Part shown: positions 1 to 64,000 of the stretch, one piece after another
How the letters are laid out: each line of letters opens with the position of its first letter
How positions within the stretch are numbered: the stretch's first letter is position 1
IMG/VR virus record: IMGVR_UViG_3300024348_000010
From: a virus
Lineage: Duplodnaviria; Heunggongvirae; Uroviricota; Caudoviricetes
Length of the DNA stretch: 64,000 bases
Strand: one strand, 5' to 3'
Position numbers and translations under genes: made by a program
Notes under the pieces: model-generated
Told to the model about the DNA's origin: nothing
Databases searched by the model: none
The model's input: only the letters and a program-made list of their open reading frames with translations

Positions 1-310
1 AGTCGAGATTCTTTTGCGGCAGCTCATTGCCATTCAGTAGAATACGTGCAACGTTACCAAGAGTCTTGGAAATCTTCCACTTTGGAAGTTTGCGTAGGAG
101 TACGAGTTGGTCCTTGGTATAATTCTTCTTGGCATAAGTGAAGAACCAGTCACGCGACTGATCATCAGATGCCATGTAGTTATACCAGTTCAAGGCATTG
201 CTATAGCCATCGATTACGATGGGTTCTGAGCCATAGGCTTTGTCATCGATCGACCGAATAGCCGCACGAGAGATCTGTTTGGGTTTAGCTTTAACCTTAA
301 TGACCATATT
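1..310 (-). CDS. hypothetical protein, C-terminal part; gene continues upstream of the window
   Basis: Open minus-strand frame running off the window start. ATG at 308-310 preceded by the TGTACATG motif at 364-371. Confidence 0.4.
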
Positions 311-359
311 TACCTCTGTAGTTCCTTGTTTGTATTATTCAATCTACTACAGTTTTGAT

Positions 360-378
360 AATTTGTACATGCTTATTT
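360..378 (-). promoter_or_regulatory. conserved TGTACATG-containing promoter/operator-like element
   Basis: TTGTACATGCTTATTTTC upstream of the minus-strand gene starting at 310. Confidence 0.45.
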
Positions 379-1134
379 TCACAAGTCGATTTTATAATTA
401 AAACTTGGACCGGCGGTGGGTGTATATTGAGTTGCGTTTGGCTCCCAACCAGGAGTTCCAACGACTGGTTCCCACTTTTTGTCGACATGTTCTTTCTTGA
501 AATACGACCACTTGCGAGGAGTTTCCATGGCAATTTCCATACCATGCTCAAGCAACTGATTGTGCACAGCACCGTGTTCGTACATCTCTACGTCATCGAA
601 GACGAAGACAGCGCCAGGATCTGACCGCTCAAGGAAGAATGCAATCTCGGCATCGAGAGCTTCGAGTGTGTGAGGACCATCGAAGTGAACTACGCTATAC
701 TTATTGACAAGACTCTTATGCTCTGCATAGACAGGAACACCGTCTGCATAACGATTAAAGAATTCTGTATCTTCGAGGTTGAACATATAGAAGTTGACGT
801 TTTTCTGACGGCAATACAGATATAAGTTGATCATGCATATGTCGCGCATCTCATTGGTATAGTCGCAGCGACCTTCCTTGAAGATCTCGTCACGATAATA
901 CTCGATGTTCCCATAAGGATCGATACCAAAGACTGGCTTCTCAGGAGTCTGACCGCTTTCTACGAGACCGTCGATGATACACTGTAGACCACCGCCCATA
1001 CGGACACCAATCTCGACTGCTGCACCTTCTACACCCTTTGATCGAATGGCTGCGTCAGTGAGTACTTCATAGTTTGCGCTATCTGTGCCGAATTGTGCTT
1101 GGATCTGATGGATCGATACTGGTTGTTGTGACAT
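379..1134 (-). CDS. SAM-dependent methyltransferase-like protein (TylF/MycF sugar O-methyltransferase-like)
   Basis: 251 aa. Gly-rich segment (GVRMGGGLQC) resembling a class I methyltransferase nucleotide-binding loop. Stop codon sits in the ATG of the downstream GmhA gene (translational coupling). Confidence 0.4.
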   Translation of the reverse strand: MSQQPVSIHQIQAQFGTDSANYEVLTDAAIRSKGVEGAAVEIGVRMGGGLQCIIDGLVESGQTPEKPVFGIDPYGNIEYYRDEIFKEGRCDYTNEMRDICMINLYLYCRQKNVNFYMFNLEDTEFFNRYADGVPVYAEHKSLVNKYSVVHFDGPHTLEALDAEIAFFLERSDPGAVFVFDDVEMYEHGAVHNQLLEHGMEIAMETPRKWSYFKKEHVDKKWEPVVGTPGWEPNATQYTPTAGPSFNYKIDL

Positions 1135-1730
1135 TATGTAACCTTACCTCTGTTTCTGATATATTTAGCAATCATATGCATAATAGCTTGGTGGACGTCT
1201 TCTGCTGCCTCGTATTCTTGGATATCGACATGTAGAGAGATATCTGCGAGTTGAGCGCACTTATTATCTGGAGAAAAACCTGTCAAGGCAATAGTCTTTA
1301 TTTTCAATGACTTAGCAGTCTCAATTGCCTTGACAACATTCGGAGAATTACCACTCGAAGAGATGGCTACGAGTACGTCGCCTTCTTGTCCGAGTGCATC
1401 GAGCTGGAACGAGTAAACATCGTCGTAAGAGATGTCATTCGCCACGGCTGTCATGAGTGGAATATTTGCTGCCAAAGAAATAACTCTTGGTCGCAGCCCA
1501 CCTTTCTTACAACCTTTGGTATAGTCGCATGCCCAATGCTGAGCGATGGAAGCAGATGCACCATTACCAATTGTATAGATGTTATTCCGATGATTAGAAA
1601 TGCTTGTCAGCCAAATGAGTTCTGCTGCTTTTTTAAATTCTTCATGATCGATACTTGCAAAGCCGATATTAATCAGGCCGAGGTGATCGAATATAATGTC
1701 AGTCTCGATAGACAACTCTTGCTCCTTCAT
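1134..1730 (-). CDS. gmhA: D-sedoheptulose-7-phosphate isomerase (phosphoheptose isomerase, SIS domain)
   Basis: 198 aa. SIS-domain motifs GNGASASIAQHWACDY and ISSSGNSPNV typical of GmhA. Confidence 0.8.
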   Translation of the reverse strand: MKEQELSIETDIIFDHLGLINIGFASIDHEEFKKAAELIWLTSISNHRNNIYTIGNGASASIAQHWACDYTKGCKKGGLRPRVISLAANIPLMTAVANDISYDDVYSFQLDALGQEGDVLVAISSSGNSPNVVKAIETAKSLKIKTIALTGFSPDNKCAQLADISLHVDIQEYEAAEDVHQAIMHMIAKYIRNRGKVT

Positions 1731-2649
1731 GTGAGATGCCTACATCGAGGCATGTTCTGTCTGAGAATTCTTGGCGGATTGCACTCTTAGAATCTGTAAG
1801 CGCTAGCATGTATCCTCCGCCTCCTGCTCCAAGTAACTTAGCGCCAAAAGCACCAGAAGATTTGCAACGTTCGTACATAATATCTATATCACTGTTGGAG
1901 ATCTCTTCACTCATCTGTTTCTTCAGAACCCATGCAGAATCAAGCAACTGACTGTACGTATTGATATTCACTTGCTGTGTTCCCTGCATATTTGCCATAT
2001 CAGCCATTTGACGAATAATAAATGTCTTTGCTTCAAAGTTGATATTATCAAGGATCTTAGCTGCATGATGCTCTACGTTTGTAGGAATCAAGATCATGTA
2101 GTTCTCGATTGCATTCGAGTCGAGACGCTTCACATCTACTCGTCCATTGCCAAGCTCATTTGCATATTGAATGTAGTTCATGCCACCGAAAGCAGATGCA
2201 AACTGATCTTGCATGCCGATCTTCCAACCACATAGATCGATCTCGATGTGGCAAGCAGTCTTCGCAACAAGATAAGGATTTACGTATTCGAAACCAAGAT
2301 AGGCTGATAAAGCCTTAATCAAAGCACAAGTAAAAGCAGACGATCCACCAAGACCGTTGCCGATCGTAGGGATGTCTGCGAATGATGTGATCTCGATGTT
2401 GGATTTGATACCGAAGAATTTCAAAGCGTTCTTGACAATATCGTTCTGAAGATCCTCAACGTTCTCTACACACTCTTGTTTCGAATAAGAAACTTTGACA
2501 TGGTCGTGAGGAGTGTGCATGACTGCTACATAGACATACTTGTCGATGGCAGTTGAGATGGTTGCTCCACCCCATTGTGCAAAGTGGGCGGGGATATCAC
2601 TACCCCCGCCGAAAAAACTAACTCTGAGTGGTGCTTTGGCCAATATCAC
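1699..2649 (-). CDS. GHMP-family sugar kinase, D-glycero-D-manno-heptose 7-phosphate kinase (HddA-like)
   Basis: 316 aa. N-terminal PLRVSFFGGGSD ATP-binding motif of HddA/GHMP kinases. Adjacent to gmhA. Confidence 0.65.
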   Translation of the reverse strand: MILAKAPLRVSFFGGGSDIPAHFAQWGGATISTAIDKYVYVAVMHTPHDHVKVSYSKQECVENVEDLQNDIVKNALKFFGIKSNIEITSFADIPTIGNGLGGSSAFTCALIKALSAYLGFEYVNPYLVAKTACHIEIDLCGWKIGMQDQFASAFGGMNYIQYANELGNGRVDVKRLDSNAIENYMILIPTNVEHHAAKILDNINFEAKTFIIRQMADMANMQGTQQVNINTYSQLLDSAWVLKKQMSEEISNSDIDIMYERCKSSGAFGAKLLGAGGGGYMLALTDSKSAIRQEFSDRTCLDVGISHEGARVVYRD

Positions 2650-3607
2650 GGTGTTGTTCCTTTAACGAAGCGATGAGTCCCTTCCACTTGGGAATCACTG
2701 AATCCCAACCGAAGCGAGTGTCTGCGTAGGCTTTGACGAATGACATCATGTTAGTAATGTCGTTGTTCTGCACGTTCTCGATGGCATACATCAGAGTGTG
2801 AGCAAAGATGTTAGCATGCAGATTTGGATTCTCATGATCACCGTCATACTGGACAGTTAGCCCACCCGACGTGTCAGCCAAAGCAGAGAAGTTAGGATGA
2901 ACCGCCAAACAACCAGCTGACATAGCTTCAATAAGAGACCTGCACGAAGTTTCCGGCCAGATACAAGGATACGCAAAGATGTGGGCTTTTTGATATGCGG
3001 CACGTACTGTCTCCTGATCTGCCCAACCATGATAGTTGATTTGTGGGTGCTCCTTCATCCGATCGAAGAGAGGCTTGTACGCTTCGTCGCGGCCCTCCCA
3101 ACCTGGACCATAGATGCCAAACGAAGAGAAGACATCTAATTCGATGTTAGGATACTTCTCGGCGAGAGCGCAAAAGACAGGAACCAGAATCTCCAGTCCA
3201 CGATGAGGTGTGGACGTATAAATGAGACGTATCTTATCCTTTGGTTTCTCAACGAGTGGAATAGGCTCGATGCCTGTTTCGATAACTGTTGAATGATTGC
3301 TATATGGAACTCCAAGATAATCACGATACTGTTGATACTGCCAGTTAGAACTGAAGACCAACTTTTGAAAGCGAGCTCGAGAAGCTGGATCTTGAAGGTG
3401 TGAAGCTTCCGGATCGCCAGCGAGATCATGTAAATGATAGATCTTAATTCGGTCAGGATCGAGGTCGCGGACGCGAGCAGTGATAATTTGGACACCATCG
3501 AGTTCATCACTTGAAAGTCGGTGGAAGAGATTTCGAGTGGTAAGTTCTGTTCCACCATTCGATTCCTTGTTCAGTTCGTTCAGTTCAATCTTATCTTGGT
3601 TATTCAT
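2618..3607 (-). CDS. glycosyltransferase, family 1 (GT4-like)
   Basis: 329 aa. C-terminal ETSCRSLIEAMSAGCLAV matches the GT1 E-x7-E/EAMA motif. Sits in the heptose cluster. Confidence 0.55.
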   Translation of the reverse strand: MNNQDKIELNELNKESNGGTELTTRNLFHRLSSDELDGVQIITARVRDLDPDRIKIYHLHDLAGDPEASHLQDPASRARFQKLVFSSNWQYQQYRDYLGVPYSNHSTVIETGIEPIPLVEKPKDKIRLIYTSTPHRGLEILVPVFCALAEKYPNIELDVFSSFGIYGPGWEGRDEAYKPLFDRMKEHPQINYHGWADQETVRAAYQKAHIFAYPCIWPETSCRSLIEAMSAGCLAVHPNFSALADTSGGLTVQYDGDHENPNLHANIFAHTLMYAIENVQNNDITNMMSFVKAYADTRFGWDSVIPKWKGLIASLKEQHRDIGQSTTQS

Positions 3608-3609
3608 TA

Positions 3610-3951
3610 TTATTCCTTAGTAGCGTTCAGCAATTCCATATCTTCATCGTAAAAGAAGAACCCGTCGCCAATTGCCTTATCATCGATCCATACGTCGTAT
3701 GATGGCTTTCCGAGACGGACTTCGTGGAACTTGCATCCCCAATCTTTTAGTTGTTTTGTAGTAAGTTCGGTCCAGTCGATTCCCGATCCTGAACCACGGG
3801 CTGTCCAATAGATGATGGTATTACCCTGATCGTATAGTTTATTTATCTTCTCGATACGATGCTTAAATGGAGTTGCCAATCCATAGCGATGTTGACCATC
3901 TGTATATGGCGTTTTACAGATGGTCTGATCAATGTCTACCATGTAAATCAT
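3610..3951 (-). CDS. HAD-superfamily phosphatase (GmhB-like heptose bisphosphate phosphatase candidate)
   Basis: 113 aa. N-terminal DIDQTIC (DxDxT HAD motif I). Confidence 0.5.
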   Translation of the reverse strand: MIYMVDIDQTICKTPYTDGQHRYGLATPFKHRIEKINKLYDQGNTIIYWTARGSGSGIDWTELTTKQLKDWGCKFHEVRLGKPSYDVWIDDKAIGDGFFFYDEDMELLNATKE

Positions 3952-4259
3952 GCGTCGAGTGACAGTACACTAAAGCCGAGGACCGAGTCGTAACGGAACG
4001 AACGCCATCCTTTATTTTCAAGATCCCATACAGCAAGCACTTCAGGATTTGGAGTCTTCTTCTGTACGGCTTCTTCAAGATCAGTCTGTGCCGGCAATTC
4101 GCTCGGCAACAGAGTGCATAGAAGATTTCGCTGTGTTCCGTCCTTCTTCATGAAGGATACATTTGCGATTCCAGTTTGGAGAACGCCCTTTAAATATTCA
4201 TTCTGCCAAGAACGATCGTTCTGGTCTGTCGTACCATTCAACGAGTTTGTCATAACCAC
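3948..4259 (-). CDS. hypothetical protein
   Basis: 103 aa ORF, start overlaps upstream gene stop (ATGA). Confidence 0.4.
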   Translation of the reverse strand: MVMTNSLNGTTDQNDRSWQNEYLKGVLQTGIANVSFMKKDGTQRNLLCTLLPSELPAQTDLEEAVQKKTPNPEVLAVWDLENKGWRSFRYDSVLGFSVLSLDA

Positions 4260-4452
4260 CTACCTTTTCTGTGTCAATTATAATGAAAGGAACTGTTCTT
4301 ACGTCAGGAAAGTTTTCCATAAACTCTTCGCGCGTAATATCTTTTCCTATCTTCTTCTCTATATACTGTTCTCCTTTATTTGTAAACAAGTTTTTCGCTT
4401 GTACACAAAAAGGGCAGTTGTCTTTCGTATAGATTAGAATATTCTTATTCAT
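4198..4452 (-). CDS. glutaredoxin (NrdH/Grx-like thioredoxin-fold protein)
   Basis: Starts at internal Met MNKNILIYTKDNCPFC. CPFC active-site motif. Confidence 0.7.
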   Translation of the reverse strand: MNKNILIYTKDNCPFCVQAKNLFTNKGEQYIEKKIGKDITREEFMENFPDVRTVPFIIIDTEKVGGYDKLVEWYDRPERSFLAE

Positions 4453-4714
4453 CGCTTGTCGCCTTACTGTAAATGCCTGTTGATCGATTTTTTGGATTAC
4501 CCCAAACACCGTTCGCCCGCACTTTAATAAAGCGCATGTTAGACTGCGGACCAGGAACAGTAATCCATGGATTCTGGCCTTTGCGCCAAGCTTTCAGCTT
4601 ATTGTAGGCCTTTTCGCCTTCGCTACGATCTTGACGAACTTCTTTCACGCCAGCCACGATCGAACGACGTTGGCCTTTCGATACGACTGTCTTACGTGTT
4701 CTCTTCTTACCCAT
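4445..4714 (-). CDS. hypothetical basic protein
   Basis: 89 aa, Lys/Arg-rich. Confidence 0.35.
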   Translation of the reverse strand: MGKKRTRKTVVSKGQRRSIVAGVKEVRQDRSEGEKAYNKLKAWRKGQNPWITVPGPQSNMRFIKVRANGVWGNPKNRSTGIYSKATSDE

Positions 4715-5058
4715 TATTTAATCCTCACTTCTTGTTTTTACTTCAATTACTTGCTAATAATAGTATAATTATAATTCCTAAAACAATCCAACCTGTGACG
4801 CCTAAAGGTTTAGACTTTTTCATTCGGATTGTTTTTGTTTTTTTAAACTTGGTTGTCTTGGGCTTAGGAGCTGATAGACTCTTTCTTGAAACCCAGCCGT
4901 CTGCGGTTCTCTGAGTAAGATAAGTCTTTCTTTCGCCAGTATTTAAATTTGTAGTCGTAGTAACTTCTGAGACATTTTAGAAGAACGACTAGAACCTTTA
5001 GACGACTGCGTGTATGTGGTACGCTTAGGACCATTAGTTCTAGTTGTTCTCTTATACA

Positions 5059-5445
5059 TTATATAACATTTTTCTCAATTAATGTCAACCCGTTTTCTCG
5101 GTCTATATACTTATACTCTACTTTTGTAGGATCCCATTCGGTGATGGCATCGAACACATCTTGAATATTTAATGTGCTGCACGTGTAAACATCTAGCTGA
5201 GCCATTGCAGGCTCGCATTCGTCCCATACATGTAGAGCAATATGACTGGTCTCGATGATAGTCACGGCAGTCAATCCGCGATTACCGACCATATCAGAAT
5301 ACACCGTGTATGGTCCCATTAAAATTTTCATATCAATCTGATTAACCAGTTTCTTCATCCACTCATCGATCGCCGATGTGCATTGCGGAGGATTGTTCAG
5401 CTCTGCTCTTACAATCAAATGCTTGTGTTCTAGTACCTTACCCAC
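5059..5445 (-). CDS. speD: S-adenosylmethionine decarboxylase proenzyme (pyruvoyl-dependent, SpeH/SpeD class 1b)
   Basis: 128 aa. ETSHIALHVW self-cleavage/active-site region typical of small bacterial AdoMetDC. Confidence 0.7.
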   Translation of the reverse strand: MGKVLEHKHLIVRAELNNPPQCTSAIDEWMKKLVNQIDMKILMGPYTVYSDMVGNRGLTAVTIIETSHIALHVWDECEPAMAQLDVYTCSTLNIQDVFDAITEWDPTKVEYKYIDRENGLTLIEKNVI

Positions 5446-5446
5446 C

Positions 5447-5869
5447 TCATAAATTCTCCTGTTCGGGGTTGAAAAGTAAAGCCTTCACGTGGCTTGTTTG
5501 AATTTTACAAGATACCCAACTATTGTAATATTTAGGATCTAAAATGGCATCTGTATCGAATATATATTTTGTTTCAAAGTAATTACATTCTCCGCGACCC
5601 TTGCAGAGTCTTAAGATCGTTCTACGAAAGTTATCTTTTCCGTAGAGATCAATGTCTTCTTTGAGGGAAGTAGAAGATCCGTAGTAGTCTCGCCAATCGG
5701 ACTCTACGCGAAGCTTCTTTCGTTTACCTTTGACAGTTTTGTATCCGGCTTTTGTTAGATACTTACGACCTATATATTTCTTGCCGTTTACCAAATTTTC
5801 AATCAAATATATGAAGCCGTAATAATCTTCAACATCAGTAAATTCTTTATCTTCGTATAACCAACTCAT
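5447..5869 (-). CDS. GIY-YIG homing endonuclease (Seg-like)
   Basis: YGFIYLIENLVNGKKYIGR GIY-YIG motif. Located beside nrdB, as for T4 seg/I-Tev genes. Confidence 0.65.
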   Translation of the reverse strand: MSWLYEDKEFTDVEDYYGFIYLIENLVNGKKYIGRKYLTKAGYKTVKGKRKKLRVESDWRDYYGSSTSLKEDIDLYGKDNFRRTILRLCKGRGECNYFETKYIFDTDAILDPKYYNSWVSCKIQTSHVKALLFNPEQENL

Positions 5870-5905
5870 AGATCACGTTCCATTTGGAGAATGATCTATT
5901 TATTC

Positions 5906-6040
5906 GTCATATTCTTCTTCGAATGGATCTTCAAGATCAAGCTCTGCAGAACAGTATGGACAGTATTCTGGAAGAGCGGTGTTTTCTGTGATTATTTTAA
6001 ATTCCTCGTCGCATGACGGGCAGGTTATCCAATCCATCTT
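5906..6040 (-). CDS. small zinc-ribbon protein (CxxC...CxxC)
   Basis: 45-aa ORF with CPSC...CPYC, found by eye in an intergenic gap. Confidence 0.3.
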
Positions 6041-6048
6041 AGTTCCTC

Positions 6049-6396
6049 TTATTTTTTAAAGATGTCTTCTAAATCAACACCAACATATTCTGCTAGCTTC
6101 TTAATGAAATCTACTTTGTCATCCATGTGGCAATCAGGTTGACCGGTTTCTTCGTCGAACTTCTTTGCAGCTTTTAGCAGTTGCTTAAGTTCCTCAACCT
6201 CTTTCTTCAGTGCTTCGAATTCTTCTTTCGAAACTCCAGAAGTATCAATAACCAAAGGATATCCTGGTATGCCTGGTTGTGACGGATATGGAACACTTGT
6301 TGGTTGTGCTGGCCAAGGGTTTGGATGAACAATTCCTCGCCAACGAGGAGGAAAGTTATCCCGATAACCATCACCGATATTAGATACTGTACACAT
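6049..6396 (-). CDS. hypothetical protein
   Basis: 115 aa. Start overlaps the nrdB stop (ATGA coupling). Coiled-coil C-terminus. Confidence 0.45.
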   Translation of the reverse strand: MCTVSNIGDGYRDNFPPRWRGIVHPNPWPAQPTSVPYPSQPGIPGYPLVIDTSGVSKEEFEALKKEVEELKQLLKAAKKFDEETGQPDCHMDDKVDFIKKLAEYVGVDLEDIFKK

Positions 6397-7460
6397 TATA
6401 AAGTAAATCCTTTGAAAGTATTTTCGTCGACGTCTTTTTTGACACCACCAATCACATAGCTAGTAATTTCTGTTTCTTGCGGGGCAACTTGTACGTCAGA
6501 ACCTGAAATCCACTTCTGTGTCCATGGCAAAGGATTCGCTCCTGGCTTTCCGTTCAGACCGATTGCGCCCATACGTTTCGCGGCAATATGGTCTACGTAG
6601 TTACAAAGAAGTTCTTCGTTCAGACCAATCATCGAACCGTTCTGGAAAAGGTAATGTGCCCAACTTTTTTCTTGCTCGACCACTCGATGAAACATGCTGA
6701 TGCACTCATCTCGTGTCTCTTCTTGTATGCGAGCAAAGTCTGGATCCTCTTTCGGTAGAATTTTGAGGAGCTGTTGTGTCGAGGCAAGATGAACGTTCTC
6801 GTCCCGCGCGATGAGCTTGATGATCTTGGCGTTACCCTCCATCTTCTTAACTTCCGCAAAAGCCCAACTACATGCAAACGAGACATAGAACCTTACTCCT
6901 TCTAAAGCATTCACAGCATTTAGACAGAGCCATAGTGCTTTCTTGTGATCATAATTATATCGCATAACACTATTGAATGCAATTAAGTTATCATAGTACT
7001 TACTGATATCAGCAGCGCAGTCAGCTATTTCTTGGATGTCGAGCATCTCGTCAAATACCCTTGACGGATCTGAATAAACGTTTCGAATGATATGAGTGTA
7101 GGATCGACTATGAATCGTTTCGGAAAATGTCCATGTTTGGATCCAGGTTTCGAGTTCGGGGAGCGAACAAATCGGTAGAAATGCCAAGCTAGGCGCACGT
7201 CCCTGTACAGAGTCAAGAAGAATCTGACGCTTGAGATTGCTTGTAAAGATGTGCTTTTCATGGTCGCTTAACCCTTTAAAGTCTTTGCCGTCTCTTGACA
7301 GATCTACTTCTTCTGGCCGCCAAAAAAATCCGAGTTGCTTATCTGTCAGCTTCTCGAAGATATTGTAACGTTGCTTATCGTAACGGGCAATATTGACTTG
7401 CTTTCCAAAGAAACAAGTCTGTTCTGTAGCATCAAACATTTCGTTTGAAAAAACTGTCAT
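6396..7460 (-). CDS. nrdB: ribonucleotide reductase class Ia small (beta) subunit
   Basis: 354 aa. Ferritin-like di-iron/tyrosyl-radical motifs and the C-terminal tail typical of NrdB. Confidence 0.9.
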   Translation of the reverse strand: MTVFSNEMFDATEQTCFFGKQVNIARYDKQRYNIFEKLTDKQLGFFWRPEEVDLSRDGKDFKGLSDHEKHIFTSNLKRQILLDSVQGRAPSLAFLPICSLPELETWIQTWTFSETIHSRSYTHIIRNVYSDPSRVFDEMLDIQEIADCAADISKYYDNLIAFNSVMRYNYDHKKALWLCLNAVNALEGVRFYVSFACSWAFAEVKKMEGNAKIIKLIARDENVHLASTQQLLKILPKEDPDFARIQEETRDECISMFHRVVEQEKSWAHYLFQNGSMIGLNEELLCNYVDHIAAKRMGAIGLNGKPGANPLPWTQKWISGSDVQVAPQETEITSYVIGGVKKDVDENTFKGFTL

Positions 7461-8023
7461 TCAACTCTCCAGGTGCTGGTGTTTAGTTTAATATCTTTCG
7501 GCCAATCGCCTTCGGTATATGATTTATCATGGAATCGAAGTTCGTTTGTCGGCATGATAGTCAGTCTGCCATTGTCTAATTGAATAAACATAAATTCCTT
7601 CGACTGAGAAGGATCTTGTGAATATCCATCGTGCATTGGAATCACTGTAAAAAGATAACGGCCAAAAAGGCCGCTCTTTCGAATCTCTGCTTGTTGACTG
7701 TGTAGATAATTATATATCAATACTGAAAACTGATCGCCGTAACAATCCCACAACTGTGTATCTTCAAGATGCCAAGTTGATGTATTCGGTCGAAATGCCA
7801 GTGCATGAGGTGGAACTCCACGATAAACTGCTCCACATTCGAGCATCACGTGACATCCCCAAGAATGACCAGCTTTGGCATGAAGTGCAAACCATACACA
7901 TGGTTCGAACGTGTATGGTTTGGCATCTTTACGAATGAACGAAGAATCTACCCAACAATAGATATGATGCGGAAGATTTCCTGATCCCGTATATAGCACT
8001 ACCAGTCCTTCGCTTCGAGCCAC
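7457..8023 (-). CDS. hypothetical protein
   Basis: 188 aa, His/Cys-rich, no confident family. Confidence 0.45.
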   Translation of the reverse strand: MARSEGLVVLYTGSGNLPHHIYCWVDSSFIRKDAKPYTFEPCVWFALHAKAGHSWGCHVMLECGAVYRGVPPHALAFRPNTSTWHLEDTQLWDCYGDQFSVLIYNYLHSQQAEIRKSGLFGRYLFTVIPMHDGYSQDPSQSKEFMFIQLDNGRLTIMPTNELRFHDKSYTEGDWPKDIKLNTSTWRVE

Positions 8024-8187
8024 TCAATTTGGTTTTGAGGAACCGTTCGTGTTTCAATTTCACCTGTTTTGGTGTCTTCAATCGTAAGCTTCACTGCAGT
8101 TGTGTTTGGGCTTGTTTCATGTTTATGAACAAACCAAATTTTACCTGCATCGGCCCACATGTCATTGTCTAGTTTAATATATTGCAT
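7999..8187 (-). CDS. hypothetical small protein
   Basis: 62 aa ORF. Confidence 0.35.
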   Translation of the reverse strand: MQYIKLDNDMWADAGKIWFVHKHETSPNTTAVKLTIEDTKTGEIETRTVPQNQIEWLEAKDW

Positions 8188-8345
8188 TATCTACCTTGTC
8201 CACGATACGCTTTAAAGTTTTTCTTCTTATGCTTATTCATCGACGACAACTTAGGACGTCTTGTATCTTGTGATGTGCCTGTTACGATCTTTACGTGTTG
8301 TACAGCTCCAGCTGCTGGCGCTTTTCTTGCCATTTAAAACTCCTG

Positions 8346-10613
8346 TTAGATTTTACAAGAGTCACAGTCCTCATCATCTAGTTGCCCTTGTGCTAGCGGT
8401 TTAGATTCTTCAATTTCACCAGCACCGTCGAAGGTGTTGAAATAGTAGAGCGTCTTACCGCCGTACTTGTAGTGCATCAAAATATGTTTAATCATCTCTG
8501 ACATCGGAATCTTCTCATCCTCATAGTGACGAGGATTATAAGAAGTGTTTACCGAGATTGCCTGATCGATAAACTTCTGTAGGACTGCCATAATCTTCAG
8601 ATAACCTTCTGGAGACTTTTGATCCCATAGTAATTCGTATTTATTCTTCAGTCGTCTTAACTCTGGAACAACTTGCTTCAGTACACCATCTTTCGATTGC
8701 TTGATCGAGATGAGTGCACGAGGTGGTTCGATACCATTGGTCGAGTTACTGATCTGAGCAGAAGTCTCGGCTGGCATCAGAGCCATGAGAGTCGAGTTAC
8801 GAATGCCAGATGACAATGCTCGGCTTGACAATACACTCCATGGCATCTTATAGTTAGGAGCGACCAATTCGTCTACATCTTTTTTGTATGTATCGATTGG
8901 CATAGTACCATATGCATACTTTGTCTGATAATCAAGAGGGCAAGAACCTACTTCTTCAGCCAAGTCGACCGAGGCTTTAATAAGGTAATAACTCCATGCT
9001 TCAGCATACTCATGAACAAGCTCAAGGTTAGGATCAGAGTAATTAGTGTCATTACGAGCCAACCAATAAGCAAAGTTAATGATACCAATACCAAGAGGCC
9101 TACGATTCCGAGTACCAATAGCAGCGGCTCGAACAGGATAGTCCTGATAATCAAGTAGGGCATCCAAAGCGCGTACTGCAATGGTGCATGGCTTTTCGAA
9201 ATCAGCTGGCTTTCTAATCTTTCCCCAATTGATCGCTGCAAGCGTGCATAGGCTAATCTCGCCTGTTTCATCATGAATATCCTTTAGTGGTGTTGTTGGC
9301 AATGTAATCTCACAGCACAGGTTGCTCATCTTGATCGGAGTATCTTTGGTGAATGAACCATGCTCGTTGGCATGGTCTACGTTCATCAGATAGATTCGTC
9401 CGGTGTCTTTTCGTTCGGTAACGAAGGCTGAGAAGAGATCAATCGCAGGGATGGTTTTCTTTCTAACCTTACTACGTTCGTACTTTTCGTAGAGTTCTCT
9501 AAAGTCTTCAGCGCTTTTGTAAAAGGCTTCATAGAGATCCGGGACATCACTAGGTGAGAAGAGGGTGATATTACCTCCAGATAAAAGTCTTTCATACATT
9601 ACCTTATTAAATTGCACACCATAATCAAGATGACGGATACGGTTATCTTCAGTGCCCTTATTATTCTTTAGGACAAGAATATCCTCCACTTCGTAATGCC
9701 AAAGGGGGTAATAGAGAGTCGCTGCTCCACCACGGACACCACCTTGGCTACAAGATTTAACAGCTGACTGGAAATGCTTATAAAAAGGAATAACACCAGT
9801 GTGAGAAGCATCGCCATTGCGTATAGGAGATCCAACAGCCCTAATACGACCGCCGCCAATACCAATACCAGCTTTCTGAGAAACATACTTAACAATTGCG
9901 GAGGCTGTTGCATTTATGGAATCCAGCGAGTCGTCAGTTTCGATAAGTACGCACGAACTAAACTGACGTTGAGGTGAGCGCACTCCTGCCATAATAGGAG
10001 TAGGAAGACTAATGTCAAATGTACTGATAGCATCGTAAAGGTCCTTTACCCATTTCATTCTATTTGTGGTGTAATTTTGAAAGAGTGTCATGGCAATCAA
10101 CATGAATGCCATCTGTGGCGTTTCGTAGAACTTATTCGTCACACGATTACGAATGAGATACTTTCCACGGAATTGTTCCATGGCAGCATAGGTCAGTAGG
10201 TTATCACGGTCGTGGTCGATGTATTTTTCAAGTTCATCGAACTCTTCTACAGAATATACATCGCCCATTTCCTTATCATAATAACCTTCATCGCGTACAC
10301 GAATATAGTGCTTTAAGAGCGGTTCAGGATTGTACGTGCCGTAGACTTGTTTACGAAGATTATAGTTGATTAGACGACCAGCAACATACTGATAGTTAGG
10401 TTGTTCTTCTGTAATGAGTTCAGCAGCTGCCTTGATCAGAGTCTCTTGAATATCAGAAGACTTGATCTTATCATAAAATTGAATATGAGTTTTGATTTCA
10501 AGATCTGAAACAGAAACGCCGCTTAAACCTTCACACGCATGCAGCGCTACTTTATGGAACTTATTAATATCGAGTGGTTCTCGCGTTCCATCACGTTTCG
10601 TTACTTGAATCAT
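8346..10613 (-). CDS. nrdA: ribonucleotide reductase class Ia large (alpha) subunit
   Basis: 755 aa. N-terminal ATP-cone (VTKRDGTREPLDINK), catalytic Cys motifs, C-terminal CDSCKI tail. Confidence 0.95.
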   Translation of the reverse strand: MIQVTKRDGTREPLDINKFHKVALHACEGLSGVSVSDLEIKTHIQFYDKIKSSDIQETLIKAAAELITEEQPNYQYVAGRLINYNLRKQVYGTYNPEPLLKHYIRVRDEGYYDKEMGDVYSVEEFDELEKYIDHDRDNLLTYAAMEQFRGKYLIRNRVTNKFYETPQMAFMLIAMTLFQNYTTNRMKWVKDLYDAISTFDISLPTPIMAGVRSPQRQFSSCVLIETDDSLDSINATASAIVKYVSQKAGIGIGGGRIRAVGSPIRNGDASHTGVIPFYKHFQSAVKSCSQGGVRGGAATLYYPLWHYEVEDILVLKNNKGTEDNRIRHLDYGVQFNKVMYERLLSGGNITLFSPSDVPDLYEAFYKSAEDFRELYEKYERSKVRKKTIPAIDLFSAFVTERKDTGRIYLMNVDHANEHGSFTKDTPIKMSNLCCEITLPTTPLKDIHDETGEISLCTLAAINWGKIRKPADFEKPCTIAVRALDALLDYQDYPVRAAAIGTRNRRPLGIGIINFAYWLARNDTNYSDPNLELVHEYAEAWSYYLIKASVDLAEEVGSCPLDYQTKYAYGTMPIDTYKKDVDELVAPNYKMPWSVLSSRALSSGIRNSTLMALMPAETSAQISNSTNGIEPPRALISIKQSKDGVLKQVVPELRRLKNKYELLWDQKSPEGYLKIMAVLQKFIDQAISVNTSYNPRHYEDEKIPMSEMIKHILMHYKYGGKTLYYFNTFDGAGEIEESKPLAQGQLDDEDCDSCKI

Positions 10614-10809
10614 CTGTTCTCTTTCTTAATCCAATTTTGCCGTCGTCATAAACGGTCCATACTAGTTCAGTATCTATATCCCAACCCATGGCTTCCATAA
10701 GTTCATCTGATAATTCTATGTACAATTCGCCGTCTTCAGTTTCTTTCACTACGGTGCTATGACTCATGGTAACATCTCTATTCGATAAGGCGCTTCGTCT
10801 TTCCACCAT
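10591..10809 (-). CDS. hypothetical small acidic protein
   Basis: 72 aa ORF upstream of nrdA. True start may be the internal Met. Confidence 0.3.
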   Translation of the reverse strand: MVERRSALSNRDVTMSHSTVVKETEDGELYIELSDELMEAMGWDIDTELVWTVYDDGKIGLRKRTDDSSNET

Positions 10810-10906
10810 GGATCTTCTGTAAGATCTTGTACAACTTCGAGGGCTTCTTCTTCAGACTCAACGTCTGCAACGACGATATCATTTTTATTGTATACTAGCC
10901 AATTAA

Positions 10907-11608
10907 TCATGGTAGTTTCCTTTCAAACTCTGCTTGCGCAGCCATATCGTCAAGAGCCTTCTTCACATCAGGGAAATGGTGCGCAATAATATCCCAGCAC
11001 TGTTCGGCAATGATACGATGTTCTTTCTGAGTTGCCTTATCCATACGCAACTGGCAATAGTGAACCCATGAACGAAGCGTGCCAGTCACGATCATGACCG
11101 ATTCTGTATTGCCTTCAGGAAGAACGGCACGAGCTTGTTCTTTGGCGATACCATTTTCAATTGCCCAGTTATAGGCATACAACGACTCGCTGATTACTCG
11201 GGCTTGTCGTATATTCCAATTTTCTTGTAGTAATTTGTTATCGCCAACTTCGATTGAGTTCTGCCTGTTCTTGGCATCTTGAAGTCTGGCTTCTCGATTA
11301 ACAAAGCCAAGATCTTTCGTTGGATCGGCGTAACGCTGAGAGTACTCTTGGAACATGAAAGAACGATGTCTAAGAATTTGTCGAGCGATATCTCTTGTCG
11401 TTCTGATTTCCATTGAGACATGGACCATCTCCAAAGGTGACCAATGTTGGTTCTTAATAAGATATTGAACCAGTTTCGGTGCTGTTGCAGTATTGTTTTG
11501 ATTCGATGGATTCGATACTCGAGCAGCCCATGCAATCAGTTCGTTTGCAGTTGTGCATTCTGTGTATGCACTCGGCTTGGTGAGGCCGACCAGATTTACT
11601 TCACTCAT
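10907..11608 (-). CDS. thyX: flavin-dependent thymidylate synthase
   Basis: 233 aa. ThyX motif RHRSFMFQEYSQRY (RHRx7S). Confidence 0.85.
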   Translation of the reverse strand: MSEVNLVGLTKPSAYTECTTANELIAWAARVSNPSNQNNTATAPKLVQYLIKNQHWSPLEMVHVSMEIRTTRDIARQILRHRSFMFQEYSQRYADPTKDLGFVNREARLQDAKNRQNSIEVGDNKLLQENWNIRQARVISESLYAYNWAIENGIAKEQARAVLPEGNTESVMIVTGTLRSWVHYCQLRMDKATQKEHRIIAEQCWDIIAHHFPDVKKALDDMAAQAEFERKLP

Positions 11609-11874
11609 TTTTTACCCTTTATATGTGCTTCACAATACCGTTGACCATTCGTGGCTTTATCACCAAGAAGAGTAACAATCCAAATATCGCCACTCGCCGT
11701 TTTCATTTCATATTCATCTATCTTTGTAATCGGTTCACGCATTATTAATCCTTATGATTACACATTTCATCGCTTACTGTTGTCTTAAATACGTTTGGAA
11801 ATAAACCATGAATAAACAGTATTGCTCCCCAGCGCCATGATCTCAACATGTGCTTAAAATAACTTATGTTATTA

Positions 11875-12147
11875 TCACTCAGATGAGACATCGAACGTTT
11901 TCACCTTTTGGAACCGTGGAACATTAGCGTAGCCGTTGGCCTTGAGTTCATTCACACGAGCAAGGGCATCATAGTACTCTACATACTGCCCGTCATTGTA
12001 CCACCAGAAATGGTCCCATGGCGCCCAAAGACGAACATAACGTTGATACTCGACAAGCCACTGCTTGCCAACTCGGAAGATCCGAAGTTTCTTTATCGGG
12101 ATCTGCTCGTACTCGACCCCAAACTCGTTGTCTACTAACTCAGTCAT
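11875..12147 (-). CDS. hypothetical protein
   Basis: 90 aa. Confidence 0.4.
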   Translation of the reverse strand: MTELVDNEFGVEYEQIPIKKLRIFRVGKQWLVEYQRYVRLWAPWDHFWWYNDGQYVEYYDALARVNELKANGYANVPRFQKVKTFDVSSE

Positions 12148-12418
12148 ATCCGTTTCCTATTAGATTGAAGATGTTAGGATCAAAGTACAATGCACCTTGA
12201 GCTCCGTCACCGCATTCTCTTGAAATAACCTTCACGTAGTCATCAAAGAAATCCATGCCACGCAATGAAATAATCAGAGTTACTGCGGTTTGCACCATGT
12301 TGGCATTATATACTACCCACGTAAGCTTCTCTTCAGGTAGAGCTAGCACCGCTTCAACGGTCTTTTCTCCATATCGCAAAGTGTAGTTTTGCAGTTGGTC
12401 CTGAGTAATTGCATTCAT
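12140..12418 (-). CDS. hypothetical protein
   Basis: 92 aa. Confidence 0.4.
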   Translation of the reverse strand: MNAITQDQLQNYTLRYGEKTVEAVLALPEEKLTWVVYNANMVQTAVTLIISLRGMDFFDDYVKVISRECGDGAQGALYFDPNIFNLIGNGYD

Positions 12419-13373
12419 CTAAAACATCCTTAATATATTCTGGCGTGTAGCCAGCTAAAATCATATCGTTGACATCTTTATGCTCGATGTCTGAAGGCCA
12501 TATGACTACACGATATCCAGCATCAATCGCCTTCTGCATTCTCTTGATAGTATCCGAATGCCTCGGCTCATTATCAAATACTACCACAATTTTCTCTTTA
12601 AGTAAACCGGTTTGTTCGACTTGTGCAGCAAGATCTCCACCTGCCGCTGCCATGGCATTTGGCAAGAACATCGAATCGATCGGTCCCTCTAGTAAATATA
12701 TATCTTTGTCCTCATCGATAGTATCCATACCGAATACTTTTGGTTTCGAATCGTCCAGCATGATGGTGATATATCGAACACCATCTTTCTTGAATGATCT
12801 GCCTTGAAAACCAAAGAGATTCTTTTCCTTATCAAGAAATGGTATGATCAGACGTGGTTCGTCCTTCTCTCCGATCTTGATCTTGTCAGGAATCATAGTA
12901 TTGACCCACGCGCCAAATTTTGGAGCATAGAATAACTTATAATGCAAATGCGGAGGGATTTGCCGACTATCCACGTACTTCTTGACAGGATGGTTCGGAT
13001 CGAGCTGACTTACCTTCTTTATCTTTGACAGAGCTGTGGTCTTGACAAAGACTGGAGGTTTCATTTTCTCGGCAAAAGTCTCGACATCTTTTTGATTACC
13101 AGATTCTTTCATCTGTTCCTTGATGTATTCGAGATAAAGAGTCGGATCGATCTCTTTCATAAAATATCTGAACTGCATGCTCGCGCTACAGTTGTGACAA
13201 TAAAAGCGGACCTTGCCGCCCTTCTCGATCAAATGCCCACGAGTTTTACGACGATCTTTCTTTGAGTCGCCGCAGATAGGGCAACGGAACCGATAGACCG
13301 TGTTGTTGACCCGCTGAAATCTCTCGAGGCGACCTGAGAGAAGGCTGATGTATTTGTGTTCAATCCAAAGCAT
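12354..13373 (-). CDS. DNA primase (zinc-ribbon + TOPRIM, T4 gp61-like)
   Basis: N-terminal CPICGDS...CHNC zinc ribbon. TOPRIM-like acidic motifs (VVFDNEPRH, DxD). Confidence 0.8.
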   Translation of the reverse strand: MLWIEHKYISLLSGRLERFQRVNNTVYRFRCPICGDSKKDRRKTRGHLIEKGGKVRFYCHNCSASMQFRYFMKEIDPTLYLEYIKEQMKESGNQKDVETFAEKMKPPVFVKTTALSKIKKVSQLDPNHPVKKYVDSRQIPPHLHYKLFYAPKFGAWVNTMIPDKIKIGEKDEPRLIIPFLDKEKNLFGFQGRSFKKDGVRYITIMLDDSKPKVFGMDTIDEDKDIYLLEGPIDSMFLPNAMAAAGGDLAAQVEQTGLLKEKIVVVFDNEPRHSDTIKRMQKAIDAGYRVVIWPSDIEHKDVNDMILAGYTPEYIKDVLDECNYSGPTAKLHFAIWRKDR

Positions 13374-13414
13374 TATAACTCCAATCTGTTAACTTCATTA
13401 TACACAGATTGTGA

Positions 13415-13432
13415 TTATTGTACATGTTTATT
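13415..13432 (-). promoter_or_regulatory. conserved TGTACATG element upstream of primase gene
   Basis: ATTGTACATGTTTATTTT, nearly identical to the other copies. Confidence 0.45.
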
Positions 13433-13975
13433 TTAGAATAAAGAGCCTTGAAGATTAAAATTAATCGCTAATCTTCTTTCGACATCTAATGGAAGATTAG
13501 TACTGTGCCGATTATCAATATGATCTCCGCCTTCAAAGAACAGTAATCGATTCTCGATATGCTCGACTTCTGATCCATCTTCAAATAATGTTGGAGCAGT
13601 ATTACAAGTATTGATATAAAACAGAGCTACGTAATGCTTATACGGACAATCGTTGTGCCAACCATGGGCACGCTTACGACCCTGATTCATCATGCTATTG
13701 ACATTCACACTGATGACATGTTCTGTAAGGAAATTAAGTTTTTCTTCAAAGAAATAGAACATCGGCCTGATCGTTTGCCAGTACCCGAATGCATCTTCGA
13801 TGTGTTCATTTTCTGTATAGATTCTCTTCATGAAGTACCAGTCTTTTTCAGTCTGGTCGTGATATCCTTCAGGAAGTATCGATGAGAAGTTCCAGCGAAA
13901 TGCTGGATGTTCGATCATCTGTTTTATTTCATTAAAATAACCTCTTGGTAAGAAGTCATCAATCACACGTCTCAT
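13433..13975 (-). CDS. putative 2OG-Fe(II) oxygenase-like protein
   Basis: N-terminal VIDDFLP pattern like P4H-type 2OG oxygenases. HxD...H candidates present. Weak. Confidence 0.35.
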   Translation of the reverse strand: MRRVIDDFLPRGYFNEIKQMIEHPAFRWNFSSILPEGYHDQTEKDWYFMKRIYTENEHIEDAFGYWQTIRPMFYFFEEKLNFLTEHVISVNVNSMMNQGRKRAHGWHNDCPYKHYVALFYINTCNTAPTLFEDGSEVEHIENRLLFFEGGDHIDNRHSTNLPLDVERRLAINFNLQGSLF

Positions 13976-13978
13976 AAT

Positions 13979-14461
13979 TTATCCAATTCCGAATATTGTA
14001 CTCCATGGCACCAACGTAATAATACCACCTACGATAGCAGCACCGCCGATGACTGTCCACATCCATTTTTCCATGGCAGTGATTCGATCGCTCAACGTAT
14101 TATGCTGTACTGTCGACTCAGCACGCATCTCTTTAATTTCTTTCATGAGTTCGTCGTACTGATCGTCGATGCTTTCTTTGAGCTCGCGCTCGCCTGAAGA
14201 AATTCTTTCGTGCAATAGCTGGACCTTGTCGTCTGTTTCCACTCTGCGTGCTTCCACTAAATCTGATAGTTGTTTACTTATGATTTCCTGGGAAGTCAAC
14301 TTGGTTTCGTGCACAGCAAGAAGATTCGATACGCTACTTGAAATGTCAGTCAGCTTATCAATGGTTGTATCCAAACGGCCAACAAGCGTATTGACGACTG
14401 CCATATCTCTACTTAGATACGACACATCTTCAGCTAACTTGTTGACCGATGGTGTTGCCAT
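13979..14461 (-). CDS. coiled-coil protein with C-terminal membrane anchor
   Basis: 160 aa. C-terminal hydrophobic segment IGGAAIVGGIITLV. Confidence 0.4.
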   Translation of the reverse strand: MATPSVNKLAEDVSYLSRDMAVVNTLVGRLDTTIDKLTDISSSVSNLLAVHETKLTSQEIISKQLSDLVEARRVETDDKVQLLHERISSGERELKESIDDQYDELMKEIKEMRAESTVQHNTLSDRITAMEKWMWTVIGGAAIVGGIITLVPWSTIFGIG

Positions 14462-14700
14462 TATTCTGTTGGTTCCGTACTAGCTTTGAGTGCAAGAGCT
14501 GCACCGCCTGCTGCGAGTACTGCACCTAATCCTACACCCCAAGTCGATGCATCAAATTCTGCACCACGATAGATGTCGTAGATCGATAGACCAAAGAAAA
14601 GCATTACGCCTTTGGCCCATAGAATTCTACCAAGATCAAGTGTCTTATTATCTTTTCCAGTGAATGTTTGGAAAATCAGATCTTTTATTTTTTTAAACAT
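14461..14700 (-). CDS. small membrane protein (holin-like candidate)
   Basis: 79 aa, two hydrophobic segments. Close to the spanin genes. Confidence 0.4.
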   Translation of the reverse strand: MFKKIKDLIFQTFTGKDNKTLDLGRILWAKGVMLFFGLSIYDIYRGAEFDASTWGVGLGAVLAAGGAALALKASTEPTE

Positions 14701-14734
14701 TTCTTCGACTCCGTTAGGTTAACGAAATCATAAT

Positions 14735-15184
14735 TTAGAAAGGACCGAAATCCTCGTCGCTATCTTTGTATTTATCGATAGCTGCCATCATCTTAATTTC
14801 ATTTTCGGTTTCAATTGTTTCAGCTTGTGCGTTGATGACATGTGCTTCTGCGAGTTGCTTATGATCTGTCTTACCGAGTTCTTGTGTCTTAACATTCGGA
14901 TCAAATTCTGCGGTCTTCATTCCCATCATCGTAGCGAATGCACCGACAAAGGCACCAATAATCATAGAGAATGCAGGACCGATGATCTTAAAGATCTCGT
15001 TATTATCGATCACGTGATTTGGCAAAAAGAGGCCAATCAGAAAGATACCGACAACTGCTAACATAATAGATGATAAGACGAGTGTTACCATCTTCATGAT
15101 AGTTAGTTGGATCTTACCTTTTTCTAGCTCGAGTTGCTCGAAACTAGTAATCGGCGGTGATGAGAAAAACGACATTAGACTCAT
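14735..15184 (-). CDS. membrane protein (holin/antiholin candidate)
   Basis: 149 aa, two transmembrane segments followed by a charged C-terminus. Confidence 0.4.
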   Translation of the reverse strand: MSLMSFFSSPPITSFEQLELEKGKIQLTIMKMVTLVLSSIMLAVVGIFLIGLFLPNHVIDNNEIFKIIGPAFSMIIGAFVGAFATMMGMKTAEFDPNVKTQELGKTDHKQLAEAHVINAQAETIETENEIKMMAAIDKYKDSDEDFGPF

Positions 15185-15363
15185 TTCTTTTTTCTAACTT
15201 TCTTAATTTTCTCTGCGGCTTCAACAACTGCATTGATAGTTTCATTTGCTTCTTTGGCTTTCTTATCAGCCAAAGCACGAGCAAGTTCAAGATCTTCGGC
15301 CGATACTTTACCGTCTTTGTTTAGATCAAGAAAACCAAACCACTTTTTAATTTTTTCCCACAT
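15181..15363 (-). CDS. hypothetical small protein
   Basis: 60 aa. Confidence 0.3.
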   Translation of the reverse strand: MWEKIKKWFGFLDLNKDGKVSAEDLELARALADKKAKEANETINAVVEAAEKIKKVRKKK

Positions 15364-15374
15364 AAGAATCTCCG

Positions 15375-15587
15375 TTATTTTCTATTTGATGTTGATGCGA
15401 GTTTTCTTGCAACGCTTGCAGGAAGCCCGTCTTTTGAAAGATTAAGAAGTCCCAGCGCGGCGATCAAAAGTAGGAGACCGCGCGTATCATCTTTATTGCC
15501 GCTGCTCGCTCTATTGAGAGAGTTGGCAATAATGGTAATCAAACTGTCGTTCGAATCTTCTTCTGGTACTTCTTTAAACTTTTTCAT
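15375..15587 (-). CDS. hypothetical small protein
   Basis: 70 aa. Confidence 0.3.
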   Translation of the reverse strand: MKKFKEVPEEDSNDSLITIIANSLNRASSGNKDDTRGLLLLIAALGLLNLSKDGLPASVARKLASTSNRK

Positions 15588-16096
15588 TTCTTCTTCTCTT
15601 TTGCCATGGCATCAACAGCTTCTTTATTCTGAATTATCCACTGCTGGAGTTGTCTTAGCTGCTCGGCGTTGGCTTGGCATCTGGAGTAGTTGCCGATGAT
15701 GGCGAGGAGGGCTGTAGTGTCTGTAATTCCTGAGGGGCTCGCATCAGAAGCTCTGGCGGAGTCGGCATCACCGGATGTGGCACTAAGGTCGTGCGTGTAC
15801 ACCCAGCCATTAGACATATCGTGCTGAGTAGGAACAGAGTCTTTAACGACGTCGCGATATACATATTCTTTCTCTCTAATTGTGTTAACTCGATCAACAT
15901 ATTCAGTAACTACCTCAGTAGAAATTGCAGAATTCTTCCTCTCCAATTCCGCGATTTGCTCACTCTTTTGTGCAGAGAAACGAGCCAATTCAGCTTCAGC
16001 ATAAGCAGATCCTTTCATATAACCAAAGACGAAGATCCCTGCCATGAGTGCAGCACCTGCAAGCAACTTATATGGCAGTGGGATCATTCCTAACAT
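15584..16096 (-). CDS. i-spanin (Rz-like): N-terminal TM + periplasmic coiled coil
   Basis: 170 aa. N-terminal TM (LLAGAALMAGIFVFGY) then a charged coiled coil. Contains an embedded +1-frame lipoprotein ORF. Confidence 0.55.
   Translation of the reverse strand: MLGMIPLPYKLLAGAALMAGIFVFGYMKGSAYAEAELARFSAQKSEQIAELERKNSAISTEVVTEYVDRVNTIREKEYVYRDVVKDSVPTQHDMSNGWVYTHDLSATSGDADSARASDASPSGITDTTALLAIIGNYSRCQANAEQLRQLQQWIIQNKEAVDAMAKEKKK
15655..15900 (-). CDS. o-spanin (Rz1-like) lipoprotein embedded in the Rz frame
   Basis: Entirely inside 15584..16096 in another frame. Lipobox LMAGC then a Pro-rich mature region (PHPVMPTPPEL...). Probable start is the internal Met at about 15864. Confidence 0.5.
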   Translation of the reverse strand: MLIELTQLERKNMYIATSLKTLFLLSTICLMAGCTRTTLVPHPVMPTPPELLMRAPQELQTLQPSSPSSATTPDAKPTPSS

Positions 16097-16097
16097 A

Positions 16098-16751
16098 TTA
16101 TTTCTTCATAAATCTATTGAAAGACATCACGTTTTTCTTTTTCTTATTTACCGGCGGTTCACCTTGTAGACCCGCTACATTGCCAGCACCAACAGAATTC
16201 GCCGCAACTTCTTCTTTAGCAAGTTTTCTAAGTTTGTCTTTTGCTAAATGCTCGCCGTTGTGTCTTTTAACAATTTTATTAGATATTTTTTTGACTTCTA
16301 CAGAATCTTCTTTTTTACGAGCTTTACCTACTTGTAATATTTTATTAAAAACATCTTTTTTGTTTTTATTTAGATACGAAATTACCGTATTTTTAGAAAG
16401 CTCATTGATCTGAACTTCTTCTGGTAAACCTTTTTTGCGGCGCGCCGCAGCAGTGAAGTGATCTGGTGTTCCAGTATCCGAATCCATTTTTAGATTGGCG
16501 CCAGCTTTCATCGCTTTCGCCTGATTCTTTTTAGTCATGTCTACGGCTTCGCTCATCTCGCCTTGCATATAATTCGAAGCAGTAGAGATGTAGTCTTCAG
16601 CTAATGTGATCTTCGACTGAACCCATTCAGGAAGATTTGTATCTACCTTCAGCATGTCATGCATACGCTGAGCGTTGGCAATGATAGACTTGAGTTGTGA
16701 CATGGCCATATCGCCTTCGTAGTCATACTCTTGCTTTTCTTTGTTGGCCAT
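16098..16751 (-). CDS. hypothetical protein
   Basis: 217 aa, Lys-rich C-terminus. Confidence 0.45.
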   Translation of the reverse strand: MANKEKQEYDYEGDMAMSQLKSIIANAQRMHDMLKVDTNLPEWVQSKITLAEDYISTASNYMQGEMSEAVDMTKKNQAKAMKAGANLKMDSDTGTPDHFTAAARRKKGLPEEVQINELSKNTVISYLNKNKKDVFNKILQVGKARKKEDSVEVKKISNKIVKRHNGEHLAKDKLRKLAKEEVAANSVGAGNVAGLQGEPPVNKKKKNVMSFNRFMKK

Positions 16752-17140
16752 TAAATCTTCCTTAGTTTTTGTACTATGACTTCGTCTGCAACAATATCGT
16801 TAGTAATAAGTGTTTTATTATCTATGCCTATATTCGGTATCTTCTCAGGAAGTCTTCCTAATAAAATAATGAACGGCTTCAACATATGATGATAGCCATC
16901 TAACTTAAAGAAGAGTAATCTGGTAGCTTCGTTACCGAACACATTGTACAGAACAACGAGATGATTGACGATTAATCTATCTTTTAAATCTCCGGACTCT
17001 TCATAGCGATTAAGTAATCTCTTAATATATTTGAATCGAGCTAAGTCTTCGTAAAATTCAAGATCCTCAAAACATTGTGGATTATCATAACACTTAGCAG
17101 CATATATCAAGAAATTCGAATCATCAAGTTTTTCAATCAT
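16751..17140 (-). CDS. hypothetical protein
   Basis: 129 aa, coupled (ATGA) to neighbours. Confidence 0.45.
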   Translation of the reverse strand: MIEKLDDSNFLIYAAKCYDNPQCFEDLEFYEDLARFKYIKRLLNRYEESGDLKDRLIVNHLVVLYNVFGNEATRLLFFKLDGYHHMLKPFIILLGRLPEKIPNIGIDNKTLITNDIVADEVIVQKLRKI

Positions 17141-17391
17141 TAGGCATTTCTTACTTTCACATCCCCTGCCGCAGTATAGTATAGTTGACCGAGTGCAACA
17201 CCGCCTGTATTTGCGGCAGTGTTATTAGCAAAGGGACCTTGTACAATAGCTTTACGCAACGTAGATAATGTAGCAGACTTGGTCGTATTAGCGGAGATAT
17301 CCTCTACAATAAAGATATCCCCGCTAGCGATCGACGTATTAGCCGTGCCAATCGAAGTCAGTTCAGTTATTTTCTTGGCACGATCACTCAT
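17140..17391 (-). CDS. hypothetical Ala/Thr/Asn-rich protein
   Basis: 83 aa. Confidence 0.4.
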   Translation of the reverse strand: MSDRAKKITELTSIGTANTSIASGDIFIVEDISANTTKSATLSTLRKAIVQGPFANNTAANTGGVALGQLYYTAAGDVKVRNA

Positions 17392-17400
17392 ATATTATCC

Positions 17401-18270
17401 TTATGCGTCTGGCAAGATTGCGTCGTCAGATGCGTCAGTCGAGAAGTTTCCACCCATTGCAACGAGTGTTTCAAACTGTACGCGACCAGCGCGACCACCA
17501 GTACCAACTGTACGAAGAACCCAACCAGTATGAGCAGCACCGTCGATGTAACCACGACCTGTTAGAACAGCAGTTGCTGTAGCTGTTTCACCGCGAAGAG
17601 TTGCACCGCCAGCAGTCGTGCCATTGCCGCTTGCCTTTGCAAAGTTGATGTTTGCTGTGTTAGGCTCGTCTGAAAGTTTGATGCCCGACGTATTAGCAAA
17701 GCTAACATAATACGGACGAGTATCAGTTAGAGTTGCTGGTGTTGACGTAGCATTACCGGCATAGGTAACTTTGTCACCAACTGCTAAGAACGAATTTGCT
17801 GTTGCAATAGCAATGAACGCGCCAATATCATTGTTTGGTGTAACAGCAGTATTACCATTGAAGATAATAAGAGCTGGTGCAGCGATTGTAACTGCCGGTG
17901 CAGCGGTGTAACCACGAATAATCGTGCCGTTTGCCGTGAGTGCAGTTACTTTACCTGCCGAAACTGTTGAGTTAGCGGCGAGTGTGTTTGCACCGCCTGT
18001 TGTATTTGCAACAGTTACAGCAGCATTTGCATTGTATCCAGAACCTGGATTCGTAATGATATACTGAGCAACTGCCGTATTACCAACGGCGATTGAAATT
18101 TCATTTACATCAAGACCGAATTGGCCGACTGCTTCGCCAGCAGTAAATGCGCCGACAGTAGTGTTACCGAACAGTGCAGTTTGGTTTACTGTGTTAGGTG
18201 TTTTATTCACTGCAGTTGTGGCCCATAGGACCGAGTTTGCAGCATCGTCTGTATTGCCCCATTGAGCCAT
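17401..18270 (-). CDS. hypothetical Ala/Thr/Gly/Asn-rich protein (structural/fibre-like composition)
   Basis: 289 aa, low-complexity beta-rich composition. Confidence 0.4.
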   Translation of the reverse strand: MAQWGNTDDAANSVLWATTAVNKTPNTVNQTALFGNTTVGAFTAGEAVGQFGLDVNEISIAVGNTAVAQYIITNPGSGYNANAAVTVANTTGGANTLAANSTVSAGKVTALTANGTIIRGYTAAPAVTIAAPALIIFNGNTAVTPNNDIGAFIAIATANSFLAVGDKVTYAGNATSTPATLTDTRPYYVSFANTSGIKLSDEPNTANINFAKASGNGTTAGGATLRGETATATAVLTGRGYIDGAAHTGWVLRTVGTGGRAGRVQFETLVAMGGNFSTDASDDAILPDA

Positions 18271-18304
18271 CTTCGTTTCTCCTAAAGATTCTTTGTTTTA
18301 TTTA

Positions 18305-18607
18305 TCATTCTTCGGATGTAAGCATATCAATCATGTATGCTGACATTTTTTTATTAAACTTTTTTGGTTGGCCGTTATGAATAACAGTACCTTCTTCCAT
18401 TTGCACAACTTGAGGTAGAGGCACAGCTTCTTCATTTTCAATAACAACTTCAACTTCTGGTAAAGTCTCGGTTACAATCGGTTTATTTTTTACTACAAAA
18501 TTCCCAACTTTGATATTAGTTGTAGTTTCATGCAACGCAGCAACTTCTTCACTTTCGATAGAAGGCGTAGTATTTTTTACTATAAAAGTTCCGACATGAA
18601 TTGTCAT
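18305..18607 (-). CDS. hypothetical protein with internal duplication
   Basis: VGTFIVKNTTP and VGNFVVKNKP repeat units. Confidence 0.4.
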   Translation of the reverse strand: MTIHVGTFIVKNTTPSIESEEVAALHETTTNIKVGNFVVKNKPIVTETLPEVEVVIENEEAVPLPQVVQMEEGTVIHNGQPKKFNKKMSAYMIDMLTSEE

Positions 18608-18615
18608 ATTACACC

Positions 18616-20541
18616 TTATACGTGCTTCATTAGTTGTTCGTGTGAGTGGCCGATCTTCTTTTGGAAGTCTTCTTTCTCATTCGGTTTCATGCCCGCATAT
18701 TTAGACAGAAGCTTTGCAGCATGAGTACCAGAAACGTGCTTCGAGTCACCATGTGTAAAGTGAATCGTGCTACCACCTAGCATCGATGTTTTAGCTTTCT
18801 GTAGCTGGTTCATGATATGCTGACCAGCTTCAATCTTTGGCTTCTCAAGAACTTTGTTCTTCTGAAGAGCTTCGATCTTTTTCATGTGCTCAGGATTATT
18901 ATGCATGAGCTTTTCTTTTGTCTTCGGATGGATCGTGAAATCCTTGGCGCCAGCCTTTCTTGGACGCCCGCGCGCTTCAGTGATTTCTACTTCTTCGGTG
19001 GCAGGAACACGAACAGACTTAGAACCTGGCTTAGCAGTATACTTACGAACAGCCATATCAGTACCACGCATACGCTTAGTCATTCTGTCATAATCGCCAG
19101 TTTCACGAGCCTTAGTATCGTCTTTCTTATTGGCAGAAAGATACTTCAATGCAGCACCCTTTGAGATCTCATCGATCTGTTCGATATCAGCATCGTTCAG
19201 CGAGTCGATGAAGTCTTGCTCTTCCTTTGTCAGCTTATTGACGGCGAGTTTGATACCCTTTTCGCGCTTGCCCATATCCTTAAAGTTCTTGCTTGACTTT
19301 TCGTCTGCAGCAATCTTCAGACCAGCAGTAACACCTTGACTACCCATTTTTGTAGCAGCCTTGTTGATGTAACGACCCATTGTTCCCTTTGAGAGTTCAT
19401 CGATCTGCTCGGATTCTTCTGAAACAATACGAGCCGACTTCGTTGACGAAAGACTCTTATAATGGTTTAGAGCTTTAAAAGCATTATCAGGATGAACAGG
19501 AACCTTTTTCTTTTGACCAGTAACGGCGTGTGTTACTTCAATGTGTTGGTCGCCAGAAGCTTCCTTGGTCAATTTATTGACTGCAGTTGAAATACCTTTA
19601 TGACGCTTTGTCAACTTCTTTTCAAGTGGCTTCGAAGAACTGCCATGAGCTTCTTTGTGGCCTTGTCTATAAGAAGCCATATCAATAGAATCTTTGGCTT
19701 TGTTGATGTAACGACCAAGTGTTCCCTTCGAGATCTCATCGATCTGCTCTTCTTCACCAAGCATATTCTTGCCCAACTTAGTACGTACTGCTTTTGCTAA
19801 CTTCGCTGCATCAACACCGAAATCGCTAGCTGCCGAGCGAACATGGCTCTTACGAATGTTATCACCATAACGCTTTTGAAGATGAGCAACGATCTTTGCA
19901 GTTTCATCGAGATTTTCGACTTCTTCTCCAAAGATCTTCTTATAAGCGGCACTCTGTGCTTTACGAACAGTTTTGTCACCAAACTTTCTTTGAATTCTAT
20001 CACCTTGTTTGTCTAACTTGTTATAGTCTTTTTCAGCTTCATCATCGTATTGACCGTCGTTGAATGCTTTGGCATTACGCTTGGCATAAGCATTTACTGC
20101 AGTCTTTGCAGAAATCTCATCGATCTGTCCAGGCGTATCGCATTGACCACAGCATTCGGGAGTTCCACAGTTAGTATGTTCTAAATCTTCGTTAGCCTTC
20201 ATTGCCTTCTTCGCAAGATGCTTAGCAACATTCTTTACTTTGTTGCCGTATTCGTCCTTGCGTTCACCAGTTTTTCTATAAGGACCTTCAAAAGGAAGAT
20301 CTTCTTTAGTCTCTTCCTTGACTGGCTTCTTTTCTTTGGCCATCATGTCGCGAATCTTCTGCGCTGTCTTTTTATTTGCATCAGTCGGTTCGTCGGCAGT
20401 AGGCATATGGCCTTCTTCCATCTCTTCTGCTTCGCACTTTTCGCACTCGCAGTCAGCTGGACATTTCTTCGCTTCTCCGAGAATACTACGAACAGTATTA
20501 AGAAGATCAGCACTGAATCCTGTGATTTTATTCGTTAACAT
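18616..20541 (-). CDS. Lys-rich protein with three tandem ~65-aa repeats
   Basis: 641 aa. Repeats containing EQIDEISKGTLGRYINKA...KGI(S/K)xAVNKLTKE. N-terminal Cys cluster CPADCECEKC. Confidence 0.5.
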   Translation of the reverse strand: MLTNKITGFSADLLNTVRSILGEAKKCPADCECEKCEAEEMEEGHMPTADEPTDANKKTAQKIRDMMAKEKKPVKEETKEDLPFEGPYRKTGERKDEYGNKVKNVAKHLAKKAMKANEDLEHTNCGTPECCGQCDTPGQIDEISAKTAVNAYAKRNAKAFNDGQYDDEAEKDYNKLDKQGDRIQRKFGDKTVRKAQSAAYKKIFGEEVENLDETAKIVAHLQKRYGDNIRKSHVRSAASDFGVDAAKLAKAVRTKLGKNMLGEEEQIDEISKGTLGRYINKAKDSIDMASYRQGHKEAHGSSSKPLEKKLTKRHKGISTAVNKLTKEASGDQHIEVTHAVTGQKKKVPVHPDNAFKALNHYKSLSSTKSARIVSEESEQIDELSKGTMGRYINKAATKMGSQGVTAGLKIAADEKSSKNFKDMGKREKGIKLAVNKLTKEEQDFIDSLNDADIEQIDEISKGAALKYLSANKKDDTKARETGDYDRMTKRMRGTDMAVRKYTAKPGSKSVRVPATEEVEITEARGRPRKAGAKDFTIHPKTKEKLMHNNPEHMKKIEALQKNKVLEKPKIEAGQHIMNQLQKAKTSMLGGSTIHFTHGDSKHVSGTHAAKLLSKYAGMKPNEKEDFQKKIGHSHEQLMKHV

Positions 20542-20575
20542 TTTTTGCTCCGTAAATTTAAATCTATTTATGAAA

Positions 20576-21013
20576 TTATTTCATCGATGCGCGGAGCATC
20601 CATGCGTGTTTGTTGTGCTGATCGAGTCTCTCTTCAAGGAAGTTAACAAGACCGTTTTGATTGTATTTGTCTGCTGCATCTCTTGCAAGTTGAAGAGAAG
20701 CAAGAACTCGATTATTATCTTCGAAAAGATTAGTTACCATGGTTATTGGAAGTAACTGAATAAGAGATTCATCTTCAATTGTTGATAGTTCATTGAATCT
20801 TCCGAACGATGCCGGAGCATAAGATTTTTGGGCTCGAATCTCTTCGGCAAAACGATCAATAGCACCACCAACTTCTTCATAGATATTACCAAAAAATTCA
20901 TGATACATCGGGAACATCGGTCCTTCGACATTCCAATGATAGTTCTGAGCCTTCACGTAAAGTGCATAGGTGTCTGCAAACGCGACCTTTAAAGGGTTTG
21001 TAATCTCTTCCAT
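20576..21013 (-). CDS. dps: Dps-family ferritin-like protein
   Basis: 145 aa. YHWNVEGPMFPMYHEFF matches the Dps ferroxidase-centre region. Confidence 0.7.
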   Translation of the reverse strand: MEEITNPLKVAFADTYALYVKAQNYHWNVEGPMFPMYHEFFGNIYEEVGGAIDRFAEEIRAQKSYAPASFGRFNELSTIEDESLIQLLPITMVTNLFEDNNRVLASLQLARDAADKYNQNGLVNFLEERLDQHNKHAWMLRASMK

Positions 21014-21306
21014 TAGTTACACTTCCATCTTCTTAATGACATTGCTTTACGAGTCGGTCTACCTTTTTCATCTTTCATCGGACCTTTGACTCCACTCATA
21101 CGAGCGCAGAAAGACTTACGTCTACCTGCATCTTTAGATCCAGGCTTTACTTTGCCAGTGACAGCTGTCTGAAGCTTTGATCCAGGATTCTTGGCACGAT
21201 AGGCTTTTACACCTTTCGCTGTCATACCTGCACCCTTCTCGGTGGCGATGAAGTGACCTTTCGAATCTTCGCCACGCTCAGTGATGAATTCCTTAAATCC
21301 GATCAT
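21013..21306 (-). CDS. hypothetical basic protein
   Basis: 97 aa, Lys/Arg/Gly-rich. Confidence 0.4.
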   Translation of the reverse strand: MIGFKEFITERGEDSKGHFIATEKGAGMTAKGVKAYRAKNPGSKLQTAVTGKVKPGSKDAGRRKSFCARMSGVKGPMKDEKGRPTRKAMSLRRWKCN

Positions 21307-23459
21307 TCTGCGTCCCTCTCGATATCAACTTCGCGGCGAACTTTTTTCCAAACATATCCTTTTGGAGTGCGAACTTTAACCATCTTGAAGTCGCCTCTTC
21401 TTTCGATATCTTCTTCTACGACATCAGGATGCATCTCGAACCCTGGCTTGATGAAGATACCACATTCGTTAGCAGTCAGACCTACACCAATTCCAGCGGC
21501 GAACTCGATATTGAACGACTCGTTCAGATCTGCTTTTTTCTGTCCAGGAGTTTCCTTTTGATACTTCTTGACGAGCGATTTCGTACCAACTTCGCGATCT
21601 GCTGATGTATCTTCATTGATTCCAGCATGCTTATGTGCAGAAGCCTTGAAGTCCATGCCAAAGTACTTTACCTTGCCATGCTTGTTCGAAGCTTTCCAAC
21701 CACGTTGTTCTGTACTACCTTTTTCTGTGAAAGGCTTGACGTATGGCGTGTTGTTCGACTCGTCGATCACTTTCTTTTTGATCTGATCCTGAGCGATACG
21801 AATCTGTTGCGGATCGGCGTCAGTCTCTCTTTTCGTATGCATCTTATGACGCTTAATATACTGAACTTCTTGACGCTCTTGTGTACCAGTTTCTTTATGA
21901 GCAGCAGTTCTTACACCGACATATCTTACTTTACCATGTCTTCCTGTATCAGCAATCTGATTGCCTACTTGATCTTCGACTGCTTCTTGTGCTGATCTAA
22001 AACCCGCGGCAGTCGGAGCGCCCTTCGATCCAGGCTTACGCATACGTTCGCCAGATCCAGCTTTAATTCTCTTACGCTTAGCATGAATGTTAGCCCATAG
22101 GCCTTCATTTACATCATCTTCATGCAGATCCTTATCAGCGCCGTGATAAGTGCCTTTGCCCTTTGTGATGTAAGAGTTTACGCGAGCCATACCCCACTGT
22201 TGTGGTGTAGTTCCTGGACGGTGACCGCTGTTCCATGCAGCAACACCGCGAGCATACACTTTCTTCAGAGTAGATAAGGAAACACCTGATTTGCTGGCCT
22301 TTGCAGCAAGACCGTCAGAGGCTTCATTGACCAGCTGCTCGATCTCTTCGCCGTACATCGCATGATACTTCTTCGTATGTACAGATTGAGGCATATTTTT
22401 CTTACGAGCTGCCTTGTCACCTGGCGCATCTTGATATGCACGTGGATCTCGATCAGAATACTTTTCCATCTTTTTCCAGTGAGATTCGCGTGCCTTAGCA
22501 GTCGAAGCACTCAAGCCAGTATGATAAGCGGATTCGAACATTTTATCGAGCTTGTCGTTGACTTCCTTCTCTTCGCGAAGATCTGCATCGAGTGTCCACG
22601 CTCTGCCTTTGGCAATGTAGCTATTCACTCTTGAGAATGAGAACTGTTCTTGCGTAGTTTTGCCGTCGTCTTCCCACGCAAAAGAACCGCGCTCGAACAC
22701 CTCTCTGAGGGTCGAGAACGGTATGCCGGTCTTCTCGGCTTTTTTCATAAGTGTAGAAGTTGCTACGTCTTCTGGAAGGACAGCGCTTAGCAGTCTCTTC
22801 AGCGTGATACCCATCGAGTTATTATTCTCGTTGAGAGCATCGATAGAATCGTTGATAATGTCAACGAGTTGCATAGAAGTCTTATTGTCAAGACTCTCTA
22901 CGATTGTATTGAATTCTTCGTTGACCGGGGCAGCAGTCGCGTGCTGGATTTTTGATCCCGATTGGAATGAAGCGAGACGATTGACTTCTGCTTTACGAAG
23001 AGCAGGTAGAAGGCGAGCAGCTAATCTTCTGATCAGCTTGACCTTCTTATCGACTACCTTATCGACTTGAATTTTTTCAGATGTGGTGAGCTCGGTATAA
23101 GGAGTTCCCTTCCGAGCTGCAAACCTCATCTTGACCATGTTTCTTGCTTTGACAATTGCTCGAGCCTTTAGCTTTTCGTCCGAGGCGAGTTTGTGTTGAG
23201 CAACTTCTTTGGCTCTCTGCATCTTCGGCTCTTTAGCTCGAAGAGCACGCGCTCTGCGTTGGCGCTGAACGAGTGTCAGTGCTTTCTTCTCAGCGAGAGT
23301 GTCAGTTAGGACTACGGTATCCTCGTTGTGCTGGCGATTGCCGAGACCTTTGAGCTGAGGACGGATCTCGATGCCATCAAGTGGTTTGCCAGTTACAGAC
23401 GTGCCGGTTGGCTTTTTTAACTGCTTCGTATCAACCGGTTTATTCTTCTTATCTTCCAT
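21303..23459 (-). CDS. large hypothetical protein with internal repeats (virion/internal protein candidate)
   Basis: 718 aa. Duplicated unit (...RGSFAWEDDGKTTQEQFSFSRVNSYIAKG... and ...RGVAAWNSGHRPGTTPQQWGMARVNSYITKG...). Confidence 0.5.
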   Translation of the reverse strand: MEDKKNKPVDTKQLKKPTGTSVTGKPLDGIEIRPQLKGLGNRQHNEDTVVLTDTLAEKKALTLVQRQRRARALRAKEPKMQRAKEVAQHKLASDEKLKARAIVKARNMVKMRFAARKGTPYTELTTSEKIQVDKVVDKKVKLIRRLAARLLPALRKAEVNRLASFQSGSKIQHATAAPVNEEFNTIVESLDNKTSMQLVDIINDSIDALNENNNSMGITLKRLLSAVLPEDVATSTLMKKAEKTGIPFSTLREVFERGSFAWEDDGKTTQEQFSFSRVNSYIAKGRAWTLDADLREEKEVNDKLDKMFESAYHTGLSASTAKARESHWKKMEKYSDRDPRAYQDAPGDKAARKKNMPQSVHTKKYHAMYGEEIEQLVNEASDGLAAKASKSGVSLSTLKKVYARGVAAWNSGHRPGTTPQQWGMARVNSYITKGKGTYHGADKDLHEDDVNEGLWANIHAKRKRIKAGSGERMRKPGSKGAPTAAGFRSAQEAVEDQVGNQIADTGRHGKVRYVGVRTAAHKETGTQERQEVQYIKRHKMHTKRETDADPQQIRIAQDQIKKKVIDESNNTPYVKPFTEKGSTEQRGWKASNKHGKVKYFGMDFKASAHKHAGINEDTSADREVGTKSLVKKYQKETPGQKKADLNESFNIEFAAGIGVGLTANECGIFIKPGFEMHPDVVEEDIERRGDFKMVKVRTPKGYVWKKVRREVDIERDAE

Positions 23460-23547
23460 CAGAGTTTCCCTTGGGCTTATCTGTTAAACAAACGGGATTG
23501 CCGTAGCCTAACCGCAAATCTATTTATAACAAGGAAACTTTAACAGG

Positions 23548-24159
23548 TCAACTAATCCAGTTTTTAAATCTGACAATGAATGATTCGTTCACACCCATGC
23601 CTTTGCGGACATCGTGATATAACTCATCTTTGTGGGCTTTACTCATTCCCGATGGTGCCATCTTATGGAATGATTCCTTATCACCTGCAGTAACGTGCTT
23701 ACGCATAGCCGTACCAGAAGCAGATTCAATTCCACCTCCGCCTTCTTTACGTTCACCGCCTACTGACTTGACTTTAATGCTCTTGAAGTTGTAGTGACCG
23801 TGCTTCATATCTGCACCGTTATACTTATGAAGTAAATCATGAAACTCTTTAACACGATCAGAACCGACATGCATAGTCACGTGTGTGTAACCAGCTTTGT
23901 GCAGCTTCGACATCTGATGGAGCAGAGTCGGATGTTCCTTCGTCATCGCCTCTACATGTGCACCCTTGACAGCACGAGAAAGGTGCTTGACCTTCTGCTC
24001 AGGTGTCAGAGGATTCTTCTTGGCATCATGAGATCCAGTCGTCAAGATCTTATGATCTGCGCCTTCTTTCTTGGCAGCTGCCATCACATGCTTGACGACC
24101 ATCTCGTGGCCTGCATGAACAGGATTGAATCGTCCTTGTGTGATATGAATCGATTTCAT
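23548..24159 (-). CDS. HxGH nucleotidyltransferase (NMN/NaMN adenylyltransferase or cytidylyltransferase-like)
   Basis: GRFNPVHAGH (HxGH) and SASGTAMR (ISxTxxR-like) motifs. Confidence 0.55.
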   Translation of the reverse strand: MKSIHITQGRFNPVHAGHEMVVKHVMAAAKKEGADHKILTTGSHDAKKNPLTPEQKVKHLSRAVKGAHVEAMTKEHPTLLHQMSKLHKAGYTHVTMHVGSDRVKEFHDLLHKYNGADMKHGHYNFKSIKVKSVGGERKEGGGGIESASGTAMRKHVTAGDKESFHKMAPSGMSKAHKDELYHDVRKGMGVNESFIVRFKNWIS

Positions 24160-25325
24160 TGAGCTTTAACCTTATTGAAATTGGCAGCCGAGAATTCAGC
24201 GCGATCTACGATTTTAGTAGGACGATTATGTCTGACTACTACGAATCCTTCAGGCTTCGACTTCTTGCCGTTAATGCTGTGATCAAACTCCGCAGAGCTT
24301 GACAGCGTATGCGCAAGAATATCCTTTGCTTTTTGCAGATGCTTGTGCTGGTTCAGAACGTTTTCAAAGTGAGCACGATTACGTTGAACGTGACCGATGT
24401 CTGATTCCATCGCAGCAGTCTTAGATGCCTTCGATGCTGCCATCTTCACACCTTCGATCTTCTTCTGATGTGCCTTCATGTAGTGGTTCATGAAACCTTC
24501 TACGCTAGGCTTAGTACCAGTACGAACAGTATGATTAATGTAAGTTTTCAAAGGAATCTCATGGCCTTTGATAGCTTCATAAGTTTCAGGCTTTGCCTTT
24601 TTGTTATGTGCTGCAGCTGCAGTCATAGCCTTTGCAAAGCGCTCGCGATTCTGAGGCGTGAACTTGATGTTATCGAGATGATGTTCTGTCGAAATCAGAT
24701 GCACGTCTTTGTGCAATCCAAAGTCATTTAGCTGAGCGCCGTGCTCGGCTTGCATATCCTCGAGGTTCTTACCATTATACTTGGTATGAATAGCTACGCC
24801 AATCTTCGAGTTGAGAGCAGCCTTACCATGTGCTGAATTTTTCGGAGCAGAGTAAGTGATGGTGTTAGGTGTAAAGTGTACACGCCCATCAGATTCATGC
24901 ACGTCCTCAGCAGTGTGCATGATATCGCCTTGGAAAACACCCTTCTTTGGTGTTACCTTTGGAAGATGCTGTAAAGCAGCTCGTAGCTTCGATACGAGGC
25001 CAGGGGCATGACCATGGTTACGCTCGATATCTTCTAGCGTATAGTTGATCTTTGGATTCTTGTTAAAGGCAGACTTCGATGCTACAAAGAAACGACCAGT
25101 TTCAGGATGACGACCGAATACCACAGAAGGAGAACCATCATACTTCATGGTGATTCTTGTGTCGTTCTTCTTGCCTGTCAACCTGTCATGCACATCTTTG
25201 AGATTGTGATAGGCATGAGAAAAGCCTTCATGGCCAGCATTGATCACGTGATCTTCGGCATGCTCAAGATGCTTCAGCTTAGTTTCGTCAAGCTCTTCTG
25301 CAAGGAAATTTCTAAAACTTGTCAT
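24156..25325 (-). CDS. putative ATP-dependent RNA/DNA ligase-like nucleotidyltransferase
   Basis: 389 aa. Candidate motif I TMKYDGSP (KxDG) and later FQGD / ESDG segments. Weak. Confidence 0.3.
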   Translation of the reverse strand: MTSFRNFLAEELDETKLKHLEHAEDHVINAGHEGFSHAYHNLKDVHDRLTGKKNDTRITMKYDGSPSVVFGRHPETGRFFVASKSAFNKNPKINYTLEDIERNHGHAPGLVSKLRAALQHLPKVTPKKGVFQGDIMHTAEDVHESDGRVHFTPNTITYSAPKNSAHGKAALNSKIGVAIHTKYNGKNLEDMQAEHGAQLNDFGLHKDVHLISTEHHLDNIKFTPQNRERFAKAMTAAAAHNKKAKPETYEAIKGHEIPLKTYINHTVRTGTKPSVEGFMNHYMKAHQKKIEGVKMAASKASKTAAMESDIGHVQRNRAHFENVLNQHKHLQKAKDILAHTLSSSAEFDHSINGKKSKPEGFVVVRHNRPTKIVDRAEFSAANFNKVKAQ

Positions 25326-25927
25326 CGTACTGTTTTTACCGATCCATCAGGATTTACAAAGAAGGCTTCGAACGTAATATCAGGAAACTCTTTCTTCAAC
25401 GAAAGAAATGCCTGAAGATTGCTAGGAGCATCATCAAACAACCGAAGCTTTACGTAATTCTTAGTATTTATATATTTACGGAAGATGATCTTCTTGGCTT
25501 CTGCCGAAGAGTCGATCTTCAGGTTACCAGCTCGTTCTACATGGATATTATCGATAGGTAGACCATGATCTCGAAACGTCTGAAGGAAGATATCCTTGTT
25601 ATCGAAGTCAGCTCGTGCTGTACAGATAATCACTCGACTATGAGGATTCTTACGAGAGTTGGCAAAGATAGCTTTCGTTTTAGCAACCATACGAGTGATA
25701 GGCTTCGATGACTTGCGGAATACTTCTGCGTTAGCAAACTCTCCGAAGTCGTAGGTTTCACCCTTCTTACGCTTGTAAGTGTTGAACTCTTGGTTGTCTA
25801 GCATTCGAACAACCTTGCCATCTTTGACAACGGCAACCTTTGCATATGTATGGAACAGCGTCTCATCGATATCGAATATCGTGAGTGTACCACTACCAAC
25901 AAACTCTCTAAATCGTTTCTTTATCAT
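25322..25927 (-). CDS. HAD-superfamily hydrolase (phosphatase/nucleotidase-like)
   Basis: IFDIDETLFHT (DxDxT). Promoter-like motif upstream at 25957. Confidence 0.5.
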   Translation of the reverse strand: MIKKRFREFVGSGTLTIFDIDETLFHTYAKVAVVKDGKVVRMLDNQEFNTYKRKKGETYDFGEFANAEVFRKSSKPITRMVAKTKAIFANSRKNPHSRVIICTARADFDNKDIFLQTFRDHGLPIDNIHVERAGNLKIDSSAEAKKIIFRKYINTKNYVKLRLFDDAPSNLQAFLSLKKEFPDITFEAFFVNPDGSVKTVR

Positions 25928-25972
25928 AGTTACACTCTATATTGTTTTCGAAATAATGTACATGCTTATTTC
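25925..25972 (-). promoter_or_regulatory. conserved promoter-like element (variant with TTTCGAAAACAATATA)
   Basis: CTATATTGTTTTCGAAATAATGTACATGCTTATTTCGC. Shares both halves with the copy at 54120-54172. Confidence 0.5.
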
Positions 25973-27249
25973 GCTTTGAATGAGATTTTTTTCAGGCCTG
26001 GCATGCCAGCGTTTCCGTTGTACTCGAACTTGAAGTCGATGTCCTTAAACTCCTGAATGTTGTATTTTACCAGCTTCTGAGTCTTGTAGATATTGATGTA
26101 GAGCTGACTCACGTTGATCTGCTTTGTGGCTTCATTCAGAACGTTAGAATATGTCTTGTCTGCGTTCATCATATCTACGAGGTGATATGCAAGCGGTGAC
26201 AGTATCAAACCGTTTCTCTTTGCCCTATTTCCAACGATCCGTTTTGTGATGTCCATAGAAGCCGCTCTTCCCATAATCTTGTATAGCGGATCTAAAACTT
26301 TTAGGAGTTCTTCTGCAGTTTTATATTTTGATAAGAATATTTCAATCGAGGCTGGAGTGATATTGTTTCCCATCAGTTTGACGAGTGCATTCCAGCCGGG
26401 AGTTTTTACCTCGGCAGAACCACGAACGATGCCATCTAACACAGAGCTGTTACGAATGGCGATAATAAGGTTCTTGGCTATCTTCTTCTTCGAGTCAGTG
26501 TAATTGATCTTATCTAAAATATCGGCGATCGCATCGATAGATGGAGGTGCACCTTTACCAGCCTTGGCTGATATCGCAAGGTTAGGTTTCTTTGGATATG
26601 TGGCATAGTAGTCGACCAGTCTGAGATTGCTCTGAGTAGGATATATGATCCCGTCCGCAGTCTTATCGTATACGTTTAAAAACCACCATGCGCCTGTGAC
26701 TTCACCGAAATCTTTGGCGATAATGTTGATATCTGAATCCGATATCTGTTCGATATATTCTGATCTGATTTTACCACCCATTGTTTCGGCAGAATCCATG
26801 AGATCTTTCATAAACTCTTTGACGACAACCGAAACTCCGAGGCTGTTGATGCCTTGCATCACCTTTCTCTTAAATTCTAACTTGCCGATCTTTTTGCCAG
26901 TAGCCACACCGATACGTTCAGGTGTCAATTCTTTTGTACGAAGTTCGCCACGAGATGACACAGCATTGACGACATAGATCTTGTCTCCGACCTTGGCTCC
27001 ATCTACCGCTTCTTTGATAGTAAGTTCTTCTGTACGATATTTTCCTGAGATTACAAACGTACTATCCGTAAGCTCACATTTAATAATATCGTTTAGGAGT
27101 TTCTTATGATCTCCTGGATATGAGAATCGAAGATGCTTTCCTCCACGAGATGACTTTACTATCTTGATGTTTTTCTTTGCCAACTCTGCTTCATATTCTG
27201 AAATAATAGCAGATTGGGATTTTGCATCAGTAGAAAGCATTCGTTGCAC
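25966..27249 (-). CDS. hypothetical protein
   Basis: 427 aa, no confident family. Confidence 0.5.
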   Translation of the reverse strand: MQRMLSTDAKSQSAIISEYEAELAKKNIKIVKSSRGGKHLRFSYPGDHKKLLNDIIKCELTDSTFVISGKYRTEELTIKEAVDGAKVGDKIYVVNAVSSRGELRTKELTPERIGVATGKKIGKLEFKRKVMQGINSLGVSVVVKEFMKDLMDSAETMGGKIRSEYIEQISDSDINIIAKDFGEVTGAWWFLNVYDKTADGIIYPTQSNLRLVDYYATYPKKPNLAISAKAGKGAPPSIDAIADILDKINYTDSKKKIAKNLIIAIRNSSVLDGIVRGSAEVKTPGWNALVKLMGNNITPASIEIFLSKYKTAEELLKVLDPLYKIMGRAASMDITKRIVGNRAKRNGLILSPLAYHLVDMMNADKTYSNVLNEATKQINVSQLYINIYKTQKLVKYNIQEFKDIDFKFEYNGNAGMPGLKKISFKAK

Positions 27250-27275
27250 CGTTCTAAGTTCTAAACTTATTTATT

Positions 27276-27310
27276 AAACAAAAGAAAACCGCCCCAGTAT
27301 ACTGGAGCGG
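27276..27310 (-). terminator. rho-independent terminator
   Basis: CCGCTCCAG-TATA-CTGGGGCGG hairpin followed by TTTTCTTTTGTTT on the minus strand, just downstream of the 27334..27891 gene. Confidence 0.6.
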
Positions 27311-27333
27311 TCGTATTACTTCTATTTATGTTG

Positions 27334-27891
27334 TTAGGCTGCGACTGCAAACCATTCTGGAATTGGACGTTTAGTCCATGCCATCTTGAATCGAGCCTGC
27401 TTCGTCTGATAGAACTTACGATATGAACCTACGATATCATTGTAGTCGATACACTCAGGATTGGCCTTCATTGCCAACGGCTGAGGAGTCTTGTAACCGA
27501 CAGGAATGTTACGAGGCAATTGCTTGAGTGCTTCGCGAAGCAATGTATCTGTGCTATGAACCTTGCCGTAGCGATATGTATACTCGTCACAAAGAGCTAC
27601 AAAGTGGACGTAATGCCAGTTGTAGTTGTTATTACTTTGTGCAGTCCAAATCGTACAAGGATGGTGCATATGCACTGCACGATAGAATGTATCTTCGCGC
27701 TCGTCAGGTAGAGTCCATGCCTTCGACATTGTCTTACCAGACTTTGAAGGCACACGTGTCTCTACACCGTCGAGCATACGATGTACAGTCGAGAGCATTT
27801 GAGCACTCTCGACGATCATCTTCACGACATGCTTGTCACACTGCAGCTGCGCAGCAACTACAGGATCACTGTCGAGAATGAAAAGATTCAT
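27334..27891 (-). CDS. hypothetical protein
   Basis: 185 aa. Confidence 0.45.
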   Translation of the reverse strand: MNLFILDSDPVVAAQLQCDKHVVKMIVESAQMLSTVHRMLDGVETRVPSKSGKTMSKAWTLPDEREDTFYRAVHMHHPCTIWTAQSNNNYNWHYVHFVALCDEYTYRYGKVHSTDTLLREALKQLPRNIPVGYKTPQPLAMKANPECIDYNDIVGSYRKFYQTKQARFKMAWTKRPIPEWFAVAA

Positions 27892-28304
27892 ATTCCAGCT
27901 TTCTTTACGAGATCTTTATATCCACGCCACGATGGATGGATATCATCAGGTTGAACATACGATGTAGCAATGATACGATCTCCGTAGCTTACGGCAATGC
28001 TTTTTACTATGGCGTTGACCTTAGGTTTACAAAAGCCTTTGTTACAAGGAGGCATAATCCATACTACATTGCCTACCTTAACACGAGTTCTAATTTTTGT
28101 CAACTCTTTTTTCGTATCAACGCCGCTATGATCGTTTGTTCCGAGGCTGATTACGATTGTCTTGGCTTCAAGCGGAGTTTTACCCCACTTCTTGTTCCAT
28201 TGCCAAGTATTCCAACCGCCCTTCGAATATGATACACATTCTTTCGGAGCAAACATCTTCGTTCCAACGGCGATCGAATCGCCCATAATCAAACATTCTA
28301 ACAT
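27888..28304 (-). CDS. SGNH/GDSL-like hydrolase
   Basis: N-terminal IMGDSIAVG (GDS-x motif). Confidence 0.5.
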   Translation of the reverse strand: MLECLIMGDSIAVGTKMFAPKECVSYSKGGWNTWQWNKKWGKTPLEAKTIVISLGTNDHSGVDTKKELTKIRTRVKVGNVVWIMPPCNKGFCKPKVNAIVKSIAVSYGDRIIATSYVQPDDIHPSWRGYKDLVKKAGI

Positions 28305-28567
28305 TAGACTTGTATTCCTGTTACTTGTTTCAGATATTGTGTAGCAACCTGTGCACTCGTTTCAGTAGCACCGACAATGACTGTGTCAGAGATTACGACG
28401 TTGTTATCAGGAGCTGACATCATCCATGGCATCATAGCAAAACCCTGAGGTCCCATACCAACTGTACGAGGCTTCAACAGTTCGGTGACACCACCTTCTT
28501 GCTTGACACGAGCAATGAGTTCTTCGCCCGACATAAGCTTAATTGTATATACTTTATTCTGTTCCAT
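28304..28567 (-). CDS. hypothetical protein
   Basis: 87 aa. Confidence 0.4.
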   Translation of the reverse strand: MEQNKVYTIKLMSGEELIARVKQEGGVTELLKPRTVGMGPQGFAMMPWMMSAPDNNVVISDTVIVGATETSAQVATQYLKQVTGIQV

Positions 28568-28940
28568 CGTTTTCTACCTCATAACGTTGCATCGTGCCTT
28601 TCCAGACTTTTACTCCACAACCATCATATTCCCAATCCCGTTGATCCGGATCGAGTTCTTTCATACTTGGATTTGGAGTATCATAGACTACTTCGTGCAC
28701 ATACTTAAATTTCTCTTCTTCTGACCACTCTTTGAGATAGTCATTATCTTCGTCGAAGATGCGAAGATACTCTGCATCATCAATCACGCGAGTAGAAGTG
28801 ATAGTCTCGTCAAGATATAATTGACTGAACTCTTCAGCTTCTTTCATCGTCACGACGTCTTTGGCATGTTCTGCGCTCTCGCATTCCACGACATATCGCA
28901 TGCGAAAGAAGTCGATTGTCTCTACAAGATACTTAGGCAC
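28554..28940 (-). CDS. hypothetical acidic protein
   Basis: 128 aa. Confidence 0.4.
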   Translation of the reverse strand: MPKYLVETIDFFRMRYVVECESAEHAKDVVTMKEAEEFSQLYLDETITSTRVIDDAEYLRIFDEDNDYLKEWSEEEKFKYVHEVVYDTPNPSMKELDPDQRDWEYDGCGVKVWKGTMQRYEVENDGTE

Positions 28941-29178
28941 CTTCTTTGAGTCCCATTTTTACCAGCTCATCGGGAGTGGAGTACCACTTGAGGAGAAGTT
29001 CGAGCGCGTCGATGTGCTTTTGGATCTCGGCATCATCGGCTTCTTGATCACCCCAGACAAAAACCCAGTCGCCATTGCCGAGATTGCCCTTTAAAGCTTC
29101 CCATGTATTACGCAGCTGACCGACCACGACGTGGTCTACAGTTTCCCAATCGAGTTCTACAGTATATCCAGAAGACAT
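28933..29178 (-). CDS. hypothetical protein
   Basis: Internal Met start chosen so the gene abuts the KAS stop. Confidence 0.35.
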   Translation of the reverse strand: MSSGYTVELDWETVDHVVVGQLRNTWEALKGNLGNGDWVFVWGDQEADDAEIQKHIDALELLLKWYSTPDELVKMGLKEGA

Positions 29179-29179
29179 T

Positions 29180-30289
29180 TTACTTTTCCTTTTCAACAAT
29201 AATTGAACAACACTTACCACCAAATCCAAATGAATTGACAAGAACTTTCTTGACATCTGTCTCGATGTTCTCCATCACCACATCCATATCAGTGTCTTGA
29301 CAACCAGCGGTATGAGGAATCACACCGTTCTGAATAGACAGTACACTGTAAATTGTTTCAAGTACACCTGCTGCAGCGAAAGTATGTCCAATTTTTCCTT
29401 TATTGGAATAGATCGGTGCATCAGTAAACTCGCGAACCACGTCATACTCTACCACATCTCCGAGTGGAGTGCTGGTTCCATGCGAGTTGACTGAGTCGAC
29501 TCCTTCGAGATCCAGCTTCTCCAAGCAAAGACGAGCTCCGGCTCCAGAAGGTGCAGTCGGATCGTGTGCATCTGAAGCATTCGAAACTCCAGTGATGCGA
29601 GCATATACCTTCGAACCCATCGCTTCGGCCTTTTCTCTCGACTGAAGGATGATGCAACCTGCACCTTCACCCATAATAAAACCGTCGCGATTCTTATCGA
29701 ATGGCATCGACTTCGAACCGATCGCCTTGATAATCGAGAAGAAGTAGAGATCCATGTGATTTACGCCAGCATCAGAACCGCCTACGATCACATAGTCATA
29801 CTCATCGAGCATTCGCATAGCATATTCGATGCTTACCAAACCTGTAGCACAAGCAGAATACACCATGGTATTGATACCAGTATATCCATACTTAATTGAG
29901 ATTTGACTGCAGAGATAATCCATCGTTGAGCGAAGGATCTGTTTTGGTTTCATCTTTCGACCTTCGGCATCTAACTTTGCTTTTGTCGAGTTGCCGCCTA
30001 AAAGAGTCGAGAAGATGACACCTACATTCGATGAATGCGGCAAATTTGCCATGTGTAAAGCTTGCTCAACCGCATGCATACCATAAGCTACTGCTCGAGG
30101 TTGTAATTCTTCATCGATATCAATTTCAGGATAAAACCCGTACTTAACTTTAAGATTGTGGCCTTCATGAACATGAGGATCGATAGGTTTATGGAAGTCT
30201 CGATCATTAAGCATATTCTCCCAACAATCGATGGGATTATCACCTAACGCATCGATCATTCCAAAGCCGACGATGCATGCTTCTTTCAT
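29180..30289 (-). CDS. beta-ketoacyl-ACP synthase (FabF/FabB-like condensing enzyme)
   Basis: 369 aa. Active-site Cys (SACATGL), HGTSTPLGD and GHTFAAAG His/Gly motifs of KAS I/II. Confidence 0.75.
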   Translation of the reverse strand: MKEACIVGFGMIDALGDNPIDCWENMLNDRDFHKPIDPHVHEGHNLKVKYGFYPEIDIDEELQPRAVAYGMHAVEQALHMANLPHSSNVGVIFSTLLGGNSTKAKLDAEGRKMKPKQILRSTMDYLCSQISIKYGYTGINTMVYSACATGLVSIEYAMRMLDEYDYVIVGGSDAGVNHMDLYFFSIIKAIGSKSMPFDKNRDGFIMGEGAGCIILQSREKAEAMGSKVYARITGVSNASDAHDPTAPSGAGARLCLEKLDLEGVDSVNSHGTSTPLGDVVEYDVVREFTDAPIYSNKGKIGHTFAAAGVLETIYSVLSIQNGVIPHTAGCQDTDMDVVMENIETDVKKVLVNSFGFGGKCCSIIVEKEK

Positions 30290-30681
30290 TCTACAACTTT
30301 CTTATAACGATTGATGGTGCCATCGGCTTCTTCGACCATAATCTCATCCATACGAGGATTATGAGCTAGAATTCTTTGTTCACCTTCGGCGATCACTCGA
30401 CCAGCTTCACGAAGAGTACGCATCACTGCATTGGCGATGCCTTTAGTATTACGACCGCTATCCATAGCAAGGCCAGCAGCATCAGCACAATCAAAATATA
30501 ACTTGTCTGGCAGTGACCAAGACAAGTCGACGGCGTTTTCAAAGTCACCTACACGACGCAGGTAGTCCTGACCGCCATCTACCCATACAGCACCGCAAGT
30601 GCAATTTACAAAGTCATGACGATGTTTAGAGATGATGAGATCTCCACATGACAAACAATTTACTGCGTTCTGAACAATCAT
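30286..30681 (-). CDS. hypothetical protein
   Basis: 131 aa, Cys-containing N-terminus. Confidence 0.4.
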   Translation of the reverse strand: MIVQNAVNCLSCGDLIISKHRHDFVNCTCGAVWVDGGQDYLRRVGDFENAVDLSWSLPDKLYFDCADAAGLAMDSGRNTKGIANAVMRTLREAGRVIAEGEQRILAHNPRMDEIMVEEADGTINRYKKVVE

Positions 30682-30911
30682 TCTGCTATCACCTTTTCGT
30701 GCACTTGTGTAATGTGCTTACATTTATTATAGAAGTTAAAACCAGGACAGTCACACACCCAACCTTGATCGAGCATCGTGACGTGATACTGTTTGCCTTT
30801 ACAGTTTATATATGGCCATGTCAGACCGACCAAATGATGGTCGTGAAAATTGATGCCAGCCATTGCGAGTGGTGTACGAAAGGCGGAATAAGTTGGTGTA
30901 TGGTCAATCAT
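30678..30911 (-). CDS. SWIM-type zinc-finger protein
   Basis: CKGKQYHVTMLDQGWVCDCPGFNFYNKCKH (CxC...CxH). Confidence 0.4.
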   Translation of the reverse strand: MIDHTPTYSAFRTPLAMAGINFHDHHLVGLTWPYINCKGKQYHVTMLDQGWVCDCPGFNFYNKCKHITQVHEKVIAE

Positions 30912-31091
30912 AGGTTCACCTTACTACAAAAAACTAATTTTGTAAACCCCCTAAAGCGAGAAGAATCAAAATAATAAAAAGAAAACCATAGAGGGCAAAT
31001 CGCAAAAAAATCTTGGCGACCTTAAACCCGACCCAAAGGAAGAAGCCTAAGATCGCCAAGAACGGCAACGATGAGAGGAGGAACACGATGC

Positions 31092-31511
31092 TCAACCGCG
31101 TCTCTTACCAGTTGCCGGATCGGCCGCTTCAGACTTGGAAAGGACAACAAGTCCGCCTTTGTTATAGGCTTGGCCGATGATATAATTGCCACTGACGGCA
31201 AGCTTTTCTTTCTCGTAAGAAGAATTCTTTGCGTAGTGTACACCGATCTCGTTCTGAGATGGGTACTTCTTACGATGATCTGATACGTTGTAATCAGGCA
31301 TCGGCGTGCCACGAAGCTTCGGCTTGTAGTTGCCTGCACGGTATTGCTGATATTCTTCGAACGTCTTTGGCTTGACGCCAATACGCTTGCAAAACTTACA
31401 GTCTTCGAGCCAAGCCAAACCAATTTTGGTATACTTCGAAGTTGTCATTTTGGACTTACGCTTGCCATGATGAGTGGTAGTGTAAGCAGGACCAAGAAGA
31501 TGCATTGTCAT
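31092..31511 (-). CDS. hypothetical basic protein
   Basis: 139 aa. TGTACATG element upstream at 31558. Confidence 0.4.
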   Translation of the reverse strand: MTMHLLGPAYTTTHHGKRKSKMTTSKYTKIGLAWLEDCKFCKRIGVKPKTFEEYQQYRAGNYKPKLRGTPMPDYNVSDHRKKYPSQNEIGVHYAKNSSYEKEKLAVSGNYIIGQAYNKGGLVVLSKSEAADPATGKRRG

Positions 31512-31552
31512 AATATAATTTCCTCCTGATTCTGGTATACACTACCACGCAT

Positions 31553-31572
31553 TAATTGTACATGCTTACTTT
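31553..31572 (-). promoter_or_regulatory. conserved TGTACATG element
   Basis: TTAATTGTACATGCTTACTT upstream of 31092..31511. Confidence 0.45.
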
Positions 31573-32363
31573 ACGTTGACGATACCCTTGAAGTCGTAAG
31601 GGATAACGATCGTGTTGACCTTACCGTCCTTGACAGCTTCGGCAATAGTAACGATAGCAGTTGCTTCCATGTACTTCGTTGCACCAGCGTTGGCATTCAG
31701 AGCAGCAATACGTTGTGCTTCAAGCTTAGCAGTACGAACTTCGACTTGCTTCTGCTTCTCAGCATTCTGAGCTTGAACAAGCGCATTAGCCGAGGCTACG
31801 ATGTTTGCAGCAGGCTTTACCTGACGAACAAGAACCTGTGAGATTGAAATTGCACCGTCAAGCTTCTCAGAAGCGAGCTGTGCTACAACTTCCTGACGAA
31901 TCAACTGTTCCATCTCAGCACGGTTATCAGCCATCTTCAATGACTCGTAACGACGAGCAACCTTATAGGCAGCATTACGACCAAGCTGACGGATGTAGTT
32001 GTACATCAGAAGAGTATCACCTTCTTCGGTGTCAGCGTGAAAACCACGGTTCTTCTCGATGTAGAGTTCTGCGACAGAACCTGGATTGATCGAGTAGATC
32101 ACTGCCATATCGAAGTCGGCAACAGTCGAGTTGTCCGAAGCCAATGGAGTCAAGTCAGACACATCAACCTGAACGTCCTTCGTTGGGAATGTCATGACAT
32201 CACCGAAGATGGTCTGATTAACAGAACCAGGCATCAACTCAGTGGTTTCAATAGTCTTGTCGAACGAACGACGAACACCAACTTCACCTGTTTCGATACG
32301 AGTACATGCAGCAGTCGTGGCCATCAGACCAGCGAGAACAGCAACCTTAGTAACATTTTTCAT
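31566..32363 (-). CDS. SPFH/band-7 domain lipoprotein
   Basis: Signal peptide plus lipobox (TTAAC). Ala-rich coiled coil typical of stomatin/HflK-like proteins. Confidence 0.45.
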   Translation of the reverse strand: MKNVTKVAVLAGLMATTAACTRIETGEVGVRRSFDKTIETTELMPGSVNQTIFGDVMTFPTKDVQVDVSDLTPLASDNSTVADFDMAVIYSINPGSVAELYIEKNRGFHADTEEGDTLLMYNYIRQLGRNAAYKVARRYESLKMADNRAEMEQLIRQEVVAQLASEKLDGAISISQVLVRQVKPAANIVASANALVQAQNAEKQKQVEVRTAKLEAQRIAALNANAGATKYMEATAIVTIAEAVKDGKVNTIVIPYDFKGIVNVK

Positions 32364-32593
32364 AATATATTCCTTTAAAACAATACAACGATTGAAACTG
32401 CAATCACAGTCGCCAAGGTGGCACAAGCCAAACTATACCCCAGCACCTTGGCGAGCTGAAGTTTTTCACGACCACTTGCAGCAGTGAAACCTTGGATCGC
32501 AAGGAACACGACTGCGAAGATAGCCAGAAACGCGAAAATCATTTTACTCATTCTATATCTCCTTATACATCACTTATTAGATAATGGCAACAG

Positions 32594-32971
32594 CTATTCG
32601 AAACTATCTGCCTTAAACATCTGCTTCTCAAACCGATCTAGAATCTCATAAAGATCGTCATACTTACCATCTAACACTGCCAGATTCAACTCACGAAAGT
32701 ATGGTCTGAATTCCCCGAACACAGCTTCCGTAATAGCTCGCTGCGTTTGCACGATGGCCTTAGGAAGTGCTTCGGGGCGGTGATCATCTACCCACGCATC
32801 AGCGCCGAGCTTGGCTCGGATACTATACCGCGTCTGTGTGTAGCGCACCACGTCCTTATTCATCGTGGCTTCTACATTAATCATAGAAGAAAGGAGCCCC
32901 TCAGGCTTCATACGGCGCTGATAATTGCGACCAGCTGATGCCTCAACTGCTTGTACTAGTTTACTCATCAA
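32594..32971 (-). CDS. hypothetical protein
   Basis: 125 aa. Confidence 0.45.
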   Translation of the reverse strand: MMSKLVQAVEASAGRNYQRRMKPEGLLSSMINVEATMNKDVVRYTQTRYSIRAKLGADAWVDDHRPEALPKAIVQTQRAITEAVFGEFRPYFRELNLAVLDGKYDDLYEILDRFEKQMFKADSFE

Positions 32972-33606
32972 CCAGGTCCACTTCCATTACCCCAAGCCTT
33001 GGCAGGACCGGTGTAACCAGTATCTGCCCAACGCTTATCGATGCGAGCTTGAACTTCATCGAAGTGCAGAGGCTCATAGTTCGTATGCTCAACCGAGACA
33101 CACAGATAGCGAGGATCCGGGAAGTCAGCATATATGATTTCGTTTCTATCAGCATTAACTCCCCACGGCATTTTGACCTCATTCGCATGAAGATGTCCAT
33201 GGACGTTGACCTTGAAACGTTCTGTCACACAGTCAGGGTGCAGTGGGATATGGCTCAGAATGAACTTATCCACAAACACACGAACACCGTGCATCTGCTC
33301 AAAGCCAACTGCACGATAGTCTTCATCCTTAAAGATGTCATGGTTACCACGAATCAGGATCTTACGGCCGTTCATACGCTTTACCAGTTCGAGATACTTC
33401 TTATTGATTACTACGTCGCCAAGAAAGTAGACAGTGTCCTGCTCTTTCACTTTGGCATTGTGGCGTTCAATCATGGTCTCGTTCATCTCTTCAGTCGAGG
33501 TGAACGGACGCAGCGGACTGCCGTCAGATAGTTTGAACTTTTCCCACGAGTTCGTATGACCAAGATGATGGTCAGAGATAACGAATCTGTTTACAAATCG
33601 AGTCAC
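32968..33606 (-). CDS. calcineurin-like metallophosphoesterase
   Basis: DHHLGH, GDVV, GNHD and GHLH motifs. Confidence 0.65.
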   Translation of the reverse strand: MTRFVNRFVISDHHLGHTNSWEKFKLSDGSPLRPFTSTEEMNETMIERHNAKVKEQDTVYFLGDVVINKKYLELVKRMNGRKILIRGNHDIFKDEDYRAVGFEQMHGVRVFVDKFILSHIPLHPDCVTERFKVNVHGHLHANEVKMPWGVNADRNEIIYADFPDPRYLCVSVEHTNYEPLHFDEVQARIDKRWADTGYTGPAKAWGNGSGPG

Positions 33607-33714
33607 ATTTCCACCATACGTTCGTATGCAGCACGATCGGCTTGCTCATCGAGCCAAGCTTCATAACCTTCCCAGAATTCTTGTTCTTCAGCAGACATCA
33701 TCATATCCTTCTTC

Positions 33715-33765
33715 ATTATAGATCCACCTTACCAAATCTGCAATAAAATGTACATGTTTATTTTT
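33715..33765 (-). promoter_or_regulatory. conserved promoter-like element (full form)
   Basis: TAGATCCACCTTACCAAATCTGCAATAAAATGTACATGTTTATTTT. Minus-sense carries ...GGTGGATCTATAAT plus an AGGA RBS. Confidence 0.5.
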
Positions 33766-34015
33766 ATGAAGATACGTAATTGTCGAGAGTGGTAGAAACT
33801 TTAGTCATAAGTTTGACAAATTTTGGACGAGGTTTTTGGTTAAGGATAATATCGTCGACGGTTGGTGCGACGAAGAAGTTTTTGTAGAGGACGATAGAAT
33901 ATTCGAGGTCGGGATTTTGATTGATAAAATCGACGAGAAGTTGAATGGTAGGGAATTTTGGCGAAGAGGTGTCGAGGTTGTTGTTAAGACGATCGAAATA
34001 TTGAATGGAGTACAT
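33764..34015 (-). CDS. hypothetical protein
   Basis: 83 aa, preceded by the full conserved promoter-like element. Confidence 0.4.
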   Translation of the reverse strand: MYSIQYFDRLNNNLDTSSPKFPTIQLLVDFINQNPDLEYSIVLYKNFFVAPTVDDIILNQKPRPKFVKLMTKVSTTLDNYVSS

Positions 34016-34029
34016 GTGTTTTTTCCTTC

Positions 34030-34080
34030 TTGATTATAGGTCCACCTTACCAAAGTTTTGATAAAATGTACATGTTTATT
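34030..34080 (-). promoter_or_regulatory. conserved promoter-like element (full form)
   Basis: TTGATTATAGGTCCACCTTACCAAAGTTTTGATAAAATGTACATGTTTATTT. Minus-sense reads ...GGTGGACCTATAATCAAGAAGGAAA-ATG. Confidence 0.55.
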
Positions 34081-34125
34081 TCAAAAAAAGAGCAAAAAAA
34101 TGGGCGACCCGAAAGCCGCCCATCA
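34081..34125 (-). terminator. rho-independent terminator
   Basis: GGGCGGCTTTCGGGTCGCCC hairpin plus a T-run on the minus strand. Confidence 0.5.
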
Positions 34126-34241
34126 TGCGTGTAGCAGGAGGAACCCCACCTGTGACCCTGCCTATTCCAGTCGTCAATTAAGACACTTGCCTCTTACACA
34201 GTTAAAACTGTATATCCACGCACCACATAGTGTACATCTAT

Positions 34242-34550
34242 TTATACAAGTTCTACAGTCAATTCTAAAGTTTTTTCGCGTTCGGCTAAAAAAAATGCTG
34301 GTGTGTGGCCGTCAAACCCACCGCCAAAGTTCAGATGTCGAACCATTTCTTTGACTTTGGACATACGCACACCCTTGATTACAACCTGATCTGTCTTGGT
34401 CTCAAGGATATCACCGCTGTTTTCGCCAAATCCGCCACCGACATCGACGATCTTTCCAGTATTTACGATCTTATAGTTAACCATCAATCTTCTCCCATTT
34501 AAAACCAAAACAAAGTTCTTGCATCTTGCGATGAAACCAATTAGGCTCAT
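34242..34550 (-). CDS. hypothetical protein
   Basis: 102 aa, Gly-rich. Start may be the internal Met. Confidence 0.35.
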   Translation of the reverse strand: MSLIGFIARCKNFVLVLNGRRLMVNYKIVNTGKIVDVGGGFGENSGDILETKTDQVVIKGVRMSKVKEMVRHLNFGGGFDGHTPAFFLAEREKTLELTVELV

Positions 34551-34655
34551 TGCCTTCCTCGACCATCCACCAAGTATTCTTTAGTATCTGGCACTTCCAT
34601 CTGTATTTAGGATTTTTGACTGTATTGACTATCCAGTCACGTCTGAGATTATCGA

Positions 34656-36071
34656 TCATTTGAAACCTGCAAATTTAATTTTCTCAAACTTACTGACTGG
34701 TTTCGATTCATTCTCGAGTCGATAACCAGAGGCGGAGTTGTCGAAGACTGGTCGATCTTCGTCTTGCACAAGATCTTCTTGAGCAGATGCTTCTACATTA
34801 TACAGACGCATTTTCGAATAGTCGACACCAATCACGAATCGCTTGTGTACTGAAGGATCGCCGTAACGATTCTTCAACTGCTTTACCATGATCTGATTGA
34901 GTTGACGTAGCTCTTCACTCGTAATCAAGGCAAACATAAAGTCGGCCGTTGCTGGCAGACCGAACGATTCAGATGTATCTTCGAGACCGACATCAGAGTT
35001 GCTGAAACCAGAACGATTAGTCTGAGTAGCAGAAACGATTGGCACGTTGAACTCGACGGCGAGGCCGCGAAGTTCTTCGGCGATCGCCTTGATGTAGGTG
35101 TACGAGTTCACGTTCGATCCCGGCTTGATCCTCGACGACGCACAGATGTTCAGATAATCGATGTAAATAATGTCGGGGATAAAGTTCTTCTTGATCTTCA
35201 ATTCGTTCAAGAGATGTCGAAAGTTTGCGGATCCTGCGCATGCTGTTGGATACTCCTTCACAATGAGCTTGCCTTTTGCTCGTTCCTTGACTTTGCCTAC
35301 CAACTTGTAGTAGATGGCTTGAGGTAGATCCTTCAGATCGTCGAGTGTTACACCGAGGAGATTGGCATCGATACGCTCGGCGATTCTTTCTTCTGCCATT
35401 TCCAAAGTGATATACAAGACATTCTGACCCGACATCAAGTTTTGAGCCGCGTTATGACACATGAACAATGACTTACCGACACCAGTACCAGCAAGAGCAA
35501 TGTTCAGTGTCTTACGAGGCAGACCGCCTTGAGTAATCTTGTTAAAGAAATCAAGGTCGAAACCGATACGAACTTCCTTACGATGATAGAACTCATAGCG
35601 TTCTGCTGCATCATTCAAGAAGTCGTGGCCGATATGGCTATCGAAAGAAACACCGAGTGCGTCAGTCAAGATCTGAGGAATAGCACCGACTGAGATGCTA
35701 TCCTTCTTGCTGTCGTCTACCAACTGAATAGACTTCATCAAAGCATTATACAATGCCTTGTCTTTACAAAACTTCTCGGTATTATCTACGAGCCATGCCA
35801 CATCACGATCTTCAGACTTGTCAAGTCCAGAGACAACTTCTTTGGCAAGCTTGAACTGATCGTCAGACAGACCACCTACCTCGTTAAGATCAATCTCGAC
35901 AGCAGATTTTGTAGGAAAGTTGTTATACTTTCCCACGTATTCATGAATGATAGAGAAGATCTTACGATCTACAGTGTCTGTAAAGTATTCTTCTTTGAGG
36001 AATGGAATGACCTTGCGGGCATAATCCTCGTTTTCAATAAGATTTCCAAATATGATGTGTTCAATTCTCAT
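34656..36071 (-). CDS. replicative DNA helicase (DnaB-like, T4 gp41-type)
   Basis: 471 aa. Walker A ALAGTGVGKS and RecA-like C-terminal domain. Confidence 0.85.
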   Translation of the reverse strand: MRIEHIIFGNLIENEDYARKVIPFLKEEYFTDTVDRKIFSIIHEYVGKYNNFPTKSAVEIDLNEVGGLSDDQFKLAKEVVSGLDKSEDRDVAWLVDNTEKFCKDKALYNALMKSIQLVDDSKKDSISVGAIPQILTDALGVSFDSHIGHDFLNDAAERYEFYHRKEVRIGFDLDFFNKITQGGLPRKTLNIALAGTGVGKSLFMCHNAAQNLMSGQNVLYITLEMAEERIAERIDANLLGVTLDDLKDLPQAIYYKLVGKVKERAKGKLIVKEYPTACAGSANFRHLLNELKIKKNFIPDIIYIDYLNICASSRIKPGSNVNSYTYIKAIAEELRGLAVEFNVPIVSATQTNRSGFSNSDVGLEDTSESFGLPATADFMFALITSEELRQLNQIMVKQLKNRYGDPSVHKRFVIGVDYSKMRLYNVEASAQEDLVQDEDRPVFDNSASGYRLENESKPVSKFEKIKFAGFK

Positions 36072-37138
36072 TCATCCTCCATCTCATAGACATCTGCCAC
36101 TTCGTCTTCACTTTGCATAATGGCACCGTTTGCTGCAGCGTACTTCTTTTCAACGAACTCATTGAACTTAGGACACTGTAGAATAGGATGCCAGAAGTTG
36201 AAGTTATAAGTATCATTCAGGCGATACGACTTATCGGAGATTTCTCCAGTAGTCATATCAACCTTTTGGAACCAACCAACCTTTGGCTTGATCACGTGAC
36301 CAGACTCGAGAGCCATGTCAAGTAGACCAGACCATTTGCTGATGCCTTCTTCCCATGATACTTCGATTGGAATCTTGCTCTTTTCTTTTACAAAGCGAGA
36401 CTTCTCAACGTTGATGATGAAGTTGTAGCCAGTGACTTCCTTGCCATCTTTCTCTTGTTGACGACCAAGAATGAAGATGTTGTCAGCCGAATAATAGATG
36501 CCAGTGCCACCAGATACGACGGCCTTCGAGTACATCTCTTGAGTCTGATAAGTGTGGTTGACCACGATCAGAGGAATATCCTTGAGGTTAAGATGGGGCG
36601 TAACCATGCGGAAGAGCGACTTCAACTGTTTTGCGCGAGTCATATCGGCGGCTGAGTTCTGCTTGAGTGCATCTTCGACTTCCTTCTTCGAAGCGAGATT
36701 GCCGACCGAGTCGATCACAACGATGACACGATCGCCGCGCTTGATCTCTTCGAACTGATGCATAATATCAAACTTCAACTGTTCGACATCTGTGATGGGA
36801 GTATGGAGAACTCGAGATGTGTCGATGCCGAACGAGTCGAAGTAAGATTGAGGAGTACCAAATTCTGAGTCATAGAAAAGCATGACTGCATCTGGATACG
36901 TGTCCATGTATGCTTTCGCCATGAGAAGACTAAAAGAAGTTTTGAAGTGCTTCGATGGACCTGCCCAAATGGTCAGACCAGGAACGAAGCCACCGTTAAT
37001 TTTACCACTCAATGCAATGTTGATTGCAGGCACTGTCGTGCGGATCATGTCCTTGGCATTGAAGAACTTGGAATCAGACAAAATATCTGAATCCTTGATT
37101 GTGGTATTCTTACGCAATTTATTTAATAGGTCTGACAT
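36068..37138 (-). CDS. uvsX: UvsX recombinase (RecA-like)
   Basis: 356 aa. Collinear with T4 UvsX from MSDL... through GPSKHFKTS (Walker A) and the C-terminal acidic tail. Confidence 0.9.
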   Translation of the reverse strand: MSDLLNKLRKNTTIKDSDILSDSKFFNAKDMIRTTVPAINIALSGKINGGFVPGLTIWAGPSKHFKTSFSLLMAKAYMDTYPDAVMLFYDSEFGTPQSYFDSFGIDTSRVLHTPITDVEQLKFDIMHQFEEIKRGDRVIVVIDSVGNLASKKEVEDALKQNSAADMTRAKQLKSLFRMVTPHLNLKDIPLIVVNHTYQTQEMYSKAVVSGGTGIYYSADNIFILGRQQEKDGKEVTGYNFIINVEKSRFVKEKSKIPIEVSWEEGISKWSGLLDMALESGHVIKPKVGWFQKVDMTTGEISDKSYRLNDTYNFNFWHPILQCPKFNEFVEKKYAAANGAIMQSEDEVADVYEMEDE

Positions 37139-37194
37139 AACTTCTCCTTGTCTGATTGTCCCAGTATATACGATATATCTTTATTTGTACACCA

Positions 37195-37425
37195 TTAAGA
37201 TGCGAGAATCTTATTTAATTTAGTAATGAAGAGATCGATTTTCTCGGCACGATTAGGCCAGTTGATGATCGGGTTTTTGTCTGCATCTTTCTTTAAGTTT
37301 GTAAGTAAAGGCATGATGGCATCGTACATGTAACGTGCCTTATCGTTGCCTTCTTGTTTGATTTCTTCTTCAGATGAAGTCGTGAAACCAAAATCAAAGT
37401 CTAAGTCTATATCTAGTTTAGCCAT
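37195..37425 (-). CDS. hypothetical small protein
   Basis: 76 aa. Confidence 0.4.
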   Translation of the reverse strand: MAKLDIDLDFDFGFTTSSEEEIKQEGNDKARYMYDAIMPLLTNLKKDADKNPIINWPNRAEKIDLFITKLNKILAS

Positions 37426-37660
37426 TAATAACTCCTATTGTCCAGTTTTCAGCGCAATCTTCTGCGTATCGTAATGTTTTGTCTTTTAAAACTCGCGTTT
37501 CAATATGCTCATCATTTTCAAAAAACTTGACATAGTAATAATCATCATAGATTTGCTTATGCAATTCAGCTCGGCGATTTGCATATTTTCCATTGCCATT
37601 GTATTCTGTTACCATCATGAGAACCAATCCTCCAGTGTTGCGCGTTTTTCTGCTTGCCAT
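37418..37660 (-). CDS. hypothetical small protein
   Basis: 80 aa. Confidence 0.4.
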   Translation of the reverse strand: MASRKTRNTGGLVLMMVTEYNGNGKYANRRAELHKQIYDDYYYVKFFENDEHIETRVLKDKTLRYAEDCAENWTIGVING

Positions 37661-40146
37661 CCCATGGTGTTAGTGATCGACTCGATAGGGCTGAGATAGC
37701 CTTTCTCGAACTGCACCGCATAGTCGATGTAAGTTTCCATCTTCAATTCTTTCGGTAGACCATTCGGACACGAGATAACATAGTCTTGTGTCGGATTTGG
37801 GTTTTTCAAGTATGCAAACTTAATTTTCTCACCGCTGGTAATGGATTGATATTTATTTGTAAGTTTCTTCTTCTTCAACATTTCGTTGTAGACCACAGAA
37901 CCACGAACATGGATAGGAGTCTGGCTTTGGAACCTACCACCTACCCAATATTTCTCGATGTCCTTGACACCGCGAGTGAAAGCCACGTCGTCAAACCCAA
38001 GAGATGAAAACTTTTCCTTGAAGTTGGCGACATACTTCTGAAGATCCGATTCAGATCCAGCCATGATAATCTCGAGAGACTTCTTAATGGCATCACGGCA
38101 TGCAGTCGGAGTCGAGGATCGAACCGCTTCGATGCCTGTCATCTTCAACTTCGGCTTCTCATACTCAACGCCTTCAGAGTTCCATACATTGAGAATGTAC
38201 ATCTTCTTGGCTTTCCAGATGCCTTTGTCTGCGATGTTCTCTCGCTTCATTTGCATCTTCTGAGCATATGCGTGCATATATTCGGCAAGTTCTTGATAAG
38301 AACGATCGATGAATGGTTCGATACGTTCCTTACAGATCTTGTCGATATACTGAATCACCTTCTTGGTTTCAGGCACATCATCACCGAATACATTCTTGAC
38401 GAGGTATTCGAGAGTCACATAAACCGAGTCGGTATCGGAAGCCAACACATAGTCAAAGTTTTCTGTCTTCAACAGTTTGTTGAGATAGTCGTTGAGCTTG
38501 TTCTCGATCCAACGAATGCTGAGCTGACCAGATGTGGTGATGGCTTCGGCATTGTTCACGTCAAACCAACGGAACCACTTATTACCGAGAGCACCATAAG
38601 CCGAGTTCAGCTGAATCTTCTTGGCCATCTGCATGTTATCGAGTCGTGCAATTTCCTTGACAAGACGAGGATCTTTCGTCTTCTCGTATTCCTTCTTGCA
38701 CTCGATCATCTGCTTTTTGTAACGAGTACGATCGTCATACATACGATCCATAATCGATGGCAAGAAGCCTCGTTTTTCTTTCGTATAGATACAAAGGTTG
38801 GCGGCGATAGTACAGTTCGTTTTATCAAGATAGCCACCGAACTGACTAGCGCCACCAACAAGTAGGTCGTCGATTGACACCTTATCTTTTAAGCGAGTAA
38901 CAAGCGTCTCGGGGGAGATGTTGTACTGCATGATAAGGTGGGGATAAAGGGAATTCAAATCGAACGACACAACCCATTTACTCATACCGACCTTTGGATC
39001 TTTGACATATCCGCCTACGAAGGCTCGGTCGGGTTTATTCTTATCGTTGAGAGGCACTACGATGTTTCGATCGAGTAGGTAGTTGTGAGTGATCACGTCC
39101 CACTGTTTCACGGTTGTCATAGTATCTTCATAGTTAACCTTGGCGTCATAAGCCAAAGCATAGACCAACTCGATGAGCTTCAGCTTATCTTCGAGCCTCT
39201 CAACGATCTCAACGTCACGAACGTTATATTCGATGTAACGTTGGAAGTTCCTGAGACGAAGGTCGTCGAGGTCGGTATAACCTTCGTCACGATAGTCAAT
39301 CTTACCTTCGTTCAGTTCAACTTGAGCGATGTAGTCAAGTCGGTAAGATTCCTGCTCTGTGTACGTAAACTTCCGATAAAGCTGGATGTAATCAAGGACT
39401 GCGATGCCGATAGGGGCATAGCAAATGCATTCTCGTCCACGGCTGTTAACTTTGTATTCACGGAGCATTTTCCAGGGAGAGAGACGTTCAGCGTGATCAG
39501 ATCCAAGAACTTTTCGAATCCTGTTGACAAGATATGGGATATCGAAGAACTCGATGTTCCAGCCCGTGACAACGTCAGGCGAATAGAGTGATCCGTTCCA
39601 GACTTCGAGAAAGGCGAGTAAGAGTGCAGATTCGTCTGCGCATTTGTAATATTGTACATTGTCTTGATGCTCCTTGTATTCACCGCAACCAAACGTAGTC
39701 TTCCTACCATTGCGGCCGATGGTAATCGCTGTGATTTCGTTGTCAGCTTTCTCGATATCAGGAAAGCCGCCTTCGATGCTGGTCTCGATATCGATCGAAC
39801 AAACTGAAACAAGGGCAGGATCATACTTGATCTCACCTTTATACTTGTCATAAATATACATGTAAGGCCAATCAGAGAGGCCGTAGATGTTCATGCCTGC
39901 CACGTTCTCATAACTTTGCAGAAACTCTCGTGTTTCAGACATGGAATCGAACTGCATCTTGCCGACATATTCACCTTTGAGGTTCTTATGTTCAGTTTGT
40001 GCACTTGCTTGAACGAATAAATAAGGTTTGTATTTCACAGAAAACTTGACAGGTTTGCCGTCAGATATTCCGCGAACTAAAATTTGATTTCGATGACGAG
40101 TAACATTGGTATAAAAATTCATTGGATCTCCAGTATCTGGCCGCAT
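37615..40146 (-). CDS. DNA polymerase, family B (T4 gp43-like) with 3'-5' exonuclease
   Basis: 843 aa. Exo motifs (FDIET), polymerase motif A (DxxSLYPS = DLNSLYPH), motif C (YTDTDS = ASDTDSVY). Confidence 0.9.
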   Translation of the reverse strand: MRPDTGDPMNFYTNVTRHRNQILVRGISDGKPVKFSVKYKPYLFVQASAQTEHKNLKGEYVGKMQFDSMSETREFLQSYENVAGMNIYGLSDWPYMYIYDKYKGEIKYDPALVSVCSIDIETSIEGGFPDIEKADNEITAITIGRNGRKTTFGCGEYKEHQDNVQYYKCADESALLLAFLEVWNGSLYSPDVVTGWNIEFFDIPYLVNRIRKVLGSDHAERLSPWKMLREYKVNSRGRECICYAPIGIAVLDYIQLYRKFTYTEQESYRLDYIAQVELNEGKIDYRDEGYTDLDDLRLRNFQRYIEYNVRDVEIVERLEDKLKLIELVYALAYDAKVNYEDTMTTVKQWDVITHNYLLDRNIVVPLNDKNKPDRAFVGGYVKDPKVGMSKWVVSFDLNSLYPHLIMQYNISPETLVTRLKDKVSIDDLLVGGASQFGGYLDKTNCTIAANLCIYTKEKRGFLPSIMDRMYDDRTRYKKQMIECKKEYEKTKDPRLVKEIARLDNMQMAKKIQLNSAYGALGNKWFRWFDVNNAEAITTSGQLSIRWIENKLNDYLNKLLKTENFDYVLASDTDSVYVTLEYLVKNVFGDDVPETKKVIQYIDKICKERIEPFIDRSYQELAEYMHAYAQKMQMKRENIADKGIWKAKKMYILNVWNSEGVEYEKPKLKMTGIEAVRSSTPTACRDAIKKSLEIIMAGSESDLQKYVANFKEKFSSLGFDDVAFTRGVKDIEKYWVGGRFQSQTPIHVRGSVVYNEMLKKKKLTNKYQSITSGEKIKFAYLKNPNPTQDYVISCPNGLPKELKMETYIDYAVQFEKGYLSPIESITNTMGWQAEKRATLEDWFS

Positions 40147-40199
40147 TATTAGTTATACCCTAAAACCCAAATAAAGTACATAGCAAAAGGCGATAATAA

Positions 40200-41384
40200 A
40201 TGAAATTAACTGAACATTTTTCTTTGGCAGAGATGATTGTTTCTCCTACTGCAAAAAGACTCGGACTTAGTAACACTCCAACTCCAGAACACATTGAGAA
40301 CATGCGTTACTGCTGCGAAAAGATTCTCGAACCAGTTCGTAATCACTTTGGCAAACCAGTTCAAATCAACTCGTCTTATCGTGCACCGTTGGTGAACAAG
40401 GCAGTCGGCGGTTCGAAGACATCACAGCACGTCAATGGCCAAGCGATCGACTTCGAAATTCCTGGTATTGACAACAAAGTTGTTGCGGATTGGATCGGCG
40501 ACAATCTCGAATTTGACCAAGTAATTCTTGAGTTCTATACAAAGGGCGATAAGAATTCTGGCTGGGTTCACGCTTCGATTAAGAAGGGTGGTGGCAATCG
40601 TAAGATGCGTATGATCGCTACGAAGTCGAAGGCAGGCGGAACCGTCTATACAACGGTCGCTGACTTTGATCCATCGACGACAAAGGCTGCTGGGGCTCCT
40701 TCAATTGCCACAGCGCCAAAGCAAGCGCCTCCTCAGTCGTCTCCGGCTGCTCCTTCAAAGGTATCAGGTCTTGGTCCATTAGCTGCTCTCCAAACAAAAT
40801 GCGGCATTACTGCCGACGGTAAATGGGGACCTGGCACATATAAGGCAGCAAGAGATTACTTCAAGCTGACAAATAATCAAGCAGCGCACTTCTTCGGTCA
40901 GTGTGCGCACGAGTCAGGCGGGTTTAAGGTGTTCTCCGAGAACCTGAACTACTCAGATAAGGGACTCAACGGCATCTTCAAGAAGTATTTTCCTACGATC
41001 GCTTCGACCGCAGGTTATGCTCGTAAGCCAGAAAAGATTGCTAACAAAGTGTATGCTAATCGGATGGGGAACGGATCAGAAGCCTCTGGAGATGGTTGGA
41101 AGTGGCGTGGTCGAGGCCCGATCCAACTGACCGGGAAAGACAACTATACAGCTTTTGCCGCTGACGTAAAACGTCCTGACGTCTTGACGAATCCTGATCT
41201 TGTGGTTGGTGAGTTGGCTTTTGAGTCTGCATTATGGTTCTTCCGTAAGAATGGATTGCTTGCAATTGCAGACAAAGGTGTAACCGATGCGGTGATCACT
41301 CAAATCTCGAAGAGAGTGAATGGCGGTACACACGGTCTTGACGATCGTTTAAAGAAAACAAAACAATACGCCAATTGGGGATAA
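40200..41384 (+). CDS. bifunctional endolysin: peptidase M15 domain + GH19-like lysozyme domain
   Basis: N-terminal Peptidase_M15_3 (SSYR...SQHVNGQAIDF), Ala/Pro linker, C-terminal FGQCAHESGGF...NYTAF GH19 motifs. The only plus-strand gene in the window. Confidence 0.7.
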   Translation: MKLTEHFSLAEMIVSPTAKRLGLSNTPTPEHIENMRYCCEKILEPVRNHFGKPVQINSSYRAPLVNKAVGGSKTSQHVNGQAIDFEIPGIDNKVVADWIGDNLEFDQVILEFYTKGDKNSGWVHASIKKGGGNRKMRMIATKSKAGGTVYTTVADFDPSTTKAAGAPSIATAPKQAPPQSSPAAPSKVSGLGPLAALQTKCGITADGKWGPGTYKAARDYFKLTNNQAAHFFGQCAHESGGFKVFSENLNYSDKGLNGIFKKYFPTIASTAGYARKPEKIANKVYANRMGNGSEASGDGWKWRGRGPIQLTGKDNYTAFAADVKRPDVLTNPDLVVGELAFESALWFFRKNGLLAIADKGVTDAVITQISKRVNGGTHGLDDRLKKTKQYANWG

Positions 41385-41390
41385 ATTGAA

Positions 41391-41416
41391 GGGGAGCGAA
41401 AGCTCCCCTTCTTTTT
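41391..41416 (+). terminator. rho-independent terminator
   Basis: GGGGAGC-GAA-AGCTCCCC hairpin then TTCTTTTT, between the convergent endolysin and hsp20 genes. Confidence 0.7.
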
Positions 41417-41933
41417 ACTTAGTTTTACCTTCTGCCAAGAATTCGGCAGCTTGCGACGGATACTCGGTATCTTCGTCGTCGATCTTTATCTTCTTCGGCT
41501 TCTTGTGCTCAGGAATAATAGCTTCCAAAGCAATCTTCAGAATACCATTCAGAAGAGATGCACCACGAATCTCTACGTTATCTGCGAGATTGAACGTGCG
41601 AGTGAATGGACGGTTAGCGAGTCCTTGATAAAGGAATGCTGGCCATGTCCACTCTCCATTTGACCCCTGTTCTGCAGGTTCACCAGACTGAACATTACCT
41701 TTAATGATGAGCTTATCATCTGCAAGTTCGATTTCAAGATCTTGCTTACCGAAGCCAGCAACAGCCATCTCGATAAGATACTTGCTCTCATCAATCTTCT
41801 TGATATTATATGGAGGATAGTTTTGTTGAGCGGCCTTTAAGGTCTGCTCTGTTGCTTCAGAAAGTTTCTTGACGATTGGATCAAATCCTACAAAGAAACG
41901 ATCAAAGGCTTGAGTTGAATAAAATTCTTTCAT
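41415..41933 (-). CDS. small heat-shock protein (Hsp20/alpha-crystallin)
   Basis: 172 aa. Alpha-crystallin domain (PPYNIKKIDESKYLIEMAVAGFGKQDLEIE). Confidence 0.75.
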   Translation of the reverse strand: MKEFYSTQAFDRFFVGFDPIVKKLSEATEQTLKAAQQNYPPYNIKKIDESKYLIEMAVAGFGKQDLEIELADDKLIIKGNVQSGEPAEQGSNGEWTWPAFLYQGLANRPFTRTFNLADNVEIRGASLLNGILKIALEAIIPEHKKPKKIKIDDEDTEYPSQAAEFLAEGKTK

Positions 41934-41966
41934 ATTTTGCTCCTTATTAAGCGAGATTAAAGTTTG

Positions 41967-42410
41967 TCACCCATTAGGCGTGACAGTTTTATTTATAAGA
42001 TAGAGTTGAACTCCAGCTTCTAAAAACATTTGTTTTGTGACATGCCAGTGAAAATGTTCGACGTCTTCAACTGGCTCATACGATACCACCTTCGTAATTC
42101 CCTTCTGAATGATACTCTTGGCGCATTCGCTGCACGGTAGAAGAGGACTATAAAGTGTACAGCCTTCGACAGACAGTGGCGCATTGTCGAGCGCGTTCCG
42201 TTCGGCATGAGCTACGAACAGATGCTTCGTAGGCCTATCGTTGTATCTCTCTGCAAGATCTTTTACACCACGAGGAAAGCCATTGAAACCAAGCGAGACG
42301 ATACGATTGTGCTTATCTACAATGACACAACCTACTTGTGTCCGAGGATCCTTTGACCATGTCGCAACATGGTCGGCGAGATCAAGGAATCGTGCTGCCC
42401 ACTTACTCAT
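41967..42410 (-). CDS. dCMP deaminase (cytidine/deoxycytidylate deaminase zinc-binding)
   Basis: HAERNA...PCSECA zinc-binding motifs. Confidence 0.7.
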   Translation of the reverse strand: MSKWAARFLDLADHVATWSKDPRTQVGCVIVDKHNRIVSLGFNGFPRGVKDLAERYNDRPTKHLFVAHAERNALDNAPLSVEGCTLYSPLLPCSECAKSIIQKGITKVVSYEPVEDVEHFHWHVTKQMFLEAGVQLYLINKTVTPNG

Positions 42411-42826
42411 TTGCTTTTTCCTGCCTTTAAGATCCGATCACGCAAACCAGACGAACTATAATCGTGTTTCCTGGAAAGAAACTTTACTTGAAGATCTAAA
42501 CCATATCCAGTATAATCATCACGGTGAAAATAGTCATCACCGAGGAATCGAACATCCCAATCATATCCAGTCAACAGGTTCAGTAGATCTGCTTCTGTGT
42601 CATATGGAATTATCTGATCAACATACTTACATGCCTCCAACTGAATATAACGCTCAGACAAAGCTTGAACAGGCTTGTTCTTCTCAGGACGATCGATCGT
42701 CGGATCCGATTGCAAGGCCACAACCAGACGATCACAGTTTTCCTTCGCTTCCATCAGCATAAGGACATGACCTGCATGAAACAAATCAAAACAACTTGCT
42801 ACGATACCTACGCGTTCAGATGCCAT
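42407..42826 (-). CDS. cytidylyltransferase-like nucleotidyltransferase (RfaE domain II / heptose-1-P adenylyltransferase-like)
   Basis: 139 aa. FDLFHAGHVLML (HxGH). Confidence 0.6.
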   Translation of the reverse strand: MASERVGIVASCFDLFHAGHVLMLMEAKENCDRLVVALQSDPTIDRPEKNKPVQALSERYIQLEACKYVDQIIPYDTEADLLNLLTGYDWDVRFLGDDYFHRDDYTGYGLDLQVKFLSRKHDYSSSGLRDRILKAGKSK

Positions 42827-42927
42827 TTACTAAAACTCCAATCACCATTCCTATAATGAGCAAAATTACCATATAGAGACAACCTGATCGAGTCAGACCA
42901 TCCCACATCTCTCGTTGACGAGGATGA

Positions 42928-43140
42928 TTAGTCATAATCAACACCTTCGTCTTGCTTACGACCCATATAGTGATCGTCACTCACACAATGAAACTGTGCT
43001 TGTGTTTTGGTATTGATAATGGTCTTGGCATAAGTGCCGGCAAAACTCTCGCACTGTTCCTTATCAGCCGTCTGATAAACGTCCTTGGCGATGAACTCGC
43101 CTTCTTGTGTAAACAGATATACGATCAACCAAAAACTCAT
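42928..43140 (-). CDS. hypothetical small protein
   Basis: 70 aa. Confidence 0.35.
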   Translation of the reverse strand: MSFWLIVYLFTQEGEFIAKDVYQTADKEQCESFAGTYAKTIINTKTQAQFHCVSDDHYMGRKQDEGVDYD

Positions 43141-43379
43141 TTCACTTCAACCTTTACAAGATTAGCAGGAGCAACGCAATAAAAACCTGCATCGGTATCG
43201 ACTTTAATCAGACCACCGTCATAGCAAGCCTTTGTGGTTGCCTCGACTAGAGCCCTGTCTGCATTCTCACCTTTAATCATCAGCGTAAGACCGAGTAGAA
43301 ATAGAATACCAGCCATAGTCATAAAACCACCAAAGCTGAACACGGCATTAAAAACTTTTTCAATAATCTTCATAATCAA
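43137..43379 (-). CDS. small membrane protein
   Basis: 80 aa, hydrophobic core. Confidence 0.35.
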   Translation of the reverse strand: MIMKIIEKVFNAVFSFGGFMTMAGILFLLGLTLMIKGENADRALVEATTKACYDGGLIKVDTDAGFYCVAPANLVKVEVK

Positions 43380-43861
43380 TTTCCTTTATATTGAACCCAC
43401 TTTGCATAAAGACCGACTTCACGGCCATACGCTTCGATCTCCCACGGAGAGTCAAAGTAATCATCTTCTTTGCGTTTTGCTTTCCAGATTTCACCCATCC
43501 ACTTGCTGTAGATTTTGAGGCCGCCACGTGCAGCAACTGCATGGCCAGTCTGAAGTTCGTTCTTGGCATGCTGCTTAACATGGACCATTTCGTGGCCGAG
43601 AGTTTTGATCATGTCTTTGATGTCTTGGCTCTTCAGGCCGATGGTGAACCAACGAGGATTGCGAAAACCATCTTCATCGACACATTCGCCTTCAACATCA
43701 AGGTTGTTGTAAACTTCGATGTCGAGGGTGAGGTTGCGAACCATGCGAGGATCCATGAGTTGGGCTGCAAAGAATTCTGCGGCTTCCTTGAGGAGCGCTT
43801 TCTCTTTGCGCTTGCCAATCATACCAGTGATCGTGATGTTCATGTTTTCGTCCTTCATCAT
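43376..43861 (-). CDS. putative zinc metallopeptidase (HExxH, SprT-like)
   Basis: GHEMVHVKQH motif. Conserved promoter-like element upstream. Confidence 0.45.
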   Translation of the reverse strand: MMKDENMNITITGMIGKRKEKALLKEAAEFFAAQLMDPRMVRNLTLDIEVYNNLDVEGECVDEDGFRNPRWFTIGLKSQDIKDMIKTLGHEMVHVKQHAKNELQTGHAVAARGGLKIYSKWMGEIWKAKRKEDDYFDSPWEIEAYGREVGLYAKWVQYKGN

Positions 43862-43905
43862 TATAGGTCCACCTTACCAAACTTTTGATAAAATGTACAT
43901 GCTAA
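43858..43905 (-). promoter_or_regulatory. conserved promoter-like element (full form)
   Basis: TTATAGGTCCACCTTACCAAACTTTTGATAAAATGTACATGCT, nearly identical to 34030-34080. Confidence 0.55.
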
Positions 43906-43908
43906 AAA

Positions 43909-44523
43909 TCAGCGTGAACGATAAAAAGGTCTTGGATAATCTCTTTCAGCAAGATGTGATGCATCAGGATGGACGTAGTGGAGGAATAGCTGGATTAATG
44001 AATCCATTTCGAGAGGATCTCTCCAGTGCCACTTGCCTCCATAGTTTGATCCGCCATTGAAAATGATGGCATCACCTTCATCAAGGTCGACCGGTATCGG
44101 ATTGCTCTTATCATCTGAGTCGCTAAAAAATAGCGCAGACGTTCCTTCTCCCCTCTTACACATCGTGATAGTGATGGAGTACTGGCACGCTTCGCGATCT
44201 CGATGATTTTTGAGTTCAGCTCCACGAAAATATTCTCGTGAATAGGCATACGAAGGAACCATATTATCGGTTGCCCATATTTTTTCTACGATATGTTTGC
44301 AATATAAGAGTATGCTATTATCGAGAACGTTGCCATCAACAGACTGAATGTCTCCGCCTAAGTATGGACCCGTTTCTCTCCTTCTCATATCATCGAGATG
44401 AGAGATATCGATAAAGGATTTATATAGCTCTATGATCTCAGGAGACAGAACGTTTTTAATTTTAACAAAACCATTTTTCTCAAATTCAGCTCGATAAGAA
44501 GCCATCATCGTATCATCAATCAT
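43909..44523 (-). CDS. putative 2OG-Fe(II) oxygenase (PhyH-like)
   Basis: HRDRE ... HWRD candidate metal ligands. Weak. Confidence 0.4.
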   Translation of the reverse strand: MIDDTMMASYRAEFEKNGFVKIKNVLSPEIIELYKSFIDISHLDDMRRRETGPYLGGDIQSVDGNVLDNSILLYCKHIVEKIWATDNMVPSYAYSREYFRGAELKNHRDREACQYSITITMCKRGEGTSALFFSDSDDKSNPIPVDLDEGDAIIFNGGSNYGGKWHWRDPLEMDSLIQLFLHYVHPDASHLAERDYPRPFYRSR

Positions 44524-44529
44524 ATTACC

Positions 44530-46593
44530 TCACTTACTTGTAGCTCTATAAACTCCGTCCCATTCCCAGGGTTCTTCAAACTTTAGATTCTGAATGCGTT
44601 TCTCCATCATATCGTAGTATGCATTCAGCTCTTCGTCCCAGCAACGTTTCAGATCTTTTATCAGATTGATAGCTGCATCCCATTTACCTTGACGATAGAA
44701 GTCCAAGAACTTTTTATGCAGCAATTCTCCAGCAGGATCTGCCACATCAAAAATGGTATAGATGCGAGCAGGTTCTGTCTTACCTTTCACGGCGATCAGG
44801 TCGAGTTCAACTACTTGGTATACATCCCCAACCAATTCGGCAGTTTGTGGTCCGACGACGAGTTTGACGCCATAAGGTTTGGATTGACCTTCCAGACGAG
44901 CAGCCAGATTAACGCCATCACCCAGACAAGTATAATCAAAACGCTGGCTACTGCCCATATTACCAACCACCACAGTGGCAGTGTTAATACCAAGACCCAT
45001 GCCAAAAGCGGGTATACCTTCTCTTTCAACTTCTTCATTAAATATCTCCAGGTCTTTTAGCATTTGAAATGCTGTTCGAACTGCATCTCGTGCATGTTGT
45101 TTGTTATCGAGCGGCGCATTCCAGAATGCCATCTGTGCATCACCAATATACTTATCTAATGTCCCATTGTTTTCAAGGATCGCTCTTGTCATGACCGTCA
45201 TATAACGATTCATGATTGAAGTCAAACCTTGGACATCTTCACCATAGTGTTCAGAGATTGTAGTAAATCCTCGAACGTCTGTGAACATGATTGAAAGCTC
45301 GCGAGATTCTCCGCCTAACTTCAAGAGATCTGGTTGTCTTTGCAATTTTGCTACCAGATCTGGACTCAGATATGTGCCGAACTGTTTCTTGATTTGTTGC
45401 TTCTGAAGGAATTCAGATATAAATTTCACTGTATAGATATGCATGTAAATAATTGCAATTGCGATGACGTTAAACGTGACGTCTAACAAGATTCCTTTGC
45501 TTGCGAATAAATACATAGGCAGATAAAGATATCCGCCTAAAATTAAACCTATCCAGACGATAGAGTATTTTAATCGAGAGATGATGATCAATGCCAGAGC
45601 CAAAACAAGAAGAGCAGCAAGATCTACAAGCTGTGTCCAATTCGGAATCGAAACCGAATCACCATTTATCAGAGTCTCAAGAATACTCGCCTGGAGCTGA
45701 TGGGGATACTGCGCACCTGAAGGAGTCGCTACAGGGTTACTTACACCAGCTGCAGTTACTCCGAGAATCACGATTTTACCACTCAGGACAGGCAAAGGAT
45801 CCTTGCCAATTTCGTATGACTCAAATCGATAGTTTGGATTAATAAACACGCGACCATATTCATCGGTCTTAATAGTTTCAAAAGAAGGAATTCGTAATGC
45901 TTCCACACCAGTCTCATTTATCTTTGCCTGATACGAAGGATCTCCGGCAGCAACTCTTAACATTTCTAGAGCAAATGCAGGGTAGTATTCACCCGCTGAG
46001 GTTGCGAGAAGCGGAACTCGTCGCACAACACCGTCAGGTTCAGGAAGAGTTGATGTCACTCCAACACCAGCAGCATGCTGCTGAAGCAATGCTAGATTCG
46101 ATAGGACGCATGGATATGACGGAAGAAAATCGGTTGACTGGCCATCCCCAACAACAGCCACACCTGTCCGACGAACATCGCGACTGGATGGTCGACCACA
46201 ATCCGCCGACACAGTCTGACTAAGAACAACTGGATACTTGCTTAGAGTATCAACAAGAACTCGATCAGTGCCCATCCGATCAGGCTCAGGCATAAGTACA
46301 GTGCTGCCAACAAGAGCAGCCCCTCGGCCATAAATGTTCCCAATAATTTCAGCGTGGACTTCACGCGGGAACGGCCACTGGCCATATTTTTCAATTGCTT
46401 TCTCCCCTAAATTAACGACTACAATCTGCTCAGATTGTTTTGCTTTATCGAGCATGATGTAGTCATAAAATTTAAGACGAGTCGCTTCAACTAGATATGG
46501 ATCTTGTAACTTAAAAGTAAATAGTACTGCAAATGTAAAGAGCGCCAACCACGGGCTCAGTAGAATCTTTTTCATCATGTCAGCGCTTTCCAT
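44530..46593 (-). CDS. CHASE2 sensor-domain membrane adenylate/guanylate cyclase (class III)
   Basis: 687 aa. N-terminal periplasmic CHASE2-like domain, three TM segments, C-terminal CYCc domain (FTDVRGFT, KYIGDAQMAFWNAP, GDGVNLAARLE). Confidence 0.75.
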   Translation of the reverse strand: MESADMMKKILLSPWLALFTFAVLFTFKLQDPYLVEATRLKFYDYIMLDKAKQSEQIVVVNLGEKAIEKYGQWPFPREVHAEIIGNIYGRGAALVGSTVLMPEPDRMGTDRVLVDTLSKYPVVLSQTVSADCGRPSSRDVRRTGVAVVGDGQSTDFLPSYPCVLSNLALLQQHAAGVGVTSTLPEPDGVVRRVPLLATSAGEYYPAFALEMLRVAAGDPSYQAKINETGVEALRIPSFETIKTDEYGRVFINPNYRFESYEIGKDPLPVLSGKIVILGVTAAGVSNPVATPSGAQYPHQLQASILETLINGDSVSIPNWTQLVDLAALLVLALALIIISRLKYSIVWIGLILGGYLYLPMYLFASKGILLDVTFNVIAIAIIYMHIYTVKFISEFLQKQQIKKQFGTYLSPDLVAKLQRQPDLLKLGGESRELSIMFTDVRGFTTISEHYGEDVQGLTSIMNRYMTVMTRAILENNGTLDKYIGDAQMAFWNAPLDNKQHARDAVRTAFQMLKDLEIFNEEVEREGIPAFGMGLGINTATVVVGNMGSSQRFDYTCLGDGVNLAARLEGQSKPYGVKLVVGPQTAELVGDVYQVVELDLIAVKGKTEPARIYTIFDVADPAGELLHKKFLDFYRQGKWDAAINLIKDLKRCWDEELNAYYDMMEKRIQNLKFEEPWEWDGVYRATSK

Positions 46594-47192
46594 TCTTCGG
46601 GTGTTATAACTTCTCTATTTACTAAAAGACTCTCATACAATTCAATCTCTTTTATCATATCTTCCCGTTTAAAGTATCTATTCTTTGGAAAAGGATCTAT
46701 ATTTCTATTAGTAGTATTGGTTTCAGCGCCTCGGGGTGATATCTTTGGAATATATTGAGATAGATCTTCAAATTTTATAATTCTAAAATCTCTATTTTTT
46801 ATAATATGCATATATGGACGACAGTGTTGATTAAAAATAAATCTTTCAATTTCCCACTCTCGTTGACGATCATCCCAGTTAATCAAGTCTTCAATAAGAG
46901 AAAAGTCGTCGCATTCTCCGGTGGTTTTATACTTTACTATTCGTTCATTAAATTGCTTTTCATGAAAATTAATAGCAGAATGCATACGTTCTACTGGATG
47001 CCTTAATACTACTACTTTCGGAGATTCTCCTTCTATCCAATGCGCAAATGTTTTTTGCATTGGTAGTTCTATTCCAAAATAATATGACATAGCCGTATGA
47101 CCGCACTTAGTCATAGATAAAACATTTAGATTGCCATTATCATGTATAAAAATAAACATAATTAATTCTTTACGTAGCTGTATCCAGTACAT
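46575..47192 (-). CDS. sulfotransferase-family protein
   Basis: 5'-PSB-like MTKCGHTAM and 3'-PB-like VVLRHPVERMHSAINF motifs. Confidence 0.5.
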   Translation of the reverse strand: MYWIQLRKELIMFIFIHDNGNLNVLSMTKCGHTAMSYYFGIELPMQKTFAHWIEGESPKVVVLRHPVERMHSAINFHEKQFNERIVKYKTTGECDDFSLIEDLINWDDRQREWEIERFIFNQHCRPYMHIIKNRDFRIIKFEDLSQYIPKISPRGAETNTTNRNIDPFPKNRYFKREDMIKEIELYESLLVNREVITPEEWKALT

Positions 47193-48622
47193 GGCCCAGT
47201 GGCGCAGGTGATTGACATTAAGACTGAGTCAGTAACGCTCGCGGCAGTTTGCGATACAGTGACTCCAATTCCAGGATTATTTATTACCAATTTAAACAGC
47301 TTCTGTGCAGAACCAGATTGAGTGATATTTGCATTCAACCCACCATACGGAGCACTGACATCGAGGAAATGATTACCAGTTCCTTGTTGAAGAGTCGTAA
47401 TCACATTCGAGTTACCTAAAATGTTGAAGAACGCAGACTTTCCACCAGTATCTTTCTGTTGGGCAGTCAGTTGATTTCCTGTTCCATTCATTATTAGCTC
47501 TGCATACTTGCCATTATATTGCTGAGTCAGAGATACGGTGTTATTGTTTCCTGTCACAGAGACTTCGGCAAGATTATTACCAAGAATTGCGACCGCAGTA
47601 CCTTGATTGATAGTAATGGAGTTGTTGCTACCATTGATCAACATCGATTGAGAACCATTTACACCTCTGATAGCGTTAAACCTCGAGAACTGCTCGATGT
47701 TGACGGTATTGTTATCACCGATATTTTGAATGTAAATCGAGTTGCTCGTAATGGCATTCGTTTGACCGAGCTTGATAGTTTGATTGGTAGTAATCGATGT
47801 AGTTGGATATACTGGTTCTGCAGGAGGTGGAGGTGGTGCAGTCGGTGCCGAAGATCCTTGGTTCGGTGCAACAGGAGCAAACGTAGCACCATTCAGTGAC
47901 GTTGTTCCTTGTAACTGATCGATGAATAAGATAGGCGAAAGAGCTGTGTCACCGAGGTTGAAAGAAGAGAATCCAAGCATATAGTTGCCATCTGCTGGAA
48001 CCGTGAACACGGCAACTTGCCAGCCAGTAGCACTATAAGAGTTAGTCGAATAGTTGCCAGTTCCAGGATTTGTAAAGCCTAACAGCGCATAGTTTTGTGT
48101 TTGACCGTTGAGAGTCGGTGTTCCCGGTCCACCCGTCAAGGTGATGAGAGAACCATCGTTATACGGAACATAGTCTGTCGACAGATACTGCCAACCAAAC
48201 GAATATGTAATTCCTGCCTGCAAGAATACTGTTCGACTGACTGAAGAAGCGTTCGTAGGATACATCGATCCGTTCGAATAGATCGTGTTACGAATAGATG
48301 TAATGTTAGAAGCGCTGAGCCCAAGAGTAGTCATCGCAGCATTAAAATTGGGCGAGTTTCCTCCTGCTTGAATCGATAACATGTACGATCCATACGGAGT
48401 AATCGTCCAGCACTTACCACCGCCTGGGCAATAGTTCTGTACTCCAGTTGTCACTTGTACACCGTTACCAGTGTCGCTCCATGAAGTACGAAGTGCAGTA
48501 GATCCGTTCGACACCGTCCAACCCGCATAATTTCCATCTTCGAAACCATAGTTCGAAGGCGTCTGCGCATTTAACTGTACGCTGAACGTTAACAGTAGTA
48601 GTGTTAAGATCCATCTCATCAT
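47162..48622 (-). CDS. secreted protein with C-terminal curlin-like (Q-x-G-x-N) repeats
   Basis: Signal peptide MMRWILTLLLLTFSVQLNA. N-terminal beta-rich domain. C-terminal repeats (SITINQGTAVAILGNN, TVSLTQQYNGKYAEL, LTAQQKDTGGKSAFFNILGNSNVITTLQQGTGN). Confidence 0.5.
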   Translation of the reverse strand: MMRWILTLLLLTFSVQLNAQTPSNYGFEDGNYAGWTVSNGSTALRTSWSDTGNGVQVTTGVQNYCPGGGKCWTITPYGSYMLSIQAGGNSPNFNAAMTTLGLSASNITSIRNTIYSNGSMYPTNASSVSRTVFLQAGITYSFGWQYLSTDYVPYNDGSLITLTGGPGTPTLNGQTQNYALLGFTNPGTGNYSTNSYSATGWQVAVFTVPADGNYMLGFSSFNLGDTALSPILFIDQLQGTTSLNGATFAPVAPNQGSSAPTAPPPPPAEPVYPTTSITTNQTIKLGQTNAITSNSIYIQNIGDNNTVNIEQFSRFNAIRGVNGSQSMLINGSNNSITINQGTAVAILGNNLAEVSVTGNNNTVSLTQQYNGKYAELIMNGTGNQLTAQQKDTGGKSAFFNILGNSNVITTLQQGTGNHFLDVSAPYGGLNANITQSGSAQKLFKLVINNPGIGVTVSQTAASVTDSVLMSITCATGPCTGYSYVKN

Positions 48623-49755
48623 CTTACACCCGATTCTTGTATCACGGTGATATTTCCTTGCGGTCTACCTGTGCCAGTCGTAGTCCATTTATCATCCATA
48701 AAATTGTATGCGTCGACGACACCATTATGAGATGAAATCATTTGGATTTCAGTATCTTTTGGTAACCATACCACGACAACTTGATTCTTATCTTCAGAGA
48801 TTCTCGAGTATACCCAACCTACCTGCACCAACTTCTTAAAAGTGGGCGATACGTTCGTATAAACGGTTTCTGTAGGCCTCTTTCCAGAATTATACTCTGC
48901 ATAAATTTCTTGAAGTTCATTCTGTGTAGGCAAACGAAGTGTAGCCACCGCTACTTCTTCTACACCATCTCCGCCAGTATTTGGATCTTGGTTATCGTCA
49001 GATGCCGCTTTTGCAGGATTGACAAACTTCTTCAAAGCTTCACGAGCTGCTGTGATCAGTGATTGTCCATCATCGGTTTCGAGGGGAGAGATCTGAATAT
49101 TGTTGTCCATACCCTTCATTGAAGGATTGATGACGACAGGAGGAGCAGGAGGCGCATAAGAATTCTCGACCATCGTTGCTTGGAATGGCTGAGTCAGAGT
49201 GACGATACCTGCAGCAGTGATCACGTCGATAGCTCCTGATGGGCATTCGAAGTTGATCTTTGTGATATCTTTGTCATTGTAACATTCAGGAACAAGAACG
49301 ACTGTCGATCTGCCAGCTTCGTCGACAGACATGACAAAGTCTGTACCTCTTACGGCGATCGTTGCAGTCGGTGTACGTATACCGACACCACGAGCATTGC
49401 CATGAGCAATCGCTCCAGAAGTATATCTTGCAGTTCCTAAAGCTAGCTTCAAACCGAGCTTGCCTTTGCTCTTATTGTTTCCATCATATACGAAATCGTC
49501 GATGACCAGCCGTGAATTCTGTGTGATGTTCACAGTGGTGGCATCGACGAATCGAATCTTAAATTTACCTTGAGAATTGGTCGACACAGTATCGTTCTTC
49601 TCGATACTCGAGCCTTTAGCAGCAGGTGCAACTTTTGCACCACGCTTTACAGAACCTCCACCCTGAAATTCTGATATCGATCCCACGCCTGCAAAAGCTG
49701 GAACCGATATCAGAAAGAGTGCATTAATGGCCAGTTTTAATATTAAACGTACCAT
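48619..49755 (-). CDS. FecR-domain protein (periplasmic partner of CHASE2 cyclases)
   Basis: Signal peptide. FecR-like block (IEKNDTVSTNSQGKFKIRFVDATTVNITQNSRLVID ... IRTPTATIAVRGTDFVMSV). Confidence 0.6.
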   Translation of the reverse strand: MVRLILKLAINALFLISVPAFAGVGSISEFQGGGSVKRGAKVAPAAKGSSIEKNDTVSTNSQGKFKIRFVDATTVNITQNSRLVIDDFVYDGNNKSKGKLGLKLALGTARYTSGAIAHGNARGVGIRTPTATIAVRGTDFVMSVDEAGRSTVVLVPECYNDKDITKINFECPSGAIDVITAAGIVTLTQPFQATMVENSYAPPAPPVVINPSMKGMDNNIQISPLETDDGQSLITAAREALKKFVNPAKAASDDNQDPNTGGDGVEEVAVATLRLPTQNELQEIYAEYNSGKRPTETVYTNVSPTFKKLVQVGWVYSRISEDKNQVVVVWLPKDTEIQMISSHNGVVDAYNFMDDKWTTTGTGRPQGNITVIQESGVR

Positions 49756-50542
49756 TTGAACCCGCCGAGTTAATATTGATTACGGTTTCAGAAGCTCCGT
49801 ACTGTTGGGTTGTAATGGTGTTCAGTGTACCTGTGAGGTTCACATACAGAGAATGGCCGAATGTTCCGCCGAGACCTGTTTGTGTCACGTCGAAGTCATT
49901 GTAATCACCAGTCACGAGAATGGTTTGAGTTGCGTTAGGCGAGAGTGCATCGATGTTGAATGCATTGTTGTCACCAGTGATATCCATCGAGTTACGAATG
50001 TTTTCGCCTGAACCATGGAATACGAGCGAGTTTGAATCGCCTGTAAATCTGGCATTCAGATCAAACTTGTTACAGATAGCATCAGATTGAAGCGTGCCGC
50101 AACGAATGTCTGCAGTGTTGAGATTACCGATCTGACGAACAGTTACTGCTGCGATTCCTGTTGCTCCTGTAGCGGAGACCACGCCCATGTAGAGTTCGTT
50201 TCCGTTACCGGTTTGAACAGCGATGACACTTTGATTATCACCTCGTAAATAGATAGGATCAGCATTGTCGCCAATGATATTAGCAGTACCAGTTTGAACA
50301 ATGTTAACATCTACATTACCACCTTCTTGGTCGATATATACTTTGTTTGTTGTAGCTACTGCAGCTGCAGTCACTTCATTTGGTGACGTAGTTACAATTG
50401 CTGGTGGAGTTGGGGCTGTTGGTAGCACTGTTTGTGCAATCGCAGATGTTCCATAAAGAAGAGCAGCTCCAACGAATAAAGATTTAATTACCTTCATTTG
50501 TTGTTTCCTTTTGCTTAAATCTCCATAGACCTTTACGTTCAC
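49724..50542 (-). CDS. curlin-repeat secreted protein (CsgA/CsgB-like amyloid subunit candidate)
   Basis: Signal peptide (probable start MKVIKSLFVGAALLYGTSAIAQ near 50494). Repeats IDQEGGNVDVNIVQTGTAN, VIAVQTGNGNELY, VTQTGLGG, TTQQYGASETVININSAGSNG. Confidence 0.55.
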   Translation of the reverse strand: MNVKVYGDLSKRKQQMKVIKSLFVGAALLYGTSAIAQTVLPTAPTPPAIVTTSPNEVTAAAVATTNKVYIDQEGGNVDVNIVQTGTANIIGDNADPIYLRGDNQSVIAVQTGNGNELYMGVVSATGATGIAAVTVRQIGNLNTADIRCGTLQSDAICNKFDLNARFTGDSNSLVFHGSGENIRNSMDITGDNNAFNIDALSPNATQTILVTGDYNDFDVTQTGLGGTFGHSLYVNLTGTLNTITTQQYGASETVININSAGSNGTFNIKTGH

Positions 50543-51308
50543 CGTCCTTGATCAATTCCACAACGGCCGTTTCTATGGCTGAACGGATCGCATAACTACC
50601 TGCTTCATTCGATGTTTGTTGTCCATCGAATTCAAAAGCTTTTGTTGCCATGTCAAAAAACTTAAATGCTGTCACTCCCTCGGACGTAGAGAGCAGATTC
50701 TTCTCAACAGTGACAGAGGTCAGGACTTCTCCTGTCTGTACTGATACGAGTCGCATACTAATAGTAACTTGATCTTCTGCATACTGTTGATAAGGGCCGA
50801 TTCCAAGGAATCGTGCACCGTTACCACCAGTTTTGGTATTTGAACTATAGTCAATAATACCACCTTCAAGAATGATACCCGCAACCATCAAAGGAGGAAG
50901 TGGCTCAGCACCTTCTCCGAGTTGTTGCTCTCTCATCTGTCTTACGAGCTGACGTTCTTTAATTAAAGAATCGATGCCTACACGCTCGACTGGTTTAAAC
51001 CATTTGCCATCTCCGACATCTGCCAATGTTTTGATAACATAAGCATCTGCACCTTGAGTCACGGCTGTCGAAAAGCTGGCTTGAGTAGCAGAAGGTTTGC
51101 GTTGTCCTGTTCTATCAGTGAACGAGTAGATGGCAATCGGAATTACCTGACCGTCAAGTTCTGGTAGAGTTCTGAACAACTTAGGATTTGCAAATCTTTC
51201 TACCTCGGCATCTTCTCTCATCAGATACGACTGATTGAGATGAGGATGCACTCCGCCTGCGCAGGCAGTTGTGACAAGAAGCAGTGGAAGTAAAATTAGC
51301 TTTTTCAT
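50484..51308 (-). CDS. csgG: curli production assembly/transport lipoprotein CsgG-like outer-membrane channel
   Basis: Lipoprotein signal (LLLVTTAC). Block IAIYSFTDRTGQRKPSATQASFSTAVTQGADAYVIKTLADVGDGKWFKPVERVGIDSLIKERQLVR is collinear with E. coli CsgG (VSVYNIQDETGQFKP..SNFSTAVPQSATAMLVTALKDSRWFIPLERQGLQNLLNERKIIR). Confidence 0.8.
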   Translation of the reverse strand: MKKLILLPLLLVTTACAGGVHPHLNQSYLMREDAEVERFANPKLFRTLPELDGQVIPIAIYSFTDRTGQRKPSATQASFSTAVTQGADAYVIKTLADVGDGKWFKPVERVGIDSLIKERQLVRQMREQQLGEGAEPLPPLMVAGIILEGGIIDYSSNTKTGGNGARFLGIGPYQQYAEDQVTISMRLVSVQTGEVLTSVTVEKNLLSTSEGVTAFKFFDMATKAFEFDGQQTSNEAGSYAIRSAIETAVVELIKDGERKGLWRFKQKETTNEGN

Positions 51309-51317
51309 GACTTCTCC

Positions 51318-51758
51318 TTAAAACGCAAACGTTGCGATAGGAACAGTCACGACTGTCGTGTTACCAAATTTGTCGACAACTGTCAACGTCACAGATGTGC
51401 CAGTTTTTACATAGCTAATTGTGTTACCATCGAGATTGAACATGCCTTGCTGAGCAGAACCTTCGGCAAAGAGATTGTTTGAAAGCTGTGTGGCTAGCTG
51501 AGCATATACCTGAGAGGTAAACAGAGCCATAAACTTTGCAAGCGGAGTGTTCGAAGCTTCAGCTTTTGCAAGAGCGGCTTTTGCTGCTTCTGCATCTTTG
51601 ATTGCTTGTTCACGAGAACGTTCTTGCGCATCGATTGCCTGCACATGTTGTGACCATCCATATCCATTGAAGGACGGACTTTTAAACTGCTGTACGAGTG
51701 GATCAGCTTTTGCTGGGCTGCTTAGTATCAGAGCTAGCAGGAGCAGACTCTTTTTCAT
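51318..51758 (-). CDS. csgF: CsgF-like curli assembly protein
   Basis: Signal peptide from the internal Met. Mature N-terminus LVQQFKSPSFNGYG matches the CsgF N-terminal motif (TFQFRNPNFGGNP). C-terminal beta-strand tail. Confidence 0.6.
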   Translation of the reverse strand: MKKSLLLLALILSSPAKADPLVQQFKSPSFNGYGWSQHVQAIDAQERSREQAIKDAEAAKAALAKAEASNTPLAKFMALFTSQVYAQLATQLSNNLFAEGSAQQGMFNLDGNTISYVKTGTSVTLTVVDKFGNTTVVTVPIATFAF

Positions 51759-51832
51759 CTTTCTTTTCCCTCTTAAAAGGTATATCTTTGTTCGAAGAAA
51801 GACTAAATTCAAGTGTGAAGATCTTGATGATT

Positions 51833-52096
51833 TCAATCTTTAGATTTATGTTCACTGTGATCTTCCTTTATCTGCAATACAACGTTCACCTTCTGATTCA
51901 ATCGAATAAGATCGTTATCCAACATACGGACACGATCAATCAACGCAATTAAAATTACATTTGTTTCGCCAATCAATGGCATTAGTTTATCTGTTACGAA
52001 CTTATAGATGAACCACACAAAATAACCCATGCCGACCGCTGCGACAATTGGAAATCCATATTGTTTTACCAGTTCTGCAATTATTTGTGGATCCAT
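51833..52096 (-). CDS. small single-TM membrane protein (paralog A)
   Basis: 87 aa. GFPIVAAVGMGYFVWFIYKF...DRVRMLDNDLIRL. Paralogous to the next ORF. Confidence 0.45.
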   Translation of the reverse strand: MDPQIIAELVKQYGFPIVAAVGMGYFVWFIYKFVTDKLMPLIGETNVILIALIDRVRMLDNDLIRLNQKVNVVLQIKEDHSEHKSKD

Positions 52097-52383
52097 TAAT
52101 CTTTCCGAGCATCGTTCTTCCCGTCTGCTCGTGCGATTCTGTCGAGATCTGGCTTCAGACCAAGAGCGGAACTTACAACTGCATCAACGCGAATAATATC
52201 ATGGTTCATTGTCTTGACTCGATTGTCAAGCCCCATAATAATACCCTGCATTCCCTTGATTGCCTTCACGACACTCTCAAGAATGTAGTTGATAACGAAG
52301 TAAACGAAAACCCCACCGAGCAATGCTGCTGCGATGGGGAATCCGACATCACCAATAAGTTTGAATATAGTATCGTAACCCAT
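52096..52383 (-). CDS. small single-TM membrane protein (paralog B)
   Basis: GFPIAAALLGGVFVYFVINY...DNRVKTMNHDIIRV. Start placed at the internal Met to avoid overlap. Confidence 0.45.
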   Translation of the reverse strand: MGYDTIFKLIGDVGFPIAAALLGGVFVYFVINYILESVVKAIKGMQGIIMGLDNRVKTMNHDIIRVDAVVSSALGLKPDLDRIARADGKNDARKD

Positions 52384-52396
52384 AGGACTATTTATA

Positions 52397-53410
52397 CTAT
52401 TTCGTGACTGATGCGCTACACTTTGTACAAATGTTGTTGTAGGCTCTGTCGATGGTCTCGACGTGCTTCTCGCTGTGCCACATTTCACTCAGTTCTTGTT
52501 CAAGAATGTTACCAAAGATATAATCAAAGTTATAATCATTGCAGCAAAGGATTGCATCTCCGTTTGAATTGACGCTTAGCCACTCGTAGTTTCGATCGCC
52601 CCAGTTTTGACAACCAACGACCGTACGATTCTTCATACGATCTTTCATGTATTCTTCTTCGGTAATATACTGACCGATAAGGCCAGTACGATCGATCAGA
52701 TCAGACTTCTCAACGTCAAATTTAGGGAACAGCTTAGTAGCAATATCTACTTGTCTCTGATGCTCGCCTGTCTGCATGTCAAGATCGATGCCAAGTTCTT
52801 CAAACTTTGGGCCTTTCTTCAAAGATCCTGTCTTAAACGAGAGTTCGTTGACACCATTGACGATCAGCTTCACTCTTCCTTGTAACTTACGTGTCACAGG
52901 ATGATCATGCAAGTTTTGAAGGTTTGTCATGACATCATCGAATCGTTTCGCAGGAAAGCCTGATCGTTTGGACCAAACTTCTGCATTCTCATAAGCAGGA
53001 ATGTTGAGTGCGATTTCCTGAATGACAGAGGGAGTATACTTATTGATGATATCGAGTTTTTCTGGAGTGAGATTGACACCGTTACTCAGAATGAAAGTCT
53101 TGAGTCCGTAGTGTTTTGCCAACTCGAGTAGCTTCTCGAAGTCTTTGTAAAGCAGCACCTCGCTGTAGTGTGTGGTGAGAAAGAGCTCGAAGTCAGGACT
53201 GACTACGCCATTTGGTGTCTCTCGTTCGACAATAAGTTTTCGAAAGATCTTCTCGACGTCCTCGATAGGCATCTGCTTCATGCCAGATTCTGGCTGAGGA
53301 ATGTACTTGACAGGACAATACCAGCATTTGGCATTACAGAACCCAAAAAGGTCGATAGCCAAACGCTGGATCTGATAGGCTTTTAACCTAGAACGAATAA
53401 ATGTAGACAA
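52397..53410 (-). CDS. radical SAM enzyme with C-terminal Cys-rich (SPASM/twitch-like) extension
   Basis: CNAKCWYC (CxxxCxxC) near the N-terminus. C-terminal CQNW...CCNDYNF...CTKCSAS. Confidence 0.65.
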   Translation of the reverse strand: MSTFIRSRLKAYQIQRLAIDLFGFCNAKCWYCPVKYIPQPESGMKQMPIEDVEKIFRKLIVERETPNGVVSPDFELFLTTHYSEVLLYKDFEKLLELAKHYGLKTFILSNGVNLTPEKLDIINKYTPSVIQEIALNIPAYENAEVWSKRSGFPAKRFDDVMTNLQNLHDHPVTRKLQGRVKLIVNGVNELSFKTGSLKKGPKFEELGIDLDMQTGEHQRQVDIATKLFPKFDVEKSDLIDRTGLIGQYITEEEYMKDRMKNRTVVGCQNWGDRNYEWLSVNSNGDAILCCNDYNFDYIFGNILEQELSEMWHSEKHVETIDRAYNNICTKCSASVTK

Positions 53411-53568
53411 AATTCACCTCACAAAAAACTATAGTAAGGTTATTTATTCAGCATTTAGGAACAGCTCGTCAAACTTCTTTAGCCACATCGCTTTAAACGC
53501 AGGGTTTTCAGCGCGCTTCGATGCCACGAGAACGTTCTTTAAACGCCGAGCAAGGACACGATCAAACT

Positions 53569-53859
53569 TCATACAATAACTCCTACAATCAAAATAGAAA
53601 CAATAAAGGCATTGACAACAAACAGTGCCTTATCCTTGGCAACCACTGCCACGTAAGCCCAAAGTCCAGCACCAAAGATCGAGAGAATAAGATCTACGGC
53701 GTGGAACTCAAAGGCTCGGCACGATGCGGCGATGATGACACAGATGGTGCCGAGCCATTTGATGGTTTCCAGAAAATTAGTCACGCTGGTAATTCTCCAA
53801 CAGAGTGAAGCCGAACGAAGAGCAGTAATAAAGCTGACCGTTATATTCGAGGATGTCAC
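53569..53859 (-). CDS. hypothetical membrane protein
   Basis: 96 aa, hydrophobic. Overlaps the next ORF by 83 nt, so one of the two may be mis-started. Confidence 0.3.
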   Translation of the reverse strand: MTSSNITVSFITALRSASLCWRITSVTNFLETIKWLGTICVIIAASCRAFEFHAVDLILSIFGAGLWAYVAVVAKDKALFVVNAFIVSILIVGVIV

Positions 53860-54112
53860 CGACTGACATCGAAGAAACAGCGGATGTCACCTTCTGTACT
53901 TTGTCGTTATGCCAAAGGTTCATGCACTTGAAAGCTTCTTCCATATCGCGAGTATCGACGTTTGCAACGTGAGTGTAATACTGGAAGTTCTCAGCTTTGA
54001 AAGTACCTTCGAAGTTACGATCGAAGTAAGCCTTGATGCGATCGCTAGTTTCACCGTCATTGATCATGTCGATCTCGGCGTTGGTAAGTTGGATCTGATA
54101 AACCTTAATCAT
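53777..54112 (-). CDS. hypothetical protein
   Basis: 111 aa. Conserved promoter-like element and AGGAAG RBS upstream. Confidence 0.45.
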   Translation of the reverse strand: MIKVYQIQLTNAEIDMINDGETSDRIKAYFDRNFEGTFKAENFQYYTHVANVDTRDMEEAFKCMNLWHNDKVQKVTSAVSSMSVGDILEYNGQLYYCSSFGFTLLENYQRD

Positions 54113-54119
54113 TTTTTTC

Positions 54120-54172
54120 TTCCTTCTTGATTATAGTTCCACCTTATATTGTTTTCGATATAATGTACACAA
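54120..54172 (-). promoter_or_regulatory. conserved promoter-like element (variant)
   Basis: TTGATTATAGTTCCACCTTATATTGTTTTCGATATAATGTACAC. Confidence 0.5.
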
Positions 54173-54208
54173 AAAAACGCACTCAGAACAAGTCCGAATG
54201 CGTTTTTT
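54172..54208. terminator. bidirectional rho-independent terminator
   Basis: AAAAAAACGCACTC...GAATGCGTTTTTTT hairpin flanked by A-run and T-run. Confidence 0.55.
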
Positions 54209-54219
54209 TCAAAAAGATT

Positions 54220-54672
54220 TTAGCGATCTGTGTTAGGAAAGCTTTCTGCGAAACGTTGGTCGCCGTGGCTATGCCATGTTCCTTTGACCTGAACTCGCAG
54301 ATACATGTTATGACGAGCGCCATATTCATAGATCCATGACAAGACGCTCGGCGTTATTTCTTTGCCAGTCTCTCGTACTTCAAGATATGATCCGCCTTCC
54401 CAATCGCGATGCGTTAAGATCACACCTGAGAGATCTGGTCGAAACCATTCTGGAAATACTTTCTTATCATCGAGCATCCACGAACAGAAGTAACTTGTGC
54501 ATGTCTGTGGTCGAAACTCGTAGATAGTACACGTGGTTCCAAAGAAGTGACATGGCCTACCAGGGAACATTTCATGTCCATTGATATTCGCGCTCTGCCA
54601 TCCTTCGCAACATGCAGTGCAGTCACCGCACTTGCGATTCATCACATTTGTCGTGGCTCTATTCGTTGCCAT
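54220..54672 (-). CDS. Cys-rich protein (YkgJ/CxxCxxCC Fe-S or Zn-chelating domain-like)
   Basis: CGDCTACCEGW then PCHFFGTTCTIYEFRPQTCTSYFC. Confidence 0.4.
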   Translation of the reverse strand: MATNRATTNVMNRKCGDCTACCEGWQSANINGHEMFPGRPCHFFGTTCTIYEFRPQTCTSYFCSWMLDDKKVFPEWFRPDLSGVILTHRDWEGGSYLEVRETGKEITPSVLSWIYEYGARHNMYLRVQVKGTWHSHGDQRFAESFPNTDR

Positions 54673-54824
54673 TTTTGGTTGGATACCTCTGATGATACGA
54701 ATCTTCGATATTCTCTCCGAAGAAATCGATATCAAGTTCGTTGAGTTCCTTGACAAGGCGATAGCCAAAATAGGAAAGGATTCCTACGACTGCGATGCCA
54801 GCAACTCCAGCTACGACCTTCTTA

Positions 54825-55412
54825 TTATCCATTTTCTTTCAACCAGTTTAAGATGTTTTCTGGAGAAGTCTCGCCGTATGGATCTTCTCCGGCATTGTCT
54901 TCCATGCCAGGTTCGATGAACCACTTCTCGATCTTGCCGTTATTGACGATACATGCATAACGCCATGAACGTTCGCCAAAACCAAGATTGTCCTTGGCGA
55001 CACTCATCTTCATCTTATGAGTGAACTTAGCAGATCCATCAGGAATCATCTTCACCTTCTTGATCTTCTGTTGCTTAGCCCAGCAGTTCATCACAAAAGC
55101 ATCGTTGACCGATACACAGAGAATGTCGTCGATACCCAATTCCTTAAACGCTTTGAAGTTTTCTTCGAAGCCAGGAAGTTGGTATGTCGAGCATGTTGGT
55201 GTGAAGGCACCAGGAAGTGAGAAGAGAACTACACGCTTCTTTGCAAAGTAGTCGAATGAAGTCTTGTCTTCCCAGCGATACGGATTATCTCCGCCAATCG
55301 ACTCATCGCGACCGCGAGTCTTAAATACGACGTTAGGAACAATTTCAGGAAGTTCCTGAGTGTTATCATCATACTTGTTCCATGAACGTTTAACCGAAAT
55401 TGTTTCTACCAT
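54825..55412 (-). CDS. peroxiredoxin (Prx5-like, AhpC/TSA family)
   Basis: LPGAFTPTCS peroxidatic Cys motif. Second Cys in ILCVSVND. Confidence 0.75.
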   Translation of the reverse strand: MVETISVKRSWNKYDDNTQELPEIVPNVVFKTRGRDESIGGDNPYRWEDKTSFDYFAKKRVVLFSLPGAFTPTCSTYQLPGFEENFKAFKELGIDDILCVSVNDAFVMNCWAKQQKIKKVKMIPDGSAKFTHKMKMSVAKDNLGFGERSWRYACIVNNGKIEKWFIEPGMEDNAGEDPYGETSPENILNWLKENG

Positions 55413-55861
55413 AATTATTCCTTACCAATGATGGATTGCATTTGCAATCAGAAAAATGTTTGCTATGATGGCTTGTACGATTAAAAGAGTCCGGATCAAA
55501 GCGACTCTATCAGACTCGCGATCACATGAACTTGCTTTTTCACCTAAGGCTTTTGCCCAAATACGCCACATAACTAACTCCATGAATAAAGCGAAGTGAG
55601 AGGATTCAGTTGTACCTCCAAGGCCTAGTCAATTACTATCTGTAATTTCAGCCTACGACTCGTTCCTGGTTAGGGGAAGTACCACTTCCCGAGTCTACCT
55701 TATCCCCACTGACGAGGGGATTATTCAGTCACACTTCTTACACCGTCCGTCGACAGTGATATCTTATTTGCTCTGCAGGATCTTCCCCTGCGTACCAGCC
55801 TCATGGCCGGATCTTAGTCTCAATGCACGCCGTCCGTGTCCCAGATCAAGAGCAAAATTAA

Positions 55862-56380
55862 TTAGAACCTTACGCCTACACCAACCAATGCACCATGACG
55901 GCCAACTGCACCAGCAAAGTCGGTGAAGCGGTATTCTACCTTAGTGAAAACTGGTCCCGCAAGTCTGGCTTCAAGACCGCCACCGACAGTCACACCGTCG
56001 AGGTTAGGTGCATTGCGACAAACTGCTGGACGATTTCCAGCGGCAGGTGTGCAAGTTTGAGGACGCTCAAGATCGGTATAACCTACACGACCATAAGCAA
56101 GAACATTCTTATTAAGTGCATAACCAAGACGAGCAGCAGCTCCAAGATCAGCGCGTTCAAAAACATTCGCAGCGGTGGCTTCTACGCCAATAACAACCTT
56201 ACCAAATTGTAGGTCATAACCAAGAGCAGCACCATATGCAACATCGGTAGTGTCTACACCGCCAGTTACATCGTCTAGGCCTGCAGTAACTTCTGCGCGT
56301 ACACCAGCAAAATCATTTGCCATGGCTGGAGTAGCTACAAACGCAGCTGCGACAGCAAGAGAAGCGAGATACTTTTTCAT
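55862..56380 (-). CDS. outer-membrane beta-barrel protein (OmpA-like_b-brl / Omp25-Omp31 family-like)
   Basis: Signal peptide MKKYLASLAVAAAFVATPAMA. Alternating amphipathic beta strands and C-terminal ...VGVRF. GC content visibly above the window average. Confidence 0.6.
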   Translation of the reverse strand: MKKYLASLAVAAAFVATPAMANDFAGVRAEVTAGLDDVTGGVDTTDVAYGAALGYDLQFGKVVIGVEATAANVFERADLGAAARLGYALNKNVLAYGRVGYTDLERPQTCTPAAGNRPAVCRNAPNLDGVTVGGGLEARLAGPVFTKVEYRFTDFAGAVGRHGALVGVGVRF

Positions 56381-56488
56381 ACATTTACACCTTTTGTTGT
56401 TGTTGTGGTGGGCAGTTATCACATCATACCCAGGATGTACGGACTTACGGAGACCAGCTTTACCTGTAAAGATATCCCGCCGTATAAC

Positions 56489-56563
56489 TGGCTCCCTAAG
56501 AAGGATTCGAACCTCCGACCAATTGATTAACAGTCAACTGCGCTACCGCTGCGCCATTAGGGA
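56489..56563 (-). tRNA. tRNA-Asn (GTT)
   Basis: Cloverleaf parsed by hand. Anticodon loop CTGTTAA, T-loop GGTTCGAATCC, CCA encoded. Confidence 0.8.
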
Positions 56564-56570
56564 ATAAACT

Positions 56571-56762
56571 TTATTTTAACTCTTTTAATTCTTGATTGAT
56601 ATACAACTTAGCCGCATCCATGATGGTGCGAATCGCTGCTTTCTCGGCAGGAGTTGCACCTATTCCTTGAACGTAAAGATTGGCATTAATCGATTGTTCA
56701 CCTGGACCATTATCCTCATCGAGAACATGTTCGCTGATATGCAGTTCAACTTTCTTAATCAT
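56571..56762 (-). CDS. hypothetical small protein
   Basis: 63 aa. Confidence 0.35.
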   Translation of the reverse strand: MIKKVELHISEHVLDEDNGPGEQSINANLYVQGIGATPAEKAAIRTIMDAAKLYINQELKELK

Positions 56763-56777
56763 ATTATATATTCCTTA

Positions 56778-57041
56778 TTATATGCTGTTGCTATCTTTAT
56801 TCATTGACATCTGATCAAGCACTCGCTGTTCTTCTTTCAAGCGAGCAGCTTTCGCAGTAGGCGTTTCGATCTTCTTTGCGTTATGCATATCGCGTTCTTC
56901 GGGTGACATCTTGCTTGTCATATCAAGAATGATATTAAACAACCGATTAAACTCAGAAGAGTTAGGAAAGTAACGTTGAACTGATGCGAAACGATTTTCA
57001 GCCATAGTCAAATAATCAGAATTAGTCATTATAATCTCCAT
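56778..57041 (-). CDS. hypothetical protein
   Basis: 87 aa. Confidence 0.4.
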   Translation of the reverse strand: MEIIMTNSDYLTMAENRFASVQRYFPNSSEFNRLFNIILDMTSKMSPEERDMHNAKKIETPTAKAARLKEEQRVLDQMSMNKDSNSI

Positions 57042-57110
57042 TTCTTATTATTCAATCTACAACATAATGCATAATTTGTACACCAAAAAACGCACTCGGC
57101 TAAAAATAAA

Positions 57111-57187
57111 TGGTGCCCTCGGTAGGATTCGAGCCTACAACCGTTTGATTCGTAATCAAGTGCTCTATCCAGTTGAGCTACGAGGGC
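57111..57187 (-). tRNA. tRNA-Arg (ACG)
   Basis: Hand-folded. Anticodon loop TTACGAA, CCA encoded. Confidence 0.75.
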
Positions 57188-57188
57188 A

Positions 57189-57263
57189 TGGTACCCGATG
57201 ACGGGATTGAACCGCCGACCTTATCCGTGTAAAGGATCTGCTCTACCGCTGAGCTAATCGGGC
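57189..57263 (-). tRNA. tRNA-Val (TAC)
   Basis: Anticodon loop TTTACAC, G1-U72, CCA encoded. Confidence 0.75.
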
Positions 57264-57271
57264 ATTAAACT

Positions 57272-57353
57272 TGGTACTCCAAGAGGGACTCGAACCCCCA
57301 CGCTTGCGCACTAGTTCCTAAGACTAGCGTGTCTACCATTCCACCATTGGAGC
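57272..57353 (-). tRNA. tRNA-Leu (TAG), class II
   Basis: Anticodon loop CTTAGGA, long variable arm GCGCAAGCGT. Confidence 0.75.
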
Positions 57354-57354
57354 A

Positions 57355-57430
57355 TGGTGCCTTCGGACGGATTCGAACCGCCGACACGTGGTACTTCAAA
57401 CCACTGCTCTACCAACTGAGCTACAAAGGC
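57355..57430 (-). tRNA. tRNA-Phe (GAA)
   Basis: Anticodon loop TTGAAGT, D-arm GCTCAGTTGGTAGAGC. Confidence 0.8.
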
Positions 57431-57551
57431 GAGTGGCTTCCTAAGTGTGCCTTGATACATTACGTCCGGACGCTGTATCTTCCCATGTGAAGAAATGTAT
57501 TGCAAATTATTTCCGCACAACTTCTCGGGGTTCAGCAGAGGAAGCCTACCT

Positions 57552-57627
57552 TGGTGGAGGATAGCGGGATCGAACCGCTCACCTTCTGAATGCAAATCAG
57601 ACGCTCTACCGAATGAGCTAATCCCCC
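57552..57627 (-). tRNA. tRNA-Ala (TGC)
   Basis: Anticodon loop TTTGCAT, G3-U70 pair present. Confidence 0.8.
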
Positions 57628-57633
57628 AATTTC

Positions 57634-57708
57634 TGGTGACACAGGATGGATTTGAACCATCGACCAACGGCGTATGAGACCGTCGCTCTACCGCTGAGCT
57701 ACCATGTC
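57634..57708 (-). tRNA. tRNA-Met (CAT)
   Basis: Anticodon loop CTCATAC. Could be elongator, initiator or Ile-lysidine type. Confidence 0.7.
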
Positions 57709-57714
57709 ATATTC

Positions 57715-57788
57715 TGGAGCGGGCTACGGGAATCGAACCCGTGTCGTCAGCTTGGAAGGCTAGCGTAATACCATTATACCAAGCCCGC
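57715..57788 (-). tRNA. tRNA-Gly (TCC)
   Basis: Anticodon loop CTTCCAA. Similar to bacterial tRNA-Gly(UCC). Confidence 0.8.
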
Positions 57789-57795
57789 TTTATTC

Positions 57796-57871
57796 TGGTG
57801 CCCCCACGACGACTCGAACGCCGGGCCTACGCATTACAAGTGCGTCGCTCTACCAACTGAGCTATAAGGGC
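57796..57871 (-). tRNA. tRNA-Thr (TGT)
   Basis: Anticodon loop CTTGTAA. Confidence 0.8.
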
Positions 57872-57877
57872 AATAAG

Positions 57878-57955
57878 TGGTCGGGAATGTAGGATTCGAA
57901 CCTACGACCTCCTGCTCCCAAAGCAGGCGCGCTGACCAGACTGTGCTAATCCCCG
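57878..57955 (-). tRNA. tRNA-Pro (TGG)
   Basis: Anticodon loop TTTGGGA. C1-G72 as typical for Pro. Confidence 0.8.
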
Positions 57956-58003
57956 TTATAGTATTCTATATATACATTCTAAATTAAAGTACACAAAAAA
58001 ATT

Positions 58004-58079
58004 TGGATGCCCCTCCAGGGCTCGAACCTGGACTTTTCGGAATCAAAATCCGACGTGTTGCCAATTACACCAAGGGGCA
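58004..58079 (-). tRNA. tRNA-Gln (TTG)
   Basis: Anticodon loop TTTTGAT. U1-A72 as typical for Gln. Confidence 0.8.
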
Positions 58080-58291
58080 GTGGTGGGTGACTGTGGTTAC
58101 GCTCCACTCCCTTTACGGATCGGTTTTACAGACCGACTGCCGAAACTATCGACTTTAATCACCCTTATTCTATACACCCTATCGGTTAACCCCATTGATC
58201 TTTGCGGTAAGGAATCCGATATTCGCCAGCGTTCCCCGTCTGTTAGTCTGGCATAGGTCTCTCCGGTAGGTTCTAGAATACCGGATAATTC

Positions 58292-58367
58292 TGGTAGACC
58301 ATGTAGGATTCGAACCTACGACCTAAGGATTAAGAGTCCCGCGCTCTACCAACTGAGCTAATGGTCC
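58292..58367 (-). tRNA. tRNA-Lys (CTT)
   Basis: Anticodon loop CTCTTAA. Confidence 0.7.
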
Positions 58368-58524
58368 ATAAAATTAAAACTGATACATTACCCAAAAGTA
58401 TGCTATTGCACCACTAGACCAAGTCACTTTACTACCTCTGTACTTTTTGTTCGGTACGAGAGGGGACTCTGGTAATGGAAGTAAAATCCAATCTTCGTAT
58501 TTCATAATATACTCTTTCAAAAAC

Positions 58525-58600
58525 TGGTGGACGATCTGGGGCTCGAACCCAGGACACACAGGTTAAAAGCCCGTTGCTCTACCTACTGAGCTAATCGTCC
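58525..58600 (-). tRNA. tRNA-Lys (TTT)
   Basis: Anticodon loop CTTTTAA. Confidence 0.8.
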
Positions 58601-58608
58601 GTTAAAAT

Positions 58609-58875
58609 TTAACCGATGTAGATCCGATACTCATCGGAATCTACAGGTGCACCGAGCGTCCGACGCTCGACGTAGTAACGCTGGATGAACCGATCGCCAT
58701 CACGAGTGTACACACCGTGGGCAGTCCGTGCTTCATCTTCCGACGCATACACGCCAAGGAGCACCGAACCTTCGTAATCCCATTCACCTAATAATGCAAA
58801 TATTTCCATATCACATCTCCATAATTTCAAAACGAGCATCAAATGCATTATCCAATGCTGCCACAAATTCATCAT
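58609..58875 (-). CDS. hypothetical small protein (GC-rich)
   Basis: 88-aa ORF inside the tRNA array. Start uncertain. Confidence 0.3.
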   Translation of the reverse strand: MMNLWQHWIMHLMLVLKLWRCDMEIFALLGEWDYEGSVLLGVYASEDEARTAHGVYTRDGDRFIQRYYVERRTLGAPVDSDEYRIYIG

Positions 58876-59037
58876 AATCAGCGCCTGCTTCTTCGCAGGC
58901 TTTACGCATCAACCGAACCATGTCGGCAATCATTTCTTCGCGGTTGAGAATCATAACAATTTCCTTTAGCTTATTATTCATATTACCAAAGATATGATAA
59001 AATGTACACTAAAAAATGCACGGTATGAAAAATAATT

Positions 59038-59115
59038 TGGTAGGGGTAGTGGGACTCGAACCCACACTGTGCGAATTTTAAGTCCGCTGACTCTAACCAA
59101 TTGGCCTATACCCCC
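59038..59115 (-). tRNA. tRNA with anticodon TAA (Leu-UUA reader), atypical class-I-like architecture
   Basis: Anticodon stem GCGGA/TTCGC, loop CTTAAAA, A73, but only a 5-nt variable loop and a long D-loop. Confidence 0.55.
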
Positions 59116-59116
59116 A

Positions 59117-59192
59117 TGGGGTGATCGACGGGTATCGAGCCCGCAACTCCGGTATCACAAACCGGCATGTATCCATTAACACCTCGACCACC
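59117..59192 (-). tRNA. tRNA-His (GTG)
   Basis: Anticodon loop TTGTGAT. Extra G-1 pairing with C73 (His hallmark). T-loop CTCGATA is unusual. Confidence 0.8.
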
Positions 59193-59462
59193 ATAAACTG
59201 TTTGATTAGACCCCGCCGGGATTGCCCAGCACCTCACGACATCCGCTACGCAGACACCGTCTAATCACGCCCTAGCGTTACCCTCAACTTGGTGTGGAAC
59301 AGTCCCCGCTGCTCTGTATTACTGTTTGCTCGATGGGGTTACATGAGGTCGGCCTCATCTCTTTTCTATGCAAACAAACCACGTAAACTGGCGGAGTTGC
59401 CAATCGCAGAAAGACACCCTCTCTTGTTATCGATCGACCATTAACGTGTCCACGACTCCATA

Positions 59463-59551
59463 TGGCGGAACGTCAGGGAATCGAACCCTGTCAACCCATT
59501 ACAGGTTGTACGCATTAGCAGTGCGTTGCATTACCGTCCTGCCCACGTTCC
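59463..59551 (-). tRNA. tRNA-Ser (GCT), class II
   Basis: Anticodon loop CTGCTAA, long variable arm, G73. Confidence 0.8.
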
Positions 59552-59703
59552 GTATATAATCTATTCCATCGATTTTTAGCGCCAAAGAGCTTTGCTTTGG
59601 CTAATTCGATATCTCTTTCTGCCATCACAATTTTGGCAGCCAATTTAGATTGCTCGCCGTTCATATGTTTTGGTATCACAAAATTCATAATATACTCCAA
59701 ACT

Positions 59704-59778
59704 TGGTAGCCCGAACGGGTTTCGATCCCGCTTCTCTGCCTTGAAAGGGCAGTGTCCTAGCCACTAGACGACCGGGCC
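59704..59778 (-). tRNA. tRNA-Glu (TTC)
   Basis: Anticodon loop CTTTCAA. D-arm GTCTAGTGGCTAGGAC like bacterial tRNA-Glu. Confidence 0.75.
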
Positions 59779-59779
59779 A

Positions 59780-59854
59780 TGGAGCGGAAGAGCGGATTCG
59801 AACCGCCGACCATCTCGTTGGCAACGAGAAGCTCTACCACTGAGCTACTTCCGC
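59780..59854 (-). tRNA. tRNA-Gly (GCC)
   Basis: Anticodon loop TTGCCAA. Confidence 0.8.
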
Positions 59855-59862
59855 ATTAAAAT

Positions 59863-59948
59863 TGGAGGAGGGTGATGGCATCGAACCATTTACCTTTCGG
59901 TAACTACAGTTTTCAAGACTGTGTGAGGAGCCAACCTCAGCACCCTCC
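59863..59948 (-). tRNA. tRNA-Ser (TGA), class II
   Basis: Anticodon loop CTTGAAA, long variable arm AGTTACCGAAAGGTAA, perfect acceptor GGAGGGT/ACCCTCC. Confidence 0.75.
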
Positions 59949-59950
59949 AT

Positions 59951-60026
59951 TGGTGCGTCTAGTAGGCTCCGACCCTACGACCTCACGGTTATCAGCCGTG
60001 TGCTCTACCAACTGAGCTATAGACGC
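59951..60026 (-). tRNA. tRNA-Ile (GAT)
   Basis: Anticodon loop CTGATAA. T-loop GTCGGAG is atypical. Confidence 0.7.
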
Positions 60027-60050
60027 AAACAACAATGAGAAAGAACAAAC

Positions 60051-60125
60051 TGGCGAAGGTGCCAGGATTCGAACCCGGATCGCAAGGTTTTGGAGACCTG
60101 CATGTTACCGTTACAACACACCGAC
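60051..60125 (-). tRNA. tRNA-Trp (CCA) candidate, imperfect acceptor stem
   Basis: Anticodon loop CTCCAAA and good T-arm, but two mismatches in the acceptor stem (GTCGGTG/CACCTTC). May be degenerate. Confidence 0.45.
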
Positions 60126-60228
60126 ACAAATTGTTGTTCGCTTAGGTTTTTAGCAACGGATGCGAACCCCGCCTAGCTTGTTACTCGTACCATTCGGTTA
60201 TCAACAAGACCAACGTCTCCGAATGTAA

Positions 60229-60305
60229 TGGCGATCTAGAAGGGACTTGAACCCTCGACCTCTCGCGTGACAGGCGAGTGCTCTGACCGTCTGAGCTACT
60301 AGACC
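60229..60305 (-). tRNA. tRNA-Asp (GTC)
   Basis: Anticodon loop CTGTCAC, G73. First tRNA downstream of the TGTACATG element at 60349. Confidence 0.8.
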
Positions 60306-60344
60306 AATGAACTCTTATTTATACCCTTCTACACGATTCACGCT

Positions 60345-60365
60345 TAATTGTACATGTTTATTTTC
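60345..60365 (-). promoter_or_regulatory. TGTACATG element at head of a tRNA sub-cluster
   Basis: TTAATTGTACATGTTTATTTTC immediately upstream (minus sense) of tRNA-Asp. Confidence 0.45.
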
Positions 60366-60807
60366 AATTTAAATGACGTACAGCGTGATCAGCAGCATGA
60401 GTAGCAGCAAAAGCAGAAGGCTTGATCTTGGCATCCATACCAAGTGAACCTCTTACCCAACCAAGCGCTTCTTTGACAGCAACGTTTGACTTGTGATTTG
60501 GGTTTGGATTGATGTCCAAATGGATCTCGAAGTGACGATCGCCGATTACATCAATAATTTCTGTAGCGGTTGAGACAGCAAGCTGCACTTCCATTAGTAG
60601 ACGCTGCTTCAAGTTACCATAGTCAGGCATGTCGACTGAGGTGTGGAACAGTCGGCCGCCCTTCTTCGAATCCATATGGATAATTACCACAGTAGAATAC
60701 TTGGCATACCACTGTTTATTCTTTCGAAAACGAATTGAGTCACAGCCAATATAGATTGATGAACTCTGACTCGAATCGAGAATTGCTTGCTTTGCTTCTT
60801 CAATCAT
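60364..60807 (-). CDS. hypothetical protein
   Basis: 147 aa ORF between tRNA sub-clusters. Confidence 0.45.
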   Translation of the reverse strand: MIEEAKQAILDSSQSSSIYIGCDSIRFRKNKQWYAKYSTVVIIHMDSKKGGRLFHTSVDMPDYGNLKQRLLMEVQLAVSTATEIIDVIGDRHFEIHLDINPNPNHKSNVAVKEALGWVRGSLGMDAKIKPSAFAATHAADHAVRHLN

Positions 60808-60823
60808 ATTACGTACTCAAAAA

Positions 60824-60901
60824 TGGAGTCACGGGCGGGATTCGAACCCGCGGCTTTCAGGTTTTGCAGACCTGTGCATTGGACCACTCTGCCACCGTGA
60901 C
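60824..60901 (-). tRNA. tRNA-Cys (GCA)
   Basis: Perfect anticodon stem CAGGT/ACCTG, loop CTGCAAA, U73. Confidence 0.75.
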
Positions 60902-60905
60902 TTAA

Positions 60906-61214
60906 TTATGGATGCTTCCAAACAACCTTACGTTGTGCTTCGGCAATCTTCTTTTGTTCTTCATCGTGTCTGAAATGATTAATCAAACTATCATACTTAG
61001 TCATGGCAGCTTCTTTAGCAAGTTCCAAGGTTGGAAAGGTGCCGTGTTTCGTAAATGGAGTATGTGTATAGCGACTTATAAGATTCCAATTATCCATGAA
61101 CGACAAGAAACGATAGGGGCAGATTACATACTCTGCAATAAACCCAGCCTGCTCATTACCACGAACCCGTACTTTCACACCGTAAGGAACTTTCTCAAAC
61201 ATCACATTCTCCAT
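60906..61214 (-). CDS. hypothetical protein
   Basis: 102 aa. Confidence 0.4.
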   Translation of the reverse strand: MENVMFEKVPYGVKVRVRGNEQAGFIAEYVICPYRFLSFMDNWNLISRYTHTPFTKHGTFPTLELAKEAAMTKYDSLINHFRHDEEQKKIAEAQRKVVWKHP

Positions 61215-61306
61215 AATAAAAAACTGGTACTCCTGGTAGGGATCGAACCTACATCGTCGGCTAATCTGGCCGTCATGCCTTATAAGGACACCGCTCTACC
61301 ATTGAG
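61215..61306 (-). tRNA. atypical class-II-like tRNA with anticodon TAT (Ile-AUA reader?)
   Basis: Good acceptor (ACTCCTG/CAGGAGT), D-arm and T-arm. Anticodon loop CTTATAA. About 22-nt variable arm with its own hairpin (CGGC-CAGATTA-GCCG). Confidence 0.5.
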
Positions 61307-61951
61307 CTACAGGAGTATATTAAAACTATTACATTCCTCTAATGAGGGTATTATTTTTATATTACTATATTGTTTTAGTAATATATCTAATTTTTGTTTT
61401 TGTACATTAATAGCATGTGGGTTTTTTGGATCTAAGTATAAATCATATTCAGTTAAATAGAAATCTGCAAAATAATTGTGTATTACTCCGTCAGTATCTT
61501 TCCATTCAATTGGATCAGGTCTTATCCATTTTATGTTTAGATCATCTAAACGTTTGGCTAAAGCTAATTCCCAAGATGAATCTAATAAAATTCCTTTATA
61601 TTCTACAATACCTTTACGAAGTCTTCTATGTTTAGAAGCCAATGCTTTTTCTTTAATTTTCATCTTTGATGCGTCAGTATGCTTTTTACCTAAAAAAGTT
61701 TTATGATCTATATGATCGTATCTTCCAGATTCATGTAAAGCTTTAATTGACTTCGCAGCTTTTATACGGCTGTCTTTAGTAATACTAGATCTAGCTTTAT
61801 CCATATTGTTTGCATATTCAAATCTTTTAGGATTTGAATCACACCAACGCGAATGATTAGCCATCCAACCTTTTGGTTTATCTGAAACCTCAAAAGAGGA
61901 GTTACAATGTTTACATATTTTTAACACACTAGACACCTTATAATGGCGCAC
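61307..61951 (-). CDS. putative homing endonuclease-like protein (N-terminal Cys/His zinc finger), AT-rich insert in the tRNA array
   Basis: 214 aa. CKHC...WCDSN zinc-finger-like N-terminus. Markedly lower GC than neighbours. Flanked by tRNAs and a tRNA 5' fragment. Confidence 0.35.
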   Translation of the reverse strand: MRHYKVSSVLKICKHCNSSFEVSDKPKGWMANHSRWCDSNPKRFEYANNMDKARSSITKDSRIKAAKSIKALHESGRYDHIDHKTFLGKKHTDASKMKIKEKALASKHRRLRKGIVEYKGILLDSSWELALAKRLDDLNIKWIRPDPIEWKDTDGVIHNYFADFYLTEYDLYLDPKNPHAINVQKQKLDILLKQYSNIKIIPSLEECNSFNILL

Positions 61952-62019
61952 CTACCAGGACTCGAACCTGGACTAGAAGTTTAGAAGACTACTGTGATAT
62001 CCGGTTTCACTATAGGCGC
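61944..62019 (-). tRNA. tRNA-Arg (TCT)
   Basis: Acceptor GCGCCTA/TAGGTGC, D-arm GTGA...TCAC, anticodon loop CTTCTAA. Confidence 0.8.
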
Positions 62020-62039
62020 TTACTAGTATTTATAAAAAT

Positions 62040-62090
62040 ATTAAAGTTAGGCTCGCGCTCTATCCAGATGAGCTAACGGCGCATTAACTT
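62040..62090 (-). pseudogene. tRNA 5'-half fragment (acceptor + D-arm + 5' anticodon stem only)
   Basis: GCGCCGT-TA-GCTCATCTGGATAGAGC-G-CGAGC... with no matching 3' half nearby. Confidence 0.4.
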
Positions 62091-62305
62091 TAGGCGATAC
62101 GACCTATTCGATGAAGGAGGTTGGCTACCTGCGTCAACTCTGGAGAAAGCGAACGTTCGCTTTCCTCGATACGTGTAAGCATATCCTTGTAATAATGAAG
62201 AGCTCGCTTGAGCAACTCCATGTCTGCTGGTGCAAACGTACCACCTTTTGCTTCATTTGGCATTACTTCGACTCCAATAACCAGTTGTTGGCAGTATCCA
62301 TCCAA
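62090..62305 (-). CDS. hypothetical small protein
   Basis: 71 aa. Confidence 0.3.
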   Translation of the reverse strand: MDGYCQQLVIGVEVMPNEAKGGTFAPADMELLKRALHYYKDMLTRIEESERSLSPELTQVANLLHRIGRIA

Positions 62306-62455
62306 TCGAGTGCTTCGACTGGAAGAGATTCGCCTCTACGCTTTGCGTTCAGAAGATCACAGAATGTATCTTCTACAGCCTTCGGATTTTCCATTGTAGG
62401 AAATGTAAACAATTCAACTTCCATATTCACCTCCGTAGTATACTATATATTTAAT

Positions 62456-62791
62456 TCATCGCGCGGTGTAGTCATAAACAGTGAAATGAGTAGCATCGGC
62501 AATCAGACAATCTTGCATCGCGCGATGACGCGAACGAAGATAAGTAGTTTTATCTGGGCGAGACATTTCGCGGCCGACAGAAACGGTGCGAGGGCCACGA
62601 TAGCGAATACGGATAGTCGTATTGGCGGCACGATAGGCAGCACGGACTTCTTCGAGTTTTGCGATCGGAATCCAATAGGCTAGAACAGGGTAATAGCTAT
62701 CGGCAAGGCCTTCGGTAGGCGCAGCGAAGGTCGATTCGATTTGTTCAACGGTAAGAGTCATTATATATTTCCTTTCAACTGATAATATCAT
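62456..62791 (-). CDS. hypothetical protein
   Basis: 111 aa. Confidence 0.4.
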   Translation of the reverse strand: MILSVERKYIMTLTVEQIESTFAAPTEGLADSYYPVLAYWIPIAKLEEVRAAYRAANTTIRIRYRGPRTVSVGREMSRPDKTTYLRSRHRAMQDCLIADATHFTVYDYTAR

Positions 62792-62821
62792 CTTACACCG
62801 GTTTCTGATATTTGTACACCG

Positions 62822-63082
62822 TTAAATGAAAATATTTTCATAAACATGCCAAACAAAATCGCCCAACACGACCGTCGCGAGGTGATGCTCGTTGTTGTTA
62901 TAGATTTGCTGGCCAGTGCCATAAACGTTGAACTGACGTTGAGTCATCGGCCGAGTAGGATCTTGTTCGACCCACATTTGAATCTGACCGTGCTGCATGC
63001 CGATGTGAACAATTTCTGCTTCCAATGGAAGAGAGATGCCATTAAAACCAATAATTAGCGGATACTTATAGATAGTTCTCAT
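62822..63082 (-). CDS. hypothetical protein
   Basis: 86 aa. Confidence 0.4.
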   Translation of the reverse strand: MRTIYKYPLIIGFNGISLPLEAEIVHIGMQHGQIQMWVEQDPTRPMTQRQFNVYGTGQQIYNNNEHHLATVVLGDFVWHVYENIFI

Positions 63083-63408
63083 TTTCTTTCCTTATAATAT
63101 AAGAGCCACTTGGCTCGATCAACAACCCACTTATCAAACGGTAAATGTGTACCAGTTGCACCAGACCAGTCAGCAAAGGCCTCGTCATAGAAACCGATAT
63201 CTTTCCTCTGCTTCTGCAACTCGACTAACTCATCGGCCCATACTTGCCACTTATGGTCGTCGATAACGTTCTCATCCATCACATAGTAGAGATAGGAATG
63301 TATCAGCATCTGAGTACGACGCTGCCTGATCTTCTCAGACAGAGTCTGTATCTCATTGACCATCGGATCCTCGACAGGTGAAAAGAAGTCTTCGAGAGTG
63401 GCCATCAT
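63079..63408 (-). CDS. hypothetical protein
   Basis: 109 aa. Confidence 0.4.
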   Translation of the reverse strand: MMATLEDFFSPVEDPMVNEIQTLSEKIRQRRTQMLIHSYLYYVMDENVIDDHKWQVWADELVELQKQRKDIGFYDEAFADWSGATGTHLPFDKWVVDRAKWLLYYKERK

Positions 63409-63821
63409 TCAGACAACCACCGTGAGATCGATCCAAACTTGAGTTCGAAGCGATACTCGAGAATCTCGAGACCATAGAAATCGAACTCATCTTCGGAGAT
63501 ACCTTCGGCATCGGCGATGATTTCGATGGCACGCTCGCGAGTGGCACCTTCGACGATCTGCATCGTCTCTTCGACACGAGCAACAAACTCAACGAAGTTA
63601 CGAGCTTGCTCGACTTGCTGCTGCTCGAGCTGCTCGTCAAGCTTATTGCAGAGGAAGTCATAGTCATCTTGAAATTCTTCAAGATCACGAAACTGTGCGT
63701 AACGAGGACGGCTACCGTACACGTCCTTGTAAAGGTCCGAGTAGATGTCACCGTCCTTGGAGTTGGTGAGAGTGTTGATATCAGAGAGCGTAAGCATGTC
63801 AATATTTCCTTTCATCATCAT
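63405..63821 (-). CDS. hypothetical acidic protein
   Basis: Start placed at MMMKGN just downstream of a conserved promoter-like element. Confidence 0.4.
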   Translation of the reverse strand: MMMKGNIDMLTLSDINTLTNSKDGDIYSDLYKDVYGSRPRYAQFRDLEEFQDDYDFLCNKLDEQLEQQQVEQARNFVEFVARVEETMQIVEGATRERAIEIIADAEGISEDEFDFYGLEILEYRFELKFGSISRWLSE

Positions 63822-63862
63822 ATACCCAGGATACCCTGTTTTCGAAATAATGTACATGCTAA
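63818..63862 (-). promoter_or_regulatory. conserved promoter-like element (variant)
   Basis: CAGGATACCCTGTTTTCGAAATAATGTACATGCTAAAATAC. Confidence 0.45.
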
Positions 63863-63865
63863 AAT

Positions 63866-63898
63866 ACGCCCAGAAATTAATCTGAGCGTATTTTTTTT
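63866..63898. terminator. rho-independent terminator
   Basis: AATACGC...GCGTATT hairpin followed by TTTTTTTT. Confidence 0.5.
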
Positions 63899-63915
63899 AA
63901 AAACTTTAGGAGTTA

Positions 63916-64000
63916 TTAGTCGTTAAGAGCTGCTAGCTTCTCTACAACTTCGTCGATGGTATCGAGAATGGTATCAGATCCGCGATCGTCGACAGTACGA
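63916..64000 (-). CDS. hypothetical protein, C-terminal fragment (gene continues beyond window end)
   Basis: Open minus-strand frame ending ...VVEKLAALND-stop, followed by a hairpin and T-run. Confidence 0.3.
   Translation of the reverse strand, partial: RTVDDRGSDTILDTIDEVVEKLAALND

Follow-up and report, generated by a model that had tools for sequence, protein, structure and literature searches.

Bacterial FabF, as known from E. coli, B. subtilis (4LS5), and P. aeruginosa (4JB6, 8QER), has a two-domain thiolase fold with a catalytic triad, a catalytic Lys, a gatekeeper Phe in FGFGG, and an Asp/Glu after HGTSTP, all of which recur in the phage enzyme analyzed here; FabB has the same fold and catalytic set. 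In E. coli, acpP, fabG, and fabD cluster near fabF. The AmcF-type ketosynthase of type II PKS is similar to the phage enzyme in its compact length (profile length 369), and type II PKS systems include a CLF-like partner, an ACP, and cyclase genes. For phages, the portions of the literature searched hold only passing mention of "fabF." The freshwater pelagimyophages (fonsimyophages, PMP-D) are credited with "fabF" in one sentence, without analysis, in the available sections of Zaragoza-Solas et al. 2020 (PMC7029224). Lipid desaturases are reported as auxiliary genes of cyanophages in the accessible text of Roitman et al. (PMC5776448). The fabG-acpP-fabF clusters of Rhodobacteraceae "prophages," as presented in part of PMC8224337, keep the host gene order and fall outside the lineage described below.

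A compact ketoacyl synthase of a T4-like phage

The window, that is, the whole 64 kb stretch of viral DNA analyzed, encodes a predicted condensing enzyme with the following features.

29180..30289, minus strand: gene for a compact FabF-like beta-ketoacyl-ACP synthase (KAS), 369 aa, ATG start (open reading frame; PF00109 and PF02801)
29849..29851, minus strand: codon of active-site Cys147, TGT within SACATG (aligned with the FabF and FabB Cys; invariant in 27/27 relatives)
29480..29482, minus strand: codon of catalytic His270 in HGTSTP (alignment to FabF/FabB; invariant in 27/27)
29384..29401, minus strand: codons of Lys297 to His302 in SNKGKIGH, comprising the catalytic Lys and the second His (alignment; conservation)
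29213..29236, minus strand: NSFGFGGK loop, residues 352-359, with gatekeeper Phe356 and clade-specific Lys359, followed by Cys360 (alignment)

Both KAS domains scored well above the Pfam cut-off of 20.8 bits (N-terminal PF00109, 99.4 bits, 3.3e-28; C-terminal PF02801, 70.2 bits, 2e-19), and the motifs SACATGL, HGTSTPLGD, and GHTFAAAG lie at residues 145-151, 270-278, and 301-308. Residues C147, H270, K297, H302, and F356 align with their counterparts in T. thermophilus and B. subtilis FabF and in E. coli FabF and FabB, as do Asp278 and Glu281 after HGTSTP, and all seven are invariant in 27/27 KAS relatives of 42-92% identity. Across the 27 sequences, Cys360 is also invariant and Lys359 at least 90% conserved. 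The motifs, domains, and invariance, together with an active-site Cys/His alignment that includes solved FabF structures, thus bear out the first-pass annotation of this gene as a phage-encoded, 369-aa elongating KAS with Cys-His-His motifs. It is likewise shorter than the cellular enzymes, as had been noted (E. coli FabF, 413 aa; FabB, 406 aa). Aligned to FabF/FabB, it has about 41 fewer residues, spread across about 14 loop trims, with every structural element kept. Some changes specific to the KAS clade fall at functionally sensitive sites: before PFD, where FabF has ASRPWD, the loop is 8 residues shorter and Arg is replaced by Met, and the loop of the acyl pocket that follows GG is likewise trimmed, with variation inside the clade. 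As a minimal KAS, the enzyme could reveal which FabF/FabB loops are dispensable.

The predicted structure (AF2; pLDDT 92.6, pTM 0.94) has the thiolase fold, with Foldseek TM values of 0.90-0.93 to FabF and 0.88-0.91 to FabB. A homodimer was predicted with a score of 0.90, compared with 0.00 for the best of three controls, a pass that indicates likeness only and may reflect the many similar complexes already solved; this mark was reached by 20/30 proteins solved as one-chain pairs and by 1/23 solved as single chains. Runs agreed in at least 98% of contacts with a partner pLDDT of at least 92. Residues 356-359 lie within the predicted interface.

The gene is under strong purifying selection, with a median dN/dS of 0.094 and a maximum of 0.139 (308 pairs with 0.05 < dS < 2), and 29/29 full-length copies are intact open reading frames. 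Its composition is that of the phage: GC is 0.438 and GC3 0.403, against window gene means of 0.429 +/- 0.040 and 0.412 +/- 0.079.

Placement within the wider family was less straightforward. The best NCBIfam match, fabF (TIGR03150), reached 231.3 bits against an equivalog cut-off of 493.75, and other members of the compact clade (177-287 bits) also fell below it. Matches to the FabB profile PRK07967 (158.3 bits; cut-off 630) and to the type II PKS-like AmcF profile NF058662 (131.7 bits; cut-off 325) were likewise below the cut-off, the latter being weaker than the fabF match. Among solved proteins, FabF 1j3n and 4ls5 match it most closely (E about 1e-44), and E. coli FabF and FabB are only 29-31% identical to the phage protein. 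The phylogeny called for in the first-pass annotation was run, and in an unrooted tree with limited cellular sampling (34 FabF plus E. coli FabB), 46 compact KAS rows stand apart from all of these (SH-aLRT 100, branch about 0.8), E. coli FabB lying on the cellular side. Judged by its sequence, the enzyme is therefore a member of a compact lineage (367-407 aa) outside the sampled FabF and FabB, and given this position it may accept a different range of substrates from either. Cellular FabF and FabB have FGFGG(T/H)N where the phage enzyme has FGFGGKC. Like FabB, the window KAS and that of locus L029 have a shorter loop after SDA..P (APS--G.GA); L030 and P0103 of the same clade have a loop of FabF length, so that loop length is not a character of the clade.

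Among species-representative genomes, the best 80 of 597 matches, 30-38% identical and largely from Alphaproteobacteria, were all ordinary FabF, and no donor of the clade was identifiable among them. The top 150 hits of a representative protein search were mostly giant PKS, in which several KS domains sum, with about 20 further stand-alone relatives. Since the basal members P0199 and P0252 had no relative in the viral collection, the clade as a whole cannot be called phage-only. A plain "fabF" annotation of compact phage KAS genes would overstate what is known.

A presence/absence cassette at one operon junction

The window comes from a T4-like lytic phage. It encodes DNA polymerase, UvsX, DnaB, RNR, and 25 tRNAs, as well as many other auxiliary metabolic genes, and T4-like replication and lysis genes flank KAS on both sides; its DNA polymerase is 49-50% identical to Synechococcus myophage enzymes. 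Genes for gp32, the T4 baseplate, and the late coactivator occur in the relatives L029 and L030. With phage flanks, 28 syntenic viral loci bearing KAS, a dN/dS of 0.09, and phage-like composition, KAS is an auxiliary metabolic gene, accessory rather than core, and is encoded by a lytic phage where FabF is cellular. The immediate surroundings are as follows.

30286..30681, minus strand: DUF7695 zinc-ribbon-like gene, the upstream flank, not KAS-specific (PF24749, 1.1e-21)
30286..30289, minus strand: upstream junction, ATGA, in which the DUF7695 stop codon overlaps the KAS start codon (sequence)
29176..29182, minus strand: downstream junction, where a single base separates the KAS stop TAA from the ATG of s81, an open reading frame of 81 aa (sequence)
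28304..29178, minus strand: three small co-directional open reading frames of 81, 128, and 87 aa (28933..29178, 28554..28940, 28304..28567), between KAS and the SGNH gene
27888..28304, minus strand: predicted minimal SGNH hydrolase, 138 aa, independent of KAS (SGNH blocks and fold; PF13472 sub-threshold)
27287..27312, minus strand: terminator-like hairpin, 11 pairs with 7 G-C and a T-run (consensus scan; 3 sites found against 3.4 expected by chance)

KAS is a presence/absence cassette at this one tight junction. In relatives lacking KAS, DUF7695 is also found and abuts the next small open reading frame directly, and the three small frames 3' of KAS are kept. The junction was covered by 50 loci representing 25 distinct junction sequences, 14 with KAS and 11 without; what lies there ranges from direct abutment to inserts of up to 2.8 kb, and KAS presence changed at least three times on the flank tree. 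The cassette occupies a hotspot of gene swapping within a co-directional operon; its polymorphism is described here for the first time. Any benefit of the gene must be conditional, since near-identical phages lack it, and such naturally occurring pairs with and without KAS offer a ready comparison for ecology or experiment. A promoter scan of the window returned 14 sites against 12.1 +/- 3.6 expected, none assignable as a promoter; the hairpin at 27287..27312 probably ends the co-directional gene block.

That such genes are rare in phages, as had been proposed, holds for deposited records and isolates but not for uncultivated viral contigs and metagenomes, where the compact lineage is common. 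Only 28 of 50,697 deposited phage records had a tblastn match to KAS, with identities of 27-36% throughout; a single match was inspected (H6) and proved to be an E. coli chromosomal flank adjoining mnmC. Most deposited-phage "FabF/FabB" matches are accordingly no nearer to KAS than cellular FabF/FabB are, and the inspected one is host DNA. Megablast found no near-identical deposited phage, and there was no PHROGs family for either KAS or the SGNH protein.

Partner genes and the role of the enzyme

On balance, the gene probably encodes an active homodimeric enzyme of KAS I/II type that uses host acyl-ACP and alters host elongation; we infer its activity, ACP use, and role from sequence and context. 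As a decarboxylating condensing enzyme of the FabF/FabB kind, from a compact lineage found in T4-like aquatic phages, the homodimer would add two-carbon units to host-made acyl-ACP with malonyl-ACP. Type II fatty-acid elongation in the host would thereby be sustained or altered during phage replication, with effects on membrane lipid supply or chain length. An earlier suggestion that the enzyme boosts or redirects host fatty-acid synthesis therefore stands as the best reading, one that is drawn from context. If correct, some abundant aquatic T4-like phages would act on a rate-controlling step of fatty-acid elongation.

The acpP, fabD, and fabG genes named for checking at first pass were not found: neither the 64 kb window nor a relative about 75% complete yielded a carrier protein, a PPTase, or FabD/G/I/Z. 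None of the five records from the window's group contained PF00550, among them a 128 kb record with an estimated completeness of 75%, PF01648 and PF13561 were absent from G001-G003, and searches of the window for an ACP by tblastn with a carrier-like protein of another lineage (G006) and by a DSL-motif regular expression gave no match. Because no carrier was found in this span (a window of 64 kb and a best relative about 75% complete), the carrier for the phage enzyme is most likely host ACP. In contrast to E. coli fabF, none of the acpP, fabG, and fabD genes adjoins KAS, and nothing lipid-related neighbors it in the window except the unlinked SGNH gene.

Elsewhere, lipid genes recur. A fatty-acid desaturase (PF00487) occurred in 3/5 and 5/5 KAS-bearing viral records (8/10 of those examined), and in the window's own lineage it lies about 90 kb from KAS (relative G001). 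The G006 lineage has the desaturase, an AcpS-like PPTase (PF01648, 41.9 bits), and a FabI-like reductase (PF13561, 240 bits; NCBIfam FabI, 261 bits) all no more than 5 kb from KAS, and about 10 loci conserve this module; the lineage also encodes a 326-aa acidic protein with a PP-binding, ACP-like DSL core. These FabI-like, AcpS-like, and desaturase partners support a fatty-acid rather than a polyketide role. The polyketide-like product raised as an option at first pass was set aside: the window and related records yielded neither an ACP, acyltransferase, or ketoreductase nor a CLF partner or cyclase gene, the 64 kb window had no second KS-like gene, and the partners seen elsewhere are of fatty-acid synthesis type.

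It is rather unlikely that the enzyme makes a specialized acyl product (an LPS/lipid A chain, a lipid modification, a signaling lipid, or a chain on a viral carrier) and not bulk membrane fatty acids. The position outside sampled FabF/FabB and below every equivalog cut-off, the trimmed and variable pocket loop, and the AcpS-like gene and PP-binding protein of G006 are consistent with such a product, as is the setting of the L029 KAS amid glycosyltransferase-25, sulfotransferase, aminotransferase, and 2OG-oxygenase genes. However, the window's lineage yielded no gene for a carrier, PPTase, acyltransferase, or tailoring enzyme, KAS neighbors are not conserved between lineages, and the recurrent partners are ordinary fatty-acid synthesis and desaturase types.

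We also regard it as unlikely that the compact clade lies at the heart of an acyl-carrier system encoded by the virus and partly independent of the host, of which the window copy would be a stripped-down mobile cassette, swapped according to host or environment. Were this so, acyl chains peculiar to the virus could be assembled on a viral carrier in a G006-type lineage. In at least one lineage of T4-like phages, the genome combines KAS with FabI-like and AcpS-like proteins, a desaturase, and two further proteins.

A functional pairing of KAS with the SGNH protein, the latter acting as a TesA-like acyl-ACP thioesterase that frees fatty acids and relieves feedback, is very unlikely. Overproduction of TesA deregulates fatty-acid synthesis, E. 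coli TesA is itself an SGNH enzyme, and the two phage genes form one co-directional block, or run off the contig end, in 27/28 close loci. By its motifs and predicted fold, the product of 27888..28304 is indeed an SGNH-type protein, as proposed at first pass: blocks I (GDS), II (G), III (GxND), and V (DxxH) are invariant in 27/27 homologues, even though the PF13472 match (29.2 bits) is below the cut-off of 32.9, and the top Foldseek matches of its model (AF2 pLDDT 89.5) are all SGNH enzymes (E 1e-5, TM 0.6-0.71). A PDB sequence search returned only chance-level glutathione-peroxidase matches (E > 0.4). The best fold matches, however, are peptidoglycan/carbohydrate O-acetyl enzymes (PatB/OatA), followed by GDSL esterases and PAF-AH, with TesA further down (ranks 39-45, TM 0.64). 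The gene was also misplaced: rather than two genes upstream, it is downstream of KAS as transcription runs, beyond the three small open reading frames. Its distribution largely refutes the implied link to KAS. KAS was absent from 45/60 SGNH-bearing viral loci with at least 2.2 kb of upstream DNA, its presence by SGNH identity being 13/18 at 93-100%, 0/13 at 80-92%, 2/23 at 69-79%, and 0/6 at 60-68%. Conversely, KAS-bearing L006, L029, and L030 had no SGNH gene in the loci examined, L029 and L030 having no neighbor gene in common with the window KAS locus, and the SGNH family is far more widespread and more conserved than the near-clade of KAS. The SGNH gene is thus a widespread phage gene, independent of KAS.

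Highly improbable, too, is a role in cofactor synthesis instead of membrane lipid, with octanoyl-ACP going to lipoate or pimeloyl-ACP to biotin. In virome surveys, fabF/G/Z are placed under "biotin metabolism" via KEGG (PMC10653327, in the part available), and the phage has many other auxiliary metabolic genes, but the window showed no bio or lip genes and the recurrent desaturase and FabI partners act on long chains. That the protein does not condense at all, being a decarboxylase-only, KSQ/CLF-like protein or acting as a decoy that would shut synthesis down by binding host ACP or heterodimerizing with host FabF/FabB, is scarcely credible and was set aside despite the absence of partner genes in the window and the changes near the presumed ACP-docking loop, given an active-site Cys (not Gln) and a whole catalytic set invariant in 27/27 where KSQ/CLF proteins are without that Cys, a whole-gene dN/dS of 0.09, and a predicted canonical homodimer interface, with the caveat of its likeness to solved structures.

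Comparison with known phage systems

A possible phage parallel is PMP-D, a T4-like aquatic myophage group that, by the gene list in the available sections of PMC7029224, has fabF, a stearoyl-CoA-type desaturase, and speH. Counterparts of the latter two in the window and its relatives are the desaturase of G001 and an AdoMet-decarboxylase-like gene at 5059-5445. The two differ in other respects: the same sections describe the freshwater PMP-D group as being without curli, radical SAM, and LPS genes, whereas the window encodes CsgG/CsgF and a radical SAM/SPASM protein, and the GC content of the window is 43% compared with 32-34% in the displayed table rows of that source. Phage rewiring of host lipid metabolism is known mainly from cyanophage desaturases. 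Like KAS, these are phage auxiliary genes acting on host acyl chains; as described in the accessible text of PMC5776448, they belong to another enzyme family and modify existing chains, whereas KAS would extend them.

The KAS gene and the phage that carries it

The observation of a phage-encoded FabF/FabB-type beta-ketoacyl-ACP synthase (KAS) is confirmed for the following ORF and its protein.

29180..30289, minus strand: KAS ORF, ATG start, 369 residues

The ORF matches PF00109 (3.3e-28) and PF02801 (2e-19), each over its own Pfam cut-off, and the motifs quoted in the first-pass annotation are all present, at residues 145-151, 270-278 and 301-308. Among solved structures, the top sequence matches are FabF of T. 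thermophilus (1j3n) and B. subtilis (4ls5), at E ~1e-44. In alignments with these two, the Cys, both His, the Lys of SNKGKIGH and NSFGFGG lie opposite the FabF catalytic residues, and the same equivalences were obtained with the annotated E. coli FabF and FabB records, so misalignment of the active-site Cys and His, which the first-pass annotation had named as evidence against its proposal, is not what was found. Residues C147, H270, K297, H302, F356, D278 and E281 were invariant in a 27-sequence KAS alignment (42-92% identity). All 29 full-length copies of the gene retain an intact ORF (the window, 26 close loci and the divergent viral loci L029 and L030; L027, where the contig end cuts the gene, was excluded), and dN/dS among the 27 close copies, that is, the window and the 26 close loci, does not exceed 0.139, with a median of 0.094 (308 pairs with 0.05 < dS < 2).

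The window belongs to a large lytic phage rather than to a cell. Its genes include ribonucleotide reductase, thymidylate synthase, primase, a DnaB-like helicase, a UvsX-like recombinase, a T4-type DNA polymerase, and endolysin and spanin-like genes, and 87 of 107 rough gene calls lie on the minus strand. The polymerase shares 49-50% identity with its Synechococcus myophage counterparts, and no near-identical deposited phage was found at the DNA level. Other genes of the window are as follows; curli CsgG/CsgF operons have been described in marine pelagimyophages (PMC7029224).

379-1134: methyltransferase, ahead of the sugar-modification block
1134-3607: sugar-modification block (SIS-domain isomerase, GHMP kinase, group-1 glycosyltransferase)
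5059-5445: small AdoMet-decarboxylase-family protein (PF02675, 5.2e-14)
5447-5869: SegE-like GIY-YIG endonuclease, adjoining the preceding gene
20576-21013: ferritin-like protein
30934-32551: membrane-related genes directly upstream of the KAS block
30934-31095 and 32375-32551: two small hydrophobic ORFs
31566-32426: SPFH/Band 7 protein (PF01145; phrog_200 'lipoprotein'), N-terminus lipoprotein-signal-like by eye
41415-41933: Hsp20
44530-51836: host-like envelope and signalling gene block
44530-46593: CHASE2-adenylate/guanylate cyclase
48619-49755: FecR-domain protein
49724-50542: curlin-repeat-like ORF
50484-51308: CsgG
51318-51836: CsgF
52397-53410: radical SAM/SPASM enzyme
54825-55412: peroxiredoxin
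55862-56422: outer-membrane beta-barrel protein
56489-62019, minus strand: tRNA cluster, 25 genes for 19 amino acids (no Tyr), including tRNA-Ile(tat)

The KAS junction and the SGNH neighbour

DUF7695, the gene upstream, has its stop codon overlapping the KAS start codon (ATGA); at the other end, the KAS stop is followed by one base and then the ATG of the next ORF (TAAaATG). In relatives with near-identical flanks, DUF7695 stands directly against that next ORF and KAS is absent, while other relatives carry different inserts at the junction. Fifty loci including the window cover this junction, in 25 distinct sequences (14 with KAS, 11 without), with gaps of 4 nt at abutment, 152-611 nt with other small inserts, 1,110-1,113 nt with KAS alone, and up to 2.6 kb with KAS plus an AAA ATPase or other insert.

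L001 8916-10001: AAA ATPase, 361 aa, between DUF7695 and KAS; same in three close relatives, L001-L003

Another insert occupies this place in the viral loci L004 and L005, and in L028 ~1.4 kb is inserted after KAS. In a 19-row tree of the flank running from s87 (a small 87-aa ORF) to the SGNH gene, KAS presence changes at least three times, two of the changes being forced by starred branches, and one KAS-less genome is nested among KAS-bearing ones. This junction variety, together with the repeated changes in presence, identifies KAS as an accessory cassette at a gene-swap hotspot within a co-directional block. The block probably ends at a terminator-like hairpin (27312-27287), and promoter-like sites within it occurred at chance level only. 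The GC content (0.438) and GC3 (0.403) of KAS are in line with the window's other genes, and the gene is therefore not a recent foreign insert.

The SGNH/GDSL neighbour reported alongside KAS proved to be genuine.

27888..28304: minimal SGNH protein, 138 aa

Its GDS, G, GxND and DxxH blocks are invariant in 27 of 27 sequences, the AF2 model reaches a pLDDT of 89.5, and the top Foldseek matches are all SGNH enzymes, led by PatB/OatA peptidoglycan O-acetyltransferase domains, GDSL esterases and PAF acetylhydrolase, with E. coli TesA at ranks 39-45. The SGNH gene is nonetheless not tied to KAS. The family has 959 matches (none of the best 120 below 72% identity), and among the best 80 of 553 viral loci, the 60 with at least 2.2 kb upstream (20 with less were left out) include KAS in only 15; these are counts of loci, not independent genomes, some being pieces of other contigs examined. 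By SGNH identity, KAS accompanies 13/18 loci at 93-100%, 0/13 at 80-92%, 2/23 at 69-79% and 0/6 at 60-68%. Conversely, KAS occurs without the SGNH gene in L006, and none of the neighbours seen in the window recurs in L029 or L030.

Relatives and fatty-acid partner genes

In a word-indexed search, 8,000 candidates were scored and 7,949 proteins passed at E <= 0.001; their top 120 form an unbroken series from 97% to 41% identity (210-400 aa). Relatives were present at 30 loci of the viral-contig collection, of which 28 are 85-95% identical with gene order as in the window; the other two, L029 (50%) and L030 (42%), have gp32, T4 baseplate and late-transcription coactivator genes nearby and thus also belong to T4-like phages. 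Around KAS in L029 (40-7010, 11140-11784) are a sulfotransferase, three glycosyltransferase-25 paralogues, a desaturase, a class-III aminotransferase and a 2OG-Fe(II) oxygenase. A more basal clade member used as query added 19 viral loci.

In an 81-row tree, unrooted, built by a quick method and thinly sampling cellular diversity, a branch of length ~0.8 and SH-aLRT 100 separates the whole set of 46 compact sequences from the cellular ones. The compact rows were the window, L029, L030 and 43 of 130 stand-alone metagenome proteins after 70% clustering; the cellular rows were E. coli FabF and FabB and 33 FabF-like ORFs of 410-435 aa, taken from 39 extracted among 80 genome loci after six beyond this length range were removed. 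The best 80 of 597 matches in species-representative genomes were ordinary FabF only (~417 aa, 30-38% identity). Because two basal members had no relative in the viral collection, a 'phage-only' description is shown for much of the compact clade, not for all of it. Of 50,697 deposited 'phage' records, 28 carry a KAS-like gene, all at 27-36% identity. The sole one inspected, the 'beta-ketoacyl-ACP synthase I' of Escherichia phage 500465-2 (L115, NC_049343.1 25406-32620), was rejected as a phage KAS: its neighbours are mnmC, an MFS transporter and flk, and the stretch is E. coli chromosome included at one end of a prophage record.

The first-pass annotation had proposed looking for acpP, fabD and fabG elsewhere in the genome. 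Among 84 window ORFs searched against Pfam there was no ACP, FabD or FabG, nor FabI, FabZ or phosphopantetheinyl transferase (PPTase). None of five related viral records, one of them 128 kb long and an estimated 75% complete, contained PF00550, and the three searched records of the window's group had neither PF01648 nor PF13561. A desaturase (PF00487) occurs in three of the five related records, the two without it being fragments 21-22% complete, and lies ~90 kb from KAS in G001, a close relative of the window. A second, independent set of KAS-bearing records has the desaturase in 5/5 and a PP-binding match in 3/5, within an acidic protein of 326-331 aa with a DLDIDSLD core. In this other T4-like lineage, that of G006, the genes within 5 kb of KAS include the desaturase, an AcpS-like gene (PF01648, 41.9 bits) and a FabI-like reductase (PF13561 at 240 bits; NCBIfam FabI at 261 bits, under the cut-off of 446), and the module is kept in ~10 loci. 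A carrier-like protein with the ACP-like core (PF00550, 24.1 bits) is encoded ~30 kb away; no counterpart was found in the window or in G001-G005.

L137 (G006:C1:100000-110000) 1558-7712: co-directional block of FabI-like enoyl-ACP reductase, AcpS-like gene, desaturase, unknowns (263, 350 aa) and 407-aa KAS
L136 (G006:C1:71500-74500) 793-1773: carrier-like protein, 326 aa

The desaturase, FabI-like and AcpS-like partners of KAS relatives support a fatty-acyl-ACP role for the compact clade, and the lack of a detected ACP in the window's lineage supports, from incomplete genomes, dependence on the host ACP. We consider it fairly likely that KAS is a working compact FabF-like condensing enzyme, carried as an optional auxiliary metabolic gene acting on host acyl-ACP.

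The papers searched touch on phage fabF only briefly: they list fabF, stearoyl-CoA desaturase and speH as unique to freshwater pelagimyophages (PMC7029224), fabF/G/Z among deep-water virome genes (PMC10653327), and predicted prophages with fabG-acpP-fabF ordered as in the host (PMC8224337). The literature searched contained nothing relevant on a characterised phage ketoacyl-ACP synthase or a phage ACP/FabI module, and no description of a phage PPTase together with a carrier-domain protein.

Comparison with cellular FabF and FabB

All scores of KAS against curated NCBI models fall below the cut-off (fabF, 231.3 against 493.75; FabB, 158.3 against 630; AmcF, 131.7 against 325), as do those of five other compact-clade members (177-287 bits on the fabF model). 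By these curated tests, KAS lies outside both FabF and FabB. Superposition of its AF2 model (pLDDT 92.6, pTM 0.94) gives TM 0.90-0.93 with FabF and 0.88-0.91 with FabB. A homodimer was predicted with a score of 0.90 (best of three controls, 0.00), contact agreement of at least 98% and partner pLDDT of at least 92, which shows likeness to solved homodimers only, KAS homodimers having often been solved; among proteins of solved structure, 20 of 30 one-chain pairs and 1 of 23 single chains attained the mark used. The predicted interface comprises residues 134-146, adjoining Cys147, and 356-359.

Compared with B. subtilis FabF, KAS is ~41 residues shorter, the loss being spread across ~14 short gaps; the compaction is loop trimming, with no structural element lost. 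Relative to E. coli FabF (NDNPQAASRPWD), the KAS clade has an 8-residue deletion before SMPFD and Met in place of the Arg of SRPWD, which we take to contact ACP in the E. coli enzyme. Beyond the pocket residue and its following GG, the clade's loop is trimmed and variable, and FGFGGKC replaces the FGFGG(T/H)N of cellular enzymes. After SDA..P, the window KAS and L029 have the shorter loop length of FabB, whereas L030 and P0103, of the same clade, have that of FabF.

Follow-up and report, generated by a model that had tools for sequence, protein, structure and literature searches.

A predicted CHASE2-sensor adenylate cyclase within the curli-type module of a T4-like phage

The curli-type gene module of a large T4-like phage ends with a gene for a class III adenylate cyclase carrying a CHASE2 sensor domain; the identity of the cyclase and its membership of the module are nearly certain. 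Our favoured reading, drawn from sequence comparisons and given a probability of roughly 0.55, is that the enzyme is an envelope-coupled sensor, which would convert the state of the phage fibre or of its secretion into cAMP late in infection. The module lies in a 64,000-nucleotide stretch of viral DNA (IMG/VR record IMGVR_UViG_3300024348_000010; the whole stretch is referred to as the window) that also holds genes for UvsX, a DnaB-type helicase, 25 tRNAs and a gp43-type DNA polymerase 49.6% identical to cyanomyophage polymerases. The gene arrangement is not new: it has been known in marine phages since 2022, when the viral T8SS, FecR and adenylate cyclase cluster of pelagiphages, with HTVC023P-type podoviruses among the carriers, was published in mSystems together with its expression in metatranscriptomes (PMC9599517). 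The curli part of the cluster is also described in PMC7029224 and PMC9004378.

An earlier sequence-only reading had assigned the cyclase a CHASE2-like N-terminal domain and a class III catalytic domain, with a FecR-domain partner, and Pfam searches matched all three families. Within the cyclase, CHASE2 (PF05226, E 8.7e-38) covers residues 23-336 and Guanylate_cyc (PF00211, E 2.5e-17) residues 431-607; the gene coordinates and domain assignments of that reading are correct. The cyclase motifs it had listed were likewise located: FTDVRGFT at 437-444, KYIGD at 481-485 and GDGVNLAARLE at 558-568. Its count of three transmembrane helices was one short, since the three are present (322-341, 344-364 and 368-389) but are preceded by a further N-terminal helix at 11-29. 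One N-terminal helix plus three more places CHASE2 (approximately residues 30-320) in the periplasm and the catalytic domain in the cytoplasm, followed by a conserved C-terminal tail (613-687) that is absent from HTVC008M-type cyclases. The periplasmic domain is expected, from this architecture, to set cyclase activity.

The residues of a working active site are all present (D439, K481, D485, R551, T555, N562 and R566). Among 109 distinct phage cyclases, D439, K481, D485 and R566 are 100% conserved and R551 is kept in 107, while position 555 is Thr in 83, Asp in 19 and Ser in 7. Both metal-binding Asp residues as well as Lys481 and Arg566 are thus invariant, contrary to what a pseudo-cyclase would show, and no part of the protein is better conserved than the catalytic domain (mean identity 74%, compared with 56% for CHASE2). 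The 687-residue protein is therefore predicted to be a class III adenylate cyclase capable of catalysis. In one subclade (19/109, Melnitz included) Ser replaces the transition-state Asn, always together with Asp at 555, and activity there could be altered or lower. The top PDB matches of the catalytic domain are adenylate cyclases: 6fht, Pseudomonas aeruginosa CyaB (3r5g, E 5e-31) and Spirulina CyaC (1wc0, E 2e-28). The metal-binding Asp pair and the Lys, Thr, Asn and Arg of CyaB and CyaC are identical to those of the phage enzyme, although their sensor domains differ, their PDB entries comprise the catalytic domain alone, and neither gene has a curli or FecR setting. Nucleotide specificity had been considered not confidently readable; because Lys481 and Thr555 form the same pair as in these solved enzymes, ATP is the likely substrate.

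Table 1. Features of the module and its upstream box, in window coordinates.
Feature	Position	Strand	Size	Basis or remark
CHASE2-sensor class III adenylate cyclase	44530..46593	-	687 aa	Pfam and PDB matches; catalytic residues
Insert ORF	46575..47192	-	205 aa	lineage-specific insertion between second curlin gene and cyclase
Second CsgA/B-like subunit, secreted	47162..48622	-	486 aa	signal peptide; BLASTP; weak CsgB
Sec-exported FecR-domain protein	48619..49755	-	378 aa	Pfam FecR; signal-peptide-like N-terminus
Curlin-repeat (CsgA/B-like) secreted protein	49724..50542	-	272 aa	likely true start ATG 50497
CsgG outer-membrane lipoprotein channel (T8SS)	50484..51308	-		Pfam CsgG E 2.3e-51; lipobox-like N-terminus ...TTAC
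CsgF	51318..51836	-		Pfam CsgF E 2.3e-17; likely true start ATG 51758
P87, small single-pass membrane protein	51833..52096	-		phrog_18771; paralog of P130
P130, small single-pass membrane protein, first module gene	52096..52383	-		phrog_18771; likely start ATG 52383
T4-type late-promoter-like box TATAAATA	52389..52396	-		5 nt before P130 ATG

The module reads, on the minus strand, two small membrane paralogs, CsgF, CsgG, a curlin-repeat protein, the FecR-like protein, a second curlin-repeat protein, the 205-residue insert and the cyclase, with genes that overlap or abut (Table 1). The proposed wiring of the cyclase beside curli genes holds in both directions. When IMG/VR loci are anchored on the cyclase, each one whose upstream flank is long enough has the complete module in this order; when they are anchored on CsgG, curlin, FecR and cyclase genes are found together in 49/49 loci that extend 6 kb or more downstream. 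The order recurs in the cultured phages HTVC008M (gp014-019) and Melnitz (genes 99-104). As both belong to one tightly packed syntenic module, the pairing of cyclase and FecR-like protein is not due to chance. The insert is lineage-specific and had zero matches in Pfam, NCBIfam, PHROGs, PADLOC and PDB. Of 80 related loci, just 3 (L003, L010 and L037) have it in the same place, with a copy elsewhere in three others. At the other end, P130 is kept upstream of CsgF in related loci, or close by on the opposite strand. In a set of 50,697 phage records, P87 turned up in Melnitz and HTVC008M alone, the same two that hold a full-length cyclase and CsgG. The published label "histidine kinase" finds no support for these small genes: P87, the counterpart of the "HK" in the published module, has no significant Pfam match and is not recognisable as a kinase.

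Seven late-promoter-like boxes occur in the window, all on the coding strand. Of 66 distinct related loci, 31 have such a box where the first small gene starts, against an expectation of about 0.03 per 350-nt interval. A T4-type late promoter probably drives transcription of the module.

Each envelope component of the module carries an export signal; that of CsgF starts at MKKSLLLL. For the 272-residue curlin-repeat protein, family matches were low (Curlin_rpt E 6.4e-4, sub-threshold in Pfam; CsgB and CsgA 0.0026 and 0.012 in NCBIfam), while hhalign aligned it to E. coli CsgA with 83% probability (E 9.4e-6), and the Q-x-G-x-x-N columns are invariant. The second subunit, related to the first by BLASTP (E 1e-4) and weakly to CsgB in NCBIfam, has an N-terminal domain (approximately 20-262) joined by a Pro-rich linker, at 263, to C-terminal curlin-like repeats (approximately 292-460), and has a counterpart in 32 of the 49 CsgG-anchored loci. 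The module thus shares CsgG, CsgF and curlin-repeat subunits with the E. coli curli system (CsgA-G). In contrast to that system, it lacks CsgC, CsgD and CsgE, has the FecR-like gene between its two subunit genes and a sensor cyclase within the unit, and is carried by a lytic phage.

The pelagiphage cluster has the same order, with one or two small genes followed by CsgF, CsgG, curlin, FecR, second curlin and cyclase. CsgC, CsgD and CsgE are recognised in neither, and the closest bacterial relatives of the cyclase are mostly alphaproteobacterial in both (for pelagiphages, PMC9599517). The cyclase of the pelagiphage cluster is 39-41% identical to the window cyclase over the full length; some podovirus curli clusters lack the gene (PMC9599517). 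The window phage belongs to a different T4-like lineage from HTVC008M (GC 43% versus 33.5%; DNA polymerases 45-47% identical), and differs from the pelagiphages in its 25 tRNAs and in the extra 205-residue gene inside the module.

The FecR-like protein (PF04773, E 2.4e-12), found in all 49 CsgG-anchored loci, lies two genes upstream of the cyclase behind a signal-peptide-like segment, as the sequence-only reading had it, with the 486- and 205-residue ORFs in between. NCBIfam returned LipL45/Lsa33 matches and a sub-threshold retention_LapA match. The adhesin structure 5ix9 was the top match both in a profile search of PDB sequences (E 0.017) and in Foldseek (target-normalised TM 0.75, from an AlphaFold model with a mean pLDDT of 46). 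Residues 26-95, approximately, align with the MpIBP retention domain, all sequence scores being sub-threshold, so that the N-terminus bears a marginal resemblance to the retention module of LapA/MpIBP RTX adhesins (bioRxiv 10.1101/198937). Those adhesins have RTX repeats and a type I system beside the gene, whereas the small phage protein bears a Sec signal peptide, lacks RTX repeats and sits beside a type VIII system. The Lap system links cyclic-nucleotide signalling to a surface adhesin at the periplasmic module, but its nucleotide is c-di-GMP (LapD/LapG) and its signal runs from inside to outside.

Compared with the 45 closest bacterial cyclases, the phage cyclases form one clade (50/50 neighbour-joining bootstraps). 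The bacterial character of the FecR and CHASE2-cyclase pairing was upheld: in the 51 loci of the closest bacterial cyclases that are flanked by 5 kb or more on each side, a FecR-domain ORF lies no more than 10 kb away in 24, and directly upstream on the same strand in 8. These partners are giant VCBS, cadherin, LamG or RTX proteins; RTX, VCBS and cadherin examples give the same sub-threshold retention-module match and adjoin type I secretion genes. In at least 10 loci an HlyD-family membrane fusion protein is encoded directly upstream of the cyclase, and in one (L109) the fusion protein carries a cNMP-binding domain and lies beside TolC-like and ABC genes and a FecR-RTX protein. Curli genes were never found beside the closest bacterial cyclases. 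The logic of the module appears to derive from Alphaproteobacteria, the phage having exchanged a type I for a type VIII (curli) system.

CHASE2/FecR neighbours have also been published. Sinorhizobium meliloti, an alphaproteobacterium, has the CHASE2 receptor adenylate cyclases CyaD1, CyaD2 and CyaK, which respond to an extracytoplasmic signal, and the exported FecR-domain protein SMc02177 belongs to the same cAMP circuit as a target of the cAMP regulator Clr, although it is not needed for signal perception (PMC5498481). What sets this circuit apart from the phage module is a receptor dedicated to cAMP, Clr, and the absence of curli genes (PMC5498481). The Burkholderia 'BiofilmReg' operon also sets a secreted FecR-domain protein by a CHASE2 sensor and is tied to biofilm or surface behaviour (PMC5192318). 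It is bacterial, however, its FecR protein is a periplasmic LysM-FecR protein, and its output is a CHASE2 histidine kinase with a response regulator in place of a cyclase (PMC5192318).

On our reading, the module would be transcribed from the late promoter, and the Sec-exported FecR-like protein would report the state of the phage's curli-type channel or fibre, or of whatever the fibre touches, to CHASE2; the cyclase would then raise cAMP within the infected cell, to be read by a host protein. The role of the FecR-like protein as co-sensor coupling fibre or secretion state to the cyclase is tentative. A search of the window, of approximately 160 related phage loci and of the complete HTVC008M genome recovered no phage cNMP-binding receptor, which makes a host protein the most likely reader of the cAMP. 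It is also conceivable, as suggested in the discussion of PMC9599517, that the cyclase regulates transcription of the curli genes, its cAMP switching on T8SS expression in the way cAMP-CRP acts on csgD in enterobacteria. Strict co-location with T8SS genes fits this proposal, but the cyclase is the last gene of a tightly packed unit containing its would-be targets, and would therefore be made together with the genes it is to induce. Moreover, the late-promoter box suggests that the phage's own programme drives transcription, CsgD, CRP and other cNMP-binding regulators were not found in the module, the window or HTVC008M, and simple induction would need no periplasmic sensor domain; we regard the proposal as quite improbable. 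A stand-alone host-takeover gene, whose cAMP reprogrammes host catabolism via host CRP-type regulators and whose curli neighbourhood is an accident of a hypervariable region, is unlikely too. The region does contain many auxiliary genes (2OG-oxygenase, cytidylyltransferase, radical SAM, FabF-like), and, as no phage-encoded receptor was found, the cAMP would have to act on a host target under any reading. However, two-way synteny, in 49/49 loci and every informative cyclase-anchored one, is too strict for accident and holds across cyclases as divergent as 37-44% identity; the FecR-like partner is always there, and the same cyclase lineage occurs in bacterial secretion and adhesin loci.

Two further proposals are very unlikely. 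The catalytic domain matches PADLOC PycC models (best E 8.2e-25), which shows shared class III ancestry and might suggest counter-defence against Pycsar- or CBASS-type immunity, or superinfection signalling that marks the infected cell. Yet the solved structures closest to it come from genuine adenylate cyclases, and the Lys that specifies adenine never varies. Next to the cyclase, no cNMP-binding effector of the Pycsar type was found, and cAMP is not known to serve these defence systems as a signal; the periplasmic sensor and curli linkage would also go unexplained. Similarly, the Asn562Ser subclade and the tail-less HTVC008M-type proteins could be taken to mean that the protein acts chiefly as structure or scaffold in an envelope complex, its cyclase domain being vestigial, but this is at odds with the four residues invariant in 109/109 and with the catalytic domain being conserved best.

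In the pelagiphage papers, FecR was read as an iron regulator and the small genes as histidine kinases, and the CHASE2 sensor was undiscussed (PMC9599517, PMC7029224, PMC9004378). What the present analysis adds to the published cluster is CHASE2 as its putative sensor, the marginal likeness of the "FecR" N-terminus to an adhesin retention module, the lack of support for the histidine kinase label, the T4 late-promoter box often found before the module, and the placing of the closest bacterial cyclases in type I secretion and adhesin loci with giant FecR-domain adhesins.

The region between 44530 and 49755 holds four minus-strand ORFs (687, 205, 486 and 378 aa), and the first of these encodes a sensor cyclase, as the sequence-only reading had it. 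The families proposed in that reading, PF05226 (CHASE2), PF00211 (guanylate cyclase) and PF04773 (FecR), were all recovered in Pfam searches. In the cyclase, PF00211 matched residues 431–607 with 63.5 bits (cut-off 21.9) and PF05226 matched with 130.8 bits (cut-off 26.3); the FecR-like protein matched PF04773 at 47.6 bits against 24. Hydrophobic segments of the cyclase lie at residues 11–29, 322–341, 344–364 and 368–389, so that one N-terminal and three C-terminal transmembrane segments flank CHASE2, and the predicted topology is the usual CHASE2 type, in which the sensor faces outwards and the cyclase domain lies inside. Adenylate cyclases in the PDB matched at E 1e-32 to 5e-27, the best being 6fht (a phytochrome-cyclase fusion), CyaB 3r5g from P. 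aeruginosa and CyaC 1wc0 from Spirulina (E 1e-32 to 2e-28).

Catalytic residues were read from the PDB alignments and from an alignment of eight diverse phage homologues. The motifs quoted in the sequence-only reading were found at residues 437–444, 481–485 and 558–568, and the catalytic Asp, Asn and Arg residues were all kept in the window protein: D439, D485, N562 and R566 line up with residues of CyaC and CyaB. D439 and D485 have metal-binding roles, K481, paired with T555, is the adenine-specifying residue, R551 is the phosphate residue, and N562 and R566 are the transition-state residues. None of 109 distinct full-length phage homologues departs from D439, K481, D485 or R566, and R551 was present in 107 of them. 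Position 555 was Thr in 83, Asp in 19 and Ser in 7, without the Glu or Cys of guanylate cyclases, and position 562 was Asn in 90 and Ser in 19. The same 19 sequences carry Asp555 and Ser562; these are of the Melnitz type, which includes the cultured pelagiphage Melnitz and the related locus L001. The catalytic domain is also the most conserved region of the protein among the phage homologues. With its catalytic residues intact and its catalytic domain best conserved, the protein reads as an intact sensor adenylate cyclase rather than a pseudo-cyclase, and ATP is its likely substrate. Nucleotide specificity had earlier been judged not confidently readable; that judgement was too cautious, as K481 and Thr555 occur as in CyaC and CyaB and point to ATP. 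The C-terminal tail gave no family match. A stand-alone ORF of ~110 aa homologous to it (~residues 570–670) lies directly upstream of CsgF in four related phage loci, which suggests that the tail is a domain of its own; the window does not contain this stand-alone ORF.

The genes 5′ of the cyclase overlap or abut one another on the same strand and encode, in turn, the 205-aa ORF, the 486-aa protein, the FecR-like protein, a 272-aa curlin-repeat protein, CsgG, CsgF and two small membrane proteins, P87 and P130. The order CsgF, CsgG, curlin, FecR, (second curlin), cyclase on one strand was found in the window, in the cultured pelagiphages HTVC008M and Melnitz, and in ~130 IMG/VR loci. In Megablast the region matched none of 50,697 phage records, and relatives surfaced only in protein-level searches. 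Among these records, a full-length cyclase, CsgG and P87 co-occur in only six (four of Melnitz, two of HTVC008M); the catalytic domain alone was matched in two Acinetobacter phage records and CsgG alone in one short Salmonella phage record. Pattern scans of IMG/VR yielded at least 587 confirmed cyclase stretches and at least 583 confirmed CsgG stretches. In the best 80 of the former (54–94% identity), which as best matches lean towards kin of the window, P130, P87, CsgF, CsgG, curlin, FecR and cyclase are present wherever upstream sequence suffices, while a second curlin of the 486-aa type is optional and the 205-aa gene rare. In the best 80 of the CsgG stretches, which lean the same way, curlin, FecR and cyclase follow in all 49 loci whose downstream sequence reaches 6 kb, and CsgF lies upstream of CsgG in 76 of 76. 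The synteny of the cyclase with the FecR-like exported protein and the curli-type (type VIII) secretion genes is thus obligate in these loci. Some podovirus curli clusters are without a cyclase (PMC9599517). At 90% identity, public data contain more than 7,400 clusters of the cyclase and at least 8,000 of FecR, and these phages and their module are very common.

Features of the window and of related loci discussed in the text
Feature	Location	Strand	Match or remark
FabF-like beta-ketoacyl synthase	29180-30289	-	
SPFH/Band 7 membrane protein	31566-32426	-	
394-aa protein, Peptidase_M15 and glycoside hydrolase 19-like domains	40200-41384	+	
2OG-Fe(II)/PhyH-like oxygenase	43909-44523	-	phrog_2954; starts 6 nt past cyclase stop codon
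CHASE2 cyclase, 687 aa	44530-46593	-	Pfam CHASE2 8.7e-38, Guanylate_cyc 2.5e-17
Unassigned ORF, 205 aa	46575-47192	-	
Secreted 486-aa protein	47162-48622	-	C-terminal half curlin-like
FecR-domain protein, 378 aa	48619-49755	-	Pfam FecR 2.4e-12
P87	51833-52096	-	
P130	52096-52383	-	
Radical SAM/SPASM protein	52397-53410	-	immediately upstream of module
manA RNA motif	55589-55758	-	RF01745; 64 bits vs gathering score 55
Outer-membrane beta-barrel protein	55862-56422	-	OMP_b-brl, weak Phage_OMP match
25 tRNA genes, clustered	56489-62019	-	
HlyD-family fusion protein, N-terminal cNMP-binding domain	L109:8276-9991		marine alphaproteobacterial single-cell genome AG-337-E20
Tail-like ORF	L186:5452-5787		phage locus
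Tail-like ORF	L187:6831-7292		phage locus
Tail-like ORF	L196:7153-7470		phage locus
Tail-like ORF	L201:2144-2494		phage locus

Several genes in or beside the module were considered individually. P87 (87 aa) and P130 (~95 aa) are phrog_18771 paralogs with one transmembrane segment each; they always accompany the module and, among cultured phages, occur only in the six records with a full-length cyclase and CsgG. Their published identity as histidine kinases found no support, there being no HisKA or HATPase family match even at E up to 10. The sole other signal was a faint PHROG 'holin' match to the N-terminal 20 residues of P87. For the 486-aa protein, the N-terminal domain gave no family match. 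By eye, the 205-aa ORF resembled a sulfotransferase (TKCGHTA, RHPVERMHS), an assignment that found no support in Pfam, NCBIfam, PHROGs, PADLOC or the PDB at E up to 10. Its relatives (33–62% identity) occupy the same site in three related loci and other sites in three, and it therefore behaves like a mobile small gene. The oxygenase next to the cyclase keeps that position only in the closest relatives, loci L003–L006, and for this reason is probably not a member of the module. At the other end, the radical SAM/SPASM gene also lies upstream in some related loci, with 92–95% identity in L004–L006 and 56% in L021.

A T4-type late-promoter box, TATAAATA, follows directly on the stop codon of the radical SAM gene, 5 nt before the P130 start. 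The window contains seven boxes of this type, all on the coding strand, including boxes 8–11 nt upstream of two tRNA genes, tRNA-Asp (60229-60305) and tRNA-Arg (61944-62019). Of 66 distinct related loci, 31 have a box where their first small gene starts, against an expected ~0.03 per locus, and on this evidence the module as a whole is likely to be expressed late. Scans for sigma-70 promoters and terminators gave results near the shuffled background and were set aside, and no riboswitch or other Rfam element was found adjoining the module.

The FecR-like protein has been annotated as an iron regulator. Pfam searches found no anti-sigma domain in it, and the module ORFs scanned include neither a sigma factor nor a TonB-dependent receptor. 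Its sole hydrophobic segment is an N-terminal signal peptide, leaving it without a transmembrane anchor; a protein with a signal peptide only, and with no sigma factor or TonB-dependent receptor beside it, does not qualify as an iron-citrate regulator of the E. coli type. Three weak, independent lines instead tie its N-terminus (~26–95) to the retention module of the adhesins LapA and MpIBP, a lead rather than a family assignment. The NCBIfam model NF033682 (retention_LapA) matched the phage N-terminus at E 9.6e-4 and 19 bits, below the cut-off of 50. A profile search of all PDB sequences with the FecR-like protein placed 5ix9, the MpIBP retention domain, on top at E 0.017. In Foldseek, 5ix9 was again the top match (target-normalised TM 0.75, 30% identity), with a model of mean pLDDT 46 in which only ~50 N-terminal residues are moderately confident, so that the fold search was used for the top match only. 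AlphaFold2 gave a pLDDT of 39.9 with a 23-sequence alignment and 46.0 with 43 sequences, a low confidence due to the available homologues being too alike. The C-terminal half of the protein gave no family match. 5ix9 served as a modelling template for the LapA retention module, a plug on the periplasmic side by which the adhesin is retained in its outer-membrane pore (bioRxiv 10.1101/198937). The likeness has limits: LapA and MpIBP adhesins are type I secreted and carry RTX repeats, whereas the phage FecR-like protein lacks such repeats and bears a Sec-type signal.

For a view of the lineage outside phages, the 80 closest bacterial cyclases were compared. They share 30–39% identity over nearly the full length and come mostly from Alphaproteobacteria, e.g. 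Bradyrhizobium; MAGs of other phyla supply a few. No CsgG, CsgF or curlin gene lies within 10 kb of any of them. In a neighbour-joining tree of 29 phage representatives below 70% identity and the 45 closest bacterial cyclases, the phage proteins formed a single viral clade in 50 of 50 bootstraps. The pairing of FecR with a CHASE2 cyclase that the sequence-only reading had described for bacteria held up: 24 of 51 bacterial loci with full flanks contain a FecR-domain ORF, which in 8 of them immediately precedes the cyclase on the same strand. The FecR-domain partners are giant proteins of VCBS, cadherin, LamG or RTX type. They match retention_LapA at E 2e-7 to 1e-4, also sub-threshold (NCBIfam), and carry the RTX/type I features that the phage FecR-like protein lacks. 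An HlyD-family membrane fusion protein is encoded in 25 bacterial loci, directly upstream of the cyclase in at least 10. Given these giant FecR-domain and HlyD neighbours, the bacterial members of the lineage belong to type I secretion/adhesin loci. In one bacterial locus, L109, the order is TolC-like protein, ABC-C39 transporter, cNMP-binding HlyD and CHASE2 cyclase, with another HlyD/ABC pair and also a FecR-RTX protein nearby; in this one case the secretion machine itself includes a cyclic-nucleotide receptor. No literature linking CHASE2 with type I secretion was found.

The window belongs to a large T4-like phage, with nearly all genes on the minus strand. It encodes UvsX, a DnaB-type helicase and a gp43-type DNA polymerase with 49.6% identity to cyanomyophage counterparts. 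Its GC content is 43.4%, compared with 33.5% in HTVC008M, and the two DNA polymerases are only 45–47% identical, which argues that its host differs from that of HTVC008M (Pelagibacter/SAR11). The window thus carries the module into a T4-like lineage of 43% GC with 25 tRNAs that is no close relative of HTVC008M. Contigs of JGI samples 3300007597, 3300008052, 3300027531 and 3300027304 encode an identical cyclase protein. Within the tRNA cluster, one tRNA-Ile(tat) call spans 92 nt, and Rfam scores a tRNA-Ser as tRNA-Sec. The manA motif lies upstream of a peroxiredoxin-like gene (54825-55412). The beta-barrel and SPFH/Band 7 proteins are additional envelope-directed products of the same phage, and the 394-aa protein, from one of its few plus-strand genes, is probably a two-domain endolysin. 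fabF has been assigned to a freshwater pelagimyophage group without a curli operon (PMC7029224); unlike in that group, a fabF-like gene and the curli module co-occur in the window.

Several roles for the cyclase were weighed. It could be a counter-defence factor, and PADLOC PycC models do match the cyclase domain (E 8.2e-25). This match reflects generic class III homology, as any class III cyclase might show; no cNMP-binding effector of the Pycsar type turned up in the window or related loci, and PADLOC gave no other matches. It could also be a cAMP switch for the curli genes that it accompanies. A search with a profile built from E. coli CRP and 12 bacterial matches found no cNMP-binding protein in the window, in ~160 phage loci or in the complete HTVC008M genome, and a phage-encoded receptor for such a switch was thus not seen there. 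Reprogramming of the host independently of curli would use a host receptor; the constant company of the secretion genes speaks against it. A vestigial enzyme, finally, sits poorly with the intact catalytic residues and the conservation of the catalytic domain.

In the mechanism that we propose, the FecR-like protein would be the periplasmic co-sensor, and the cue would be the condition of the channel or fibre that the phage builds, or of the fibre's contact partner. The output would be cAMP received by a host protein, which is the weakest step. A more far-reaching reading, to which we assign a probability of roughly one in five, is that the FecR-like protein and the CHASE2 cyclase form a portable surface-structure sensor, re-attached by phages to curli-type fibres and reporting through cAMP late in infection. 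Alphaproteobacteria would couple the same sensor to type I secreted giant adhesins, and in one bacterial case cAMP would act directly on the cNMP-binding membrane fusion protein. In the phages, assembly of the fibre, contact between cells or an attacking second phage would be reported as cytoplasmic cAMP, which late in infection would tune lysis timing or cell fate.

The cluster itself has been published, and its novelty is therefore much lower than had been assumed. Curli genes of pelagimyophages were described in 2020 (PMC7029224) and for Melnitz in 2022 (PMC9004378), both papers being silent on the cyclase and FecR. The full cluster ('HK', CsgF, CsgG, CsgA/B, FecR, second CsgA/B, adenylate cyclase) was reported in podo- and myo-pelagiphages (mSystems 2022, PMC9599517), with FecR, HK and the cyclase noted as foreign to bacterial curli operons, an alphaproteobacterial origin inferred and transcripts detected in ocean metatranscriptomes. 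Our literature search found no functional follow-up of the cluster and, beyond that paper, nothing on phage CHASE2/adenylate cyclases. The present analysis amends two published annotations, that of FecR, which had been read as an iron regulator, and that of the small genes, which had been called kinases. The link of the cyclase lineage to bacterial type I secretion/adhesin loci leads to a concrete, testable model. The remaining value of the finding lies in the extreme abundance of the module and in a cyclase that is easily tested. Always travelling with the curli-type secretion genes, the cyclase is the most tractable entry point to the question of why lytic phages of streamlined aquatic bacteria build curli-type secretion, because its activity, substrate and dependence on the FecR-like protein are measurable in E. 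coli. If the portable-sensor reading is true, the pair would constitute a phage-encoded outside-in signalling pathway.

Follow-up and report, generated by a model that had tools for sequence, protein, structure and literature searches.

A divergent example of the marine viral curli secretion module in a T4-like phage genome

The window analysed here, the whole stretch of 64,000 nucleotides from IMG/VR virus record IMGVR_UViG_3300024348_000010, carries a complete set of genes for curli-type (type VIII) secretion on the minus strand of a T4-like phage genome (Table 1). Along that strand the order is CsgF, CsgG, curlin, FecR, curlin and cyclase, the genes being tightly packed with start and stop codons overlapping or at most 10 nt apart. 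All five envelope proteins (CsgF, CsgG, the two curlins and the FecR protein) have signal sequences. The T4-like nature of the genome, assigned in an initial annotation, was upheld by the presence of a gp43-type DNA polymerase, UvsX, a gp41-type helicase, ribonucleotide reductase and an endolysin; the best matches of the DNA polymerase were cyanomyophages (49–50%).

The initial annotation had placed four consecutive genes between 47162 and 51836, with CsgG first and CsgF second. The four proteins named and all peptides quoted for them were recovered at their positions, but the interval holds five genes, as a FecR gene lies between the two curlins, and CsgF is transcribed before CsgG. Nor is the module limited to this interval: it continues into a CHASE2 adenylate cyclase gene, and two small membrane proteins also belong to it.

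Table 1. Features of the curli-type module and their positions in the window.
Feature	Position	Strand	Description
Late-promoter-type motif TATAAATA	52389..52396	-	motif match, T4 type
Small membrane protein 1	52096..52383	-	95 aa, single-pass; phrog_18771
Small membrane protein 2	51833..52096	-	87 aa, single-pass; phrog_18771
CsgF homologue	51318..51758	-	146 aa; Pfam PF10614
CsgG homologue	50484..51308	-	274 aa, predicted outer-membrane lipoprotein channel subunit; Pfam PF03783
Curlin-type subunit 1	49724..50497	-	257 aa; signal peptide and Q-x-G-x-x-N repeats
Secreted FecR-domain protein	48619..49755	-	378 aa; Pfam FecR
Curlin-type subunit 2	47162..48622	-	486 aa; signal peptide, head domain, solenoid
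Variable ORF	46575..47192	-	205 aa (194 aa from the second ATG); no family match
CHASE2-class III adenylate cyclase fusion	44530..46593	-	682–687 aa; Pfam CHASE2 and Guanylate_cyc

The proposed identity of the four gene products, a CsgG/CsgF channel with two curlin-type secreted proteins, was borne out. CsgG matched its Pfam family with 174.5 bits (cut-off 20.8, E = 2.3e-51) and scored 163 bits, far under the cut-off of 505, with the NCBIfam equivalog. Solved E. coli CsgG (PDB 3x2r/4uv3) aligned to residues 43–268 of the phage protein (226 residues, E = 3e-44), and the N-terminal MKKLILLPLLLVTTAC includes a Cys in the region where the homologue from Pelagibacter phage HTVC008M has its lipobox Cys. 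Judged by sequence, the protein is a CsgG-family lipoprotein predicted to reside in the outer membrane. CsgF matched its family with 63.8 bits (cut-off 25.8, E = 2.3e-17), and its true start is not 51836 but the ATG at 51758, which is preceded by the ribosome-binding site GAGGG. It has a Sec signal peptide with cleavage between …AKA and DP. The mature N-terminus QQFKSPSFNG aligns with FQFRNPNFGG of E. coli CsgF, which we take to be the part inserting into the CsgG barrel in structures of the CsgG-CsgF complex; in these structures the N-terminal segment of CsgF narrows the E. coli channel. A phmmer search of PDB sequences gave no direct match of phage CsgF to CsgF chains.

No match to the CsgC, CsgD or CsgE families of Pfam and NCBIfam was found among the module proteins, and with E. 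coli CsgE and CsgC only chance-level BLASTP matches were obtained, in a tiny database of six E. coli Csg proteins searched with no composition correction, from which the alignments and not the E-values were used. For CsgF, CsgG, both curlins, FecR and the cyclase, dN/dS ranged from 0.05 to 0.13 (CsgG 0.05, CsgF 0.07, FecR 0.06), indicating strong purifying selection, with rough figures because dS was near saturation for many sequence pairs.

Curlin 1, with its true start at the ATG at 50497, consists of a signal peptide, a conserved Pro-rich N-terminal segment and a beta-solenoid of Q-x-G-x-x-N repeats. In curlin 2 the signal peptide is followed by a beta-rich head of about 235 aa, a Pro-rich linker, a curlin-like solenoid and a C-terminal CxxxxC. 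Repeats are spaced at 11 or 22–23 residues, with the Q, G and N positions invariant. The profile searches proposed in the initial annotation, significant for CsgG and CsgF, fell short for the curlins, which scored 20.1 and 16.2 bits against a Curlin_rpt (PF07012) cut-off of 20.7. Both are homologous to proteins of HTVC008M and Methylophilales phage Melnitz that clear this cut-off, and precomputed PF07012 matches exist on several of their orthologues. Structure prediction gave a confident beta-solenoid for curlin 1, and a poor model overall for curlin 2 (pLDDT 57); a Foldseek search against the PDB returned no significant match. The head of curlin 2 had no match in Pfam, PHROGs or NCBIfam, and its relatives were found in surface adhesins. 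It differs between lineages: an adhesin-type head with no family name here, a PA14 domain in HTVC008M and none in Melnitz, whose curlin 2 is 338 aa of repeats only. Taken together, both are Sec-exported proteins whose beta-solenoid repeats appear to be of the curlin type, and both may form fibres. A virion or tail-fibre role for these proteins was ruled out, both having Sec signal peptides and lying outside the structural gene block.

A reading in which CsgG is an adhesin exporter, and the exported repeat proteins serve as surface adhesins or coat proteins, monomeric or short, and form no amyloid fibres, was judged unlikely. In structure, curlin 1 matches best a solved curli fibre subunit that is itself long (355 aa), and it is the stacked Q, G and N positions that do not vary. 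CsgF, which supports nucleation at the cell surface in E. coli according to PMC7029224, is moreover retained.

The FecR protein (Pfam FecR, 2.4e-12; phrog_37870) has a signal peptide cleaved between …PAFA and GV; phmmer against PDB sequences gave nothing usable for it. The cyclase matched Pfam CHASE2 (8.7e-38) and Guanylate_cyc (2.5e-17), and its catalytic domain aligned with the solved adenylate cyclases 3r5g (CyaB), 1wc0 and 6fht. A motif-by-motif alignment to 3r5g and 6fht showed FTDVRGFT, DKYIGD and DYTCLGDGVNLAARLE to be conserved. The protein has a CHASE2 domain on the periplasmic side, membrane helices and, in the cyclase domain, the metal-binding Asp pair, the Lys and the Asn/Arg. By these features it is a membrane-bound CHASE2 adenylate cyclase whose catalytic motifs are intact and for which cAMP synthesis is predicted. 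FecR-domain proteins occur beside CHASE2 sensors in Burkholderia (PMC5192318), and in Sinorhizobium a periplasmic FecR-domain protein is the target of CHASE2-cyclase cAMP signalling (PMC5498481). In the Burkholderia operon, which regulates biofilm, the gene for a secreted FecR-domain protein likewise adjoins that for a membrane sensor whose CHASE2 domain is periplasmic; the output of this sensor is a histidine kinase, whereas that of the phage protein is a class III adenylate cyclase, and the phage genes, unlike the Burkholderia pair, are separated by a curlin gene and sometimes another ORF. The FecR protein probably acts with the periplasmic CHASE2 domain as a sensory pair setting cAMP output.

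The two small membrane proteins, with one membrane helix each, are paralogous and share the motif ALxDRV..M..D.IRL; no Pfam or NCBIfam domain, and no kinase domain, was found in either. Among 50,697 phage records the 95-aa protein occurs only in six, which carry the curli module, and the 87-aa protein is 47–49% identical to its positional counterparts in HTVC008M and Melnitz. Of 71 viral loci, 67 have the 95-aa protein next to the module, and none of the genuine bacterial curli loci has it. In PMC9599517, the viral module is preceded by one or two genes labelled histidine kinase; in the window this position holds the two short paralogous genes. When the region before csgF in a distant viral clade was searched for a full-length histidine kinase, only the short paralogous pair was found. 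The 205-aa ORF between curlin 2 and the cyclase is shared with some relatives only (loci L061, L072, L091, L003 and L005) and had no match in Pfam, PHROGs, NCBIfam or the PDB (phmmer). Its motifs TKCGHT and RHPVERMHS presumably resemble the PAPS-binding motifs of sulfotransferases.

The motif TATAAATA precedes the gene for small membrane protein 1 by 6 nt and csgF by about 630 nt. All seven of its copies in the window are on the coding (minus) strand, against 2.6 expected. It recurs at −621 to −645 from csgF in Melnitz (about −621), where it likewise precedes two small genes, and in every close relative extending far enough, and at −14 in HTVC008M and −25 in locus L118. From its sequence and position it is likely a T4-type late promoter of the module.

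The module was found in 66 IMG/VR loci, with the same gene order in at least 60 IMG/VR contigs, and hundreds of close homologues exist in public metagenomes on contigs of up to about 170 kb. Relatives of the 8.3-kb block were found by protein-level search only, megablast against the 50,697 phage records having returned nothing. Contiguity with phage DNA, on which the initial annotation depended, was confirmed: an identical curlin 2 protein is encoded, each time between the same flanking phage genes, by at least 24 contigs assembled independently from several JGI and ENA samples. The GC content of the block (0.41–0.46) is in line with that of the window (about 43%), with no discontinuity, and the isolated phages HTVC008M and Melnitz carry the same module. 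One close relative, L007, is filed in a ‘Bacteroidetes’ metagenome-assembled genome, as might be expected if host DNA had been misassembled onto phage DNA, but it shows the full viral module order, seen in none of the other bacterial loci. The chance that the block is misassembled host DNA is negligible, and this reading is refuted by the many independent contigs and IMG/VR loci.

The initial annotation knew of no described phage curli system. This does not hold: the order CsgF-CsgG-curlin-FecR-curlin-cyclase is annotated in HTVC008M and Melnitz, and publications from 2013 to 2022 had reported this module in marine phages of SAR11 and OM43, with analyses in PMC7029224, PMC9004378 and, in full, PMC9599517. 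The window is a divergent example of this published module in a different T4-like lineage, and the system itself was already known. Its CsgG is 45–49% identical to those of HTVC008M and Melnitz (49% to Melnitz), CsgF 35–36%, FecR 42–43% and the cyclase 40–41% (41% to Melnitz). For HTVC008M the four fall at 35–45%, and the curlins at about 27–34%. The module of HTVC008M and of uncultivated pelagimyophages and pelagipodophages (PMC7029224; PMC9599517) has the same gene order including the two small membrane proteins. Like the window, HTVC008M is a T4-like marine-type myovirus with no CsgC, CsgD or CsgE and has TATAAATA upstream of the module; unlike HTVC008M, the window has the extra ORF before the cyclase, a GC content of about 43% and an array of 25 tRNAs. 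Melnitz (PMC9004378) shares both order and neighbours with the window.

Compared with the csgBAC-csgDEFG system of E. coli, whose CsgG is 37% identical to the phage protein over 269 residues, the CsgF family with its N-terminal motif and the repeats with their spacing are common to both. The phage module is a single operon and not two divergent ones, lacks CsgD, CsgE and CsgC, has subunits two to three times the E. coli length, one with an added head domain, and adds FecR, the CHASE2 cyclase and the small membrane proteins. The closest cellular CsgG proteins, about 45–51% identical and with CsgF directly upstream, are in alphaproteobacterial loci (Sphingomonadales, Azospirillum, Caulobacterales); these systems also lack CsgC, CsgD and CsgE according to PMC9599517. 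In tblastn searches within 8 kb of CsgG, FecR, the cyclase and the small membrane-protein pair were found in none of 50 genuine bacterial loci.

On this basis it is rather probable that the module of the window is a divergent form of the viral type VIII secretion module known from SAR11 and OM43 phages, exporting curlins that polymerise at the surface. The block would be transcribed late from the T4-type late promoter; CsgG would oligomerise into a channel through the outer membrane of the host, capped by CsgF. Unfolded curlin 1 would be exported and polymerise at the cell surface, and curlin 2 would join the polymer through its repeats and display its adhesin-type head. The infected cell or its remains could thus become sticky or coated. 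Possible gains are aggregation with neighbouring hosts, particle attachment and a block on competing phages; aggregation (‘sibling capture’) and superinfection exclusion were already proposed in PMC7029224, PMC9004378 and PMC9599517.

A different role, in which CsgG with or without CsgF serves only as a channel for lysis timing (pinholin- or secretin-like) or for uptake of nutrients or cofactors and the repeat proteins are incidental, was put forward in PMC9004378 (Buchholz et al.) and PMC7029224. In the former, csgA/B are called absent in Melnitz, a lysis pore is favoured, and no clumping of Melnitz-infected cells was seen. The lack of a CsgE gate speaks for this role as well, and the likely late promoter would fit a function near lysis. 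It nevertheless appears improbable. No viral module examined lacks curlin 1, and the lineage of the window retains curlin 2 throughout; both are under purifying selection, and the channel-narrowing N-terminal segment of CsgF is kept. The lipoprotein-type signal of CsgG would direct it to the outer and not the inner membrane, so that a pinholin-like depolarising role is hard to see. The variation of the curlin 2 head between lineages argues for a predicted binding function over a bare pore. The reports of absent csgA/B are superseded by PMC9599517 and the GenBank annotations.

An extension of the preferred reading, surface-polymerising curlins exported by the viral module, is put forward tentatively: the module may be a virus-specific, signal-controlled adhesive-fibre system switched on late, with an interchangeable head, envelope sensing by FecR and CHASE2, and the small membrane proteins as its most conserved, virus-only parts.

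Three details seem to go beyond the accounts of the module published so far, within the portions of these that were available: the swappable N-terminal adhesin-type head on curlin 2, the conserved T4 late-promoter motif TATAAATA ahead of the module, and the two conserved membrane proteins of about 90 aa tied to viral and not to bacterial curli loci. They leave the published status of the system unchanged. Phage curli modules are widespread in ocean viromes and their genes are expressed in ocean metatranscriptomes, according to PMC9599517. To these viral modules the window adds a divergent, abundant lineage, and it offers testable handles in the likely late promoter, the adhesin-headed second subunit and the small membrane protein pair that tracks the viral module.

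Genes run densely on the minus strand of the window from 44.5 to 52.4 kb, with start and stop codons overlapping or at most 10 nt apart across most of the curli block. The initial annotation had placed a four-gene curli system at 47162-51836; curli genes are indeed present there, but they number five, a FecR gene having been missed, and the module extends past both ends of that interval. The start of CsgF is the ATG at 51758, with a GAGGG ribosome-binding site ahead of it.

Features of the curli module and its surroundings (window coordinates unless a locus is named)
Feature	Position	Strand	Remarks
Radical SAM/SPASM protein	52397-53410	-	module neighbour
TATAAATA motif	52389-52396	-	6 nt ahead of the first small membrane-protein gene
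Other TATAAATA copies	23521, 25465, 34239, 41990, 60316, 62027	coding strand	
Small membrane protein, 95 aa	52096-52383	-	phrog_18771
Small membrane protein, 87 aa	51833-52096	-	phrog_18771
Small-protein pair in relative L001	5808-6370		
Small-protein pair in relative L002	5822-6460		
CsgF, 146 aa	51318-51758	-	Pfam PF10614
CsgG, 274 aa	50484-51308	-	Pfam PF03783
Curlin 1 (repeat protein), 257 aa	49724-50497	-	
FecR-domain protein, 378 aa	48619-49755	-	PF04773
Curlin 2 (repeat protein), 486 aa	47162-48622	-	
Curlin 2 head domain	47858-48565	-	N-terminal
ORF without assigned function, 205 aa	46575-47192	-	
CHASE2 adenylate cyclase, 682-687 aa	44530-46593	-	CHASE2 and class III cyclase domains
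PhyH-like 2OG-Fe oxygenase	43909-44523	-	module neighbour; PHROGs label 'ferrochelatase'
Endolysin	40200-41384	+	module neighbour; M15 peptidase and GH19 domains combined; no other long ORF on the plus strand of the window is plausible
Array of 25 tRNAs	56489-62019	-	all on the minus strand
tRNA-Ile(TAT) call	61225-61316		unusually long, 92 nt

The identity of CsgG and CsgF, proposed initially from the sequence, was borne out by profile searches, with 174.5 bits against PF03783 (cut-off 20.8) and 63.8 bits against PF10614 (cut-off 25.8). Phage CsgG can be aligned along 226 residues with the solved CsgG of E. coli (3e-44), and it has a Cys in about the place where the homologue in Pelagibacter phage HTVC008M has its lipobox Cys. 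The mature N-terminus of phage CsgF, QQFKSPSFNG, pairs with E. coli FQFRNPNFGG, which we take to be the part inside the CsgG barrel in CsgG-CsgF complex structures. Conservation of this segment argues that phage CsgG and CsgF still work together as a pair. The FecR domain was found at 2.4e-12. The cyclase gene combines CHASE2 (8.7e-38) with a class III cyclase domain (2.5e-17), the latter alignable to solved adenylate cyclases and retaining the FTDVRGFT, DKYIGD and DYTCLGDGVNLAARLE motifs. CsgF, CsgG, both curlins and the FecR protein carry Sec-type signal sequences at their N-termini. The 205-aa ORF gave no database match; its TKCGHT and RHPVERMHS are, in our reading, similar to the PAPS-binding motifs of sulfotransferases. 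Only some relatives have this ORF between curlin 2 and the cyclase; others have it at another place in the genome.

For the two repeat proteins, homology and repeat spacing speak for the initial call of curlin repeats; their scores on the Pfam Curlin_rpt profile are marginal (20.1 and 16.2 bits, cut-off 20.7). Both are homologous to the proteins in the same position in HTVC008M and the Methylophilales phage Melnitz (E 3e-12 and 3e-20); three of the four counterparts in these phages pass the Curlin_rpt cut-off, and precomputed PF07012 hits exist on several orthologues. The G-x-x-N motifs return at the spacing seen in E. coli CsgA, 11 or 22-23 residues, and the columns invariant among 28 orthologues of curlin 1 are mostly the Q, G and N positions of the repeats. 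AlphaFold2 predicted a confident all-beta solenoid for curlin 1 from residue 50 (pLDDT about 85-98, mean 79.7) behind a disordered Pro-rich segment; a Foldseek search returned no significant match. We take both proteins for curlin-type subunits and are surer of curlin 1 than of curlin 2. That CsgG instead exports them as adhesins which do not form amyloid fibres is judged unlikely. A similar Pro-rich stretch stands directly before the first repeat in both curlins (LPTAPTPPAIVTTSPNE and APTAPPPPPAEPVYPTTSITTNQ) and may be the counterpart of the N-terminal targeting segment of CsgA. Cys pairs are conserved in the phage curlins (C133/C142 in curlin 1, a C-terminal CxxxxC in curlin 2), whereas E. 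coli CsgA lacks them.

Curlin 2 is modular: a signal peptide comes first, and a head of about 235 aa, a Pro-rich linker and then the repeats follow. The head belongs to no Pfam family; in NCBIfam a PEP-CTERM-associated family is matched weakly, at E 7e-4 and far under its cut-off. It has 285 cluster-level relatives, large surface proteins among them, and in 28 sampled relatives it is fused to cadherin-like, Big_9, autotransporter, PATR/ESPR, SLH, F5/8-type-C or curlin domains, which are surface-adhesin architectures. At the place of this head, HTVC008M has a PA14 domain and Melnitz no domain. A fibre subunit with a swappable binding head favours an adhesive function, and it speaks against CsgG acting as a bare pore, a reading we consider unlikely. 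Buchholz et al. (PMC9004378), who modelled CsgG and CsgF of Melnitz, preferred a lysis-pore role.

The window encodes a gp43-type DNA polymerase (49-50% identical to cyanomyophage enzymes), UvsX, a gp41-type helicase, ribonucleotide reductase and an endolysin. A chimeric assembly with host DNA, the caveat raised initially, is excluded: the GC content of the curli block equals that of the window, all four closely examined contigs with an identical curlin 2 have the same phage neighbours on both sides, and a scan of IMG/VR gave 66 loci with a CsgG relative. At least 24 contigs, which come from several JGI and ENA samples, are on record with an identical curlin 2. For all six genes tested, dN/dS against relatives was 0.05-0.13, values that are rough since dS is close to saturation. 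Viral-form modules were also met in two bacterial metagenome-assembled genomes, 'Bacteroidetes bacterium WB6_2A_118' (RGCF01000015.1) and, with the small-protein pair, 'uncultured Cellvibrio sp.' (CAXAVL010000384.1); both are probably mis-binned phage DNA.

A tblastn search of 50,697 phage records with CsgG matched HTVC008M, four Melnitz records and a 1.5-kb unannotated 'Salmonella phage' fragment. HTVC008M and Melnitz have these genes annotated as curli components and arranged in the order of the window. Zaragoza-Solas et al. (PMC7029224) describe a pelagimyophage 'curli operon' and propose 'sibling capture', and Wittmers et al. (PMC9599517) report the complete set in myoviruses and podoviruses (CsgF, CsgG, CsgA/B, FecR, a second CsgA/B, adenylate cyclase and a short 'histidine kinase'), trace its origin to Alphaproteobacteria and find it at 65 of 65 GOV2.0 stations, with transcripts. 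With these annotations and the three papers, the initial claim of novelty fails. The lineage of the window (about 43% GC) is divergent: its CsgG is 45-49% identical to those of HTVC008M and Melnitz, and no nucleotide-level match to the curli block was found among the 50,697 records. It is abundant in public metagenomes, which hold 1,107 curlin 2 homologues at E <= 0.001, on contigs of up to about 170 kb. Among the viral loci retrieved, a close clade (84-100% CsgG identity) has the full gene order; a distant one (IMG/VR loci L095-L122, 44-54%) is without curlin 2, so that the FecR gene abuts the cyclase gene. Bacterial curli loci, the closest being those of Sphingomonadales (CsgG about 50%), have CsgF and CsgG, but FecR, cyclase and small membrane proteins were not found within 8 kb, which fits the published view of these genes as virus-specific additions.

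The two small membrane proteins are paralogues of about 90 aa with a single membrane helix each. The pair occurs in six of the 50,697 phage records, all six carriers of the curli module. Of 71 viral loci, 67 have it beside the module, in most cases ahead of it and with the same orientation; seven distant-clade loci have it past the cyclase on the opposite strand. It was not found in genuine bacterial curli loci. Across the loci compared, the pair tracks the viral module exactly, and it is better conserved towards the distant clade (54-71% identity) than CsgG (44-54%). Pfam and NCBIfam showed no kinase domain in either protein. The pair may be what Wittmers et al. (PMC9599517), in whose account a short 'histidine kinase' precedes the module, labelled 'HK'; in that case the label looks doubtful.

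The TATAAATA motif ahead of the pair, the T4 late-promoter consensus, is a putative promoter. All seven copies in the window are on the coding strand (2.6 expected). Its position before the module is kept in Melnitz and in those close relatives that extend far enough; in HTVC008M it stands directly ahead of csgF. This conserved placement suggests that the module is expressed late.

The block is most likely a working type VIII secretion module that provides infected cells with a fibre or coat on their surface. CsgG would form the channel, CsgF would cap it and aid nucleation, and curlin 1 would be the main subunit and curlin 2 the adhesin-bearing one. The CHASE2 cyclase probably has the FecR protein as its partner in a sensory pair, by analogy with a Burkholderia biofilm operon encoding FecR-domain proteins beside CHASE2 sensors (PMC5192318) and with Sinorhizobium, where CHASE2 cyclases have a periplasmic protein with a FecR domain in their regulon (PMC5498481). 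We infer that fibres form, that the phage benefits, that the motif acts as a promoter and that the two sensory proteins are paired. The feature is real and correctly identified, a divergent example of an already published kind of system. Keyword searches of the available text of PMC7029224, PMC9004378 and PMC9599517 found no mention of a modular curlin 2, of small proteins tracking the module or of the late-promoter motif. The remaining interest lies in the function of viral curli modules, together with the modularity of curlin 2, the small-protein pair and the late-promoter motif.
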